From: Scenedesmus sp. PABB004
Lineage: Eukaryota
NCBI GenBank assembly: GCA_014905635.1
Contig: CM026547.1
Location: forward strand, 3,286,001-3,350,000
DNA length: 64,000 nt
Direction: 5' to 3'
A model generated the notes under the pieces. That model was not told the origin of the DNA. It ran no database searches and was given only the letters and a program-made list of their open reading frames with translations. The position numbers were made by a program, and so were the translations under genes. Below are positions 1 to 64,000 of this stretch, in pieces; the stretch's first letter is position 1, and each line of letters opens with the position of its first letter.

Positions 1-2868
1 CGCGGCGAGGCAGCCCGCGACGAGGCCGACGAGGTGCGAGAGGAAGACGGCGGTGGGGTTGGCCATGGCGACGTAGCCGCAGCGCCACGCATAGAGCGCA
101 TTGGACGCGCTGCTCGCAGCGCCGAGCAGCAGCCCCGCGCACGCGAGCGCAGCGCCGACGCCGGCGCCGCCGCCGGTGCCCGCCCACGAGGCAAACACGA
201 GCGCGCCGAGCTGCGCCCACGCGCTCGCGAGGCTCACGTCGGTCGCGCCCGCGCCGCGCGCGTTGGCCAGCGCGACGGGCGCCGCGAGGGCGGCCGCGAC
301 GAGCACGTGCTGCGGCGACAGCCCCGTGCCGCCGCCGGCGACGGCGCCGCCCTCGGCGCCGGTGGCCGCGGCCGCGCCGAGCAGCGCCGGCAGCGCGCCC
401 ACCGCCGCCGCGGCGAGCGAGATGAAGCCGAGCAGGCCCCAAAAACCCCGCACCCCCGTGTCTGCGGCAAAGATGTGCGCCCGCAGCGCGCGCTCCATCG
501 CTGCCAAGCTGAACTGGAGGCTGCTCGCGTCGCTCAGCGCGTCCGACTCGAGCGTCGCGAGCGCCGCCGCGCGCAGCGAGCTGCGCAGGCCGCGCCGCGC
601 GCGCCGGCGCTTCAGGCCCGGCCCGGGAGTGCCGCGCGGGTTGGCGTCGCCGCCGCGCGGCGCCTCGCCGGCCCCGCCCGCGCCGCCGGGCTTGGCGGGC
701 GCCAGCCCGCCGCCGCGCGCCGGCGGCGCCGCGTCGTCGCCGCCACGGCCGCGGCGCAGCGCCGCCACGGCCAGCACGCCCGCCTTGACGCCGTGGTACG
801 CCGCGTCGCCCAGCAGCAGGGCGAGCGCGACGACCAGGTGATACCCGTAAGCGCCGCGCACGTCGCCCGGCGGCAGGCCGGCCGGGTACCAGTCGCCCTC
901 CCGGCTCGCGAGCGCGGGCCACAGGACCGCCCAGAAGGCGAGTCCGCCCGCGAGCAGCGACCACGCGACGCCGATCGGCGCGATCAGGCCCAGGCCGACC
1001 GTGGCGAGGCTCGCGTCAAAGTTCCAGGTGAAGGCCAGGGCCTGCAGCCCAAAGGTCGGGAAGCGCGCAAAGCCCTGGCCGCACGTGGGGTTGTTGAAGA
1101 CCCACGTGTACGCCGAAAACGCGGCCGCGATGGCGCCCCACTGCAGGAAGCGCGACATCTGCGCACCGCACGCGCGGGCGGGGCCGCGGGTCAGCACGCG
1201 CCTCCCCGCGCGCGCAAGCAAAACAGAACCCTGCCACGCCCGCGCCGGCCGCCGCGCGGCGGCGGCGGCGGCGGCGCGCCTGCTTGGCGCCGTGGTAGCT
1301 GCCCGCCGGCGTGTGCAGCACGGCGACGAGCTGCCCCGCGGCCGTGCCCGTGGCAAAGGTCATGCTGCGCGCCGCAAAGATGCGCCGGCGCAGCGGCAGC
1401 ATCAGCAGCGCGCCGGGCAGCCCGACCAGCGCGAGGTAGGCAGCGAGGGGCCAGTAGCCCGGCGCCCACACGAGGCTGGGCAGGTTGCCGGGCACGCCGC
1501 CGCCGAGGCGCGCCGCGGCGGGGCGCTGCAGCGCGAGCAGCACGCTGCCGAGCCCGCCCGCGCCCGCGGTGCCGGCGAGCCCGAGCGCCGCCGACGCCGC
1601 GACCGCGACTTCCTGGGCGGCGAGCGGCGGCACGCAGCCGCGCAGGTCCCGGCCCAGCAGGGCGGTGTAGGCGCGCAGCAGCGCCCAGCAGCCGCCCGCG
1701 AGCACGACCTGCGGGCACGACACGGGCGGCAGCTCAGTGGCCGGAGCGAGGAAGGCTGCGGGGTCAAGGTGGCCAGCTGCAGGTCCCGCCCTCGACCAGG
1801 CGCCCCGCCCGCCCAGCCGCGCCCGACCTGCAGGTTCGGCGCCACGCCGGTGACGAGTGCGACGCGCGTGGTCAGCAGCAGCACGGCGGCGCCGACGATG
1901 AGCCCCGCGACGAGCGCGCGCGCCGTGAGCTGCCCGGCGAACGGAGGCAGCGGCGTCGTGCTGCCGGGCGGCACGATGGCCGCGCTGCTGCTGGCGCAGG
2001 TGCTCGCGCGGTCGTCGTCATGGCCGGCGTCGGTGCCGCCGCCGGCGCCGGCGCCGCCGTTGTCCGGGCCAGCGGCCAGCGGCACGTGGTGCCAGTCCTC
2101 AGCGTCTGCGGGCCCCGCCTCTGGCGTGTCGCCGCCGTGTGCCAAGCCAAAGAGTCCCGGCTTGGGCGGCACGCCCGCGCCGCCGCCAGCCGCGCCGCCG
2201 GCAAGCTGCACCGCCACGTGCGCCGCGGCCGCGCCCGGCTGCGCGGGGGCGCGCAGCGGCTCCAGCTCGGCGTCGCCGCCGACGCCCGGCAGCTGGCAGG
2301 GCGGCTCCGGCGCCGCCAGGGGGTTGGGCACGTGCAGGCCGTGCGCCGGCGGCGCCGCCGCCCCCGCGCGCGAGCTGCCCGCGCAGCGCGCGCCGGGCTC
2401 GGCGTGCGGCGCGGTGGGCGGCAGCGCGGGCGGGCACGGCGCCGGGAGGTCGGGCCCGCCCAGCGCGCTCGCGAGCGCCGCGCCGCCGCCGCCGCCGCGC
2501 GCGCCGTCGCGCACGCCGCCGCGCTGCTGCGCCGGCCAGGCCGGCTCGCCGGGCACCGCCGGGTAGAGTGCCTGCCCGCTGCCGCCGCGCTTCATCGCCG
2601 GCCTCGTCGGCAGCGCCGCGCTGTCAAACTGGCGCGGCGCGGCGGCGCCCTGGCCCTGGTCGCTCGCGCGCTCGGCCCGCGCGGCGCCCGCGGCGGCGTC
2701 GTCGCCGCCCGCGCCGTCGCCGCTGCCGCGCAGGAAGCCGCGCAGGAGCTGGCTGTAGCGCACGCCGGCGGCGCGGGGGGCGGGCGGCGGCTGGGGCGCC
2801 GGCTCGACAAAGCTCACCGACGGCACGCGCCGCAGGCCGCCCGGCGGCGGCGGCGCGTCGGGCTCCAT
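1..2868 (-). CDS. YSL: YSL (yellow stripe-like)/OPT family metal-chelate or oligopeptide transporter, spliced, 3' end runs off the window
   Basis: Exons translate to PPFAGQLTARALVAGLIVG...VTGVAPNLQ, PLAAQE, GGLGSVLLAL, LMLPLRRRIF...TFATGTAAGQLVAVLHTP, GFARFPTFGLQA...NFDASLATVGLGLI, EGDWYPAGLP, ALLLGDAAYH, VFASWAG and WRCGYVAMANPTAVFLSHLVG. These are collinear with plant YSL motifs (EQITVRGL, LTTGLVPNLN, VPLRK..TYPSGTATA..NGFHTP, FPTFGL, GDWFP, ILGDG). The start is uncertain: ATG 2868 gives a long low-complexity N-terminus. Confidence 0.85.
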
Positions 2869-3444
2869 GCGGCCCAGGCCGCAGAGGCTGGCCGACGGGC
2901 CTGCCGGCGGCGGGGGCGGGGTCAGGCGGCGCTGTCAGGCGCAGAGGGCAGCTGCGACCGCGCAGCAGCGGCAGCGCCGCTGCCGTCGCCGCCGCGGCCA
3001 GCCGAGGAGCTGGCCGACGGCCTTCCACGCTGCGGGAGCCGCGCTGCCGGCCGGTGGCGCCCGCAGCGCCTCCATGCTGGCAGCTCCGAGCGCGCAGCAG
3101 CGTCGCTGCCTGGCCGCCGCCGCCGCGCGCGCCCCCGCGCGGTCAGCGCGCGCCCGGAGCTCACCTGAGCCTGAGGCTACAGTGCGCCCACGCGCGGGGT
3201 CACGCGACGAGCGCGGTCGCGCGCCCGCCCGCAGCCGCGGGGCCGCGCCGGCCGCGCCGCGCAGGTGGCAGGGCGCTCCGCGTGCGCCCGTGATCGTGAC
3301 AGGGGGAGGTGCGCAAGCCGCGATTGGCACGCGAGCGGAGCTCACTCGCTTCTGCGCGCCTGGCACACCCGCTGTCGAGCTGCCGGAAGCTTGGCGGGTC
3401 AGCCCGACTGCCGGGCCGCGCGCAGGCCTGGGCGAGCGCGGGGG

Positions 3445-3582
3445 GAGCTCGTGCGGGCTGCCATGAGCTGCGCGCGAGCTTACGGCGCCAGCGGCGGCGG
3501 CGGCGCCCCGGTCTCCGGGCGCTGGTGCCCGTGATGGCGCTGTAAGCTCGCGCGCAACTCATGGCAGCCCGCCACGCAGCTC
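3445..3582. repeat. Inverted repeat / long hairpin
   Basis: 3453-3490 (GCGGGCTGCCATGAGCTGCGCGCGAGCTTACGGCGCCA) is the reverse complement of 3535-3572 with 2 mismatches in 38 bp. Pairing extends with bulges to 3445/3582. Confidence 0.9.
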
Positions 3583-5180
3583 ACGGCACCGCCGGGCCCG
3601 GCGGCGGCGCCAGCACGGGCACGAGCGCCGGGCCCGGCGGCGCCAGCAGCAGGTGCGGTCCGATGTCGCGCACGCTGCGGCAGCCGCTGAGCGCCATGGC
3701 CAGCTCCAGCTCGGCCCTCAGTCCGTCGACCACGGCGGTGACGCCCTGCTCGCCGTCGACGGCGAGCCCGTACAGAACCGGCCGCCCCAGCAGCACGGCG
3801 TCGGCACCCAGCGCGAGGGCCTTGAGGATGTCGGAGCCGCGCCGGACGCCGCCGTCCACGAGCACGGGGCACCGCCCAGCGACGGCCGCGACGACGCCTG
3901 CGGCGGCGCGCGCGGCGCTCCGCTCGGCGGCGGGGCGGGCCCCGCGCGGCGCGCGCGGCGCGCGCCCGCGGCCGCGCGGCGCCGCGCGCCCGGGAGCATG
4001 TCGAGCGCGCTGGGCGCGTAGTCGAGCTGGCGGCCGCCGTGGTTGGAGACGACGACGCCGTCGACGCCGGCGGCCAGCGCGAGCGCCGCGTCGGCGGGCG
4101 CGAGGACGCCCTTGACCAGGACTGGCAGCGCCGTGATCGAGCGCAGCCATGCGATGCCCTCCCAGGTGAGGCTGTCGTCGACCTCCTTGGCAAAGAGCTC
4201 AAACAGCCCCGAGCCGTGCTCCGCCGCGCGCGCGTTGAGCAGGTCGGCGTCGCCGCCGCCCGCCGCCGCGGCGCGCTTGGCCGCGAGCGCCTGCAGGTTG
4301 GCCATGCGCAGGTGCTCCGGCAGCTGGAACCTGCGGCGCCGCGCGGTGGAGGGCGGGTGAGGCGGGCGCCGTCTCCCGCGCCACGGGCGGCGCCCGACGC
4401 CGGGCGCCAGCGCGCGCGCGTGCCCGCGGCCCTGCCCGCGCCTGTTGCGCTCGTCAGCCTCACGGCGCCCGAGGCGCTGTGCATCCACCGTCACAACGAG
4501 CGCCTTGTAGCCGGCGGCCTCCGCCTCGGCGACCCACGACGCCACGAGGTCGCGGTCGCGGATGACGTATAGCTGGAACAGCAGGCAGGTGTGCTGCGAC
4601 TGGCGCGCCACGTCGGCGATCGATTGATTGGCCATCGTGGACACACACTGCGGTCGCAGGCGGGAGCGGCGACACGTCGCGAGGGGGCGGTGACGCGGCC
4701 CGGCGACGCCGCGCGGCGCCGCCGCGCACCATCGGCACCCCTGCTGCGGCCGCGCCGCGCGCGGTGCCGGCCTCCATGCTCGCGTGCGCGAGGCCGTGCA
4801 TGGCCATGGGCGCGACCAGCAGCGGCAGCGACGCCCGGAAGCCTGCGCGTCGCCGGCGGCGCGCAGCGCGGCCCGGGCGCGGTGGCTGAGCTGGAGCGTG
4901 GGCGGCGGCAGGCAGCAGCTGCAGTGGCTGAGCCGCCGCCCGGCTCACCCAGCAGCTCTGTGCTCGTGTCCACGCGGCCCACGTCGACCAGGATGCGGGG
5001 CAGGATGCGGTAGCGCGAAAACGCGGCGCGGTTGTCGCGGACCGTCGTCTCCGTCTCGGCGCCGCCGGCATAGTAGTCGAACACCATGCGCGGCAGCCGC
5101 TCAGCCGCCAGGGCCTCCAGCTCGTCCAGGTTGAGCCAGGCCCGGCGCGCGGGCGGCGCGCACCCGCGGCCGCCGCTCAT
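3581..5180 (-). CDS. GLO: FMN-dependent (S)-2-hydroxy-acid oxidase (glycolate oxidase / L-lactate oxidase family), spliced
   Basis: Motifs: [122 protein letters not shown] at 5180, TGA at 3581-3583. Confidence 0.93.
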
Positions 5181-5557
5181 TGCACCCTCGCTGCGGGTCG
5201 GGCGCGGCGGCGGCGCTCGCTGCCGCCGGATCGGGGCACGGCGGCCGGGAGCCCAGGGCTGGCGGGTGGCGGGGGCCCAAGGGGGTAGCGGGCGGCGCTG
5301 TGGGCACGGGGCGGCTGGGCGAAGGGCCAGGCGAGGTGCCGGCGCGGCGCTGCGCCCTTGCGCCCCAGGTGTCAGTTTCTGCTGCTGCTGCCGCCACGCC
5401 CGGCGCGCACGGCCGCCCGCGCGCGCCGCGCGTCCGCACACTGGGACGACTCGGCACCCGCAGCACTCCGCCGGGCCGCGAGCGCCGCCCCCAACGACCT
5501 TCTGGTTGCGGCCCTCCCGCAGTCGCGCGCCAGGCCGCGGGCGGCCGCTTGGGCAGC

Positions 5558-7796
5558 ATGGGCTTCAAGGTGGGGGCCCCTGGCTGCCGGGGGCGGGCGC
5601 GGCGCGTGCGCGGGCGCCGCGCGGGGCGGTGGCGGGCGGCGATGTCGGCCGCTGATGGACGTTTGCCCCCCGCAGGTGCTCAACCTGGTGCGGCCCTTCC
5701 TGGGGCTGCTCCCAGACGTGGCGCAGGCGGAGAGGAAGATCCCGTTCAAGGAGAAGGTGCTGTACACGGCCGTGACGCTCTTCGTGTTCCTGGTGTGCTC
5801 CCAGCTGCCGCTCTACGGCATCAAGACCAACTCCGGCGCCGACCCCTTCTACTGGGCGCGCGTGATCATGGCCTCTAACCGCGGCACGTGCATGGAGCTG
5901 GGCATCAGCCCCATCGTGACCTCGGGGCTGGTCATGCAGCTGCTGGCCGGCAGCAAGATCATCGACGTGGACAACTCCGTCAAGGCCGACCGCGACCTGC
6001 TCAACGGCGCGCAGAAGCTGCTCGGCGTGCTCATCACCATCGGCGAGGCCGTCGCCTACGTCGTGAGCGGCATGTACGGCGACGTGCGCGAGCTCGGCGC
6101 CGTCAACGCCATCCTCATCATCCTGCAGCTCTTCTGCGCCGGCATCATCGTCATCTGCCTCGACGAGCTGCTCCAGAAGGGCTACGGCATGGGCTCGGGC
6201 ATCTCCCTCTTCATCGCGACCAACATCTGCGAGCAGATCATTTGGAAGGCGTTCAGCCCGTACACCGTCACCGGTACGCGCGCCCGCGCGCGCCTCGCGT
6301 GCTTGCCCGCGCGCGCCGGCGGCGCGCGGCAGCGCACCTGGCGCGGCAGCGCGCCCGGCGCGGCAACCGGGGGTCCGCCGCGGCGCGCGGGCGCGGCGCG
6401 GCCGCCGGCGCGGGCAGCAGCAGCGGCGCAGCAGCGACGCAGCAGCGGCGCCCGCCGGGGGGCGCCACGTGCAGCGGCACGCGCGGTCGCCGCGCCGCGC
6501 GGCAGCCAGCGAGCAGCGGGACGAGTGCCCGTGCCAGCAGCGGCTGGGCGGCGGCGGCGCGCGCCGTCGCCGTGTCGGTTGCGGCGGTTGGGCGGCGGTT
6601 GGCGCGCCGCCGCGCGCCCACCCGCGCCGCCCGCCGCCTGCGCCGCCGCGCGCGCAGGCGCGCGCGGCGCCGAGTTTGAGGGCGCCGTGATCGCGCTCTT
6701 CCACCTGCTGCTCACGCGCAACGACAAGGTCCGCGCGCTCAAGGAGGCGTTCTACCGCCCCAACCTGCCCAACATCACCAACCTGCTCGCCACGATCCTC
6801 GTCTTCCTCGTGGTCATCTACTTCCAGGGCTTCCGCGTCGACCTGCCCGTGCGCAACAAGCGCTCGCGCGGGCAGCAGGGCACGTACCCGATCAAGCTCT
6901 TCTACACGAGCAACATGCCCATCATCCTCTACTCGGCGCTCGTGTCCAACATGTACTTCATCTCCCAGCTCCTCTACAAGCGCTACGGCGGCAACTTCCT
7001 CGTCCAGCTCCTCGGCCGCTGGCAGGAGAGCGAGTACAGCGGCCAGATGGCGCCCGTGGGCGGGCTCGCGTACTACATCTCGCCGCCGGGGAGCCTCTCC
7101 GAGGTCGCGGCCAACCCGCTGCACGCGATCTTCTACGTCACCTTCATGCTCACCGCCTGCGCGCTCTTCTCCAAGACCTGGATCGAGGTCTCCGGCTCCT
7201 CCGCGAGCGACGTCGCGAAGCAGCTCAAGGAGCAGCAGATGTTCATCCAGGCGCGCAGCCTCGCAGCGCGGCGCCGCGCGGGGCGCGGACGCCGTCGCCG
7301 CCCGCAGCGCCGCCGTGCCGCCGCCGCCGCGCTGACCCCCGCCCCTCTCCCTCCCTCCCTCCCTCTCGCTCCCTCCCTCTCCCTCGCGCGCGCGTGCGCC
7401 GCCGCAGGGCCACCGCGACACGCAGTCGAGCCTCAAGAAGGAGCTCAACCGCTACATCCCGACCGCGGCCGCGTTTGGCGGCATGTGCATCGGCGCGCTC
7501 ACGATCGTCGCCGACTTCATGGGCGCCATCGGCAGCGGCACGGGCATCCTGCTCGCGGTGACCATCATCTACCAGTACTACGAGAGCTACGGTGAGCAGC
7601 AGGCAGCAGCCGGCCGCGGCGGCGCATGGCCGGCCGGCCGCCCGGGCGCGGGCGGGCGGGCGCGGCGCGGCGCAGCGGGGCCGCGCGCCAGCGGCGCCGC
7701 GCGCGCGCTGGGCTCACGCCCCGCCGCGCCCCGCGCGCCGCGCCGCTCCCGCCGCGTGCAGAGAAGGAGAAGTCGCAGATGGGCGCCATCTTCTGA
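5558..7796 (+). CDS. SEC61A: Protein transport protein Sec61 subunit alpha (5 exons)
   Basis: [19 protein letters not shown]...[113 protein letters not shown]. Exons approximately 5558-5569, 5676-6273, 6658-7250, 7408-7591 and 7762-7796. Confidence 0.97.
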
Positions 7797-8121
7797 GCGG
7801 CGCACGAAGCAGCAGCAGCAGCAGCGGCAGCGGCAGCGGCAGCAGCCACTGCAGCAGCAGCGGCAGCCACTGTGCCGGCGGCGCTGGCGCTGGCGCGGCG
7901 CTGCTGTCCGGACGGCGCCGCGCACGCGCGTGCTCCGTGGCGCTCGGATGCCAGGCACGCGGGCGGGCGGCGCGGGCGATCGCAGCATGGCCGGGGGCGG
8001 GGCACGGCGGGCGGGGCGGCTGGCGCGGCGGCAACGAAGCAGGGGCGGGCGCCGGGCGCGCGCGCGCGCGCACGGCAGCGGTCGCTGCCCGCGCGCGGCG
8101 TGGCGGCGCCCGCCTGCAACG

Positions 8122-8151
8122 TTTGCGGGGATTGTGCGCAACATTTTTGAA
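8122..8151 (+). promoter_or_regulatory. Candidate cell-cycle promoter element (CHR-like TTTGAA) upstream of DDX11
   Basis: AT-rich island with TTTGAA at 8146-8151, about 355 bp upstream of the DDX11 ATG. Motif match only. Confidence 0.35.
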
Positions 8152-8505
8152 CGCGCGCGACCGCGTGAGCGCGGCGCGGCGTCAGGCGGGCGGCGGTGCC
8201 GCCGCCTGGTTAGGGTCGCCGCCCCGCTGCCTCCAGCTTGCCATATGCGTGCGCGTCTGCGTGCTAGGTGCCGGCAGGGCGCGGCGAGCGGGCGTGGCAG
8301 CGGGCGGCGCGGGCGGGCGGGGAGGCGGGCGTGACGGCGGGTAACGAACCGACACGAGCGACGGCGCAGTGTGACAGCAGCAGGCCGCAGCGGCGCAGGC
8401 CCATGCCCTGGCGCTGGCCGCGGCGGCAGCAGTCGCCCGTGCTGCCGGCGGCCGCAGCCGAGCAGCGCCGGCAGCGCGCGGCCGCCGTGCGCGCCGGCGT
8501 GCGCC

Positions 8506-11500
8506 ATGGCCGCGCCTGCCGAGCCCAGCGAGGAGGAGCTGACGGCGCAGCTGGCTGGCGCCTTTCCGCACCCGCCGTACGACATTCAGCGCCAGCTCAT
8601 GGCCGCCATCTACGCCGCCGTCCAGGGCGGCCAGATCGGGCTGTTCGAGAGCCCCACGGGTGCGTGTGCTGGCGGAGAGGCAGGGCAGCTGCTCGCGCCG
8701 GTCCCGCGCCACCTGGGGGCGGCGGCGGCGCGGCGCAGCGGGCTGGAGGGCGCGCGCGCGCGGCGCTGCTGCTGCTGCGCGTTTGAATCGCACGGCCGCC
8801 GCAGGCACCGGCAAGACGCTCAGCGTCATCTGCAGCGTGCTCAAGTGGCTCGAGGACGAGCGTGCGGCGCAGGCGGCGGCAGCGGCGGCGGCAGCAGGTG
8901 CGCGCGGGTCGAGGCGCACAGCGCGGGGTGCATGCGCGAGCTGCGCTGTCGGAGCCGCCCCGCCGCCGCCGACGCCCCGCCCCCGCCCCGCCGCGGCAGA
9001 GGAGGACAACGGCCTGCCGGACTGGATGCGCGGCTTCGGCGCGCCCGAGCCGCCGCCGGCCGCGGCGCGCCCGCCGGCGGCGGCGCCGCAGAAGCACGCG
9101 GCGCGCAAGGTGCGGCCGGGCGCCGCGGCAGCAGCGGCAGCGCCGCGGCACGGCCGCCCAGGAGCCGCGCGCGGCGCGCGCGCAGGCCAAGCCGCGCGGC
9201 GCGGCGGTGCTGGACGAGGACGGCACCGACCTCTCCGAGTTCCTCGTCGACGGCGGCGGCAGCGACGGCGGCGGCGGCCCCGGCGCCAAGCGCCCCGCCA
9301 GCGAGACCGGCTACGTCAGCAGCGACAGCGACAACGACGGCGGCGGCGGCGGCGGCGGGGAGGGCGACGGCGGCGGCGACGGCGACGGCGGCGCGGCGGC
9401 GGTCGAGCGCCGCCGGCCGCAGGTCATCTTCTGCAGCCGCACGCACTCGCAGCTCTCGCAGTTTGTGGGCGAGCTGCACCGCACGCGCTTCGCCGACAGC
9501 GTCACGCTCATGGCGGTCGGCTCGCGCAAGGCGCTGTGCGTCAACGACGAGGTTGCCAGGCTGGCGGAGCTGTCGCAGATCAACGAGCGCTGCATGGACC
9601 TGCAGCGCAGCAAGGCCTCGTCGGGGCGGAAGGCCGCCGCGCTCGCGCCCGCGCGCCGCACCCGCGCTGGGGCGCGGCGCCCGGCGGCGCCGCGCAGGCG
9701 GGCGTGGTGGCGTTTGGCGCGCGCGCGCCGCAGCCGCGGCGGCAGCGCGCCAAGAAGGCGGCGGGCTGCCCCTTCCTGGCCGTCGACGGCGCCGCGTGGT
9801 CGGAGTTTGGCGACCTGCTGCTCGCGGCGCCGGTGGACGTCGAGGAGCTGGCGAGCCTGGGGCGCAGGCGCAAGGTGCGGCGGCGCTGCCGGCCCGCGCA
9901 GCGCCCGCCCGGTCGGCCAGGGGGGGGGGGGGGCTGGCGGCCTGAGCGCGACGCGGGCGCCCCGTGGCCTCGCCGCCGCCGCCGCCGCCGCGGCAGGTGT
10001 GCCCCTACTACGGCTCGCGCCGCGCGCTGCCCGGCGCCGACGTGGTGCTCGCGCCGTACAGCTCGGTGCTGTCCCCGGACGCGCGCGCCGCGCTCGGCAT
10101 CGAGCTCGCCGACGCGGTGGTGGTCTTTGACGAGGCGCACAACCTCCTGGACGCCATAAACTCCGCGCACAGCGCCGCCGTGACGGGTGGGCCGCGCGCC
10201 GCGCCCGCGCACGCGGCGCTGCGCGGCTGACGGCGACATGCCTCTCACCCGCCGCCGCCGCTGGCGGCGCTGCGCGCAGCGTGGCAGCTGCTGTCGGTGC
10301 AGCGCAGCCTGGCGGCGTACCACGAGCGCTTCAGGGGCGTGCTCGCGCCCGCCAACGCGCAGCACATCGCGCTGCTGCGCCGCGTCGCGGCCGAGCTGCA
10401 CGCGTGCCTCGCGGCCGCGGCGGCGCAGCAGGCGCCGCAGGCGGCGGCGCAGGCGGCGCCGCAGGAGCAGGGCCCGCTGCCGGCGGCGCCGCCGGGGCGC
10501 GTCGTGTCGGTCAACGACCTGCTGTTTGACCTCGGGCTCGACAGTATCAACATGTTTGAGCTCGCGCGCTGGGTGAAGGACACCAAGCTCGCGTTCAAGG
10601 CGCGCCCAGCGCGCCGCCGCCCGCGCCCCGCGCGGCGCCGCCCGCGCTGCACACGCGCGCCGCGCCGCGGCGAGGGGCGCGCTGACAGCCGCTGGCGGCG
10701 CTGCGTGCCGCCCCGCGTCGCGCAGGTCGCTGGCTACACCGCGGCGGCGGTTGCGCGCGCGGGCGGCAGCCTGGAGCTGCAGCTGCGCGGGGTGCCCGCG
10801 AGCGCGGGCGGCGGCGAGGCGGCGCAGGAGGGGGAGCAGCCGCCGCGGCCGCAGCAGCAGGGGCACGAGCTGGGCGCGCTGTCGGCGCGTGACGGCGTGT
10901 CGGCGATCCACGCCTTCATCGGCTTCCTGCTCAGCCTCACCAGCTGCGACGCAGACGGGCGCGTCATCGTGGAGCCCGCCGCGCCCGCGCCCGAGCCCAG
11001 CGGCGGCGACGCGGGCGGCGCGCGCGGCGGGCGGCTGCGCTACGTGCTGCTCAACGCGGCGCGCCACTTTGGCCGGCTGCTGTCGAGCGCGCGCAGCGTG
11101 CTGCTCGTGTCCGGCACGCTCGCGCCGGTCGCCGGCCTCGCGGCGCAGCTCTTCCCGGGCCAGCCGCCGGAGCGGCTGCGGCACTTTGAGTGCGGGCACG
11201 TCGTGCCCGCGGCGCACCTGCTGGCGGTCGCGGTCGGCCGCGGGCCGGCGGGCGCGCGCTGCAGCTCACGCACGGCGCGCGGCGCGACGCCGGCGTCGCG
11301 GCGGAGCTGGGCCAGCTGCTCCTCAACCTCGCCGGCGTCGTGCCCGAGGGCCTCGTCGTGTTTGCGCCGAGCTTTGCCTTCCTGCAGTGGCTCACAGACG
11401 CGTGGGCCGCCAGCAAGCTGCTCGCCCGCCTGCAGCAGCGCAAGGCGGTCTTCAGGTGCGGCCCGGCGCGGCGCCGCGCGCCGGCGAGGCCGCCCGCCGC

Positions 11501-11619
11501 CCGCCGCCCGCACCCACGCCGCGCCCGCGCCCGCGCCCGCGCCGCGCGCAGGGAGCCGCGCAGCGCGACTGAGGTTGAGGCCGTGCTCGCGCAGTATGCC
11601 GCCGCCATCGCCGGCGGCA

Positions 11620-11667
<48 letters not shown>

Positions 11668-12061
11668 GCGGCGGCGGCGGCGACAGCCCCGCCGCCGCGC
11701 AGGGAGCCGCGTCCAACGGCGCGCTCATGCTGTGCGTGGTGGGCGGCAAGCTGTCGGAGGGCATCAACTTCGGGGACGGCCTCGGCAGGCGCGGCGCGCG
11801 GCGCGCATGCCAGCAGCGCGGCGGCGGCGCCCGCGCGCCGCGCGGCATGCTCACGCCCGCCGTGCGCGCGCGCCCGGCGCAGGTGCGTGGTGATGCTGGG
11901 CATGCCCTTCCCCAACCCCGCCGACCCGGAGCTGCGCGAGCGCATGGCCTACCTCGACGCCTGCGCCGCGCCGGGCGGCCCGCCGGTGCCGGCGCCCCCG
12001 CGGCGGCAGCGGCGGCGGCGGCGGCCGTCCAGCCGGAGCAGCCGGGCCAGGAGCAGCTGCA

Positions 12062-12094
<33 letters not shown>

Positions 12095-12604
12095 GCAGCC
12101 GCTGGAGCTGGCGCCCCCCCGCACGGCGTTCCAGCTGGTCAACCGCCCCGCGCGGCCGCCGCCACCCCGCCGCCGGAGCCGGCCAAGCTGGAGCCCCCGC
12201 AGCCGGCCCCGCCGGAGCCGGCGCCGGAGCTGCTGGCGCCGCCGGCGCCGCCGCGCGCGCCCGGCGCGCCGGCGGACGGCCCGGCGGCGCGGGCGCTGAG
12301 CGGGCGGGCGTACTACGAGGAGCTGTGCTTCAAGGCCGTGAACCAGTGCGTCGGCCGCGTCGTGCGCCACGCCGGCGACTACGCGGCCATCGTGCTCGTC
12401 GACGCGCGCTGGGTCGCGTGCGCGCCCGACTGGGCGCGCCGCCGCGGCGCGGCGCGGCCGCCGCCCGCCGCGCGGCTGCCGGGGTGGGTGCAGGAGAGCT
12501 TTGTGCCCGGCGGCGGCGAGTTCGGGGCCGCGTTCCGCGCCCTCGCCGACTTTTTCCGCGAGCGCCGCGCCGCGGCGGCGGCGGCGGTGCCGGCGGGCAA
12601 GTGA
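8506..12604 (+). CDS. DDX11: ATP-dependent Fe-S DNA helicase DDX11/Chl1, spliced, with apparent frameshifts
   Basis: Q motif and motif [10 protein letters not shown]...[30 protein letters not shown]; four Fe-S cysteines (SRKALC, INERC, GCPF, CPYY); [82 protein letters not shown]. Confidence 0.93.
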
Positions 12605-13245
12605 GCGTTGTTGAGCGGGCGATCGGTCGGCCGACGGCGTGCGCGTTGAGGAGGCCCGCCCTGTGTGGGTCGAGGTAAGCAGGCGCGGCGGCAGCAGCAG
12701 TCGGGGGCGCGCGGCGGCGGCGGCGGCGCGTGAGACAGGACCAGCAGGCGGCGGCGCACACGGCCAGGGCGAGCAGGCGCGGCGGGGCCCGGCGGCGGTC
12801 CACCGGCGCGCCGGCGGGCTGTAGCGCGCGCGGCGCGAGCTGCCCCCGCCCCGCCCGCCCCCGCCAGCATCACATGCACGCACCCGTGCCGCACTTGTGC
12901 TTCTCCTGCGGGCGCCTGCACGCACAGAAGCCCCGGCCCTGCGTGGCCAAGCCACACCCGCGCCCACAGCGCCCAGGACGCCCTGCTCGCCCCGCCAGAC
13001 GACGTTTGGGGGTGAGTTTGAGGTCACGCAGCTCTGGCGAGCGGCGCCGCGCCTCCGGGCGGGCGGGCGAGCCAGCAGCAGCGCCGCCGCGCGCGGCCCG
13101 CCGCCTCCGCGCACGCGCTATCGGGCCGCGCGAGCGGCCCAGGCCGTGACCCACGCCCGGCTCACACTTCCGCGCTCGCTGACCTGTGCCGCCGCGCCGC
13201 CGCGAACGCGCGCAGACCGCGCTTGACCGCCCGGGCGCGGGCGCC

Positions 13246-16200
13246 ATGGACCGGCTGGGTGGCCTGCGGGCCATCCGCACCGGCCGCGTCGCCGCGGCGG
13301 AGCTGCCCGGCTCGGCGGCGGGCACGCCCACGCACGGCGGCGGCGGCGTGAGCCACCTCGAGAGCGAGGAGCCGACGTCGGCGCGCTCCAGCGCCGTGTG
13401 AGCGGCGCGCCGCGGCGCCGCGAAGCCCGCGCCGCCGCCCCTTGCCCGACGCTCACGCGCTGCCGCTCCGCCGCTCCGCGCCGCGCCGCGCAGCAACTTG
13501 AGCGCCGCGCACCGCCGCACGCCCAAGCACGCGTCTGACGGCGGCGGCAGCCCCGCCGGCGCCGGCGAGCAGCAGTGGCAGCAGGCGCTGGCGCAGAAGC
13601 GGCAGCAGGCGCCGTCGTCGCAGCAGGCGAGCGAGGGCGCGTCTCCCATCGGCGCGTTCCACGGCCCCGCCGGCGCCGCGCCGCCGGCGCCGCCGGGGGG
13701 CGTGTCGGTCGTGCTGACCGCAGAGGAGCTGAAGGCGCTGGTCGCGAAGCAGCTCGGCAAGGCGCCGACGCCGCAGCAGGAGGTGCGCGCCTCGCCGGCC
13801 AGCACGCCACGCCGCCGCCTGGGCGCCCGCGCCCGCCGCCCACGCGCGCCCGCCGCCGCCGCGCGCCCGCCGCCGCGCGCCCGCGCCGCCGCGCCGCGCC
13901 CCGCCCCGCCAGGCGCCGGCGTCGCCCGTGTACGCGCTCAACGCGCGCGACCCGCCGCGGGCGCCGGCGGTCATCCGCAAGCAGTTGAACTGGGGCGGCC
14001 TGGCCCTGTTTGTGGCGTTTGTCGCCTCGGCCGCCTACTACTTTGCAGTCCGCGCCACGCGCACGCTCAACATAGGCTACACCGCCTACGGCGCGGTCGT
14101 GCTCGGCGTGGAGGTGCTGTCCAGCACCGCGACGCTGAGCTACGCGTTCCTGCTGGTGCGCTACACGCGCCCGCGCGCGCGCAAGGGCCTGCCCGCGGCC
14201 GACCCCGACGCGCCGCTCGAGCTCGGCGCCGACGGCGACGGCGGGCTGGCGTTTGTGGTGCACGTGCTCATCTGCTGCTACGGCGAGCCCGACGAGGTCG
14301 TCGGCCACACGCTCGAGAAGACGCTGCAGGCGGCGCTGCCGGCGTCTACGCGCCGCACCGTGTACCTCTGCGGTGCGCGCGGGAGCTGGTCGCCCGGGCG
14401 TGGGAGCCGGGGGCAGGCGGGCGGCAGCGGGCGGGGCAGGGGGCGGGGCGCGGCGCGCGGCTCTAGCACGCAAGGGGCGACCGCGCGCGCGTGCTGTGCC
14501 GCGCCCCGGCGCGCAGACGACAAGAACGAGCAGAGCAAGGCCGACATCGTGACGCGCCTCTCGGAGCGCTACGCCGACTCACGCACCTCGCTGCGCTACG
14601 TGAGCGGCCGCGTGCGCGTGGCCGACCCCAAGGGCGTCAGCGCGCGCGAGATCACGGGTGAGCTGCCGCGCGATCGTCGCCGGGGGGTGGGGGCTGCAGG
14701 AGCGGCCGCTGCGCGGGAGCAGCCTGCGCGGCGCGCGGGCGCCCGACCAACCGCCGCCGCGGCCGGCGTCGCCGCGCAGACCCCGTGACGGGCGCGGCGC
14801 GCGTGAAGGAGGTCAACGGGAAGTCAAACAACCTCAACAACTGCCTCATGCGCGTCATCTACCCACACATGACCGACCCCAAGCGCCAGGCCATCCCCGA
14901 CAACGAGGCGCGCGCTGCAGCTGGGTCGCGTGCGGGCGCCGCGCGCCGGCCGACCCCGGGCGCGCGCGGGGGGCTGAGGCGCCGCCCCGGGCGCCCCGCG
15001 CCGCGGCCTCCGCAGGTCCTGGTGGTGCTCGACGCCGACCAGGCGCCCGAGGCGAGCTTCTTCTGCCGCGTGCTCGAGGTCATGGCCGACGGGCGCACGG
15101 CGCTCGTGCTCACGCCGCAGGCGTTTGACGACGTGGACGCCAAGCGAGACATCTTCAACTGCCTCAACCTCTCCTTCTGGGAGTACATGCTCCCCGGTAT
15201 GCACAGCGCGGCGCGGCGCGCCCAGCCGGGCACCCGCGCGTGCCGGCGCGCCGCCCCCGCGCCGCGGCGGCGGCGGCCCCAGAGCAAGGCGGAGCCGCAC
15301 ACCCCCGCCGCCGCCGCCGCACCAGGCACCGACGCGGCCGACTACATCGCCTGCACCGGCACCAACTTTGCGCTCCGCTGCCACGCGCTGTTCGACTGCG
15401 GGTGGTTCCCGACCTGGAGCGTCACGGGTGCGCCCGGCGCGCAGGGGCCCGTGCCGCGGCGCCCGCGGCGGCCGCGGCGCTCACGCATCATCAAACATTT
15501 CTCACACGCCGCGCAGAGGACTACACGCTGGGCATGCAGCTCAAGGCCAAGGGCTACAGGGCCCGCTACCTCAACGAGTACCTCGTCTTCGGCACCAGCC
15601 CGGAGACCGTGCGCAAGATCTTCCAGGCGCGCCGCGCGCGCTGCTCAGGGGCTCAGGGCGCAGGGCGCAGGGCTCAGGGCGCCAGGGCTCAGGGCTCAGC
15701 GGCGAGGGCCGCGCCGCCGTCTCACCGCCGCCCGGCGCCGTCGCCCGCCACCCCACGCCCCGCGCGCAGCAACGGAGCCGCTGGTGCAAGGGCCAGATGC
15801 AGGTGCGCGGCGGCCGCCCCGCAGGCAGGCCCGGCAGCGTCGTCGGTCGCGCCCCTCCCGCTCAGCCAACGCGCCCCGCTCAGCCAACGCGCCCCGCCCC
15901 GCCCCGCCCCGCCCGCCCCGCCCCGCCCCGCCCCGCCCGCCGCCCCGCCCCGCCCCGCCCCGCCCCGCCCCGCCCCGCCCCGCCCCGCCCCGCCCGCCCC
16001 GCCCCGCCCCGCCCCGCCCCGCGCCCGCCCCGCCCCGCCCCGCCCCGCCCCGCCCCGCCCCCCCCCCCGCCCCGCCCCGCCCCCCGCCCCGCCCCGCCCG
16101 CCCGCCCCGCCCCGCCCCCGCCCCGCCCCGCCCCGCCCCGCCCCGCCCCGCCCCGCCCCGCCCCGCCCCGCGCAGGTCCTCTTCTCGCGCGAGTGCCCGC

Positions 16201-19200
16201 TGCTGCAGACGGGGCTGACCTGGGACATGCAGCTGCTCTACACGAGCGTGACGTGGAGCTACATCACCAACACCTTTGCCGTGCCCTGCAGCGTGCTCGT
16301 GCCCTTCGTTGCGCTCGTGTTTGGGGTCTACCCCCTCGTGCTCAACCGCGACTTTGCGCTCGCGGCGACCCTCTACTACGCGACCTCCACCGCCGTCACC
16401 ATGGCGCGCGCAGCACGCGCGCAGCGCGGCAGGGGCTGGGCCGGACGCCCGGGCGGGCCGGCCTGGGGCGCGCGCGCGCGCGTAGGCTCCGTCCGACCCC
16501 GCCGCCGCGCCCGGCCGCGCGCAGTACTGCCGCTCCTGGGCGCACCTGAAGCCGGTGTGGTTCTGCATTGTGTCGTGCCACCTGCTCTGGTTCACGTTCA
16601 CCAAGGCCACGGTCAACGTGCTTGTCAGCAACCTCACCGGCAAGGTACGTGCGCGCGCCGCGGCGGTGGCGGCCTGGCGGCGCCCCGCGCGGCGCCCCCG
16701 CGGAGGTCAGAGCTCGAACGTTGCCGACCACGGCAACACCTCCAGCTCACGCCCACCGCGCCCGACGCGCGCCCTGCATGCAGATGCTGGGCTTCAAGGT
16801 CACCGGCGCGCGCGACGACGGCGCCGCCAAGCGCGGCTGGCTCGACCGCCTCAAGCCGACCTACCTCGTGCGTCCAAGCGCGCCGCGCGCCGCGCGCCAG
16901 CCACCGGCTGGTTGCCGCCGCCGCGCCCGGCCGGCCGCCCGCACACCCGCGCCCCCGCGCCCCCGCGCCCCGGCGCGCCCCTTGCGTGCACAGGGCGACA
17001 TGAAGGGCACGCTCGACGCGTGGGTGCTGGCGGCGTCGTTTGCGCTCAGCGCAGCCACCGCCGCGGTGGGCGTGTTCCAGATGATCGACAGGCCCTACAC
17101 CGCGCAGGGCGACGTGCGCTGGTTCCTCCTGCTCTCCGTCTGCTGGGCGGTGCACAACGCGATGCCGCCCGCGCTCTTCATCAGGCGCGTGGCGCGGCGC
17201 GGCCGTGACGTGACGTGCCGCGCGCGCGCCGGGGCGGCCGCGTCGCCCCGGCTGGCCCGGGCTCGACAGGCCAGCCGGCTGACCTGCCCGCGGGCGCCCG
17301 CAGGTACATCTACATGCGCGTCGAGCCCGTGCCCGAGGGCAGCGCCGACGAGCCCAAGCCCACGCAGAAGAGCCTGCAAAAGTTCGAGGGCTTCTGCACC
17401 TTCTGCTTCACGCTCAGCTTTGCGATGGCCCTCGGCGGCATGGTCTGCACCTGGCTCGTGCCAGGTGAGCGGCGCGCGCGTGCGCACGCTGCGTGCGCTG
17501 CGCACGCTGCGCACGCTGCGCACGCTGCGCACGCTGCGCACGCTGCACGCGCCGCGCCCGCTGCGCCCGCTGCGCACGCTGCACGCGCCGCGCCCGCCCC
17601 GCGCCCACGCCGCCGCCCGCGCCCGGCCCGACCGCCAGACGACTACAACATGGGCCAGGTGCTCAACGTCTCGCTGCAGTTCTTCGAGGCGCAGCGCTCC
17701 GGCAAGCTGCCGCGCATCAGCAACACGCCCTGGCGCGGCTCGAGCGCGGTGTGGGACAGCGTCCTGCTGCCGAGCGGGCGCAACCACAGCCTCATGGGCG
17801 GCTGGTACGACGACGGCGGCATGCTCAAGCTCTCCCTGCCCACCGCTTTCACCGTCAGCCTGCTCAGCTGGGCCTTCCTGGAGTTCAAGGCCGGCTACGC
17901 CGCGAGCGGCAACGCCGAGCTCGGCGCCAACACCATCCGCTGGGGCGCCGACTACCTCATGAAGGTCGCCGTCACAAACGCCTCCGCGACGGCCGCCGGC
18001 GGCGGCAGCAGCACGACGACCGCGGCGGCCGCGGCCGCGGCCGCGGCCGGCCGCGCGGCGCAGCCCATCTTCGTCGCCCAGGCGCGGCGACGCGCGGCGC
18101 GCGCCGCCGCCGGCCGGCCCGGCGCCGCCGGCCCGACGCGCGGCGCCGCACGCCGCGCCGCGCCCGACGCTGCCGCGCCGCGCGCGCCGGCCTGCAGGTC
18201 GGCGACATCGCGCGCGACCGGGCCTACTGGGGCATGCCGGAGCGCTCGACCGTCCCCCGCCCCGCGGCCTTCCTCTCCGCGGCGCGCCCCGGCACCGAGC
18301 CGCCCGCGATGGCGGCCGCCGCGCTCGCGGCCGCGGCGGCGGCGCTGCAGGGCGAGAGCCTGACGGTCAGCCAGGCCTACCTGGGCAAGGCGGTCGCGCT
18401 GTACGGCCTCGCGCAGCGCTGGCGCGGGCCGTACGCGCGCTACATCGACTCGGGGCGGCTCTACCCCTCGGTCTCCCTGTTTGACGACCTCGCCTACGCC
18501 GCCGCGTGGCTGCACCGCGCGACCGGGGACGACGCCTACCTCGCCGACGCGGCCGCCTGGTACGCCAAGGCGCTCAACGAGAAGCACGTCAGGCGCGGCG
18601 CGCGGCGCGGCGGCGCCCCGCGGCGGCACGGCGGCGGCCGCTGTGCGCGGCACTCGGTGGCCGCCGTGCGCGGCCGGCGAGCGGGCGGCGGCCCCCAGCT
18701 GACGCCCGGCTGCGGCGCGCGCGCGCGCAGCCCCAACCCCGTGCGCCTGGACTACGAGAACGTGCTGCCCGCGCTCGACCTGCTGCTCGCGACCGCGACG
18801 CGCGGCGGCGCGCCGTACGCGGGCAACGTCGCGGGCTTTGTGTCGGAGTGGATGCGCCGCGGCGCGGGGCGCGGCGCGGGTGACGTCGCCTACACGCCCA
18901 AGGGCCTCGCGCTCGCGGCGCCCGACGGCACGCTGCAGCACACCGCCAACGCCGCGTTCCTCACGCTGCTCGCGGCCAAGTCGCTGCTCGGGGGGCACTA
19001 CATGCAGTACGCCTGCTGGGCGCGGGGGCAGATCGGGTACATGCTCGGCGACGCCGGCCGCTCCTACGTCACCGGTGCGCGCCGCCGCGCGGCGACCACC
19101 GCGCCGCGACCACCGCGCCCGCCCGCCCGCCCGCCCGCCCGCCCGCCCGCCTGCCCCCAACCTACCGCCCGCGCGCCGTGCCCGCCGCCCGCGCCGCGCC

Positions 19201-19694
19201 GCGCCAGGGTACGGTGCGGTGCAGCCGCGCAAGACGCCGCACAAGGCGGCGTCGTGCCCGCCCCCGGACGTGGCCGACTGCACGTGGGAGAGCGCCTACT
19301 ACACGACCGACCCCAACTACCACACGCTGCGCGGCGGCCTCGTGGGCGGACCCGACGCGGCCGACGCGTGGGTGGACGACCGCGACATGGGCAGCGTCGC
19401 CAACGGCGTCTCGCTGCTGAACAGCGCCGGCTTCAGCGCCGCCGTCGCCGCGCTTGTGGACGGCGACGTCAACATGGTCAGTCGCCGCCGCGCGGGCCTG
19501 CTGCGGCGCGCGCGCGCGAGCGCGTGCCGCGGCGGCCGCCGACCCGCGCGCGCGTGCGCTGTGCGTGCTGTGCGCGCCGCGCCGCGCAGGCCAAGTGCCA
19601 GCAGGGCAACGGCTTCATCCAGACCGTCATGCTCAAGGCCCAGGGCGTGCCCGACGCCGCGGGGCAGCGCTGGTGGGAGGGCCTCGCCAGCTGA
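13246..19694 (+). CDS. GT2 cellulose-synthase-like (BcsA/CesA-type) glycosyltransferase fused to a C-terminal GH9 domain (about 19 exons)
   Basis: Two N-terminal TM helices, then ICCYGEP, YLC|DD, NGKSNNLN, VLDADQ (15031), LTPQAF, CTGTN, VT|EDY, QRSRW (15770), TM helices and FKVT. Then GH9 SLQFFEAQRSGKLP, PWRGSS, GGWYD, IRWGADYLMK, QVGD, YWGMPE, DDLAYAAAWLHRATGD, YTPKGL, QIGYMLGD..RSYVTG|YG, AASC, GGLVGGPD. The two halves join in frame across a phase-1 GT-AG intron (17465-17638). Confidence 0.9.
15891..16170. repeat. (CCCCG)n intronic satellite, G-quadruplex-prone on the minus strand
   Basis: About 280 bp of near-pure GCCCC units ending at the acceptor AG (16174-16175), preceded by two copies of CCGCTCAGCCAACGCGCC. 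Confidence 0.9.
17481..17590. repeat. 9-bp tandem repeat (CTGCGCACG)n in the GT2/GH9 junction intron
   Basis: Directly visible tandem units with degenerate copies at the 3' end. Confidence 0.85.
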
Positions 19695-20044
19695 GCGGAG
19701 CGGCGGCGCAGGAGTTTGGGCGGGGGCGGACTTCCAGGGGGGAGGGCGTGGTTGAGCGCGCGCGCTGCACTGCCTAGGCAGGTGCCACGTTGCGGGACTG
19801 GCGGGCTGACGAGGCGGTGGGGGCGCGAGTTGCATGAGTTGCATGGCATCAGCCGCCCTGTGGGGCGCGCCAGAGTTGGGTTGGGGGAGTCGGTCATTCG
19901 CACGCTCGCGCGCCCCCGCTGGCCAGCACCCTGGCCCGATGGCCGCGTCCGTGGGTCAACGCGCGTGCAGGCGCATGCGCTCGTCCGGGTTCCGCTGCGG
20001 GTAACAAAGACCAAAATTGTCAGCGGGTCGCCCTCCCGCGTGTG

Positions 20045-23000
20045 TCAGGCTGCGCCGCGCGCGGCCAGCAGCTGCTGCAGCGCGAGCACCCACTCATCCC
20101 TCGCGCGGCCGTTGCCCGCCGGCGGCAGCTCCAGGCACAGCGCCGCCGCCGCGCCGGCGCGGTCGCGCAGCGAGAGCGTAAGGCACTCCGCCGCGAGCGA
20201 GCCGCCAGCCTCGCCGCCGCCCGGCGCGACGCCCGTGCAGGCAGCCACGGGCAGCACGTGCAGGATCGGCAGCTCCGCGCGCGGCACGCCGCCAGCCTCG
20301 TACGCCGCGCCCGCCAGCAGCCGGCGCTGCCGCCGCGTCAGCTCCGGGCCGCCTGCCGCGTCGGCGCCGCCCGCGCTGCCGCCGCCACCGCCGTCGCCGC
20401 CGCCCGCATCGGCCTGCAGCAGCTGCTTGCTGCTGCGCGGGTGCGTGAGCGCGGCGGCGACCGCCGCCAGGCGCTGCCGCGCGCCGCGGCGCGCCGTGCT
20501 CGGCTCGCCCAGGGCTGCCACAACGAGGAAGCCCCCGCCTGCGTCGCCGCCGCCCTGCACCTGCTGCGGCTGCGCCGGCGCGACCAGGCTGCCCAGCGGG
20601 CTGCCGCTGGCGCTGCTGCTCCGGCTGTCGCTGAGCTGATGGCTGGCTGCCGCGTCGTCGCCGCCGGGACGCGTGGCGCTGAGGAACAGCAGCACGTGCT
20701 GCAGCCCGCCGCCGCAGTGCAGCAGGAAGCGGCCGCCGCGCAGCAGCGCCGCGCACGCGTACGCCGCCTGCTGCCGCTGCAGCTTTGCATGCGCTGACGC
20801 AAGCTGCGCCAGCTGCGCCTGCACCTGCCGGTGCTGCTCCTGCTGCCGCTGCACCTGCACCGCGCTCGCCAGCAGCGCCAGCGAGCTGCTCGCGGCGGCG
20901 GCGGCGGCGGGCGCGCCAGACGCGACGCCGCCAGCTGCGGCGCCGCCGGCGCCCCCACCGCTGCCGGGCACAGCGGGCGTCTGCGTGCCCACCGCCTCGC
21001 TCTCAGCTGCACCGCCGGCTGTGCTGGAGCTGCGGCCCAGCCAGGCGGCCCAGCTGCCGGCCGGCCACAGCCAGGTGCCCGACGACGCGCTTGGTCGCGG
21101 CCCGACGGCCCCCACGTCGGCCGGCGAGTCGGCGTGCGGGCCAGCAGCGGCGGCAGGCGGCGCCGGCGCTCCCACCACAGCCACCGCGCTGGCGGCCTGG
21201 CGTGCAAAGGCCGACGGCTCAAGCCTGCCTGCCCTGCTGCCGCCGGCGCCGGCGCCGAGACTGCTGCTGAGGCTCGCCAGGTCGACGGTGTCGGCCCGCC
21301 CGTGCGCGCTGTCGGCGCATGCGACGGCTGGCTCTCCGCCGACGGGGCTGGCGCCTAGGGACCTGGAGATACGCAGCTGCCGGTCCTGCTGCGGATCGGG
21401 GCCGCCGCCGGCGCCGCCCAGTGCGGCTGGCTCCGGGATCTGCAGCGCCGCCCGGAACTCCTGCGACGGCGGTCGGGGGCGGCGGAAGGGGCTGAGCGAG
21501 GGGTGATCTCAACGCTGTCCAACGGGCAGCGCCGGCGCCGGCGCCAGGCGCCCCACCCCACGCACCGGCGCGCCCCACGACACGGCCTTGGCCGGCAGCC
21601 GCGCTGCCTCGCGGCGAGCGCCTGCCGCAGAGGGCGGCGGCGCGGGCGATGCGGCGCGGCTGCTATGGCTGCGCGCGGGCTCCGGCGGCTGCGCCTGCTG
21701 CGCCTGCTGCGCCTGCTGCGCCTGCTGCGTCTGCTGCGCCTGCTGCGTCTGCTGCGCCTGCTGCGCCGGCTGTGCATGCCGCGCCTGCTGCGCCTGCTGC
21801 GCCTGGGGCCGCCGCGTGGACTTGAGCCACGCGACGGCGACCTCAGCCGCGGCCGCCTTGCTGGCGGCCTGCCCGGCGAGCGGCACGCGCGCCGTGCGGG
21901 GCGGCGCGTTGGGCGCCAGCGACAGCGAGCTCAGCGCCAAGCTGCCCTTGGCCAGCAGCAGCGGCTCGCCCACGGTCTGGGCATCGTAGACTGCGAGCGA
22001 GAGGACGCTGCCGCTGGCGCCGGGGCCCAGCTCCGACGGCAGCGCAAGGCTCAGCTGCCAGTCCCACGCGGCGTCATCGGCGGCCGCGTGGTGCACGACG
22101 GGCGTGCGCAGCGCTTGGCCGCCGAGCCGAACCTCACAGAAGCTGGACAGGCGCAGGCCCTTGCTGCTCCCACCGCCCGCGCCGCCAGCGGTGGTGCCCG
22201 GCTGCGCCGCAGCCGCCGCCCTGCCGCTGCCGGCGGGCGCGGGCTCGCCGGCGGCGCCGCCGCCCTTTGTGCGCGCGGGGCCGAGGCGCAACGCGCGCAC
22301 GACCGTCACGCGCAGGAGGCCGGCAGGCCCGCCAAACTGCGGCGGCGCGGCGCGGGCGGGCGCCGCGCGCTCAGCGAGCAGCGCGCGCCCCGTGCTCTGG
22401 CTCGGCGCACGGGGCGGCGGCGCGGCGCGCAGGAGCCTCACGCGCGCTATGTGCTTGTTCAGGTAGATCCGCTGCACGTCGAGGTACCGCCGCTGCGGCG
22501 CGACCAGGCGGCGGCCGATGATGCGGCGCAGCAGGCCCTGCAGCGCGCCCGTGAGGCCCACGTCCAGCTCGGGCGGCAGCGGCGTGCCCAGCGGCCGCAC
22601 GGCGATGTCGAGCTGGGGCGGGGCGGCAAAGGAATAGAACAGGCCCCTGCGGCGCGCGGCGGCGGCGCGCCGTGGCCGACGCTGCTCGGCGCGCGCGGCG
22701 CGCGCGCGGCGCGCGCGCGCGCGCAGGCGCGGGGGCGCGGGGGCGCGGCGCGCGCACTTAATGCCCGGCGGCTCGGGGCCGAGCGCGAGCGCGAGGTTGA
22801 CGCGCCCCCGGAACTGCACCGCCGTCGCCTCGAGCCGCACCGCCAGCGGCGCCAGCAGCGGCAGCTTGGTCGTGCGCACCAGCAGCTGCGGCGGCGGCGG
22901 CGGCCGGGGCTGGCGTCGCGCCCGCTGCCGGCACCACGCCCGCTGCCAGCGCCGCGCCGCGCTGCGGCGCACCACCGCCTGCGCCGAGGCGCTGACAAAG

Positions 23001-23545
23001 GTGGCGTCGAGGCTGATGGTCAGCAGCGAGGCGGCCGGCTCGAACTTTGCGACCGCGTTGGCCAGCGCCGGCGGCGCGCGGCCGAGGCCGAGCTCCTCCA
23101 CGGTGATGCTGCCGATGTACTTCCAGGGCGCCTTGCTGCTGTTCTTCACGCGCGCCTCCTCAAACGCGCGGCCCAGCAGCTCGCTCGTGAGACCCGCGAC
23201 GTGCTTCTCGAGCACGGGCGCCCACAGCGCCTGGGCCACCAGATTCAGCCAGCCGACGGGGACGGCCTCCAGCACGCACGCGCCGCTGTCGCGCTCGTGC
23301 GCCGCGGCCCAGGCCGCCTCGGCCGCGACGAGCGCGCGCCTGCGGCGCGCCGCGGCGGCGGCGTGCCGAGATGGTCAACCGTCGCAGGCGCTGCGGCACG
23401 CCACACGCAGCATCACGCCCGACGGACGTGAGACAACCCACCGCGTCTGCAGCGCCGCCGCGCGCCGGCCCAGCGCCACCACGCCAGCGAGCGCGGCGAG
23501 CGACAGCAGCGCCGCCACGCCGGCGGCGAGCAGCAGCGGCAGCAT
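20045..23545 (-). CDS. Membrane-anchored SMP + C2 domain protein (synaptotagmin/tricalbin-like) with a C-terminal coiled coil and PH-like domain, spliced
   Basis: N-terminal TM MLPLLLAAGVAALLSLAALAGVVAL. SMP-like VGWLNLVAQALW, ITVEELGLGRAPP, VQFRGRVNLAL, YSFAAPPQLD, RRLVAP. C2-like GLLRVTVVRA, SFCEVRLG, RTPVV, LSLAVYD, LAKGSLALSSL. C-terminal CLTLS...LCLEL...RDEWVLALQQLL. Contains AQQ repeats at about 21690-21800. Confidence 0.7.
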
Positions 23546-23788
23546 GGCGCCGACAGGGGTGCTGCTGGTGTTGCTTCAGCAGAGGGGGCCCTCCAGGCGT
23601 GACGGCAAGCGCTGCGGGCGTGGCGGCTGCGCCCAGCGGCGCCGCGGCCGCCCCCGCGCCGCCGCCGCTGTCGCGCGCGCAGCAGCGCCGCGGCGGCGGG
23701 CGACGCGAGCTGAATCGCTCGCTGCCTGACGTCAATGGCCGGCCGCTGCGCGACTGGGGGCGCGCGGGGCGGGGTGGTTCGACGGCCA

Positions 23789-23818
23789 GGCGCCAAACGC
23801 CGAGAGACAGTGTTCAAA
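23789..23818 (-). promoter_or_regulatory. Candidate E2F site plus CHR-like element in the bidirectional promoter of POLE
   Basis: GGCGCCAAA at 23789-23797 (TTTGGCGCC on minus) and TTCAAA at 23813-23818 (TTTGAA on minus), about 380-400 bp upstream of the POLE ATG. Confidence 0.45.
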
Positions 23819-24193
23819 GCCCGGATGACAAGTCCCTGCCCGGGCCGCCCGCCGCCGCGCCGCGCCGCCCCCCACTCCCGCGCCGAGCGACCACGCCACC
23901 CGCAGCGCCGGAGCGGCAAGACAGGGCCTGGGCCCGCAGCAGCAGCTCGTCCGCACTCGCACACGTCCCAGGCGCCGCCTGCCCCCGCCACGCCCGATCG
24001 CGCCGCGCTCGGCAGCGCTCCGCACGTTGAGAGGCCGCGCCCAGCGCTCGGCGGCGGCGCAGGGCCCGCGGCGCGCCCGCGCCGGCGCAGCAGCAGCGCG
24101 GGCGCACGGGCGCCGCGCGGCCGGCCCCGGATGCGGCGGCGCTGCTAGCGCGCCCGGGAGCCGCGTTGCGGCGGTACAGCAGCAGCGGGCGCC

Positions 24194-27100
24194 ATGTCGG
24201 GGCGGGGGAACAAGTACAAGTCGATGGGCGTCTCGTACCGGGAGGGCCAGGACGACGGCGGCGGCGGGCGCGGGCGGGGGCGCGCCGCGCCAACCGCTAC
24301 CGCAAGACGCTCAACGGCAACTACATGCGCCAGGGCGGCGGCGGCGGCGGCGGCGACGACGACCCCACGAGCCGCCAGGTGCGCGCGTGGAAGGCTTCCG
24401 CGCGGGAGGCTTGCGCGCGGCAGGCTTGCGCGCGGCGCGGCCGCGGTGCTCGCGGCGGCGGCAGCGGCAGCGACTCGCCGACGCGCCGGGCCCGCCCGCT
24501 CACCCCGCCCGCCCGCCCGCCCGCCCGCCGGCGCCAGCTGATCGAGCAAAAGGCGGCGGACGTGCTCGAGGCGCAGCTCGGCTGGCCGCTCTTCACCGAG
24601 GGCGACGACCGCCTGGGCTGGCTGCTCAACTTCACGACGGTGCGGCGCGGCGCAGTGGCGCGGGGCCCGCGCGCCCGCCCGCCCGCACGCCCCGCGCCGC
24701 GGGGCGGCGCTGCCGGCGCGGGCGCGGACGCGTGGCCGCCCACGCCGCGCCCGCCGCCGCCGCCGCCGCGCCCGCCGCCGCCGCCGCCGCCTCGGCGCCG
24801 GCCGCAGACGTCGTTTGAGGACAAGGACACCGGCCAGACCATGAGCGCGGTCGACTGCTACTTCCAGTGCCAGGCGCGGCGCCCCGCGCGCTCACGCAGC
24901 GCTCACGCAGCGCTCACGCAGCGCGCACGCGGCGCGCGCGCCGCACGCAGCGCGCACGCGGCGCGCGCGCCGCACGCAGCGCGCCGCACGCAGCGCGCGG
25001 CGCCTGACGCGCGTGTGGGGCGCCGCGCCGCGCAGGACGGGTCGATGTTCAAGGCGCGCGTGCCGTACGCGCCGTACTTTTACCTCCAGGTCAAGGTGCG
25101 CGGCGCACACACAGCGCAGAGCCCCAACAGAGCCAACAGAGCCGCAGCGGCGCGGCGCGGCCCGCGCCGACGGCTCGCGCCCGCGCCGCGGGCAGCGGGG
25201 CGCGGCTGCAGGCCAACGGGTGCGCGCCGCGCCGCGCATCGCCGCGCCGCGCCGCGCCGCAGGACGACGCGGAGCGCGACGTCGAGGTGTGGCTGCGGCG
25301 CAAGTTTGAGGCACGCATCCGCGACGTGGAGCTGGTGCTGCGGGAGGACCTCGACCTGGTGCGCGCCGCGCGCGGGGCGGGGCGGGCGTGGGGCGGGCGC
25401 GGGGCGCGGGCGCGTGCGCCCCGCCGCCCCGCGCTGACGGTCGCGGCGCCGCCGGCCCCGCGCGCTGCGCCGCGCGCTGCGCGCAGAAGAACCACCTGTC
25501 CGGCCTGAAGCGCCGCCTGCTCAAGGTGTCCTTCCACAACGTGCAGCAGCTCATGGACGTGCGGCGCGAGGTCGCGCCGGTCGTGGCCGCCAACGCGCGG
25601 CGCGGCGCGATGGCTGACGCCGTCGCCGCGCTCGCGGCGGCGGCCGCGACGGCGGCGGCCGCGCCACGGTGCGCCCGCGCGCCCCCCGCGCGCCGCGCAC
25701 CGCACCTGCCACCGCGCCCGCGCCCGCGCGCCCGCGCCGCGCCGGCCGCTCGCTCAGCCCGCGCGCCGCCGCGCCGCGCTGCGCTGCGCCGTTGGTTGCG
25801 TGCCCCCCCCCCCCCCCCCCAGGACGTGCTGGAGTGCATCGTGGGCATGCGCGAGTATGACGTGCCCTACCACGTGCGCTTCGCCATCGACACAGGTGAC
25901 GCACGGGGTCAGGCCAGGCGGCCGCCCCACGCCCGCGCCCGCGCCGCGGCCGGCGGCGCCCGCCCGACGCGCCCGCCCACGCGTGCGCCGCCGCCGCCGC
26001 CGCGTCCGCCGCCGCGCAGACACGCGCGCGGGGCACTGGTACACCGTGCGCGCGCAGGACGGCGTGACGAGCCTCACGCACCGCCCCGACCTGCTGCAGC
26101 GCGCGGAGCCCGTCATCTGCGCGTTTGACATCGAGACCACCAAGCTGCCGCTGCGCTTCCCAAACGCCGCGTACGACCAGGTGCGCGCCCGCACCCGCCG
26201 CCGCCTCGCGCCGCGGCCGCGCGCGCCGGCCGCCGCGGCCGAGCGACGGCCCTCAAGCAGGCAAGCCAGCGAGCGCTGTCGCGCGCAACCCGCGCTGTCG
26301 CTAAACCCTTGTCGCCCGGCGGGCATGGTCTGGTGCAGGTGTTCATGATCTCCTACATGGTCGACCGCCGGGGCTACCTCATGGTCAACCGCGCGGTCGT
26401 GGGCGCAGACGTGGCCGACTTTGAGTACAGGCGCGCAGCGCCGCAGCGCCGGGGCGGGGACCGGGCGCGGGCGCGCGCGCGCGCGGGCGCTCCAGGCGCG
26501 CGCCTGGAGCCGCCGCCGCGCCGCCGCGCCGCGCGCGCGGGGCGAGGGCTCGACGCCGCCGCCGCCGCCGCCGCGGCGCGCAGCCCCAAGCCCGAGTTTG
26601 AGGGCCCCTTCACGGTCATCAACGAGCCCGACGAGCCCAGCCTGCTGCGCACGTGGTTCGCGCACATGCGCGAGGTGCGCCGCGCCGCGCCGCGCCCGTG
26701 CGCCGGCGCCGCGCCGCCGCTCGCGCACGCCCGCCTGTCCCTGCCACCGCCCCTCCTCCTCCTCCTCCAACCCCTCCCGTCTCACCGCCCCTGCTCACCA
26801 CCCCTCGCTCCCCCCTCCCCCTAAACCCTTAAACCCTGCAACCCTGCAACCCTGCAACCCCGCACAGGTCAAGCCAGGCATCATGGTGACCTACAACGGC
26901 GACTTCTTCGACTTTCCCTTCATCGAGGCCCGCGCCGCGGCGCACGGCCTCGACATGGCCGCCGAGCTGGGGTTCAAGATCAGCGCCGCCGGCGGCGAGT
27001 GCCTCTCGCGCGCGTGCGTGCACATGGACTGCCTGCACTGGGTCAACCGAGACAGCTACCTCCCGCAGGGCCAGCGCGGCCTCAAGGCGCGCGCGCGCGC

Positions 27101-29235
27101 GCACAGGCGCAGGCGCAGGGGCGCCCCGCGCCGGCGCCGGCCCAGGCGCTGCGCGCCCCCCTGAAACCCCGCGCGCGCCCTGAGCCCTGAGCCCTGAACC
27201 CCGGGGATCCCCCCTCCCCCGCTCGCTCGCGCGGCCGCCCAGGCTGTGACCAAGGCCAAGCTCGGGTACGACCCGGTCGAGGTCGCGCCGGAGGACATGG
27301 TCCGCCTCGCGGGCGAGGCGCCGCAGGCCATGGCCAGCTACAGCGTGTCCGACGCGGTCGCGACCTACTACCTCTACATGACGTGAGTCACGGCGTCAAA
27401 GAACCGTTGTTATTGCTGTTATTGGGCGTCACTTTCGCTCGTCACGTCGTGTCTCGCGTCCCGCCGCCGCCGCTGACGTGCGCGCGGCCGCCCCGCCGCC
27501 CCGCCGTCCACACCGCCCCGTCCCGTCCCGCGCCGCCGCCCCGCGTCGCTGCGTGGCGCCCGTCAGGTACATTCACCCCTTCATCTTCAGCCTCGCGACC
27601 ATCATCCCCATGCCGCCCGACGAGGTGCTGCGCAAGGGCAGCGGCACGCTGTGCGAGCAGCTGCTCATGGTCGAGGCGTACCGCGCCAACGTCATCTGCC
27701 CAAACAAGCACACCTCGCAGGCGCGCGCGCGGGCTCGCTCCCGCGCGCGCGGCGCCGCGCGCCCCGCCCCCCGCGCGCCGCCGCCGCGGCCGCCCGGCCC
27801 ACGCGCCGCGCGCCCGGCTCCCCCCTGCGCGCGCGCCGCGCAGTCCGAGGTTCTGTACCGCAACCACCTGCTGGAGAGCGAGACGTACATCGGCGGCAAG
27901 GTGGAGGCGCTCGAGAGCGGCGTGTTCCGCTCCGACCTGCCCACGCGGTTCAAGGCGAGCGCCGACGCGTACGCGGGGCTGATCGCGCACCTCGACCGCG
28001 ACCTCACCTACGCGCTCACGCACGAGGCGGGGTGGGACGTCGCCGACGTGGCCAACTACGGCGAGGTCAGGGAGGCCATCGCGGACGCGCTCGCGGGCCT
28101 GCGCGACGCGCCGCACAGGCGCGCGCGCGCGCGCGCACGGAGGAGTGGGGCGGAGGGAGTGGGGCGGAGGCAGCGGGGGCGGGGAGGCCGCGCGCCGCGC
28201 GCCTCGTGCCGCGCCCGCCCTGCCCCTGACGCCGTCGCGTGCTGCGCGCGTGCTGTGACCGTGCTGCGCGCTGCCCCCCCCCCCCTCACCCACCCACCCA
28301 CCCACCCACACCCACCCACACCCACACCCACCCCCCCCCCCACACCCCCCCCCCAGGGAGGAGGTGCCGCTGATCTACCACCTCGACGTCGCCGCGATGT
28401 ACCCAAACATCATCCTCACCAATCGCCTGCAGCCAGCCGCGATCGTGGGCGACGAGGACTGCGCCGCGTGCGACTTCAACCGACCCGGCAAGACCTGCCT
28501 GCGCACGATGGAGTGGGTGCGTCGCGCTGCTGCTGCTGCTGCTTTGGGCTGCGCGGCGGCGCATGAGAGCCCGGCCCGGCCAGCCGCCGCGCCGCGCCGC
28601 CCACGCGACGCTGTCGCCGTCTGCCGCGTCCGCGCGCGGCGCAGGTGTGGCGCGGCGAGCACTATTCGTGCAGCAAGTCGGAGTACCTGCAGGTCAAGCG
28701 CCAGCTCATGAGCGAGCGGCACGCGCCCCCGCCCGGCGCGCCGCCGCCCGCCGACGGCGCGGCGGCGGCGGCGGCGGCGACGGCGGCGGCGGCGGCGCGC
28801 GCGCGTGGGGCGAGCTGAGCAGCGAGGAGCAGGGCAAGCTGCTCAAGGAGCGGCTCAAGAAGTACTGCCAAAAGGTGGCCGCCAACGCGCGCGCCGCGCG
28901 CGCCGTGCCTGCGGGCGGGCAGCCTGCGGCGGGGCCGCGCCGCCCGCGCCGCCCGGCCGGCCGGCCCCGCAGCGGCCGCCGCACCCGCTGCGCACACGCC
29001 CTCACATGCGTGCGCGCGCCCTCACACCCGCGCCGCGCGCAGGTGTACAAGCGCGTGCTGGACAAGCCCGTTGTCGAGCGGCGCGCGGCGGGCATCTGCC
29101 AGCGCGAGAACAGCTTTTACATCGACACCGTCCGCGCGTTCAGGGACCGGCGCTACGAGTACAAGGGACTCAACAAGGTGCGGCCGCCGCCCGGCGCCGG
29201 CGGTGGGGGGGGGAGGGGGCGGCGGCGGCGGGGGC

Positions 29236-29267
<32 letters not shown>

Positions 29268-31683
29268 AGCCCGGGCCTGGTCGGGGCGCGCGGGCCCCAG
29301 GTACATGGGCTCCCCCCCCCCCCACACACACACACGCACCACCCACCCGCCCACCCCACCCACCCACCCACGCGCGCGCGCGCAGAAGTGGAAGGGCAAG
29401 CTCGACGCGGCGCGGCGCTCAGGCAACGCGCTCGCGGTCGCGGAGGCGTCGGACATGGTGGTGCTGTACGACAGCCTGCAGCTCGCGCACAAGTGCATCC
29501 TCAACTCCTTCTACGGCTACGTCATGCGCAAGGGCGCGCGCTGGTGCGCGGGGCGGCGGGGGGGGGGGGGCGGCAGGGCCTGCTGCTGCCGGCCGAGGGA
29601 GGGGGGGGATGCGCGAGGGAGGGAGGGAGGGGGTGGCGGCGGCGTGACGAGGCGGGCGCGCCGGGCGCGGGCGCCCACGCGCGCCGCCGCCGCGCCCGCG
29701 CGCGCCTGCGTTGTGTGTGTGTGTGCCCGCGCTCTCCTGCAGGTACAGCATGGAGATGGCGGGCGTGGTCACGCACACGGGCGCAGCGATCATCCAGCGC
29801 GCGTGCGAGATGGTGCGCGGCGCTGCGGGGGCAGGGCGCGGCGGGCGGCGCCGCCGCGCGCGCCCCGCGCGCTGAGCCCGCGCCGAGCCCGCCCCGCGCC
29901 GCCGCCGCGGCCGCCGCCGCCGCGGCCGCCGCCGCCGCGGCCGCCGCGCAGGTTGAGCAGCTGGGCAAGCCGCTGGAGCTCGACACCGACGGCATCTGGT
30001 GCTGCCTGCCAGGGAGCTTCCCTGAGAACTTTGAGTTCAAGCACAGGGGCAGCGGCAAGGGCTTCAAGATCAGGCGCGACGCCACGCGCCGCCGCCGCCG
30101 GGGCTCGCAGCGCCCGCCCTCGCGCCCCCGCCTGCGCTCGCGTTGCAAGCCCAGCTGACCCCCCCCCCCCCCCCCAACCTTCCCACACACACGCACACGC
30201 ACACCCCATGCGTTGCCTCCCTCCCGCCCCCGCAGCTACCCGTGCGTGATGCTGAACGTCATGGTCGCGCAGCACAACACCAACGACCAGTACCAGACGC
30301 TCGTCGACCCCGCGCGCCAGGCCTACGAGACGAGCAGCCAGATGAGCATCGAATTCGAGGTCGACGGACCCTACAAGGCACGCGGACCGGACCGGCGCGC
30401 ACGTGCCCGAGGCAGTGCCGGAGGCGGCGCGGGGCCCCCCTGCGCGCCCTCCCTGGCGCGCCGCGCCCTCGCCGCGCCCTCTCCGCGCCCACACCGCGCT
30501 CGCGTCGCGCCGCGCTGCGCCGCTCTGCGCCGCGCCAGGCCATGATCCTGCCAGCGAGCAAGGAGGAGGGCAAGCTCATCAAGAAGCGCTACGCCGTGTT
30601 CAACCACGACGGCTCGCTCGCGGAGCTCAAGGGCTTTGAGATCAAGGCGCGCCGGCCGCGCCGCCGGCGCTGAGCGCGCGGGGCAGCACCGCGCGCGGGA
30701 CGCCGGGCCGCCAGACCGCCCGGCGCGCCGGCGCCGCGCGCGCCGCGTGTGAGCCGTGGCGTTGCCGCCGCCGCGCCCGCGCCCGCGCCCGCCCCGCCCC
30801 CTCCTCGCCCCCGCCCCTCCAGCGGCGCGGGGAGCTGAAGCTGATCAAGGTCTTCCAGGCGGAGGTGTTTGAGCAGTTCCTCGCCGGCGCCAGCCTGGCC
30901 GAGTGCTACGACGCCGTCGCGGCGGTCGCCAACCGCTGGCTCGACATGCTCGACACACAGGCGCGCGCCCGCGCGCCCCTCCCCCGGCCGCGCTCCGGCT
31001 CCGGCTCCTCCCTCCTCCGCCGCCCCGGCTCCAGCCCGCCCCCGCCCGCGCCCACGCACCATGCCCACGCACCCATGCCCGCACCCGCGCGCCCACTCTC
31101 TCACCGCCTGCGCCGCCCCGCCCACATGCCCGCCGCGTCCCCCAAAGGGCGTGGACCTGACCGACGAGGAGCTCATGGAGTACATCAGCGAGAGCACGAC
31201 CATGTCCAAGGCCATGGAGGACTACGGGGACCGCAAGTCGTGCGCCATCACAACCGCCAAGCGCCTCTCCGCCTTCCTCGGTGCGACGCTCTCCGCGCCG
31301 CGCCCCGCGCTCGGCAGTCGCGCGCGCAGCCTGGCGCGCAGCGCGCAGCGTGCACAGAGCGAGCGCTCGCGTGCCGACTGCCGCCGCCGCCGCGCACGCT
31401 CACGCCCGCCCGCCCGCCCGCCCGCCCGCCCCCCTCCCCTGTCCTGTGTGCAGGCGACGAGCGCATCAAGGACAAGGGGCTGAACTGCACCTACATCATC
31501 GCGCGCCGCCCCGAGAGCCAGCCCACGAGCGAGCGCGCGATCCCCTGCTCCATCTTCTCCGCCGAGCCGCCCGTCGCGCGCGCGTGGCTGCGCAAGTGGT
31601 GCGGCGACATCGGCAGCGGTGAGCGCGCGCCGCCGCCGCCGCCGCCGCCGCGCGTGCTGGCCCCGTCGCGACGGCCCCCCGCG

Positions 31684-31714
<31 letters not shown>

Positions 31715-34700
31715 AGCCGGGGGCGACGCGGAGCGCGTGCCGGACGTGCGCGACATCCTGGACTGGGACTACTACCGCGAGCGCCTGGGCAACGCGGTGC
31801 AGAAGATCATCACCATCCCCGCGGCCATGCAGGCGGTGCCAAACCCCGTGCCGCGCGTGAAGCACCCCGACTGGCTGCACAAGCTGGTGCGCCGGCGGCG
31901 GCGGCGGCCGCGGCGCGGCGCGCGGCGCGGCGCGGCGCGCGGGGGGGGGGGGGGGGGGGCGGGCTCGCTCACGCGGCGCGCGCGCCCTGCCTGCCGCGCC
32001 GCAGGTGCGGAGCGCAACTCGCGCTCGCAGCAGCTGCGCCTCGACACCATGTTCACCGCCGCGGCGGCCAAGGCGGCCGCGGCCAAGGCGGCGGCGGGCG
32101 AGGACGGCGCGAGCCCCGGCGCCGCTGCCGGGGCCCCGCCCGTGCGGGACCTGGAGGACCTGGCGGGCGCGGGCGGCAGCGACCAGGACCCCGGCGCGCT
32201 GCCGCGGCGCGGCCGCGCGCGCGCGTGGTGGCCGAGGACGGCGACGCGGCGGGCGGCGGGGACGACGGCGCGATGCAGCTGGACCAGGCGGCGGGGCAGG
32301 GGGCGAGGCCGGCAAGCCGCCGGCCGAGCCCATGCCCGACCGCGTGACCGACTACGCCGCCTGGGTGGCGTGGCACAAGGCGCGCTGGCGCGCGGGGCGC
32401 ACGGAGCGCAAGAAGCGGCGCACGGACGCCGGCCGGCGCGGCGGCGGCGCGGCGGAGCAGGGCGACGCGCCGCTGCAGGTGCGGCGCTGCCGCGCGCGAC
32501 GCGCGCGGCGGGGAGGGGGCGGCCCGCCAGCCGCCGCCCCCGCGGGGCTGCGCTGGGGCTCTGCCGGCGCGCCCGCGCGCCCGCCCGTGCGCCCGCCCAC
32601 GCGCGCCGCCCGTGCAGGTGGTGCCGACGAGCAACGTGGGTCGCTTCTTCAAGCAGCAGCAGGCCGCGGCGGCGGCGAGCCACTGGCAGCTGCTGCAGCT
32701 CGCGCCGACGAGCACCCCGGGGCTGTTCAAGCTCTGGGCGCTCGTGGACGCTGCGCTCTTCTGCATACCCCTGCGCGTGCGGCGCACCGTGCTGGTCAAC
32801 TGCGACGCGCCGCTGTCGCTGCCGCTGGCGGCCACGGGCGGCGGGCAGGAGCTGCTCGCGGGGCTCGCCCCCGTGGCGGGCGGGCGGGTGTGGCTGCCGC
32901 CCGGCGACGTGCCGCGGCACCTCTACCAGGTGCGCCGCGGTCGTATCACCACCCCGGGGCGCCGCCACCGCTGCCGCGCGGCACCCGCCCGCTGCCTCTC
33001 TGCCTCGCCCGCCCCCGCCGCCCGCCCACACGCGCCGCCCCCGCCACGCCGCCCACCGCGGCGCAGCTCACGGCGCCCGAGGCGGAGTGGCAGTCGCACG
33101 CCAACGCGCTCGGCCTGGGCCTGCTGTCCGCGGGCGCGCGCGCGGTGTACCAGAGCCAGCTCCCGCTCTCGCTCGCCGCGGCGCTCGACCTCGGCTGCGT
33201 GGCGACGGTCACGCCGGGCGCGCGCGCGCGCGGGCGCACGCTCGGCCAGGGCTTTGACCTGGAGGAGCTGCAGGTGCGGCGCGCTCACCGGCGGGCGCCC
33301 GCCCGCTCGGCGCGCGTGCCTTGCACGCTGCGGCCGCCGGCGCGTCGCCGAGGCCTCCCGCCGCTCGGACGGCCCCCCCGCCGCCCCGCGCCGCAGTCCA
33401 AGACCGCGACCGAGTGCCCCTACCTCGAGGGCGGCGGCCCCGATGGCCTCGGCCCGGGGCTGCGCCACGTGGCGCTGTACCACAGCAGCGACGGCGCGCG
33501 CGGGCGCGGCCTGCTGGGCCTGCTCACGCCCACGACGGGGCGCTGCCTGCTCGTCGTGGTCGTGCCGGGCGGGCTGGCGGCAAAGGAGGTCACCCAAGTG
33601 CGCGCGGCGCGCGGCGCGCGGCGCGCGGGGGCCGCGCCGGGCTGCGCGCGGGCGACCCAGCGCTGGCAGCTGACGCCGCCACCGCCACCGCCGCCGCCGC
33701 CGGCAGGCCGCGCTGGAGCGCTGCTGGCGCGAGGTGCTGGCGGGCATGAGCGAGCAGGGGCTGCTGGACGAGGAGCAGGTGCGGCGCGTGCAGCGGCTGC
33801 CTGGCCTGCGCGCGCGCCGCCGCCGCCGCCTCTGGCATTGCGCCCGCGCGGCGAGCCCTCGCTGCCCTGCCGCGCAGGCATCGGCGCTCGGCGGCGTGTC
33901 GTTCAGTGTGGAGTATGCGTCCGAGTACCTCGTGGGGCTGCGCACGCTGCAGCGCGGCCTTGGCGCGTACCGCGAGGCGGCGCGGGGCCGTGCGTCGCGA
34001 CGATCCAGGCGCCCGGCGGCGGCGAGCGCATGGCGAGCGACATGCCCGCCCTCGCCGACCTGCCCTGGCTCGACAAGCCGCACGCCGTGGACGACGCAAA
34101 GTGCGGCGCGCGCGGCGCACGGCCGGCCGGCGGCCGCCGGGGGCGCAGCGGCGGCTGTGGGGCGCGCGCTGGCTGCGGGCCGGCAGCGTAGCACGCCGGC
34201 CGCGCCGCGCCGCGCCGCGCCGTGTGTGCAGGTACCCGGCGCTGCAGTGGCAGCTGCGCGCGGCGCGGCGCGCGCTCGCCGCGCTCGCGGCGGCGGGGCC
34301 GTGGCTGCGCGACCGCGCGGCGCTCACGCGCTACGCGCACGTCCCGCTCGGCGCGCTCGGGCGCGACGCGCTGATGAGCATCGCCGACACGCTCTTCGCG
34401 CGGCGCCTGCGCGCGGCGCGGCACGTGCTCTGGGCGGCCGACCCCGCGCTGCCCGACCTCGGTGCGCGCGCTGCTGCGGCCGCGGCTGGCTGCCGCCGCG
34501 CCCCGCACGGCGGGGGCCGCGCCGTCCCTCACACCGCTCGCTCAAAACCGCGCCGCGCGCCGCCAGGCGTGGAGGCGCTGGCCGAGGACGACCTCTTTAC
34601 GCTGGACGAGCCGCCCAGCCCCCAGGTCGCGCGCCCGGGGTGCTACCGCTGCGTGTGCGTGCAGCTCAAGCTGCACCACCTCGCCGTCGCGGCGGTTGAC

Positions 34701-35766
34701 CAGGCGCCCGCGCTCGCCGAGGCCGCCGGCGCTGTCACGCTCGAGGGCCTGCTCGGCCCCGCGGCGCGCGTTCAAGGTGCTGCGCGAGCTCGTGCAGGTG
34801 CGGCGCGCGCGCGCGCCGGCGCCGGCCCGCGCGCGCGCTCGCGCTGGCAGCCTGGACCAGGCGCCGCGGCGGTGCGCGCCGGCCCGACCGCGCCGCGCGG
34901 CCGCGCCGCGCCGCGCCGCGCCGCGCACGCAGGCGTGGCTGGACGACGCGACGCGCAACGGCAGCGTGATCGCGGACGGCCTGCTGAAGCAGCTCTACCA
35001 CTGGGTCTCAAACCCCGGCGCGGCGACGCACCACCCGCTGCTGCACCGCGCGCTGCTGGGGCTCATGCAGCGCCTGTGGGTGCTGCTCGTCGATGAGGTC
35101 TCCCGCCTCGGCGCGCACGTCGTGTCGGCGAGCTTTGGCGGCATCATCATCGCCACCAACAAGCGCAACCTCACCGCGGCGGGTGCGCACGCGGCGGCGC
35201 GGCGCGGCGCCGCGGCGCTGCCGGCGGAGGCCCCGACGCGCCCGGTTGCCCGGCCCGGCTCTGAGCGCCGCGCCGCGCCGCGCTGCGTCTGCGCAGTCGG
35301 GTACGCGCGCTACCTGCTGGACACGCTCGCCAAGCGCGACAGCCTGGGCTGGCTCACGCTCGTGCCGCAGCGCTGGTGGGCAGCGCTGCACTACGCAGGT
35401 GCGCGCGGCGCGCCGCCGCGGGCGCCGCGCCCGCGCCGCGCGCGCCGCCCGGGCGCCGCGCCACACCCCGCCACCCGCCCGCCGCGGCCCCTGGGCGCCC
35501 CCAGACGAGTTCAACTATGGCGGCGTCGAGGCGGAGGTGCCGCGGCGATGTGGGAGGCGGGCGGCGTGCCGACGCCGCCGTGGCGAGGGCCTCTCGCCGG
35601 ACGAGCCGCCGCCGCCGCCGAGGCCGCGGCGGCCGAGGTGGACGAGGCAGAGATCGGCACGCCCGGCGGGCCGCGCCTCAGGTCGGCATGCGGCGGGCGG
35701 GGCCGCCCGCGCTGCGCCGAGCTGCGCCGCGCTGCGCGTCGCGCGGCCCACGCGCTGAGCGCCGCC

Positions 35767-35803
<37 letters not shown>

Positions 35804-37217
35804 GCCCTGCCCCCCCCCCCCACACACACACACAGCCACCAGTGGAGCGTGGTGGAGTTCCTGCCCCGCGCGCTGCAAGCAGCACCTGGTGCTCCTGCTC
35901 GCCGAGTGGATGTACCTGCCCTGGCAGGCCGCCAACCGCGCGGCCGCGGTCGCGCGCGGCGCGACGCAGGGCGGCAGCCAGGCGGTGCTCGACGCGCGGC
36001 AGGGCGAGGCGGTGCAGGTGCGGCGCCGGCGCGCGCCGCGCCGCGCCGGCCGCGGCTCGCCTGTCTCTTGGCCTGCCACGCCGCGCCGCGCCGCACCGCG
36101 CGCCCACGCCGCGCCGCCCGCTGTGCCGCCCCTGAACACAGCTGGAGTACCTCCGCGACGCGCTGGCGGGGCGGTGGGGCGAGAAGGTGATGACCCGCGT
36201 GAGCGGCGTGCTGCGCCACGTGCCCGCCGGCAGCAGCCACCCCGACTGCGTCTTCCCCCAGCGCGCCGGCAGCCACCTCACCGAGGTGCGCCTGCCACCG
36301 CGGCCGCTGCCGACAGCCGCGCCCGCCGCGCCCGCCGCCGCCCCGCCGCCGCCGCCGCCGCCGCGCCGCCCGCCCGCGCCCCGCCCGCGCCCGACCGAGC
36401 GCCCCGCGCTCGCGCCCCGCGGGCGCCGCCAGGCGGAGCTGGGCAGCCCCGCGCTCGCGTTTGTCAAGACGCTGGTGCACCTGCTGGCCCTCGACGCGCG
36501 CTGGCGGACGAGGTCGCGATGCTGCGCCGCCGGCTGCTGCGCCTCGTCGGCGCGGACGAGTTCAGCGCCGCCGCGGTGTGGGTGGACCCCTGCCTCTCCT
36601 TCCGCCTGCCCGACATCATCTGCGCGCACTGCAACGACGCGCGCGAGCTCGACCTCTGCCGCGACGCGGGGCTCGGCCCCGGCGCCGGCTGGGCGTGCCC
36701 CGTGTGCGGCGCGGGCTACGACAGCGGGCGCGATCGAGGCACGCCTCGTCGCGGCGCTGCAGGGGCGGCTCAAGGAGTATGCGCTGCAGGACCTGGCGTG
36801 CGTGCAGTGCAAGCAGGTGCGGGGGCTGGGGGCGCCGGGCGAGGCGCGTCGCCGGCGGGCCATGGCTGGCAAACAGGGCCGCGGCCGTGGCCTCAGCGCG
36901 CGCCCGACCACGCCGCCGCCGCCGCCGCCCCGCCGCCCGCCGCCGCCGCGGCGCAGGTCACGGCCAGCCGGCTGTGCAGCCACTGCCCCACGTGCGGCGG
37001 CGCGCTCGCCGCGAGCATCAAGCCCGACGCCGCGGCGAAGCGGCTGGTGGTGTTCCGCAGCCTCGCCGCGTTCCACGGCTTTGCCCTGCTGCAGCAGCTC
37101 GCTGACATGGCGCTCGGAGCGGGCGGCGCCCACCGGCGGCGCGTGACGGCGCGGCGGCCGCCGGCCGCGCGGGCGGGGGCCGGGGCGCGCCGCGCGCGCA
37201 GTTGCAACCGCAATTGA
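24194..37217 (+). CDS. POLE: DNA polymerase epsilon catalytic subunit A (about 41 exons, several apparent frameshifts; true stop may be 37146)
   Basis: [37 protein letters not shown]; Exo[76 protein letters not shown]; motif [21 protein letters not shown]; CysX CAACDFN..C; motif [12 protein letters not shown]; motif [29 protein letters not shown]-terminal Zn fingers CAHC..CPVC and CVQC..CPTC. Confidence 0.97.
26819..26860. repeat. Degenerate telomere-like repeat in a POLE intron
   Basis: CCCTAAA CCCTTAAA CCCTGCAA CCCTGCAA CCCTGCAA CCC, related to plant-type (TTTAGGG)n on the minus strand. Confidence 0.6.
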
Positions 37218-37303
37218 GCCCGCCCGCCCGCGCGGCCGCGGCGCCCCACACAGACCCACGCACGCGCGACGCTGCTCCCGCCGCTGCACTGCAAAGCTGC
37301 GCA

Positions 37304-38599
37304 TCACCACAGCGCCCAGCCGCCGCGGCCGCGCGGCTGGGCCTTGCCCTGCGCCTCGAGCGCGCGCTTGCCCTGCTCCACGCCCTCCAGCAGCAGCAGA
37401 GCCTCCTCCATCACCAGCTGCGAGGTCACGCGGCGCATGACCTGGCGCACGATCAGCTCCTCGCTCCAGCGCCCGCCACCCGCCGGCAGCTGCGCGGCGG
37501 CGCAGCCAGGCGGCGCAGTCGGCGGCGGGCGGGCCGCGTGCGCGCGGCGCCCTGGCCGCAGCCCAGCAGAGTCGCCGCGGCCGGCCAAGCCCCCTGCGCT
37601 GCTGCCCCGCCGCCGCAGCGCGCACCAGGCGGGCGAGCTCGGTCTCCACGAGCGCGTCCACGCGCGCGCGCGGTGCTGCCAGCTGCCGAGCCCGCCGTTG
37701 AGGGCCGCGGTGCAGAGCAGCGCGGCGATGTCCTCCGGCGCCGCGCCGCCGCCAGCCGCCGGCGCCGGCGGCGCGTAGCCGAGCTTGCGCGTGAGCAGCT
37801 TGGTGCGGACGAGGCGCTCGCAGTCCCTGAGCTGCTGCTCCAGCGCCTCCGCCGCGCCCGCAGCCAGCCGCCCCTTAAGCTGGTCGAGGCTCTCGCCGTC
37901 GAGCGGCAGCGCCTGCCCCAGCTCGCGCAGCGCCCGCACGCCGCCGCGCCTGCCCGCGGGGGTCGACGTAGCTCCGCACGTTTGCGCCCAGGAACGCGCC
38001 CGCGCCCGGCGGCAGCTCGCCGCCGTCGGGCGGCGGCGGCGCCTGCCGCGCGTCGCCGGCGCTCGGGCCGGCGGCGCCGCCGTCCTGTGGGCGCGCGCGC
38101 GGCCGGGCGGGCGGGGCGCCGTGGGCGCCCGAGCCGCGCCTGCAGGCCGGCGCCGGCGTCGCGCGCGCTGCCGCGCGTGCTGCGCAAACACAGCGTGCAC
38201 AGCGCGGCGCACCTCGTCGAGGAAGGTGGAGACCCACAGATAGAGCAGCATGACCGCGAGGTAGGTGGCACACACGATGAGCAGCGTGCTCAGCACCTCG
38301 GGGTCGCCCTCCGCCGCGAGCGACGGGTCGAGCAGCGCGTCCGCGCCGAGCTCGCCGCCGCTGCCGAAGACGCTGCCGCCCGCGCCCGCGTCGGAGGCCC
38401 ACGCCGCGCCGCCGCCCGGCAGCAGCGCGGCGAGCGCGCCCGCCGCGCCGGCGGCCAGGCGCGCCAGCGGCGGCGCGGTGCGGCGGCGCTCCGGGAGATC
38501 GTTGGGGGGCGGAAGGGCCTCGCCCGGGCGGCGCCGGCACGCCGCCGCCGCGACACCGGGGCGGCGGTGGAGGCGCGGCAGCGGCGGCGGCGCGTGCAT
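37304..38599 (-). CDS. Hypothetical single-pass membrane protein, possibly plastid-targeted, spliced, with apparent frameshifts
   Basis: Arg/Pro-rich N-terminus, hydrophobic stretch ending GAAWAS, TM VLSTLLIVCATYLAVMLLYLWVSTFL, GAG|GTGCGC donor near 38212, helical C-terminal exons ending GWALW-stop. No family recognised. Confidence 0.5.
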   Translation of the reverse strand: MHAPPPLPRLHRRPGVAAAACRRRPGEALPPPNDLPERRRTAPPLARLAAGAAGALAALLPGGGAAWASDAGAGGSVFGSGGELGADALLDPSLAAEGDPEVLSTLLIVCATYLAVMLLYLWVSTFLDEVRRAVHAVFAQHARQRARRRRRPAGAARAPTAPRPPGRARAHRTAAPPARAPATRGRRRRRPTAASCRRARARSWAQTCGATSTPAGRRGGVRALRELGQALPLDGESLDQLKGRLAAGAAEALEQQLRDCERLVRTKLLTRKLGYAPPAPAAGGGAAPEDIAALLCTAALNGGLGSWQHRARAWTRSWRPSSPAWCALRRRGSSAGGLAGRGDSAGLRPGRRAHAARPPPTAPPGCAAAQLPAGGGRWSEELIVRQVMRRVTSQLVMEEALLLLEGVEQGKRALEAQGKAQPRGRGGWALW

Positions 38600-39233
38600 G
38601 CGCCCGCAGCGCAGGGCGCAGGGCCTGCGGCGCGGCGCACGAACGTCGTGTCAGGGCGCAGGGACGCGTCGGAGCGCGCGCCGACATTGCGCGCGCGCCT
38701 GCTGGCGCACCTCGGGAGCACCATCGCGCCGAAACGACCGCGCGGGTGGCGCGCAGCTTCCGGGGCGGGCTGTTTCAATCGCAGATGACTCCAAGCTGTT
38801 CAGATTCGCCGGCTCGCGCGCTCGTTCGGCAAAACGTTTCGGCGGGCGGCAGGGCGGCGGCGGCCACCGCCGTGCGTCGTGGGCGGAGGCGCGTGCTCGG
38901 CAGGGGCCGCACGTGTGGCCTGGAGGCCGGAGCGCTCGCCATGGAGGCCAGCGGCGCAGGGCGCTGCGCGGCGGTGGCGCAGGGCTCAGCGAACGGTTAC
39001 ACATCGAGGCGTCTCGCAGAGACGCCACCGCAAAGCTCAGGCCCGACGCCGCCGCAAATGGGGGCCGCGCAGAAGCACAACAAATGCGCGTGCGCAGCGC
39101 GCGCAGACTTCGGTCGGGGCTGCAGACCAGGCGCGGCGCGGCAGGCCCGCGCAGCAGCACGCCAGTGGGTCACGGGGGTCGGGCAAGAGTCGTGCGCGCC
39201 TGGCCACCGCGCGGCGCCTGCTGGCCGCGCAAG

Positions 39234-39908
39234 TCACGCGCGCGCCCCGCGCCTTCACCGGCGTGCCGCCGGTGAGCGACAGGCAGCCGGCCACCGCGGC
39301 GGCCGCGCGGCCGTCGGCCGCGCCCGCCCTGGCCGCGGCGACGCCGCCGCGCAGCAGCGCCTGGACCTCGGCGCCCAGCGCGGCGTCGGGCGGCGCGCCG
39401 GCCCGCGGCGCCGCCGCGCGGCGCCTCGTCCTGGCCGACGATGGTGAGCTCGCCGCCGCCCTCGCTGCTGCCGTCCTCGCCGTCCTCCTCGGACGCGGCG
39501 GCCGGCTCGCGCGCGGCCGCGACGGCCTCGCGCTCCCCGCGCGCCGCGTCGGCCGCGACCGCCGCGGCCGCCGCCGCGCGCGCCGCCGTCGCGCGCCGTC
39601 GCGGCGGCGGCGAGCAGCTTCTGGCGCGCCGCCGACCACGAGAGCTGGCGGTTGATGCGCACCGACTGCGTGAGCCCCGCCAGCGACTGCCCGCCCGTGT
39701 GCACGGCGCGCACAAACTCGGGCACAAGGCGCAGCATCAGCTCCAGCTGCTCGCCCGCCTCGGCGGGCGACATGCCCGCGCGGCACGTGCTCTTCTGCCG
39801 CAGCAGCATGACCACCTGGCGCGGGCGAGGCGGGCGCCCGCGGGTGAGGCGGGCGCGCGCGAGGCAGGGAGCGGCAGCGCCCGCGCCCGCGGCGGCGGCG
39901 GCGGCGGC

Positions 39909-39942
<34 letters not shown>

Positions 39943-42072
39943 GGCGCGCGCAGGCGCACCTCGGCCTTGGGCTTGACGCAGGCGCCGCGCTCGCCAAAGA
40001 CGCCGCGCAGCACGTCAAACGTGCCCGGCAGCATGTCCAGCGCGCGCTCCTGCTCGAGCTCCTGCTGCCGCGCCGCCTTGCTCTGCTGCACCTCCACGCT
40101 CGACACCTGGCGCAGCAGCTGCGCGGCGGCGGCGGCGGCGGCGGCGTCAGGACGGGCCCGCGGCGGCGTGGCCGGGCTCCGGGCCTCCCGCGGCAGCCGC
40201 TCACCGCCATGGCCGACGCGCCCAGCTCAAACGTGAGGCCGCCGGGCTTGGCGGCCGGCGCCGGCTGCGCCTCAGCGGGCGCGGCGGCGGCGGCCTTGGC
40301 CGCGGGCGCCTTGGGCAGCGCCGCCTCAAACGTGAGCTTGCGCGCCTTGACGCCGCCGGGCGCCGCCGCCGGCGCGGGCGCGGGCGCCGCCTCGGGCGTC
40401 GCGTGCAGGTCGGCGGGGCGGCGGCCCGCGGGCGCCTGCTGCGGCGTCGCGGTGGCCACCGGCGTGCCAAAGAGACGGTTGGGGCGCAGCCCCGGCGTGC
40501 CGGCGCTGGGCTCGTCGCCGTCGCCGCCGCGCTGCGGCGTGCCGGCGCCGCCGTCGCGGCTGGGCGTGCCGAACAGGCCGGCGCCGGCGGCGGGGCTCAG
40601 CAGCGCCGCCGCCGGCTGGCGGGGTTCGGGGCTGAAGCTCAGGCCGCCCTCGCCTGGGGAGGCAGGAGGGGGGGGGGGGAGTGGTCGGGAGCGGCGGCGC
40701 GGATGGGTGAGACGGGTGCGCAGCGACCGGCGGCGCGGCCAGGCAGGGCGCGCGCGGCCGCTGCGGCTGCGCACCGTCCTTGGCCGGCCTGCCCTTGCCC
40801 GCGCGGCCGCGCGCGGGGGCGGGCTCATCAGGCCCGCCACGCCCGCGCCGCCGCGGGCGCACGTCGCGGACGGCCGCTTGGGCGGCGGGCTCAGCAGGCC
40901 CTCCGCCGGCGTGCCGGAGCCGCTGCGCGTGCGCGCAGCGGCGCCGCCGCCCCGGCGGCGCGGTCTGGGGCGTGCCCGGCAGCAGGTCGCCGCTGCTGAG
41001 CGCGCGGCGGCTGGGGGTGCAGTCGCGCGCGTTGGGGCCCGCCAGCGGCGGCAGCTCCGCCAGCGGCGCCTCGGCGCCCTGCGCGGCGAGCGGGCGGGCG
41101 GGCGGGCGGGCGTGGTGCGAGCGCGCCCGAGGCGGACGACGCGGCGGGCGCGGCGGACGCGCGGGCGGGGGCTGCCGGCGGCGCGGCCGCGCTATGCGCG
41201 CACCGGGTGCGCGCGCGCGTGCTGCTGCAGGCGCTTGAAGAACAGCTGCTGCATCGCCACCGTGTCCGCGCCGGGCGCGAGCTTGAGCAGCAGCTGCTGC
41301 TCCGGCTTGCGCGTGGTCGCGTTGGTGGTGAGCAGGTGCTCCCAGCCCAGCGCCTCGGGGCACAGCGCCCGCATCTGCTGGACGTGCCGCACCTGCGAGG
41401 CGGGGGCGCGCGGGCGCGGCGCGGCGCGCGTGGGTGCGCGGCGGCCGCCGTCAGGCAGCGCGGGGGCGGCGGTGCTGCCGACCGGCAGCGCCCGGCGGGG
41501 CCCGCGCCCGCCCGGCGCTCGTGCCTGGAAGTCGCGGCCGCTGAAGTTCTGCACGGGCACGCGGAGGTTCTGGAACGTCGTCGCCTTGCCGCGCGAGCGC
41601 ACCAGCGGCAGGGTCACGTACACGGCGCCGAGCAGCTGGTTGAGCAGCAGCAGGCCGGGCGGCAGCTGCTCCGGCGACGCGTCGCCGCCGAGCAGGCCGT
41701 CGTCCGCGCCGCCGGCCTTGCCCTTGCCCGCGGGCGTGCGCGGGTCGGCCTTGGACTTGGGGCCAGCGAGCTTGGCGGACTCGGCGGCGCCCGGGCCTGC
41801 GACGGGGGGTGTGGCGGGAGGGGACCGTTTGACGGCAGTGATGGCCGCGCCTGACGGCGCCGCTGCGCGCGCGACGCCCGCGCCCGGGCGCCCGACGAGC
41901 GCACCCTCGTCCCCGGCGTCGCCCAGGCAGGTCTTGCGGCGCTTGGCGGGGCTGGCGAACACGCCCAGCGCCTGCAGGGGTCGGCCGTCGCGCGCGGGCG
42001 CTCAGCGGCGCGCCCCCGCGGCGCGCCGGCGCGGCGCGCTGCGCGCGTGAGGTGTGCGCGCACCTCGGCCAT
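39234..42072 (-). CDS. CDT1: DNA replication licensing factor CDT1, spliced, 3' end approximate
   Basis: MAE|ALGVFASPAKRRK (CDK site/NLS). Middle winged helix LPPGLLLLNQLLGAV...TTFQNLRVPVQNFSGRDFQ|VRHVQQMRALCPE. Many S/TP sites. C-terminal winged helix LDMLPGTFDVLRGVF...MSPAEAGEQLELMLRLVPEF...VRINR. Confidence 0.8.
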
Positions 42073-42253
42073 CGTGGGGAATGCCGCGCGGCGGCAGCGG
42101 CAGCGGCCACAGCGCGCGGGCCGGCCGCGGAGCGGTGGCGCGGCCCCTGGCGCGCGGGGGAGGGTGTGCGCGGGGAGGGGCGGTGTGGAGGGGCGCGTGG
42201 TGGGTGGGGGGAGTGCGGACACGGCGCGCGGGCGCGGGGCGAGCTCGGAGCGG

Positions 42254-42340
42254 GCCGGGAAACGGGCGACAAAGTCGAACGGGTTTGAAGTCAGTCACTT
42301 GGTAAACCGCCCCTTTTTGCGTCGAACGCGTTTCACGCGC
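42254..42340. promoter_or_regulatory. Candidate E2F / CHR / MSA-like cluster in the CDT1 bidirectional promoter
   Basis: GCCGGGAAA at 42254-42262 (TTTCCCGGC on minus), AACGG at 42261 and 42278, TTTGAA at 42284-42289, all within an AT-richer island. Confidence 0.45.
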
Positions 42341-42645
42341 TCTGGGTGGTCGATCATCCGCCGTCCACACGCCGGCAGCGGCTCTGCGCGCCCACCTGCC
42401 ACGCCACGCAGCCTGCTGCTGCTGCTCCCGCGCTCGCGGCGCGCCAAGCGCCCAATTCGCGGACACCGACTCACAGCGTGCCCGCCGTCGCGCCTGGCGT
42501 GGTCGGCGGCGCGTGCCGGCAGCGGCAGCGGCAGCAGCACCGGCGGCAGCAGCGGCAGCAGCGGCGGCAGCAGCAGCGGAGGCGCTCGCGCGGTGGTCAT
42601 GCCGGGGGCCACGCGGCAGCGCTGACCCCAGCGACCGGCGGCGGC

Positions 42646-44740
42646 ATGACCGCCGCGGCGGCCGGCGGCGCGTGCGGCAGCCCACGGCCGCGGCCGCGCC
42701 TGCGCCTCGGCCGCGCGGCGGCGCTCGTGCTCGCGCTCTGCGCGGCGGCCCCGCTCGCCGCCCTGCTCGCGCCCGGCCTCGCGGGCCTGCCGCGCGGCGG
42801 CCTGCTCACGAGCGCGGCCGGGCACGCGTTTCACCCGGCGCTCTGCGGCGACGCGCTGCCGCGCGGCGTCGGCGGCGGTGCCGCGCCCGCCGTCAACGCG
42901 AGCGCCGCGTGCGCCGAGGTGCACGACCCGGCGTTCGCGGCGTTGCGCGTGGAGCTGCCGCCGGACGGGCTGCGCCTCGTGTCGGCCGACGCGCGGCTGG
43001 CGCGCCTGGCGGCGCAGCTCGAGGCCGCGGCCGCGGGCGGCTGGCCGCTGCCGCTCGCGCGCCGCCTGGCGGCGGTGATGCTCGGCGCGGTCGACCCGGA
43101 GCGCGGCGCGCTGCAGCCGCCGCCGCTCGCGGCGTGGCACAGCGGCTCGCGCGAGGGCTGGGGCGTCCTGCGCGGCGCGCTCGCGCTGCTCGCCGAGCAG
43201 GCGGGCGCGGGGCGCCTCGTCGCGTGCGGCTGGGACGCCTCGCTGCCGGTGGGCTTTGCCACGCGCTTCCTCTTTGCCGTCACGCTCGGCGGCGCCCCGG
43301 CGCTGAGCAACGTGCTCGCGCTGCTGCACGTCCTCACCCTCCTGCCGCCCGGCACCGCCTACGTCTCGCTCGTGCTGCGCCCCGGCGCCGACGACGCCGA
43401 CGCGCTCGCGGCGGGCCTGCTGCAGCTGCTCGCGGCGCCGCTGGGCGTGCCGGTGCACCTGGCGCGCCAGCCGGCGGCGCGGGCGGGCGCCGCGCACGTG
43501 CGCAACGCGGCGCTGTCGCCCTTCTTCCCGCGGCGGCGGCCGCCGGGCAGCGGCGGCGCGCCCGCCGCCGCTGGCGCGCCGGCCGCGCGCGGAGGGCGCA
43601 GGCGCGCGCTGGCGGCCGCCGGCGCGGCCACTGCTGCTGCGGCGGCGGCGGCGGGGCTGCGCGTGGGCGGCTGCCCGCCGGGGCGCCCCGCGCCGGGCTG
43701 CTTCGGGGCTGCCTACGTGGTGGTGCTTGATGCCCACGTGTACGTCTGCGGCGGCGACGTGGTGCGGCTGATGGAGTACCGTGAGGACCTCGTCTGTGGC
43801 CTGGAGCTCACAGAGTTTGCGGGCTCGCGCGGCGGCGGCGGCGGCGCGGGCGGGCGGCGGCGGCTGGCCGGCGCGGCCGCGGCGGCGCGCCGCGCCGCGC
43901 GCCGCGCCGCGGCGCGGCGCCTGGCGCAGGCGGCCGTGCTGGGCGAGGGGCCGGTCGCGGCCGGCGCGGCGGCGGCGGCCGCGGCGGACGCGCCGGACGT
44001 GCCGCCGGAGTTCGCCATGCGCGCGATCCACGCTGTGCACGACGCGGCGCGCGACGTGCGGGGCGCGCTGCTCACGTACTTTCCCCCATTTTTCCGCCAC
44101 GCGGCGAGCGCGGCGGCGGCGCGCGCGGGGCTGCCCCTGCCCGCGCGCTGCTGCTGGGGCGGGCTCGCGAAGCTTCGCGCCGCGCCGCTCGCGGCGGGGC
44201 TGCGCTTCCGCGCGCCGCTGCCGCCGGCCGAGTGCAACGCCACAGAGACGGCGCTCCTGTGCGACGACCTGCACCGCGGCGGGTACGGCCAGGTCGTCAT
44301 CGATCCCGGCGTGCGCACATCGGCGCAGGTGAGCCCTGGCGGCGGCGCGACGGTCGGCGCAGGGGCGCGCCCGGGGTCGGCGCGGCGCGGCGGCTGGGCG
44401 CGCGGCCGCCCAACCCGCCGCGGGCGCGGGCGCGCAGCTGCGCACGAAGCGCCTGTTCGAGCAACCTCGGTTCCCGTACTTTTATTACACGGGCAGCGAG
44501 TCAACCTCGTGGTTTGACGTCAATCCCTTGCTGCCGCTGCGGTTCTGGGGCGGCGCGCCGACGGCCGCCGACGCGGCGGCGTGGGCCCCGGGCTCGACGC
44601 ACGCGTGCTGCGACGCCGGCATCGTCGGGCGGCCCGCCAGCAGCGAGTGCCGGCCGGTCGACAACGCGGGCGGCGTCAACTTTACAGCGCAGTTCCTGCG
44701 CGAGTGCGACGGCGGCGCGCGCGGCGAGTTCTGCGAGTGA
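42646..44740 (+). CDS. Divergent GT69 / CAP59-CMT1-like (alpha-1,3-mannosyltransferase-like) type II membrane protein (2 exons)
   Basis: N-terminal TM anchor; YVSLV, AHVRNAALSPF, VVVLDAHVYVCGGDVVRL, DLVCGLE, ARDVRG, PARCCWGG, LRFR...ECNATETALLCDDL..GYGQVVIDPGV. Intron 44329-44437; the second exon is Cys-rich and ends GEFCE-stop. Confidence 0.72.
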
Positions 44741-44904
44741 CTGAGCTGCCGCCCAGCCCACACCGCCCTCGCCGCGCCACGGCACGCCAGCCGCCGACGG
44801 CGGTCCAGCGCGCCCGCGCCGCGCGCCCAGCTCCCGCGCGCGCCGCGGCGGCGGCCCGACCACTCCCCGCGATCGGTGCCGGCCTGACCGACTCTCACGG
44901 CGCC

Positions 44905-47556
44905 ATGGCCGCGGGCGGAGGACGCGCCGTGCGGGTGGGCGCCTGGGGCGGCTCGCTGCTCGGCGTGGCGGCCGGCAGGGGCGACGCGCGGCTGCTGGTG
45001 ACCGTCCAGGGCGACGGCGTGGCGAGCTTCGACGCGGGCAGCCTGGTGCGGCCGCGCCGGCGCGCCTCCCCGGCCGCCCCGCGCAGCGGGGGCGCGATCC
45101 CAGCCCCGCGACCGCCGCTTCCGCAGGCGCCCGGCAACACCAAGGCCCTGGGCAGCAGCAGCGCCGTGCTGCTGGCGCCGGTGGTGCTCGCGGGCGGCGG
45201 CTACGTCGCGGCGCTGCAGCCGGCCGGCGGCGGCGCGCACGGGCTGCTGGTGCGGTCGCCCGCCGCCGCGAAGGGCCCGCCGCGGCCGCTGCTGGACGCG
45301 GAGCAGCAGCTGGCGCTGCCGGGGGCGCTGCACAGCCTGCACGTGCTCGCGCCGGCGCCCGGCGCGCCGGCGGGCTGCGCGGCGGTCGTGCTCGCAGACG
45401 GCGCCGTCGCGGCGGCCGACTGGGACGCGGCCGCGCTCGCGCCCGCCGCCGGCGGCCGCGCCGCGGGCGCCGCCGCCGGCCGGCAGCCGCGCGGCGCGGC
45501 GGCGCCCGCGCTCGCGGCGGCCTGCGACGGCCGGCTGCTCGCCGTGGCGGCGCAGCCCGCGGGCGGCGGCGAGGTGTCGGTAGACGTCTTTGCGCCCGCG
45601 CCTGCGCCCGCGGCGGCAGAGGCCGACGCCGGCGCAGCCGCCGCGGCGAGGCCGCGGCTGGCGCTCGTGCACAGCGCCGCGGTCGCCTGCCCCGCGCCGG
45701 GCGCGCGGCTCGCGGCGGCGTCGCTGGCGGGCGACCTGCTGGTGCTGCAGTGGCGCGACGGCAGCGTGACGACGTACCACGCCGACCTGGCGCGCCGCGG
45801 CGCGCCGGCGGAGCACGTTGCCACGCTGCCGCTGCCGCCGGCGCTCGCCGCCGGCGCGGCCGCGGGCGGCGGCCAGGCGGCGGGCGGCCGCAAGCGCCGC
45901 GGCGGTGAGGAGCCGAGCGCCGCCGGCGTGCTCGCGGCGGCGCTGTCCGAGACGCACGTGCTGCTGCTGGCGCACGGGGGCGGCGGTGCGCCGCGCTTCG
46001 AGGTGCTCGACGCGCGCTTTGGCTGCAGCCTGGCCTCGGGCGAGCTAGACCTGGGGCCCCCCGCCCCCGGCGCCCCCGGCGGCGGCGCCGCGCAGCTGCT
46101 GGCGCTGCCGCGCCACCCCTCCGCGCCGGCGGCGCTCGCGCTCGGCGGCGCGGTGCACCTGCTGCACCTGCAGCTGCCCAGGGCCGACCTCGCCGGCATC
46201 GTCGCGACGCTGGGGCTGGGCGGCAAGGCCGGCGCCGCGCCCGACGCGCCGCCGGGGGGGCGCGCCGTGGCGCACCGGCAGCAGCTCAACCTGCTCGCCA
46301 TCGCGGCGGCGGTCGGCGGCGCCGCGCCCGGCGCGGCGGCGCAGGAGCGGGCGGTCGCGCTGCACGTGCTGCCGGCCGGCGGCGACGGCGGCGGCGACGC
46401 CGACGCCGCGGCGGGCGTCGGCCTGGCGGCGGCCGCGGAGCAGCTGGCGGGCGTGCTTGGCCAGGCGCCTGTGCCCGCGGCGGAGCTCAAGCAGCGAGCG
46501 AAGCAGCTCTGCGACGCGCTGCAGCACGAGCAGGAGCTGCAGCACGCGGCGGGCGGCGGCGCGCCGCAGCGCCATCGCGCAGCGCCGCACGCGCGGCGTG
46601 GCAAGCACCAGGCGGCGGCGGGGCAGCTGCCGATGTGCGCCGCCGCCGTGGTGGTGAGCCAGCGCCTGGTGGCGCAGTGCCTCGACGCGCTCGCCGACGC
46701 GCAGGCGTGGCCGGTGCTGGAGCAGCTGCACGCGCTGCAGCCGCTGCAGTCGCTCGCGGCCTGCCCGGGCCTGCTGCCGGCGCTGGCGCGCGGGCAGCAG
46801 TTTGCGCTGCTGCGCCAGGTGCTGCGCAGCGCGCACGACGTGCCGGCGGAGCCGCTCGTCGCGGCCATGGCGCACCTGCTGGTGCAGCCCGCGGGCGAGG
46901 CGGGCGCGCGGGCGCGCGAGGCGCGCGCCATCCGCGCCGCGGCCGAGGCGGCGGTCGCAGAGGCGGCGGCGGCGCAGGCGAGTGGGCACCCGGCCGCGCG
47001 CGCGCGCCTCGCGCTCGCGCGCGCCGCGGCGGCCGCGGTGGACGGCTTCACGCCCAGCGAGGTCCTGCTGCACGCGCTGCTCGCCGCGCCCGTGGACGGC
47101 GTGGAGGCGTGCGCCGCGCTGCGCGCGCTGCCGTCGGCGGGCGTGCTGCGCCTGCTGCGCCTGCTCGACAAGTGGGCGGCCAAGTACGCGGCGCTGGCGC
47201 TGCGCGAGGGCGGCTGGGCTGGCACGGGCTGGTCGGACGCGGGCCTCGCGGGCCAGCCCTGGGACGGCCCCGCCGCGCTCGCGCTGCTGGACGTGCCGGC
47301 CTGGCCCGCGGTGCTCGAGTGGGGGCGGCTGCTGCTCGACGCGCACCTCGCGCGCCTGGCGCTGCTCCCCGCCGCGGCGCCGCTGCTGCGGCGCCTGCAG
47401 CTGGGCCTGCGCCAGGAGGCCGAGGCGACCAGCCGGCTGGTGGGGCTCAGGGGCGTGGTGGAGCACATGGCCGCCGGCGCGCCGCTGCCCGCCGGCGCTG
47501 AGGCGGCGGGCTCCGAGTACACGCTGGAGCTGCTCGACCTGCGCCTCTCGCGCTGA
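44905..47556 (+). CDS. NOL11/Utp8-like nucleolar SSU processome (UTP-A) protein
   Basis: N-terminal beta-rich region (LLVTVQGDGVASFD), helical C-terminus VPAWPAVLEWGRLLLDAHLARL...LVGLRG...EYTLELLDL resembling the NOL11/Utp8 C-terminal signature. Family call from recalled motifs only. Confidence 0.6.
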   Translation: MAAGGGRAVRVGAWGGSLLGVAAGRGDARLLVTVQGDGVASFDAGSLVRPRRRASPAAPRSGGAIPAPRPPLPQAPGNTKALGSSSAVLLAPVVLAGGGYVAALQPAGGGAHGLLVRSPAAAKGPPRPLLDAEQQLALPGALHSLHVLAPAPGAPAGCAAVVLADGAVAAADWDAAALAPAAGGRAAGAAAGRQPRGAAAPALAAACDGRLLAVAAQPAGGGEVSVDVFAPAPAPAAAEADAGAAAAARPRLALVHSAAVACPAPGARLAAASLAGDLLVLQWRDGSVTTYHADLARRGAPAEHVATLPLPPALAAGAAAGGGQAAGGRKRRGGEEPSAAGVLAAALSETHVLLLAHGGGGAPRFEVLDARFGCSLASGELDLGPPAPGAPGGGAAQLLALPRHPSAPAALALGGAVHLLHLQLPRADLAGIVATLGLGGKAGAAPDAPPGGRAVAHRQQLNLLAIAAAVGGAAPGAAAQERAVALHVLPAGGDGGGDADAAAGVGLAAAAEQLAGVLGQAPVPAAELKQRAKQLCDALQHEQELQHAAGGGAPQRHRAAPHARRGKHQAAAGQLPMCAAAVVVSQRLVAQCLDALADAQAWPVLEQLHALQPLQSLAACPGLLPALARGQQFALLRQVLRSAHDVPAEPLVAAMAHLLVQPAGEAGARAREARAIRAAAEAAVAEAAAAQASGHPAARARLALARAAAAAVDGFTPSEVLLHALLAAPVDGVEACAALRALPSAGVLRLLRLLDKWAAKYAALALREGGWAGTGWSDAGLAGQPWDGPAALALLDVPAWPAVLEWGRLLLDAHLARLALLPAAAPLLRRLQLGLRQEAEATSRLVGLRGVVEHMAAGAPLPAGAEAAGSEYTLELLDLRLSR

Positions 47557-47801
47557 CCAGCGTGCTCGTGAGCGCTCAGCGCTGGCCAGCGCCTGAGCCG
47601 AGCGGGGCGCGAGCGCGGAGGGCAGCCGCCTGTCAGGGCGGGGGGAGGGGCGAGCGGGCGTCGCCTGCGAATCTCTGTGACGGCCGAGGCGGCGCGGCGC
47701 CGGTGCGAACGGCCGGGTCACAAAACCGGCAGCGCGAGCCGCCACGTCCCCCACACCGCGCGCGCGCAAGAATGGGACAGCCCCCCGCCGCGCCGCGCCG
47801 C

Positions 47802-51321
<3,520 letters not shown>

Positions 51322-51903
51322 CTTCTGCGCTGCTGGGGCGGCAGCCGCTCTCTGCCGCGGCGGCGGGTTCGCGGGAGTCCACCCTGACCTGGGGCGTGCG
51401 CGTTGAGATCGGGAGCGGCCGCGGGGGGTCACAAGACCGCCGTCTGCTGTCACAATTCGAGCGAGCTGGCGCCGGCCCGCGGGCTGCTCGGGAGGCGCTG
51501 CCGCCGCTCCCCCGGCGCCAAAGCGATCTTCGCCCTCCACAGCTGCCCCCCGCCCGCCCGGCCCCGCACCTGCACCGCCGCGCGCCCACCCGCGCGAGCC
51601 CCCGCCCGCCCGTCCGCCCGGCGTTGGCCCCGGGGCGCACGCCCGCGGCAGCCTGCCGCCCCGAAGCCCGCCGGCGCCGGCTGCGCGCGCCCGGCGGCGC
51701 GGCGGGGGGCGCGGAGGCGGTTGGCGCGCAGTCTTGCCGGCCGCGGCCGCGGGCCCACCGCCGGCGCAGGCGCCGAGGCAGCCCGCCCCGCGGCGGACCC
51801 GGGCCCGGAGCAGCCGCCCCGCATGGCGGACGGCCCGCGCGGCGCGTGAGGCGGCCGCGCCGCGACGACAGCAGCGCGCGCGGCAGCGGCGGCGCTGGGC
51901 GCG

Positions 51904-52783
51904 ATGCGATCCTACAAGCTAGGTGCGGCGGCGGCCCGCCTGCGCCGTGCGGGGAGCGTGCAGCAGCACCCGGCGCGCGCCGGGCGGCCCCTCGGTCTCG
52001 CCGACCGCCGCGCGCCGCCTGCCGCCCGCCGGGCAGACGAGTTTGTCGCGCACAGCGGCGCGGTGAACTGCCTGCGCATCGGCCGCAACACCGCGGGCGT
52101 GCTGGCCACCGGGGGCGAGGACAAGAAGGTCAACCTCTGGCGCATCGGGCAGCCGCACGTCGCCAAGGTGCGCAGCCCCGCCCGCCCTCAACGCAGGCGG
52201 CGGCGGCCCCGCCCGGCGCCGGCGAGCCGCTGCCGGCGCGCGGCGCTCACCACCGCCCCGCACGCCCGCAGAGCCTGTCGGGCCTGCAGTCGGCGGTGGA
52301 GTGCGTGACGTTTGACGGCAGCGAGAACCAGGTCGCCGCGGGCGCGGCGAATGGCACAGTCAAGATCTGGGACCTGGAGTCGGGCAAGGGTGCGCGCGCA
52401 GCGGAAGGGGGGGGGGGGGGGGCTGCACAGCGCGGCGGCGCGGCGCCGACCGCCGACCGCGCTCTGCCGCCGGCGCGCGCCGCTGCGCAGTCAGCCGCAG
52501 CCTGACGGGGCACCGCTCCAACTGCCTCACGCTCGAGTTCCACCCCTTTGGCCCCTTCCTGGCGACGGGCAGCCTCGACACCAACGTCAAGGTCTGGGAC
52601 CTGCGGCGCAAGGAGACGATCACGACGTTCAAGGGCCACGCTCGCGGCGTCAAGCAGGTGGCCATCAGCCCGGACGGCAAGTGGGTCTGCTCCGGCGCGG
52701 AGGACGGCGAGGTCAAGGTGCGCCCGCGCGCGCGCGCGGGCGAGCGTGGCCCCGGCGCCCCGCACGCTGCGCGCGCCCGCCGA

Positions 52784-52818
<35 letters not shown>

Positions 52819-54403
52819 GCCGCAGCTGTGGGACATGCAGACGGGGCGTGTCGTGCGCGAGGGCTGGGGGCACGACGGCCCGGTGACGGGCATTGAGTTC
52901 CACCCCTTTGAGTTCATCCTCGCCACGAGCAGCGCGGACCGCACGGTCAAGGTGTGGGACCTGGAGACGTGGGAGCAGGTGGAGGCGCTCGGGCCCGAGG
53001 CCACGGGCGTCAAGGCCATCGCGTACCACCGCGACGGCCGGCAGCTGCTCACCGCCACGGCCGACGCGCTCAAGGTGTGGGGCTGCGAGCCCGCAGTGCA
53101 CCACGACACCGTGCCCATGGACTGGCGCGCGCTCGCCGACATGCACCTCTCGTACAAGGACGACCAGCCGCGCGTCGTCGGCTGCTGCCTCACCGGCGCG
53201 TCCGTCGGCGTGTTCCTGGTCGACCTGCGCAAGGTCGCGCCCTTCGGCCCGCCCGGCGGCGCCGCGCACTGCAGCGAGCCCGCGCCCCGCGCGGGCGCCG
53301 GCGGCGCCGCGGCGCCCCGCCCCCACTCGTCGCACGCCGGCGAGGCAGCCAGCGCAGCAGCAGCAGCGGGGCCGCTCATGCGGCAGCTCTCGCGCCAGCG
53401 CACGCCGCCGGGGCTGCCTGCCGGCAGCGCGCCGTCTGCCGGCGCCGAGCGCCCCGGCATCGGCAAGGGCCGCCTGGTCGGCTCGGAGCAGCCGCTCGCG
53501 CCGGGCCAGCTGCAGCCGGGCGACGTTGCGGGCGGGCAGCGCCTGCCGCCGCAGCCGGACGCGCGGCGCAAAGCAGGGGAGGCCCCGTTCCCTGAGTTTG
53601 AGATCCGCGTGCCCGCGGGGCCGCCGCCGGCGCGGCCGCAGGACGAGGCGCAGCTGCCCAGCCGCGCCGGCTCCGCCCGTGCCGGCGCCGGCGGCGGCAG
53701 CCGGCGCCCGAGCGGCTCGTACGACGCCGACGGCGCCGCCGGCGCGCTGCGCGGCCTCGCCGTGGCGTCGGAGGCGCCCGCGCCGCAGCAGCCGCCCGCG
53801 GGCGGCGGCGGCCGGCCGCTTGGCGTCCCCCCGTCGGTGCCGCCCGCGCCGGCGCCCGCACCCGCGCCCGCGCCCGCGGCCGACCCCATCGCGGCGGCCA
53901 TGGCGGCGCAGCCGGGGCTCAAGGCCGACCTGGCTCGCATGTCGAGCGCGCTCGCGGTCGCGCGCGGCTTTGTCGTGCGGGGCAACCTTGAGGGCGCGTA
54001 CCGCGCGGCGCAGGCCCAGGGCGACGCGGGCGTGGCGTGCATGCTCGTGGAGGCGGTGCAGCACCGCGCGGACGCGTTTGAGCTGGGCTCGGTGGAGCCG
54101 CTGCTCAAGCTGCTGGAGCTGCTGCTCGGCAGCGGGCACGAGGCGCACGCGGCGGCGGGGCTCGGCGCGCTGTCGCTCGTGCTGCGCGGGCCGGGGCAGA
54201 CCGTGCGCGAGGTGTGCGGCGGGCCCGCGCCGCTCGGCGTCGACCTGAGCTACGAGGCGCGGCGCAACCGCTGCCTGCTGGTCAAGCTGGCGCTGGAGGG
54301 GCTCACGCTGCCGCTCGCCGTGCTGGCGCGCGGCGGCGGCCCGCTCGCGCCGCGCGCCGCGCTCGTCGCGGAGGAGCTGCGGCGCGTGACGACGGCGGGC
54401 TGA
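51904..54403 (+). CDS. KATNB1: Katanin p80 WD40 subunit B1, spliced
   Basis: [103 protein letters not shown]-terminal con80-like [13 protein letters not shown]. Confidence 0.93.
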
Positions 54404-54673
54404 CGCGCGCGCGCGGCGCCGGACGGCGGGCAGCGCGCCCAGGGCCGGAGCGGCGGCCGCGCGGCGGCGCGCAGGCGCGTTTTGGGAACGTGCGCCTCCG
54501 CGGTTCAGCGCCGCACCCGCCGCGCCGCCCCACCCCTGCCCGCACCAGCGCACCCCCATAGCAACGTTGCCGATGCACGCGAGAGACCGGACGACCGCGC
54601 GTCGACCGCCGCCGCCGCGCCGCTGACGTCGCCCGCGGCAGCGCGGCCGCCCCCGCCGCCGCGCGCTCCCGCC

Positions 54674-57600
54674 ATGCCCCAGCGCGTGAGATGCCGCGTC
54701 ACGCTTCACGGCGGCGCGATCCTGGGGCCGCTGCCGCCGGGTGTGGACGTGCTGAGGCTCGTGTGCGCCCACCCGCACAGCGACAAGCTCTACGCGGCCA
54801 GCGACGTGCTCCCCGCGCCCGGGCGCGCCCAGATGCAGGAGCTGGTCGAGTTTGACTGCTCGCTCCACACGGGCAAGGCGCGTGCGCGCCGCCGCACGCC
54901 GCCGGCGCCGCGCAGCACGCCGCGCTTGCAGCAAGGGCCGCCCCGGCCGCCCCTTGACCGCCCTGGCCGCCCCCGCCGCCCAGGCCGTCACGCTGCGCCT
55001 GCTCGGCGCGCACAGCGCCGCCGGCGGCGGCTTCGCGCCCCTCGCGACGGCGACGCTGCGCCTCGACGCGCTCGCGGCGCGCCTGCTCGCGGCCGCGGGC
55101 CGCGCGCCGCCGCCGCCCGGCGCCGCCGAGCCGCCGCCGCCCGGCGCCGCCGAGCCGCCGGCGCCGCCCGCGCCGGCGCGCGGGGCGCCGCCGCCCTCGC
55201 CGCCGCACTCGCCGTTCTCGGCGCCGCTGCCGGCGCTGCTGCCGGGCGGCGGCGGCGACAACGAGGACGACAGCGGCGCACTCTTCACGTCGGTCTCAGC
55301 CGCGGCGGCCGCCACCGCGCGCACCGGGGAGATCGAGGCGGGCAGCAAGTACGTGGGCTCGCTCGGGGGCCCCGCCTCGCCGCGCGACACCGCGCCGCGC
55401 CGCGATGCCGGCGGCAGCGCGCAGGCGCGCGCGCTGGCCGCCGCGGCGCCGCCGCGCCGCCGCCGGCGGCGGCGGCTGGAGCGCAGAGCGCCGCCGTGCG
55501 CATCGACTGGGTGCCAAGCCCCGACTGTGTGGGAGGCGCCCTGCAGCAGGAGCTGCTCGTCGTCGCGCGGCCGCTGCGCGGCGGCCGGCTGCGCGGCCTG
55601 TTCAGCCGCTCCGAGCCCGCCGCCCTCGCGGCCAAGGCCGGCGGCGGCGGCGGGCGGCTGCTCTGGACACGCTCGCTGCCGCCGGGCGAGCCGCCCGGCG
55701 CCAGCGGTGAGGCACGAGCCTCCGTGCGCCCGAGCGCGGGCGCGGCGGCACGCGCCGCCGCCCACCCCCGCGCCGCTCGCCTGCCCGCCCGCGCAGTGCT
55801 CCACACCTCCGCTGCAGCCGTGGCCGCCAGCGGCGCCGGCGCGCCGTCGCGCAGCATGCCTGGGACGCCCGCCAGCGCCGCCGCCGCGCACCCCATGCTG
55901 GCCGCAGGTGCGTGGTGCCGGGGCGGGGGCGCTGCCTGCAGCACCGGCTGCCGCGCGCTCGCCGACGGCGGCCGCTCGCGCACTGCCCCGCAGGCCGCCT
56001 GCCCTCGCTGAGCGCCTGGGCGGCCGAGGCCGCGCCCGCCCCCGCGGCGCCCCGCGGCGCCGGCGGCGAGGGCGCGGCCGGCGCGCGGCGGTTGCCGCGG
56101 GGCGGCAGCCCGCGCGCCGGCCCCGCGGGGGCCGCACGCCCTTCAACACGCCCGCGCGCGACGCGCTGGGCGAGCGGGACGCGGCCGGGGCGGCGACGGC
56201 GATGCCGCGGAGGACGCGGTCGCGCCGCTGCCGCGCCTGCCGCGCATCCACACCAGCCAGGCCGCCACGCGCGGCGGCGGCCGCGGCGCCGCGGGCGCGG
56301 GCCGCGACGCGCTCGCGCGTGCGCCGGCCGCCGCGCCGGCGCCAGCCGCCGGGCCGGCAGCCGGGGCGGCCGAGTCGGAGGAGGCGGCCGAGGCGCAGGA
56401 GGCGGCCGCCAAGCACGACTTCCTCCGCCTCATCCTGTCCACGCTCGGCGGGGCGCACAGCCTCGAGTCCGAGGCGGCGCTGCCGCCGGCGCCGCCCTCG
56501 GCGGCGCAGCTCGCGGCCGCCGCGTCGCTGCCGCGCGCGCCCGGTGCGGCCGACCTGGAGGCGTTTGCCGCCGCGGCGGGCCTGCCCCTGGACCAGGTCG
56601 CTGAGGCCGCCGCCAGCACCCGGCTCGGCAGCGCGGGCAGCTCGCCGGGGCGCGGCGCGGCGGCAGACGCGGGCCGTGGCCGGCTGCGGGCGGCGGTGGC
56701 GCCGTCCGCGGCGGGCAGCGAAGCCAGCGCTGCGCCGCTGCGGTCTGTGGCGGGCAGCGAAGCCAGCGCTGCGCCGCTGCCGGCTGCGGCGGAGCCGGCA
56801 GCGGAGCCGTCAGTGGAGCCGGCGGCGGCCGAGCCGGCTGCGGCGGAGCTGGCTGCGGCAGAGCCGGCGGCGGCCGAGCCAGCGGCGGCAGAGCCGGCGG
56901 CGGCCGAGCCGGTTGCGACGGAGCTGGCTGCGGCTGAGCTGGCGGCGGCCGAGCCAGCGGCGGCCGAGCCGGCTGCGGCAGTGCCGCCGGTGGCCCAGCC
57001 GGCTGCAGCGGAGGCACGCAACGGGCTGGAGGCCGGCGCGCCTGCCCTGCCAGGCGAGGCAGCAGTGGGTGGCGGGTCCACACCCGGGCCAGCGGAGGGC
57101 TGGGAGCAGCCGCGGCCGGGCGCGACCGCGTCGCCGGCGCCGACGCTGCCGCTGGGCGACGGCGAGGCTGCGGCGCCGGCAGCGAGCGAGCAGCCGGCGG
57201 CGGCCGTGCCGGCGGCGGGGGCGCCCGTGCGGCAGCTCGCACACGACGGCGCTGCGCCTGGCGCGCCCCTCCCCGGCGAGGTGCTGTCTGTGCGCGAGCA
57301 AGGGGTCAGCCGCGAGAGCCCGCTGAGGCCGGCGGCGGCCCAGCACAGGCCGCACACGCAGGTGCCGCTGCCGCCCAGCAGCCCGCCGCCTAGGCCGGGG
57401 CCGGCGGAGCCCCCGCTGGTGGCTGAGCTCACAGATGCGCCAGCTGCGGCGGCGCCGCAGGTTGCCGCGCCGGCCGCCAGCTGCGCGCCCGCGGCGCCCG
57501 CGCGCTCGGGCAGCCTTGCGCGGCCGGACGCGGCGGCGGCAGCACCCGAGGCGAGCCAGGGGCCTGCGGCGGCGCAGCCCATCAGCGCCGGCAGCAGCCG

Positions 57601-59177
57601 GCTGGCAGAGGTGCTCAGCAGGCTGGCCAGCCAGCCGTCGGCGGGCAGCAGCCAGCACGGCAGCGCCGGCAGCCCATGCGCCGTCGGGTCCAGCACCGGC
57701 AGGGACGGCTGGCTTGCATCCACGTCGGCCTTTGCGGCGCACCACACTGCACACGCCGCGGCGGCGGTCGTGGCCGCGGCCCCGGGCGTGCTGGCGACCT
57801 CGGCAGTGACGGGCGTGCGGCTGGCGCGGTCCGCGCTGCTCGGCAGCCAGCAGCTGCCGTCGTCGCCGCGCGAGGGCCGGCGCGTCAGCGGCAGCAAGGC
57901 CGCGGCCAGGCCCGCGCCGAGCGGGCCCGGCGGCGCGGCGTGGGCCGCGGGACAGGCGGCGGGCCTCGCGCTCGGGGCGACGGCCCTGGCGGTGGACGCC
58001 GCGCTGTTCCTCCCGCGCGCGGCCGCGCGGGCGGCGGGCGCGGCGCTGGCGCCGCTGCTGCCCCGCGCTGCCGAGGCTTCACCGGTCAGCGCCGGCGGCG
58101 CCGGCGGCGGCGGCGCTGGCCGCGGCGACGGCGAGGGCGGGCCCCAGGGCAGCGGCAGCGGCAACGTGGCCAACGGGCACGGCCGAGGCAACCGTGGCGC
58201 CGCGACGTGGCTGCCCTGGGCCACGGCGGGCGGCGACCGCCTGGAGCGGAGCACGCCACCCACGCCGGCGCCCAGCCTGGAGGTGGGACCAGCTGCCACA
58301 CGCGCCGCTCGGCCTGGGACTCGGCGCCAGAAGCGATGACGCTGCGCCGCGCGACAGGCTCTGCGCCTGACGCCCCCCCCCCCCCCCCCCCCCCCCCCAC
58401 ACACACACACGCTGCGCCGCACCGCAGACGCCGCGCGGCGGTGGCCTGGCGGGCCGCTCCCTCAGCGCGCTGCTTGCTGCCGCGCCCGGCGCGCCCAGCC
58501 TGCTGCGCAGGGCCGGCAGCCCGGCGGCCGCGCCGGCACCTCAGCCGGGCAGCCCCAGCGGGCAGCAGGAGCGGCAGGCGCAGGGTGAGCGGCACGAGCC
58601 CGCCGTGCCGACAGCGACGGCGCCGAAGCCCAAGTCGCGCCAAAGGCGGCAGCGCCGCCCAGGCGCGCTGCCCGGCATGAGCGCCGGCCGGGCGCGCGCC
58701 GCCGCGCCTGCCTCGGGCGCGCCGCCGGCCACCGCCAGCCTGCTGACGCGCTGGTGGGGCGGCACCGCCGGCGGCGGGGGTGCGGCCAGCAGTGAGCGGC
58801 GCGGCGCTCCCAGCAGTGCCGGCGCCGCCGGCTGGTGGCGCTCCGGGGCGGCAGGCGGGGGCACGGCAGCCACGGCGGCGCCGCAGGGCGGCGTGGGCGC
58901 GGCCTCGGCCGCGCCGGCGCCGCGCACGTGGCAGGCGCTGCCGGGACGCCTGCTGGGCCTCGCGCTGGTGCCCGCGCAGCTGTGGTGGCAGGCCCTCGTG
59001 GCGGGCGTCGGCGCGACCGCCGCGCTGCTGGACCTGGCCTTCTGGTGGGCCGCGCTGCCGGCGAGGCTGCTGTGGTGGGGCGCGGCGCTGCCGTGGCGCG
59101 CGGCCGCGTCGGCGGCGCGCTGGGCGACGCCGGCGACGCGCGCCGCGCCGGCGCCGCGCGGCGGCGACACGCGTTGA
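54674..59177 (+). CDS. Large low-complexity hypothetical protein with a possible N-terminal C2-like domain, AAAEP repeats and a Trp-rich hydrophobic C-terminus, spliced
   Basis: MPQRVRCRVTLHGG...VEFDCSLHTGK|AVTLRLL...PLATATLRLD (beta-sandwich-like). ORF 56696-58282 is joined by a phase-0 intron (58283-58427) to an exon running in frame to the 59177 stop. The middle exon structure is uncertain. Confidence 0.5.
56780..56990 (+). repeat. 15-bp coding tandem repeat encoding (AAAEP)n
   Basis: Repeated GAGCCGGCGGCGGCC-type units; translation AAAEPAAAELAAAEPAAAEP. Confidence 0.8.
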
Positions 59178-59524
59178 CGAGGGGGGTGGAGTGGGGGCGG
59201 GTGCGGCGCGTGACGCCGCGGGAGTTTGACCGACTTCGCAGTTGGGAGGCAACGAGTTGCCAGGCGCCTGCCGCCCGCCAATCTTGCCAATCTCTCTCCA
59301 CACGCCGAGCCGCAACCAGAGTGTTCTTCTTCACACGCGCGCCAGCCGCGGAGGGCCGGCAGCGCGCAGGCCGTGGTGCCGCGCGCGCATCGCTGCGTCG
59401 GCGGCTGCAGGCAAGCAAGGGCCCGGACGAGGCACGTGGGATGCGACGACCGGCCACTGTACAAGTTGATCCCCCTCCGCCCTGTCCGCCCTCTGCCTGG
59501 CCCCGGGCCCGCCGCTCGCGCGCG

Positions 59525-60830
59525 TCACGTCGCCGCCACGAGCGCCAGCGCGAGCTCCTGGTGCGCGAGCAGGGCGTTGGTGCAGCCCATGGCCACGGCC
59601 GAGAGGCAGTGCCACAGGCTGTGCAGCACCGGGGGCCATCCCCAGGAGTTGCAGATGTCCTCGAGCGCGAAGAACCCCATGCCGACCAGCGCGCTCGCCG
59701 AGTGCAGCCGAAAGCTCGGCCGCAGGTGCGCGTGGCGCAGCGCCGCGGAGAGGTAGCGCGCCTCCACGGCCGCGAGGTTGAGCCCCGTCGCCAGCGTCGG
59801 CCGCGCGGGCGCGGCGAGCGCGGCGAGCAGCACGGCCGGCGCCGGCAGCGGCACCGCCGCCGCGCGGCGCAGCGCCCAGGAGCAGGCACAGATGGAGTAG
59901 TAGTCGAGCTTGCGCAGCAGCGGCCTCACGGCGCTGCCCACGGGCGCGGCGTGGTACGCGGTCGCGGAGACGCCGACAAACATGAACGCCGCCGCAAAGG
60001 CGCGCCCGCGCGGGCACCGCCGCGCGCGCAGCCCCGCGGCGCCGATGACGATGAACGGCAACGACGTCAGCACTGCGCCGGCGGCGGCGGCGGCGGGCGC
60101 GGCGCGTCAGGGGGCCGTGCGCGCCGCGGCCGCGGCCGCGGCCTGCCGGCCCAGCGCGCAGCCGCGGCGCGGCGCGCGCACCGTTGATGACGCGCTCGGC
60201 CGTGCTGTTGTCGTTGGAGCCCGGGCCCGACGGCCCCGCGTTGGCGACCAGCGCCGCCGCGAGGCGCACCACGGGGCGCAGCACCGCCCGCAGCGCGCGG
60301 CGCAGGCCGCCCTCCTGTCGCGGCGCCGCCGGCGCGCCGAGCGCCGGCGGCGCGCCGAGCGCCGGTGGCGCGCCGAGCGGGTGCTGCTGCTGCTGCTGCC
60401 GCCGGCGCGACTGCTGCCGCTGCTGGCGGCGGCGCTGCCGCACGAGCAGCGCGCGCCCCTCCGGCCGCTCGCCGACGCCGGACAGGTCGCTCAGGCCGGC
60501 CAGCGACTCGTACGAGGCACCGCACGGCAGCTCGTCGTCGCTCTCGCCGGCACAGCGCCGGCGCCGCGGCGCGGCGTCGCCGCCGCTCCAGCGCCCGCCG
60601 AGCACCCAGTGCAGCACCCCGCGCCGCCGCGCCGCCTGGGGCTGCTGCTGCTGCTGCTGCTGCTGCCAGCTGCGGTCAAAGCTGTCGGCGGTGCAGCACG
60701 AGAGCGGGCTGCCGCCGGCGACGCCGCCGCTGCCAGCCGCGGCGCTGCCGCTGCCGCTGCCGGCGAGCGGCGGCAGCTCCGGCAGCTTCAGCGCCACAGG
60801 CGGGCAGGGCGTGGGCCCGGCTGCTGCCAT
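59525..60830 (-). CDS. CREST-superfamily (ceramidase/PAQR-like) multi-pass membrane hydrolase-like protein (2 exons)
   Basis: NSTAERVIN|VLTSLPFIVIG, GVSATAYH (S..H), LRKLDYYSI, PVLHSLWHCLSA (HxxxH): the CREST metal-binding pattern across several TM helices. Confidence 0.7.
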
Positions 60831-61288
60831 GGCTGAGGCGCGGGCTGCGCGCGGAGAGCCCGCGAGTGGCAGCAGCGCCTGGCGCTGACCTGCGCCCTGG
60901 CGCCCCGCTCGAGCGCGGCGTTGGTGGGGCCGGGGCTGGGCGGTGGAGCGCTCCGGCGGGCGCGGGCGCGCGCGGTGCGAGGTGCGCGCAGGCGCTGTGC
61001 GAGGTGGAGGCTGCCGAGCTGCTCCCACGGCTCAAACACAGGCGCCGCTGGGTGGGGGCGAGCTCGCGTTTAGCAGGAGCTGCAGCTGGAGCTGCCGAGA
61101 AGAAGCGACCTGAGTTGATGCGGGGCATCCAGCCCGGTGGTTGCAGACCTCGCCTCTCAAAAACCGCGGCCCCGTGCCTGCCTCGTGCACGAGTCGCGCC
61201 AAAACACGCGACGCACCGAGCCTCTCTCTCTCGACCGTCGTCGCGGCGCGACCGCCAGGCGGCCGATCGGCGCCGCGCCCGCCGCCCG

Positions 61289-62300
61289 CTACGAGCACGC
61301 CGCCGCGGCGTCGACGGCCGCGGCAGCGGCGGCCGAGTCGCGCTCGAGCGCCGCCGCGAGCTGGTCCACCTCGGCCAGCGCGGCGCCGAGGTCGGCCAGC
61401 TCCGCGCGCAGGCGCTCCGACTTGCTGGCCGCGGCGCGCTCGGCGGCGCGCCGGGCCGCGTCGCGCGCGGCCGCCGCGCGAGCAAACGCCAGCTCCAGCC
61501 CGGCGCGCTCCTCGGCCAGGTGCTGCTGCTCCCTGCTGGCAAGCCGCGCGGCGGGGCCGCCCGCGCCCGACACGCAGCCGTGCGCCGCGTCGCGCGACGC
61601 CGACTGCGGCGCCGTGCGTGGCGGCTGCTTCGCCCCTGCCCCAGCGCCGGCGGGGCGCACGTTCTCGGCGCCGCGCGCCGCCGCCGCCTCGTCGCGGCGT
61701 TGCTGCGCCCGCCACTGCGCCCACAGCCCCTCCAGCTGCGTCGCCTGCTGGCTCGCCCACGCCGCGGCGGCCCCCGCGGGGCGGCCGGCGCCCTGCTGCT
61801 GCTGCGGCGCGTCCGGGCGCGACGCGCGCAGCTCCTGCAGCCGCAAGCCGGCCGAGCCATCCTCGCGCGAGCCGCGGCGCTGCGCCGCCGACTGCTGCCG
61901 CGTGCGGCCGCTGGCGTCGCTGGCCAGGCGGCAGTCGCCGCCGGCCGCCCCGGCTGGGAGGGCGGCCGTGGGCTGCGCGGCGCGCCCCCCGCCCGCGCCT
62001 GGCTCCTCCCCCGGCCCCGGCAGGTCGAAATCCATCACGCGCAGGAAGGTTGGCGCGGCCGGCCCCGCCAGCGGGTTGCGCAGCGTGCCGGGCGCGGAGG
62101 GGGGCTGCCGCTCGGCTCGTCGGGAAACGCCGCTGCGTCGTCGGCGGCGGTGATGCTGCCGCCGGCGGCCTCGAATGCCCCCAGAATGAGCTCCGCCAGC
62201 TCCAGCGCGCTCGACGCCCCGGGCCAGGGCGCGGAGGGTGGGGCCTGGTCCGCATCGTTGACTGGCGCCGGGCAGGCAGGTGGCGCCGCCTGCTGGTTGG

Positions 62301-62356
<56 letters not shown>

Positions 62357-62978
62357 GCTTGCTGCTGCTCCAGGAGGCGCTGCACCTCGGCCAGCACCGC
62401 CGCCGCGCCGCCAGCCGCCGTGCCGTCACCCGTGCCGAGCGTGAGCGCCCCCGCCTGCACAGCTGCGTCGGCACGCGACAGCATGCGCGGCAGCAGGAGC
62501 GGCCGCAGCGCGCTCGGCGCCGCAGCGCCGTCGTGCCCACCGAGGCTGGCGAGCGTGAGCTGCTGCAGCTGGGCGAGCAGGTCCGCCGCCATCGCCGCCG
62601 CCGCACCGTCAACGCGCGGCGCGGCCTCCGCGCCGCCGGCCTGGGCGCGCGCGGGCCTGGTGCGGGCCTTGAGCTGCTGCAGCGCCGCCCACCTGCGGCT
62701 CTTCACGGGGCTGGCCGGGAGGCGGCGCTGCAGGCGCACCGGCGAGTGCTGCCGGTGCTCCTGCCGCGCGCGCGGCGGCCCCGGCGCGCAAGCGTCAGCG
62801 GGCACTGCGCTCGGGCGCTCAGCCGTCAGAGGCGCCTGCTGCTCGGGCGTCGCTGCTGGCTGCACCGCCGGGTCATGCTGGCCCTGATGCAACAGCGAGC
62901 CCAGGAGCTGGGCCGCGCGCCAGCCCGCCGTCAGGAGGCCGCCGTCTGCTGGCGCCGCCGGCGGCGCGGCCCAGGGCG

Positions 62979-63020
<42 letters not shown>

Positions 63021-64000
63021 GCCGCTGCTCCCCGCCGCGCCAGAGCTGCGCGTGCGTGCCCTCCGCCGGCGGCACCGCAGCGCCGCCGTCCTGGCAGAGC
63101 ACGCGCAGCACCTCGGGCTGCTCACGGCCGCCCTGCAGCCGCGCCACAGGCAGCCGCGCCAGCCACGGCCCCTTGCGCTCGCCCGCTGCCTGCAGCCGAG
63201 CGGGCGCTTCGCTGTTCAGCTGCTGCGGCCGCATCAGGCGCAGCTTGTTCGCCCGCTCCGGTCGCTCCGGCCGCAGCAGCTTCACGGCGGCCGCTGCTGG
63301 CGGCCAGGCCTCGCCCGGCAGCTCCCCCTCCAGGTCGCTGCTGCAGGCCTCTGCACTGCCTGCAAGTGCAGCGCCCTCGTCACTGCTGCTCGAGCCGCTG
63401 GCCAAGCTGGCGCCGCCAGGGCCAGGCCCACCGACGACGTGGCAAAGCCGACTGGCGCCTGCCCGCTCCGGGACCTCCGCGCCCGCCCGCCACAGCGCGC
63501 GCCCGGCGGGCTGGCCTGGTGCGCCCGGCACCTCATCCGCCTGCACTGCTGCATCCACACGCAGCACGGCCTCGGGTGCCGGCGCCGCCGCCAGCGCCGC
63601 CTCCAGCGCCGCCGCCGGCGCCAGCGCCGCCGCGGACGTCGGCGGCTCACTCGGCCGGAAGCTGCTGGGGTGCAGCCAGCCGGCCTGAGGCGCCAGCGCG
63701 GCGCTCGCGGCGTTCAGGTCCAGTGGCGGCTGCTGCTCCGGCTGCGGGGGCGCCGCCTGCGGCTGCACGCCGCCACCACCGCCGCCGCGGAGCATGCGCG
63801 CCTTGGCGGCGGCCGCGGCAGGCGACCAGCAGCCGTTGGCGCGCGCGCCCGCGCCGCCGGGCAGCCGCAGGGGGCTCGCGGCCGGACGAGGGCTGGGCGG
63901 TGCCTCGACCGTGCGGGCGGGCGAGCGCTCTGCCAGGAAGCCCTCGAGCGCGGCAGCGATGCGCTGCATGCTGCCGGCGAGTGCCCCCGCCAGCGGAGAC
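61289..64000 (-). CDS. Low-complexity polyQ hypothetical protein with a C-terminal coiled coil; 5' end at or beyond the window edge
   Basis: ORFs 62035-63969 and 61289-62038 appear joined by a frameshift in the G run near 62100. CAG tracts at about 62303-62370 and 62980-63018. Terminal heptads REQQHLAEERAGLELAF...LRAELADLGAALAEVDQLAAALE. Confidence 0.5.

What the first reader, a model, noticed from the sequence alone, without database searches (positions are those of the whole stretch)
13246..19694. Single-chain cellulose-synthase-like GT2 plus GH9 fusion (synthase with a built-in KORRIGAN-like module)
Seen: a compact bacterial BcsA-style synthase with all processive motifs (DD, DAD, TED, QRSRW, plus KSNNLN, TPQxF and FKVT). 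It lacks the plant RING, P-CR and CSR inserts and has no PilZ domain. It continues in frame into a full GH9 domain, with no stop or new signal peptide between them. I count one more TM helix after the catalytic domain than BcsA has (FCTFCFTLSFAMALGGMVCTWL), which would put GH9 outside the cell; the sequons NVS, NHS and NAS agree. Established: cellulose synthesis uses a partner glucanase (plant GH9 KORRIGAN, bacterial GH8 BcsZ), and tunicate CesA is a GT2-GH6 fusion. I recall GT2-GH9 fusions being noted in the Coccomyxa genome, so the architecture may not be new, but I know of no biochemical characterisation. Inference: a candidate wall beta-glucan synthase of a non-rosette type.
Basis: partly seen in the sequence, partly recalled or inferred. 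Interest (0 to 1): 0.85.

Follow-up and report, generated by a model that had tools for sequence, protein, structure and literature searches.

The report
Algal glucan synthase fused to pseudo-glucanase
This green-algal gene joins a bacterial-type cellulose-synthase-like enzyme, through one extra membrane helix, to an outward-facing family-9 glucanase domain that has lost its catalytic residues; the fusion itself has been reported in green algae since 2012.

Summary
Window 13246-19694 (+) carries one multi-exon gene, colinear over its whole length with a 1178-aa Tetradesmus obliquus protein that Pfam reads as GT2 plus GH9. The GT2 motifs are intact (DD, DAD, TED, QRSRW, FKVT). There is no PilZ domain and no plant-type insert. 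A ninth hydrophobic helix ends six residues before GH9. The junction intron (17465-17638, 174 nt) keeps the frame open whether it is spliced or retained.

The fusion is real. Thirty-eight database proteins share the architecture. Seven of 80 metagenome loci carry both domains in one uninterrupted ORF. The closest locus encodes the helix and GH9 in one exon.

The architecture is not new. The Coccomyxa genome paper (2012) reported four such fusions.

In this gene and its clade the GH9 catalytic base (Asp58 of T. fusca E4) and catalytic acid (Glu424) are replaced. The fold residues stay conserved, and the domain is as conserved as the GT2 core. So it is probably a non-hydrolytic glucan-binding module rather than a KORRIGAN-like cellulase, as in the tunicate CesA-GH6 fusion.

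No RNA data, structure model or biochemistry could be obtained. This is a new member of a known kind, of moderate interest.

The parts
13246..13397 (+). Tentative exon 1 with the start codon
   Evidence: Only two ATGs lie between 12600 and 13930, at 12874 and 13246. The in-frame TGA at 13399-13401 sits inside a GTGAGC donor. The intron 13398-13493 scores best of 201 frame-compatible candidates, using a matrix built from this gene's other introns. There is no RNA support.
13494..13782 (+). Tentative exon 2, a low-complexity cytosolic N-terminal extension
   Evidence: The frame is open from 13402 to the GTGCGC donor at 13783. Similarity to the N-terminal extensions of P0003 and P0009 is weak. 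The 5' boundary is tentative.
13913..14372 (+). Exon 3: TM1, TM2 and the start of the GT-A domain, up to the first D of the DD motif
   Evidence: tblastn against P0001; acceptor at 13912; donor at 14373; hydropathy.
14517..14657 (+). Exon 4 (GT2)
   Evidence: The donor at 14658 is the least certain boundary, because P0001 has an odd duplication there.
14780..14907 (+). Exon 5 (GT2, KSNNLN motif)
   Evidence: GC donor at 14908.
15016..15196 (+). Exon 6 (GT2: DAD and TPQxF motifs)
15326..15427 (+). Exon 7 (GT2)
15517..15626 (+). Exon 8 (GT2, TED motif)
   Evidence: Pfam PF13632 fragment; GC donor at 15627.
15770..15802 (+). Exon 9, an 11-codon exon with QRSRW
   Evidence: 100% identical to P0001 residues 383-395; boundaries.
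16176..16403 (+). Exon 10: the TM helices after QxxRW (BcsA TM5/TM6 equivalents)
   Evidence: 87% identity to P0001; hydropathy; hhalign against BcsA-like proteins. The intron before it holds (CGCCC)x56.
16525..16644 (+). Exon 11 (amphipathic or TM segment before the gating loop)
16784..16867 (+). Exon 12 (FKVT gating-loop motif)
16994..17184 (+). Exon 13 (TM7 and TM8 equivalents)
   Evidence: The hhalign match to BcsA-like proteins ends here.
17304..17464 (+). Exon 14: a cytosolic loop, then the extra ninth TM helix at 17392-17460
   Evidence: Hydropathy 1.84. All 23 fused proteins that could be scored have such a segment ending 0-8 residues before GH9.
17465..17638 (+). Junction intron between TM9 and GH9
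   Evidence: Runs GTGAGC...CCAG, 174 nt, with no stop. It is filled by a 9-mer repeated 14 times. P0001 has exactly the spliced form. Locus L001 has an intron at the same place and L003 has none.
17639..18081 (+). Exon 15: the GH9 N-terminal part. Asp55-equivalent Asp is at 17809-17811 and Asp58-equivalent Gly at 17818-17820
   Evidence: Pfam GH9 4.4e-24. PDB GH9 alignments show DDGG where GH9 enzymes have DAGD.
18198..18592 (+). Exon 16 (GH9)
   Evidence: The invariant His of the DH motif is Arg here.
18731..19074 (+). Exon 17 (GH9)
19208..19476 (+). Exon 18: the GH9 C-terminal part, with Glu424-equivalent Gly at 19405-19407
   Evidence: Alignment to 1ks8 at 4.8e-16 shows NGVS where that enzyme has NEVA.
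19590..19694 (+). Exon 19: a conserved 34-residue C-terminal tail and the stop codon
   Evidence: 87% identity to the P0001 C-terminus. The tail is 75-85% identical in the four nearest relatives.

Best explanation
This is one nuclear gene of about 19 exons in a very GC-rich chlorophycean alga. It encodes a membrane protein of roughly 1300 aa.

The N-terminal two thirds is a processive family-2 glycosyltransferase of the bacterial BcsA type. It has two TM helices, a cytosolic GT-A domain with intact D, DxD, TED and QxxRW motifs, then channel helices and an FxVT gating loop. It has no PilZ domain and no plant CesA inserts. It most likely polymerises UDP-glucose into a beta-1,4-glucan and extrudes the chain through its own channel (inferred from homology).

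After the helix equivalent to BcsA TM8, which ends in the cytosol, come a 30-residue loop and an additional ninth TM helix. These carry the chain out of the cell, so the C-terminal GH9 (alpha/alpha)6 domain sits outside the membrane, six residues from the bilayer and next to the channel exit (inferred from topology).

That GH9 domain keeps its fold residues but has lost the catalytic base and the catalytic acid, along with several cleft residues. It therefore most likely does not cut glucan. Instead it probably binds or guides the nascent chain, or anchors the synthase to the wall. That makes it a pseudo-glucanase module, analogous to the catalytically altered GH6 domain of tunicate CesA (inferred).
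For: Gene and fusion. The region is colinear with P0001 residues 17-1177 and forms one open spliced frame. Of 40 homologues, 21 carry both GH9 and GT2 Pfam domains. They include Tetradesmus, Monoraphidium, Raphidocelis, Haematococcus, Chlamydomonas sp. UWO241, Trebouxia and two ORFs that their source labels as complete transcriptome ORFs. Bryopsis also has the fusion. All 38 fused proteins scanned have PF00759, 31 of the 38 have GT2 families, and none has PilZ. Seven of 80 metagenome loci hold both domains in one uninterrupted ORF. HSPs cross the TM9/GH9 boundary without a break in 7 of 18 loci examined, including the closest locus, L003.

Synthase. All GT2 motifs are present. The best PDB matches are R. 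sphaeroides and E. coli BcsA. All 12 GT2-type PDB hits of the family profile are cellulose synthases or CslF6. The best NCBIfam match is the UDP-forming cellulose synthase model at 5.7e-35, against 4.8e-12 for PgaC.

Topology. hhalign against BcsA-like proteins gives probability 100 and E 1.4e-63. It aligns from TM1 to the end of TM8 and stops before the extra helix. Hydropathy and the loop's 5 Lys/Arg in 30 residues agree. All 23 scorable fused proteins have a helix ending 0-8 residues before GH9.

Pseudo-GH9. The window has Gly at the positions aligned to E4 Asp58 and Glu424. The roles of these residues come from passages of PMC4071793 and PMC9099982. Among 96 unfused GH9 regions, 85 have the Asp and 86 have the Glu. 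Among 32 fused regions the figures are 9 and 5. Of 99 columns that are at least 85% conserved in 79 canonical GH9 rows, 78 are kept in the window clade. The 21 changed columns include the catalytic and neighbouring positions, mostly fixed to the same new residue across the clade, although the acid position itself varies. GH9 identity to relatives equals or exceeds that of the GT2 core: 75 against 79% with P0001 and 71 against 59% with P0003.
Against: No transcript, protein, structure or activity data exist for this gene, and the 5' end is unresolved. The product is assigned by homology only, and the NCBIfam score of 120 bits is far below the equivalog cut-off of 699.

Loss of hydrolysis is inferred from alignment. 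The clade has gained a conserved Asp next to the retained Asp55 equivalent (DDGG), and this might act as an alternative base. Some fused relatives, such as Bryopsis P0046 and P0051 and also P0043, P0047 and P0063, keep the full catalytic triad, so a hydrolytic role exists elsewhere in the wider family.

The placement of GH9 outside the cell rests on helix counting and homology, not on a model or an experiment. The mapping to E4 numbering rests on alignment ranges, not on a printed alignment to 1js4.
Confidence: 0.6

Rival explanations
1. The GH9 module is still an endoglucanase using substitute residues, so this is a true built-in counterpart of KORRIGAN or BcsZ that trims or releases the nascent chain.
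For: The fold and 78 of 99 conserved columns are retained. The Asp55 equivalent is kept, and a new Asp conserved across the clade sits beside it. Sister fusions with a canonical triad exist, so hydrolysis was probably the ancestral role.
Against: The acid position holds Gly, Thr, Ile, Ser or Arg across the nine clade members, so no replacement acid is conserved there. The 100%-conserved His of the DH motif is Arg or Lys, and five further near-invariant cleft-region positions are changed or deleted. None of the 26 rows in the tree group containing the window keeps the Glu.
Confidence: 0.12
2. The synthase makes a polymer other than cellulose, for example a mixed-linkage glucan, a mannan-type chain or another beta-glycan, and the GH9-like module has adapted to that polymer.
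For: Product specificity in GT2 cannot be read from sequence. The NCBIfam score is far below the cellulose synthase cut-off. CslF6, a mixed-linkage glucan synthase, is also a hit at 9.4e-16. The cleft residues of the GH9 module are remodelled.
Against: Cellulose synthases are the best matches by 20 or more orders of magnitude in both PDB and NCBIfam. No chitin or hyaluronan synthase structure scored at E<=0.01. GH9 is a beta-1,4-glucan-directed family. The Coccomyxa paper linked the fusions to a cellulase-sensitive, Calcofluor-positive wall (passage of PMC3446292).
Confidence: 0.2
3. Two adjacent genes, a synthase and a glucanase, merely look joined. Alternatively the GH9 part is a decaying pseudogene remnant.
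For: No RNA evidence exists for this locus. An in-frame ATG lies four codons into the GH9 exon.
Against: There is no stop between the domains whether the intron is spliced or not. A GH9 starting at that ATG would have no signal peptide or anchor. The same join occurs in 38 proteins and in uninterrupted ORFs. The GH9 part is as conserved as the GT2 core and has an intact frame across five exons. GT2 and GH9 trees give matching groupings.
Confidence: 0.03

Closest known systems
Chlorophyte cellulose-synthase-like/GH9 fusion proteins, first noted in Coccomyxa subellipsoidea C-169 (Blanc et al. 2012, PMC3446292; passages read)
   Same: A GT2 cellulose-synthase-like domain is attached to a GH9 domain in one protein, and the synthase is not orthologous to land-plant CesA. 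Fused proteins from the same family turn up in Chlorophyceae, Trebouxiophyceae and Ulvophyceae.
   Different: That paper treats the GH9 part as a cellulase domain. The passages read say nothing about catalytic residues or an extra TM helix. No Coccomyxa sequence was in my sets, so its clade was not checked.
Bacterial cellulose synthase BcsA (R. sphaeroides 4HG6/4P00, E. coli 7LBY)
   Same: The GT-A domain, all catalytic motifs, the gating-loop motif and the helix order up to TM8 are shared.
   Different: There is no PilZ domain and no BcsB partner is evident. A ninth TM helix and an extracellular GH9 domain replace the cytosolic C-terminus. The protein scores only 120 bits against the 699-bit cut-off of the NCBIfam equivalog.
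KORRIGAN and other plant class A GH9 glucanases (review PMC9099982, passages)
   Same: A GH9 domain is held at the outer membrane face by a preceding TM helix with cytosolic sequence before it, and it is physically associated with a cellulose synthase.
   Different: Here the two are joined covalently rather than being a separate subunit. The catalytic base and acid are missing. The closest named non-algal GH9s looked up were from animals, and relation to plant GH9A was not tested.
Tunicate CesA, a GT2-GH6 fusion (PMC7464555, passages)
   Same: It is a cellulose synthase with a C-terminal glycoside-hydrolase-like domain whose catalytic residue is not conserved. It is the nearest functional parallel.
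   Different: The hydrolase family is different (GH6, not GH9) and the origin is independent. Blanc et al. state that the algal synthase domain resembles the tunicate one, but this was not tested here.
BcsZ (GH8), the periplasmic glucanase of bacterial cellulose operons (recalled)
   Same: A glucanase is associated with cellulose synthesis on the exit side of the membrane.
   Different: It is a separate soluble protein of a different GH family, and it is catalytically active.

Membership tests
Processive GT2 beta-glucan synthases of the BcsA/CesA superfamily | GT-A domain with D, DxD, TED and QxxRW motifs | tested here: met
   The window exons carry DD, DAD, TED and QRSRW at the positions aligned to P0001 and BcsA.
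Processive GT2 beta-glucan synthases of the BcsA/CesA superfamily | TM channel helices after QxxRW and an FxVTxK gating loop | tested here: met
   hhalign aligns through TM8. The motif reads FKVT, with the basic residue one position later than in the bacterial consensus.
Processive GT2 beta-glucan synthases of the BcsA/CesA superfamily | Makes a beta-1,4-glucan from UDP-glucose | not testable with these tools
   Only homology is available: all 12 GT2-type PDB hits are cellulose synthases or CslF6.
Bacterial BcsA proper (NCBIfam TIGR03030 / NF008558) | Score above the equivalog cut-off, and a C-terminal PilZ domain | tested here: not met
   The score is 120.5 bits against a cut-off of 699.1. 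PF07238 is absent from P0001 and from all 38 fused proteins.
Plant rosette-type CesA | N-terminal zinc finger and the P-CR and CSR inserts | tested here: not met
   Pfam finds no zinc-finger family in P0001. The match to plant CesA structures is much weaker than to BcsA: 3.4e-7 against 5.9e-18. The GT2 core aligns to short bacterial proteins without large inserts.
Chlorophyte GT2-GH9 fusion family | GT2 at the N-terminus and GH9 at the C-terminus in one polypeptide, related to other algal fusions | tested here: met
   The window groups with fused proteins in both domain trees.
Catalytically active GH9 endoglucanases | GH9 fold (PF00759 over its full length) | tested here: met
   The window frames cover profile positions 3-442 of 444. 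The family profile scores 3.4e-153 against 1ks8.
Catalytically active GH9 endoglucanases | Catalytic base Asp (Asp58 of T. fusca E4) | tested here: not met
   Gly at 17818-17820. The Asp is present in 85 of 96 unfused GH9 regions and in 9 of 32 fused ones.
Catalytically active GH9 endoglucanases | Catalytic acid Glu (Glu424 of E4) | tested here: not met
   Gly at 19405-19407. The Glu is present in 86 of 96 unfused regions, 5 of 32 fused ones and 0 of 9 window-clade members.
KORRIGAN / plant GH9A | Separate type II membrane protein with an active GH9 domain, in the plant GH9A clade | tested here: not met
   Here the GH9 is fused, not separate, and its catalytic residues are absent. Only the arrangement of a TM helix followed by an outward GH9 is shared. 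Clade membership was not tested because no plant sequences were in the trees.
Tunicate CesA (GT2-GH6) | C-terminal domain belongs to GH6 | tested here: not met
   The C-terminal domain is GH9. The resemblance is in design only.

The most novel reading that the evidence does not exclude
A conserved, catalytically dead GH9 barrel is held by a dedicated ninth TM helix directly over the exit of a BcsA-type channel. It works as a built-in extracellular chain-handling module, guiding, spacing or anchoring the nascent beta-1,4-glucan.

On this reading catalysis was lost early in the chlorophycean and trebouxiophycean branch of an older, originally hydrolytic GT2-GH9 fusion, the type still seen in Bryopsis. 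This would be convergent with the tunicate CesA-GH6 fusion. It would mean that what cellulose synthases need from their partner glucanases is, at least in these lineages, glucan binding rather than cutting.
Probability: 0.45. Interest if true: 0.65.

Novelty: new member of a known kind. Interest (0 to 1): 0.42.

Why it matters
Why cellulose synthesis needs a glucanase (KORRIGAN in plants, BcsZ in bacteria) is still unsettled. Green algae provide a natural experiment, because the glucanase-like domain is welded to the synthase. One branch keeps the catalytic residues and another, which includes this gene, has lost them while conserving the domain.

Comparing the two types in one assay system could separate a binding or guiding role from a cutting role. 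The protein is also a compact single-chain candidate for wall beta-glucan synthesis in chlorophytes, which lack rosette CesA. The architecture itself is already published and widely present in databases, so this gene adds a member rather than a new kind.

Tried and rejected
RNA evidence: no RNA holder was listed for 13000-19900, so read laying could not be used.

Whole genome: none is held for this window.

Structure: the AlphaFold job on P0001 with alignment A2 was interrupted, and new jobs were not accepted. No model and no fold search were made.

Literature: six full-text searches aimed at the fusion found no paper naming a GT2-GH9 fusion. Two further searches turned up only Blanc et al. 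2012. I found no paper on catalytic-residue loss in algal GH9, but no search was aimed solely at that, and supplements were not read. Li, Irwin and Wilson 2007 (PMC1907127) is not held, so the role of Asp58 is cited second-hand from PMC4071793.

ESM Atlas: the synthase part returned only generic GT2 clusters.

Poly(A) signal: the TGTAA scan gave 5 matches against 2.9 expected, none near the 3' end.

N-terminal extension: similarity to relatives is too weak to fix the 5' exons.

Sequons: they are a weak argument for an outside location, because one conserved sequon also lies in the cytosolic GT2 domain.

Reading catalytic positions in the metagenome loci by tblastn worked for only 23 of 80 loci, and for all three positions in only 7.

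Apatococcus P0200 (1197 aa) turned out to be GH9 without the GT2 domain.

An antisense gene was considered and rejected: minus-strand ORFs over the locus have no Pfam match.
Full report
**Context.** The window is about 80% G+C throughout. It carries ordinary nuclear eukaryotic genes around the finding:
- an OPT transporter and an FMN-dependent dehydrogenase on the minus strand
- Sec61alpha/SecY (5289-8331), a DEAD_2/Helicase_C_2 helicase (8787-12601) and DNA polymerase epsilon (from 26349) on the plus strand

Minus-strand ORFs across the locus have no Pfam match.

**Gene model.** Stop-to-stop frames between 13.9 and 19.7 kb hold recognisable exon pieces. A search with the first large exon found two proteins. 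One is the Tetradesmus obliquus protein P0001 (1178 aa), which carries GT2 and GH9 Pfam domains. tblastn of P0001 against the window gives a colinear series of matches from residue 17 to 1177, all on the plus strand and nowhere else in the window.

For each gap I chose the donor/acceptor pair that kept the frame and best matched P0001. The result is 17 exons from 13895 to 19694, 3513 nt, with one open frame and one terminal stop. Further properties of the model:
- Sixteen introns of 89-373 nt separate these exons, and six of them start with GC rather than GT.
- Coding GC3 is 0.97.
- Simple tandem repeats fall almost entirely inside the predicted introns. This is independent support for the model.

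**5' end.** A further intron at 13783-13912 links an upstream exon in another frame. The only nearby ATGs are at 12874 and 13246. The best-scoring bridging intron is 13398-13493.

**The junction.** The exon carrying the last hydrophobic helix ends at 17464. The intron 17465-17638 is 174 nt long, has GT...AG ends and contains no stop, so the frame stays open whether it is spliced or retained. It consists largely of a 9-mer repeated 14 times. P0001 has exactly the spliced join.

Evidence from other sequences:
- Of 40 homologues found with P0001, 21 carry both GH9 and GT2 Pfam domains. They come from Chlorophyceae and a Trebouxia, and include two ORFs that their source labels as complete ORFs of transcriptome contigs.
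- Two further fused proteins are from Bryopsis.
- Locally, 39 of 188 sequences (187 fetched plus the window model) have GT2 followed by GH9.
- Pfam finds GH9 in 38 of 38 and GT2 in 31 of 38 of the fused proteins. The other seven are N-terminally cut. None has PilZ.
- Among 80 related metagenome loci, seven carry both domains in one uninterrupted ORF.
- In 7 of 18 loci examined, a single match crosses the helix/GH9 boundary. One is L003, the closest relative. L001 has an intron at the same place as the window. The other ten gave no match across the boundary.

The fusion is therefore a real and old feature of a gene family.

**The synthase part.** The window exons carry the DD, KSNNLN, DAD, TPQxF, TED, QRSRW and FKVT motifs.

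| Comparison | Result |
|---|---|
| P0002 (close Scenedesmus homologue, synthase part only) vs PDB | R. sphaeroides BcsA 5.9e-18, E. coli BcsA 6.4e-11, poplar CesA8 3.4e-7, CslF6 1.9e-5 |
| Profile of 19 fused proteins vs PDB | BcsA 5.6e-40 and 3.7e-37, CslF6 9.4e-16, plant CesAs 1.4e-12 to 1.8e-7; no other GT2 type at E<=0.01 |
| NCBIfam best model | UDP-forming cellulose synthase, 5.7e-35 (PgaC 4.8e-12); 120 bits against a 699-bit cut-off |

The protein is thus a distant relative of bacterial cellulose synthases and not a member of that equivalog. The beta-1,4-glucan product is an inference.

**Topology.** Hydropathy gives two helices before the GT domain and, after the FKVT loop, three hydrophobic segments. 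The last runs from 17392 to 17460 and ends six residues before GH9.

A profile-profile comparison of the fused family with 13 bacterial BcsA-like proteins gives probability 100 and E 1.4e-63. It aligns from the first helix to the end of the eighth and stops there. In BcsA that helix ends in the cytoplasm, where the PilZ domain follows (recalled from the 4HG6 structure). So the 30-residue loop, with 5 Lys/Arg, should be cytosolic, and the extra helix should take GH9 outside.

All 23 fused proteins that could be scored have a hydrophobic segment ending 0-8 residues before GH9. The other 16 of 39 lacked a QxxRW match or the GH9 start. The three GH9 sequons are kept in 5, 8 and 6 of 10 relatives. 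This is weak evidence, because a conserved sequon also sits in the cytosolic domain.

**The GH9 part.** The fold is complete: Pfam positions 3-442 of 444 are covered, and the family profile scores 3.4e-153 against termite endoglucanase 1ks8. The active site is not complete.
- Aligned to earthworm and termite enzymes, the window has DDGG where GH9 enzymes have DAGD, and NGVS where they have NEVA.
- By the alignment ranges reported for 1js4, these positions are Asp55 (kept), Asp58 (Gly) and Glu424 (Gly) of T. fusca E4. This mapping is my inference from the ranges.
- Passages of PMC4071793 name these three as the E4 catalytic centre, with Asp58 as the base. PMC9099982 names an Asp and a Glu as required in plant GH9.

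I aligned 128 near-complete GH9 regions; 25 of 153 were dropped for incomplete coverage.

| Position | 96 unfused regions | 32 fused regions |
|---|---|---|
| Asp55 | 87 | 20 |
| Asp58 | 85 | 9 |
| Glu424 | 86 | 5 |

Of 99 columns that are at least 85% conserved in 79 canonical GH9 rows, the nine-member window clade keeps 78. The 21 changed columns include:
- the base and the acid
- the invariant His of the DH motif (now Arg or Lys)
- the first His of HH (now Pro)
- a conserved Arg (now Gln)
- two Trp (one deleted, one now Tyr)
- the Asp-Tyr-Asn following the acid

Most of these are fixed to the same new residue across the clade. The acid position itself varies, holding Gly, Thr, Ile, Ser or Arg.

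The domain is as conserved as the GT2 core: 75 against 79% identity to P0001 and 71 against 59% to P0003. This pattern indicates a maintained, repurposed domain and not a decaying one.

**Evolutionary pattern.** In a FastTree of the 128 GH9 regions the window lies in a well-supported 17-row clade, 16 of them fused. This clade lies within a weakly supported 26-row group, 24 of them fused. No member of the group has the Glu. Three members of the 17-row clade still have the Asp58 equivalent.

A separate well-supported clade of nine rows, six of them fused and including Bryopsis, mostly keeps the full triad. A GT2 tree of 39 rows (35 of 74 hits were dropped for coverage) gives matching groupings, with the triad-bearing fusions outside a supported 31-row clade. 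Rooting rests on one long bacterial branch and is weak. In the metagenome loci the base position could be read in 23 of 80, and it was Gly in 21 and Asp in 2.

The data fit one old fusion with an active GH9, followed by loss of the acid and then the base in the lineage leading to this gene. They do not prove that order.

**What is known.** Blanc et al. 2012 (PMC3446292, passages read) report nine GH9 proteins in Coccomyxa C-169.

The tunicate CesA-GH6 domain also lacks its catalytic Asp (PMC7464555, passages). That makes it the closest functional parallel.

Six full-text searches for the fusion under various names and two broader ones found no other paper on it, and none on its biochemistry. 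Subscription journals and supplements were not covered.

**Verdict.** It is wrong in treating the module as a working KORRIGAN-like glucanase.

The best reading is a single-chain beta-glucan synthase, probably a cellulose synthase, with a built-in non-hydrolytic GH9-like glucan-handling domain. It is a new member of a known kind. The loss of the catalytic residues is the one point I did not find in print.

Missing evidence: transcripts, a structure model and all biochemistry.

Noticed in passing
window 13783-19589 (introns of the gene): Six of 17 homology-supported introns use GC-AG rather than GT-AG, with donors at 14908, 15627, 16404, 17185, 18082 and 18593. Introns are 78-95% G+C, while the coding sequence is 71% G+C with GC3 of 0.97.
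   Followed up: partly
window 15890-16171 and 17472-17597: The introns are filled with simple tandem repeats: (CGCCC)x56 in the 373-nt intron, and a 9-mer x14 in the junction intron. The latter has a period that is a multiple of three and leaves the frame open if retained.
   Followed up: partly
window 13398-13403: The in-frame TGA that ends the ORF starting at ATG 13246 lies inside a consensus GTGAGC donor. The first exon probably ends at 13397.
   Followed up: partly
P0001 (public Tetradesmus obliquus model), about residues 209-222 and 471-490: There are two short internal duplications, one a repeated decapeptide. They are absent from the window gene and from the Scenedesmus protein P0002, so they look like splice-site errors in the public annotation.
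   Followed up: no
P0043, P0046, P0047, P0051, P0063; loci L009, L012: A second type of GT2-GH9 fusion keeps the full GH9 catalytic triad. It includes two Bryopsis proteins and intron-free environmental ORFs at about 50% G+C. It would be the natural active comparator.
   Followed up: partly
window 1-12601 and 26349-33254: The neighbours are housekeeping genes: an OPT transporter, an FMN-dependent dehydrogenase, Sec61alpha, a DEAD_2-type helicase and DNA polymerase epsilon. No other wall-related gene was detected. No Pfam match was found among ORFs of 230 aa or more in 19.8-26.3 kb.
   Followed up: no
P0028 (Scenedesmus sp. PABB004, 1157 aa): This public model joins a related GT2 domain to a PF02636 domain instead of GH9. 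It may be a merged gene model.
   Followed up: no
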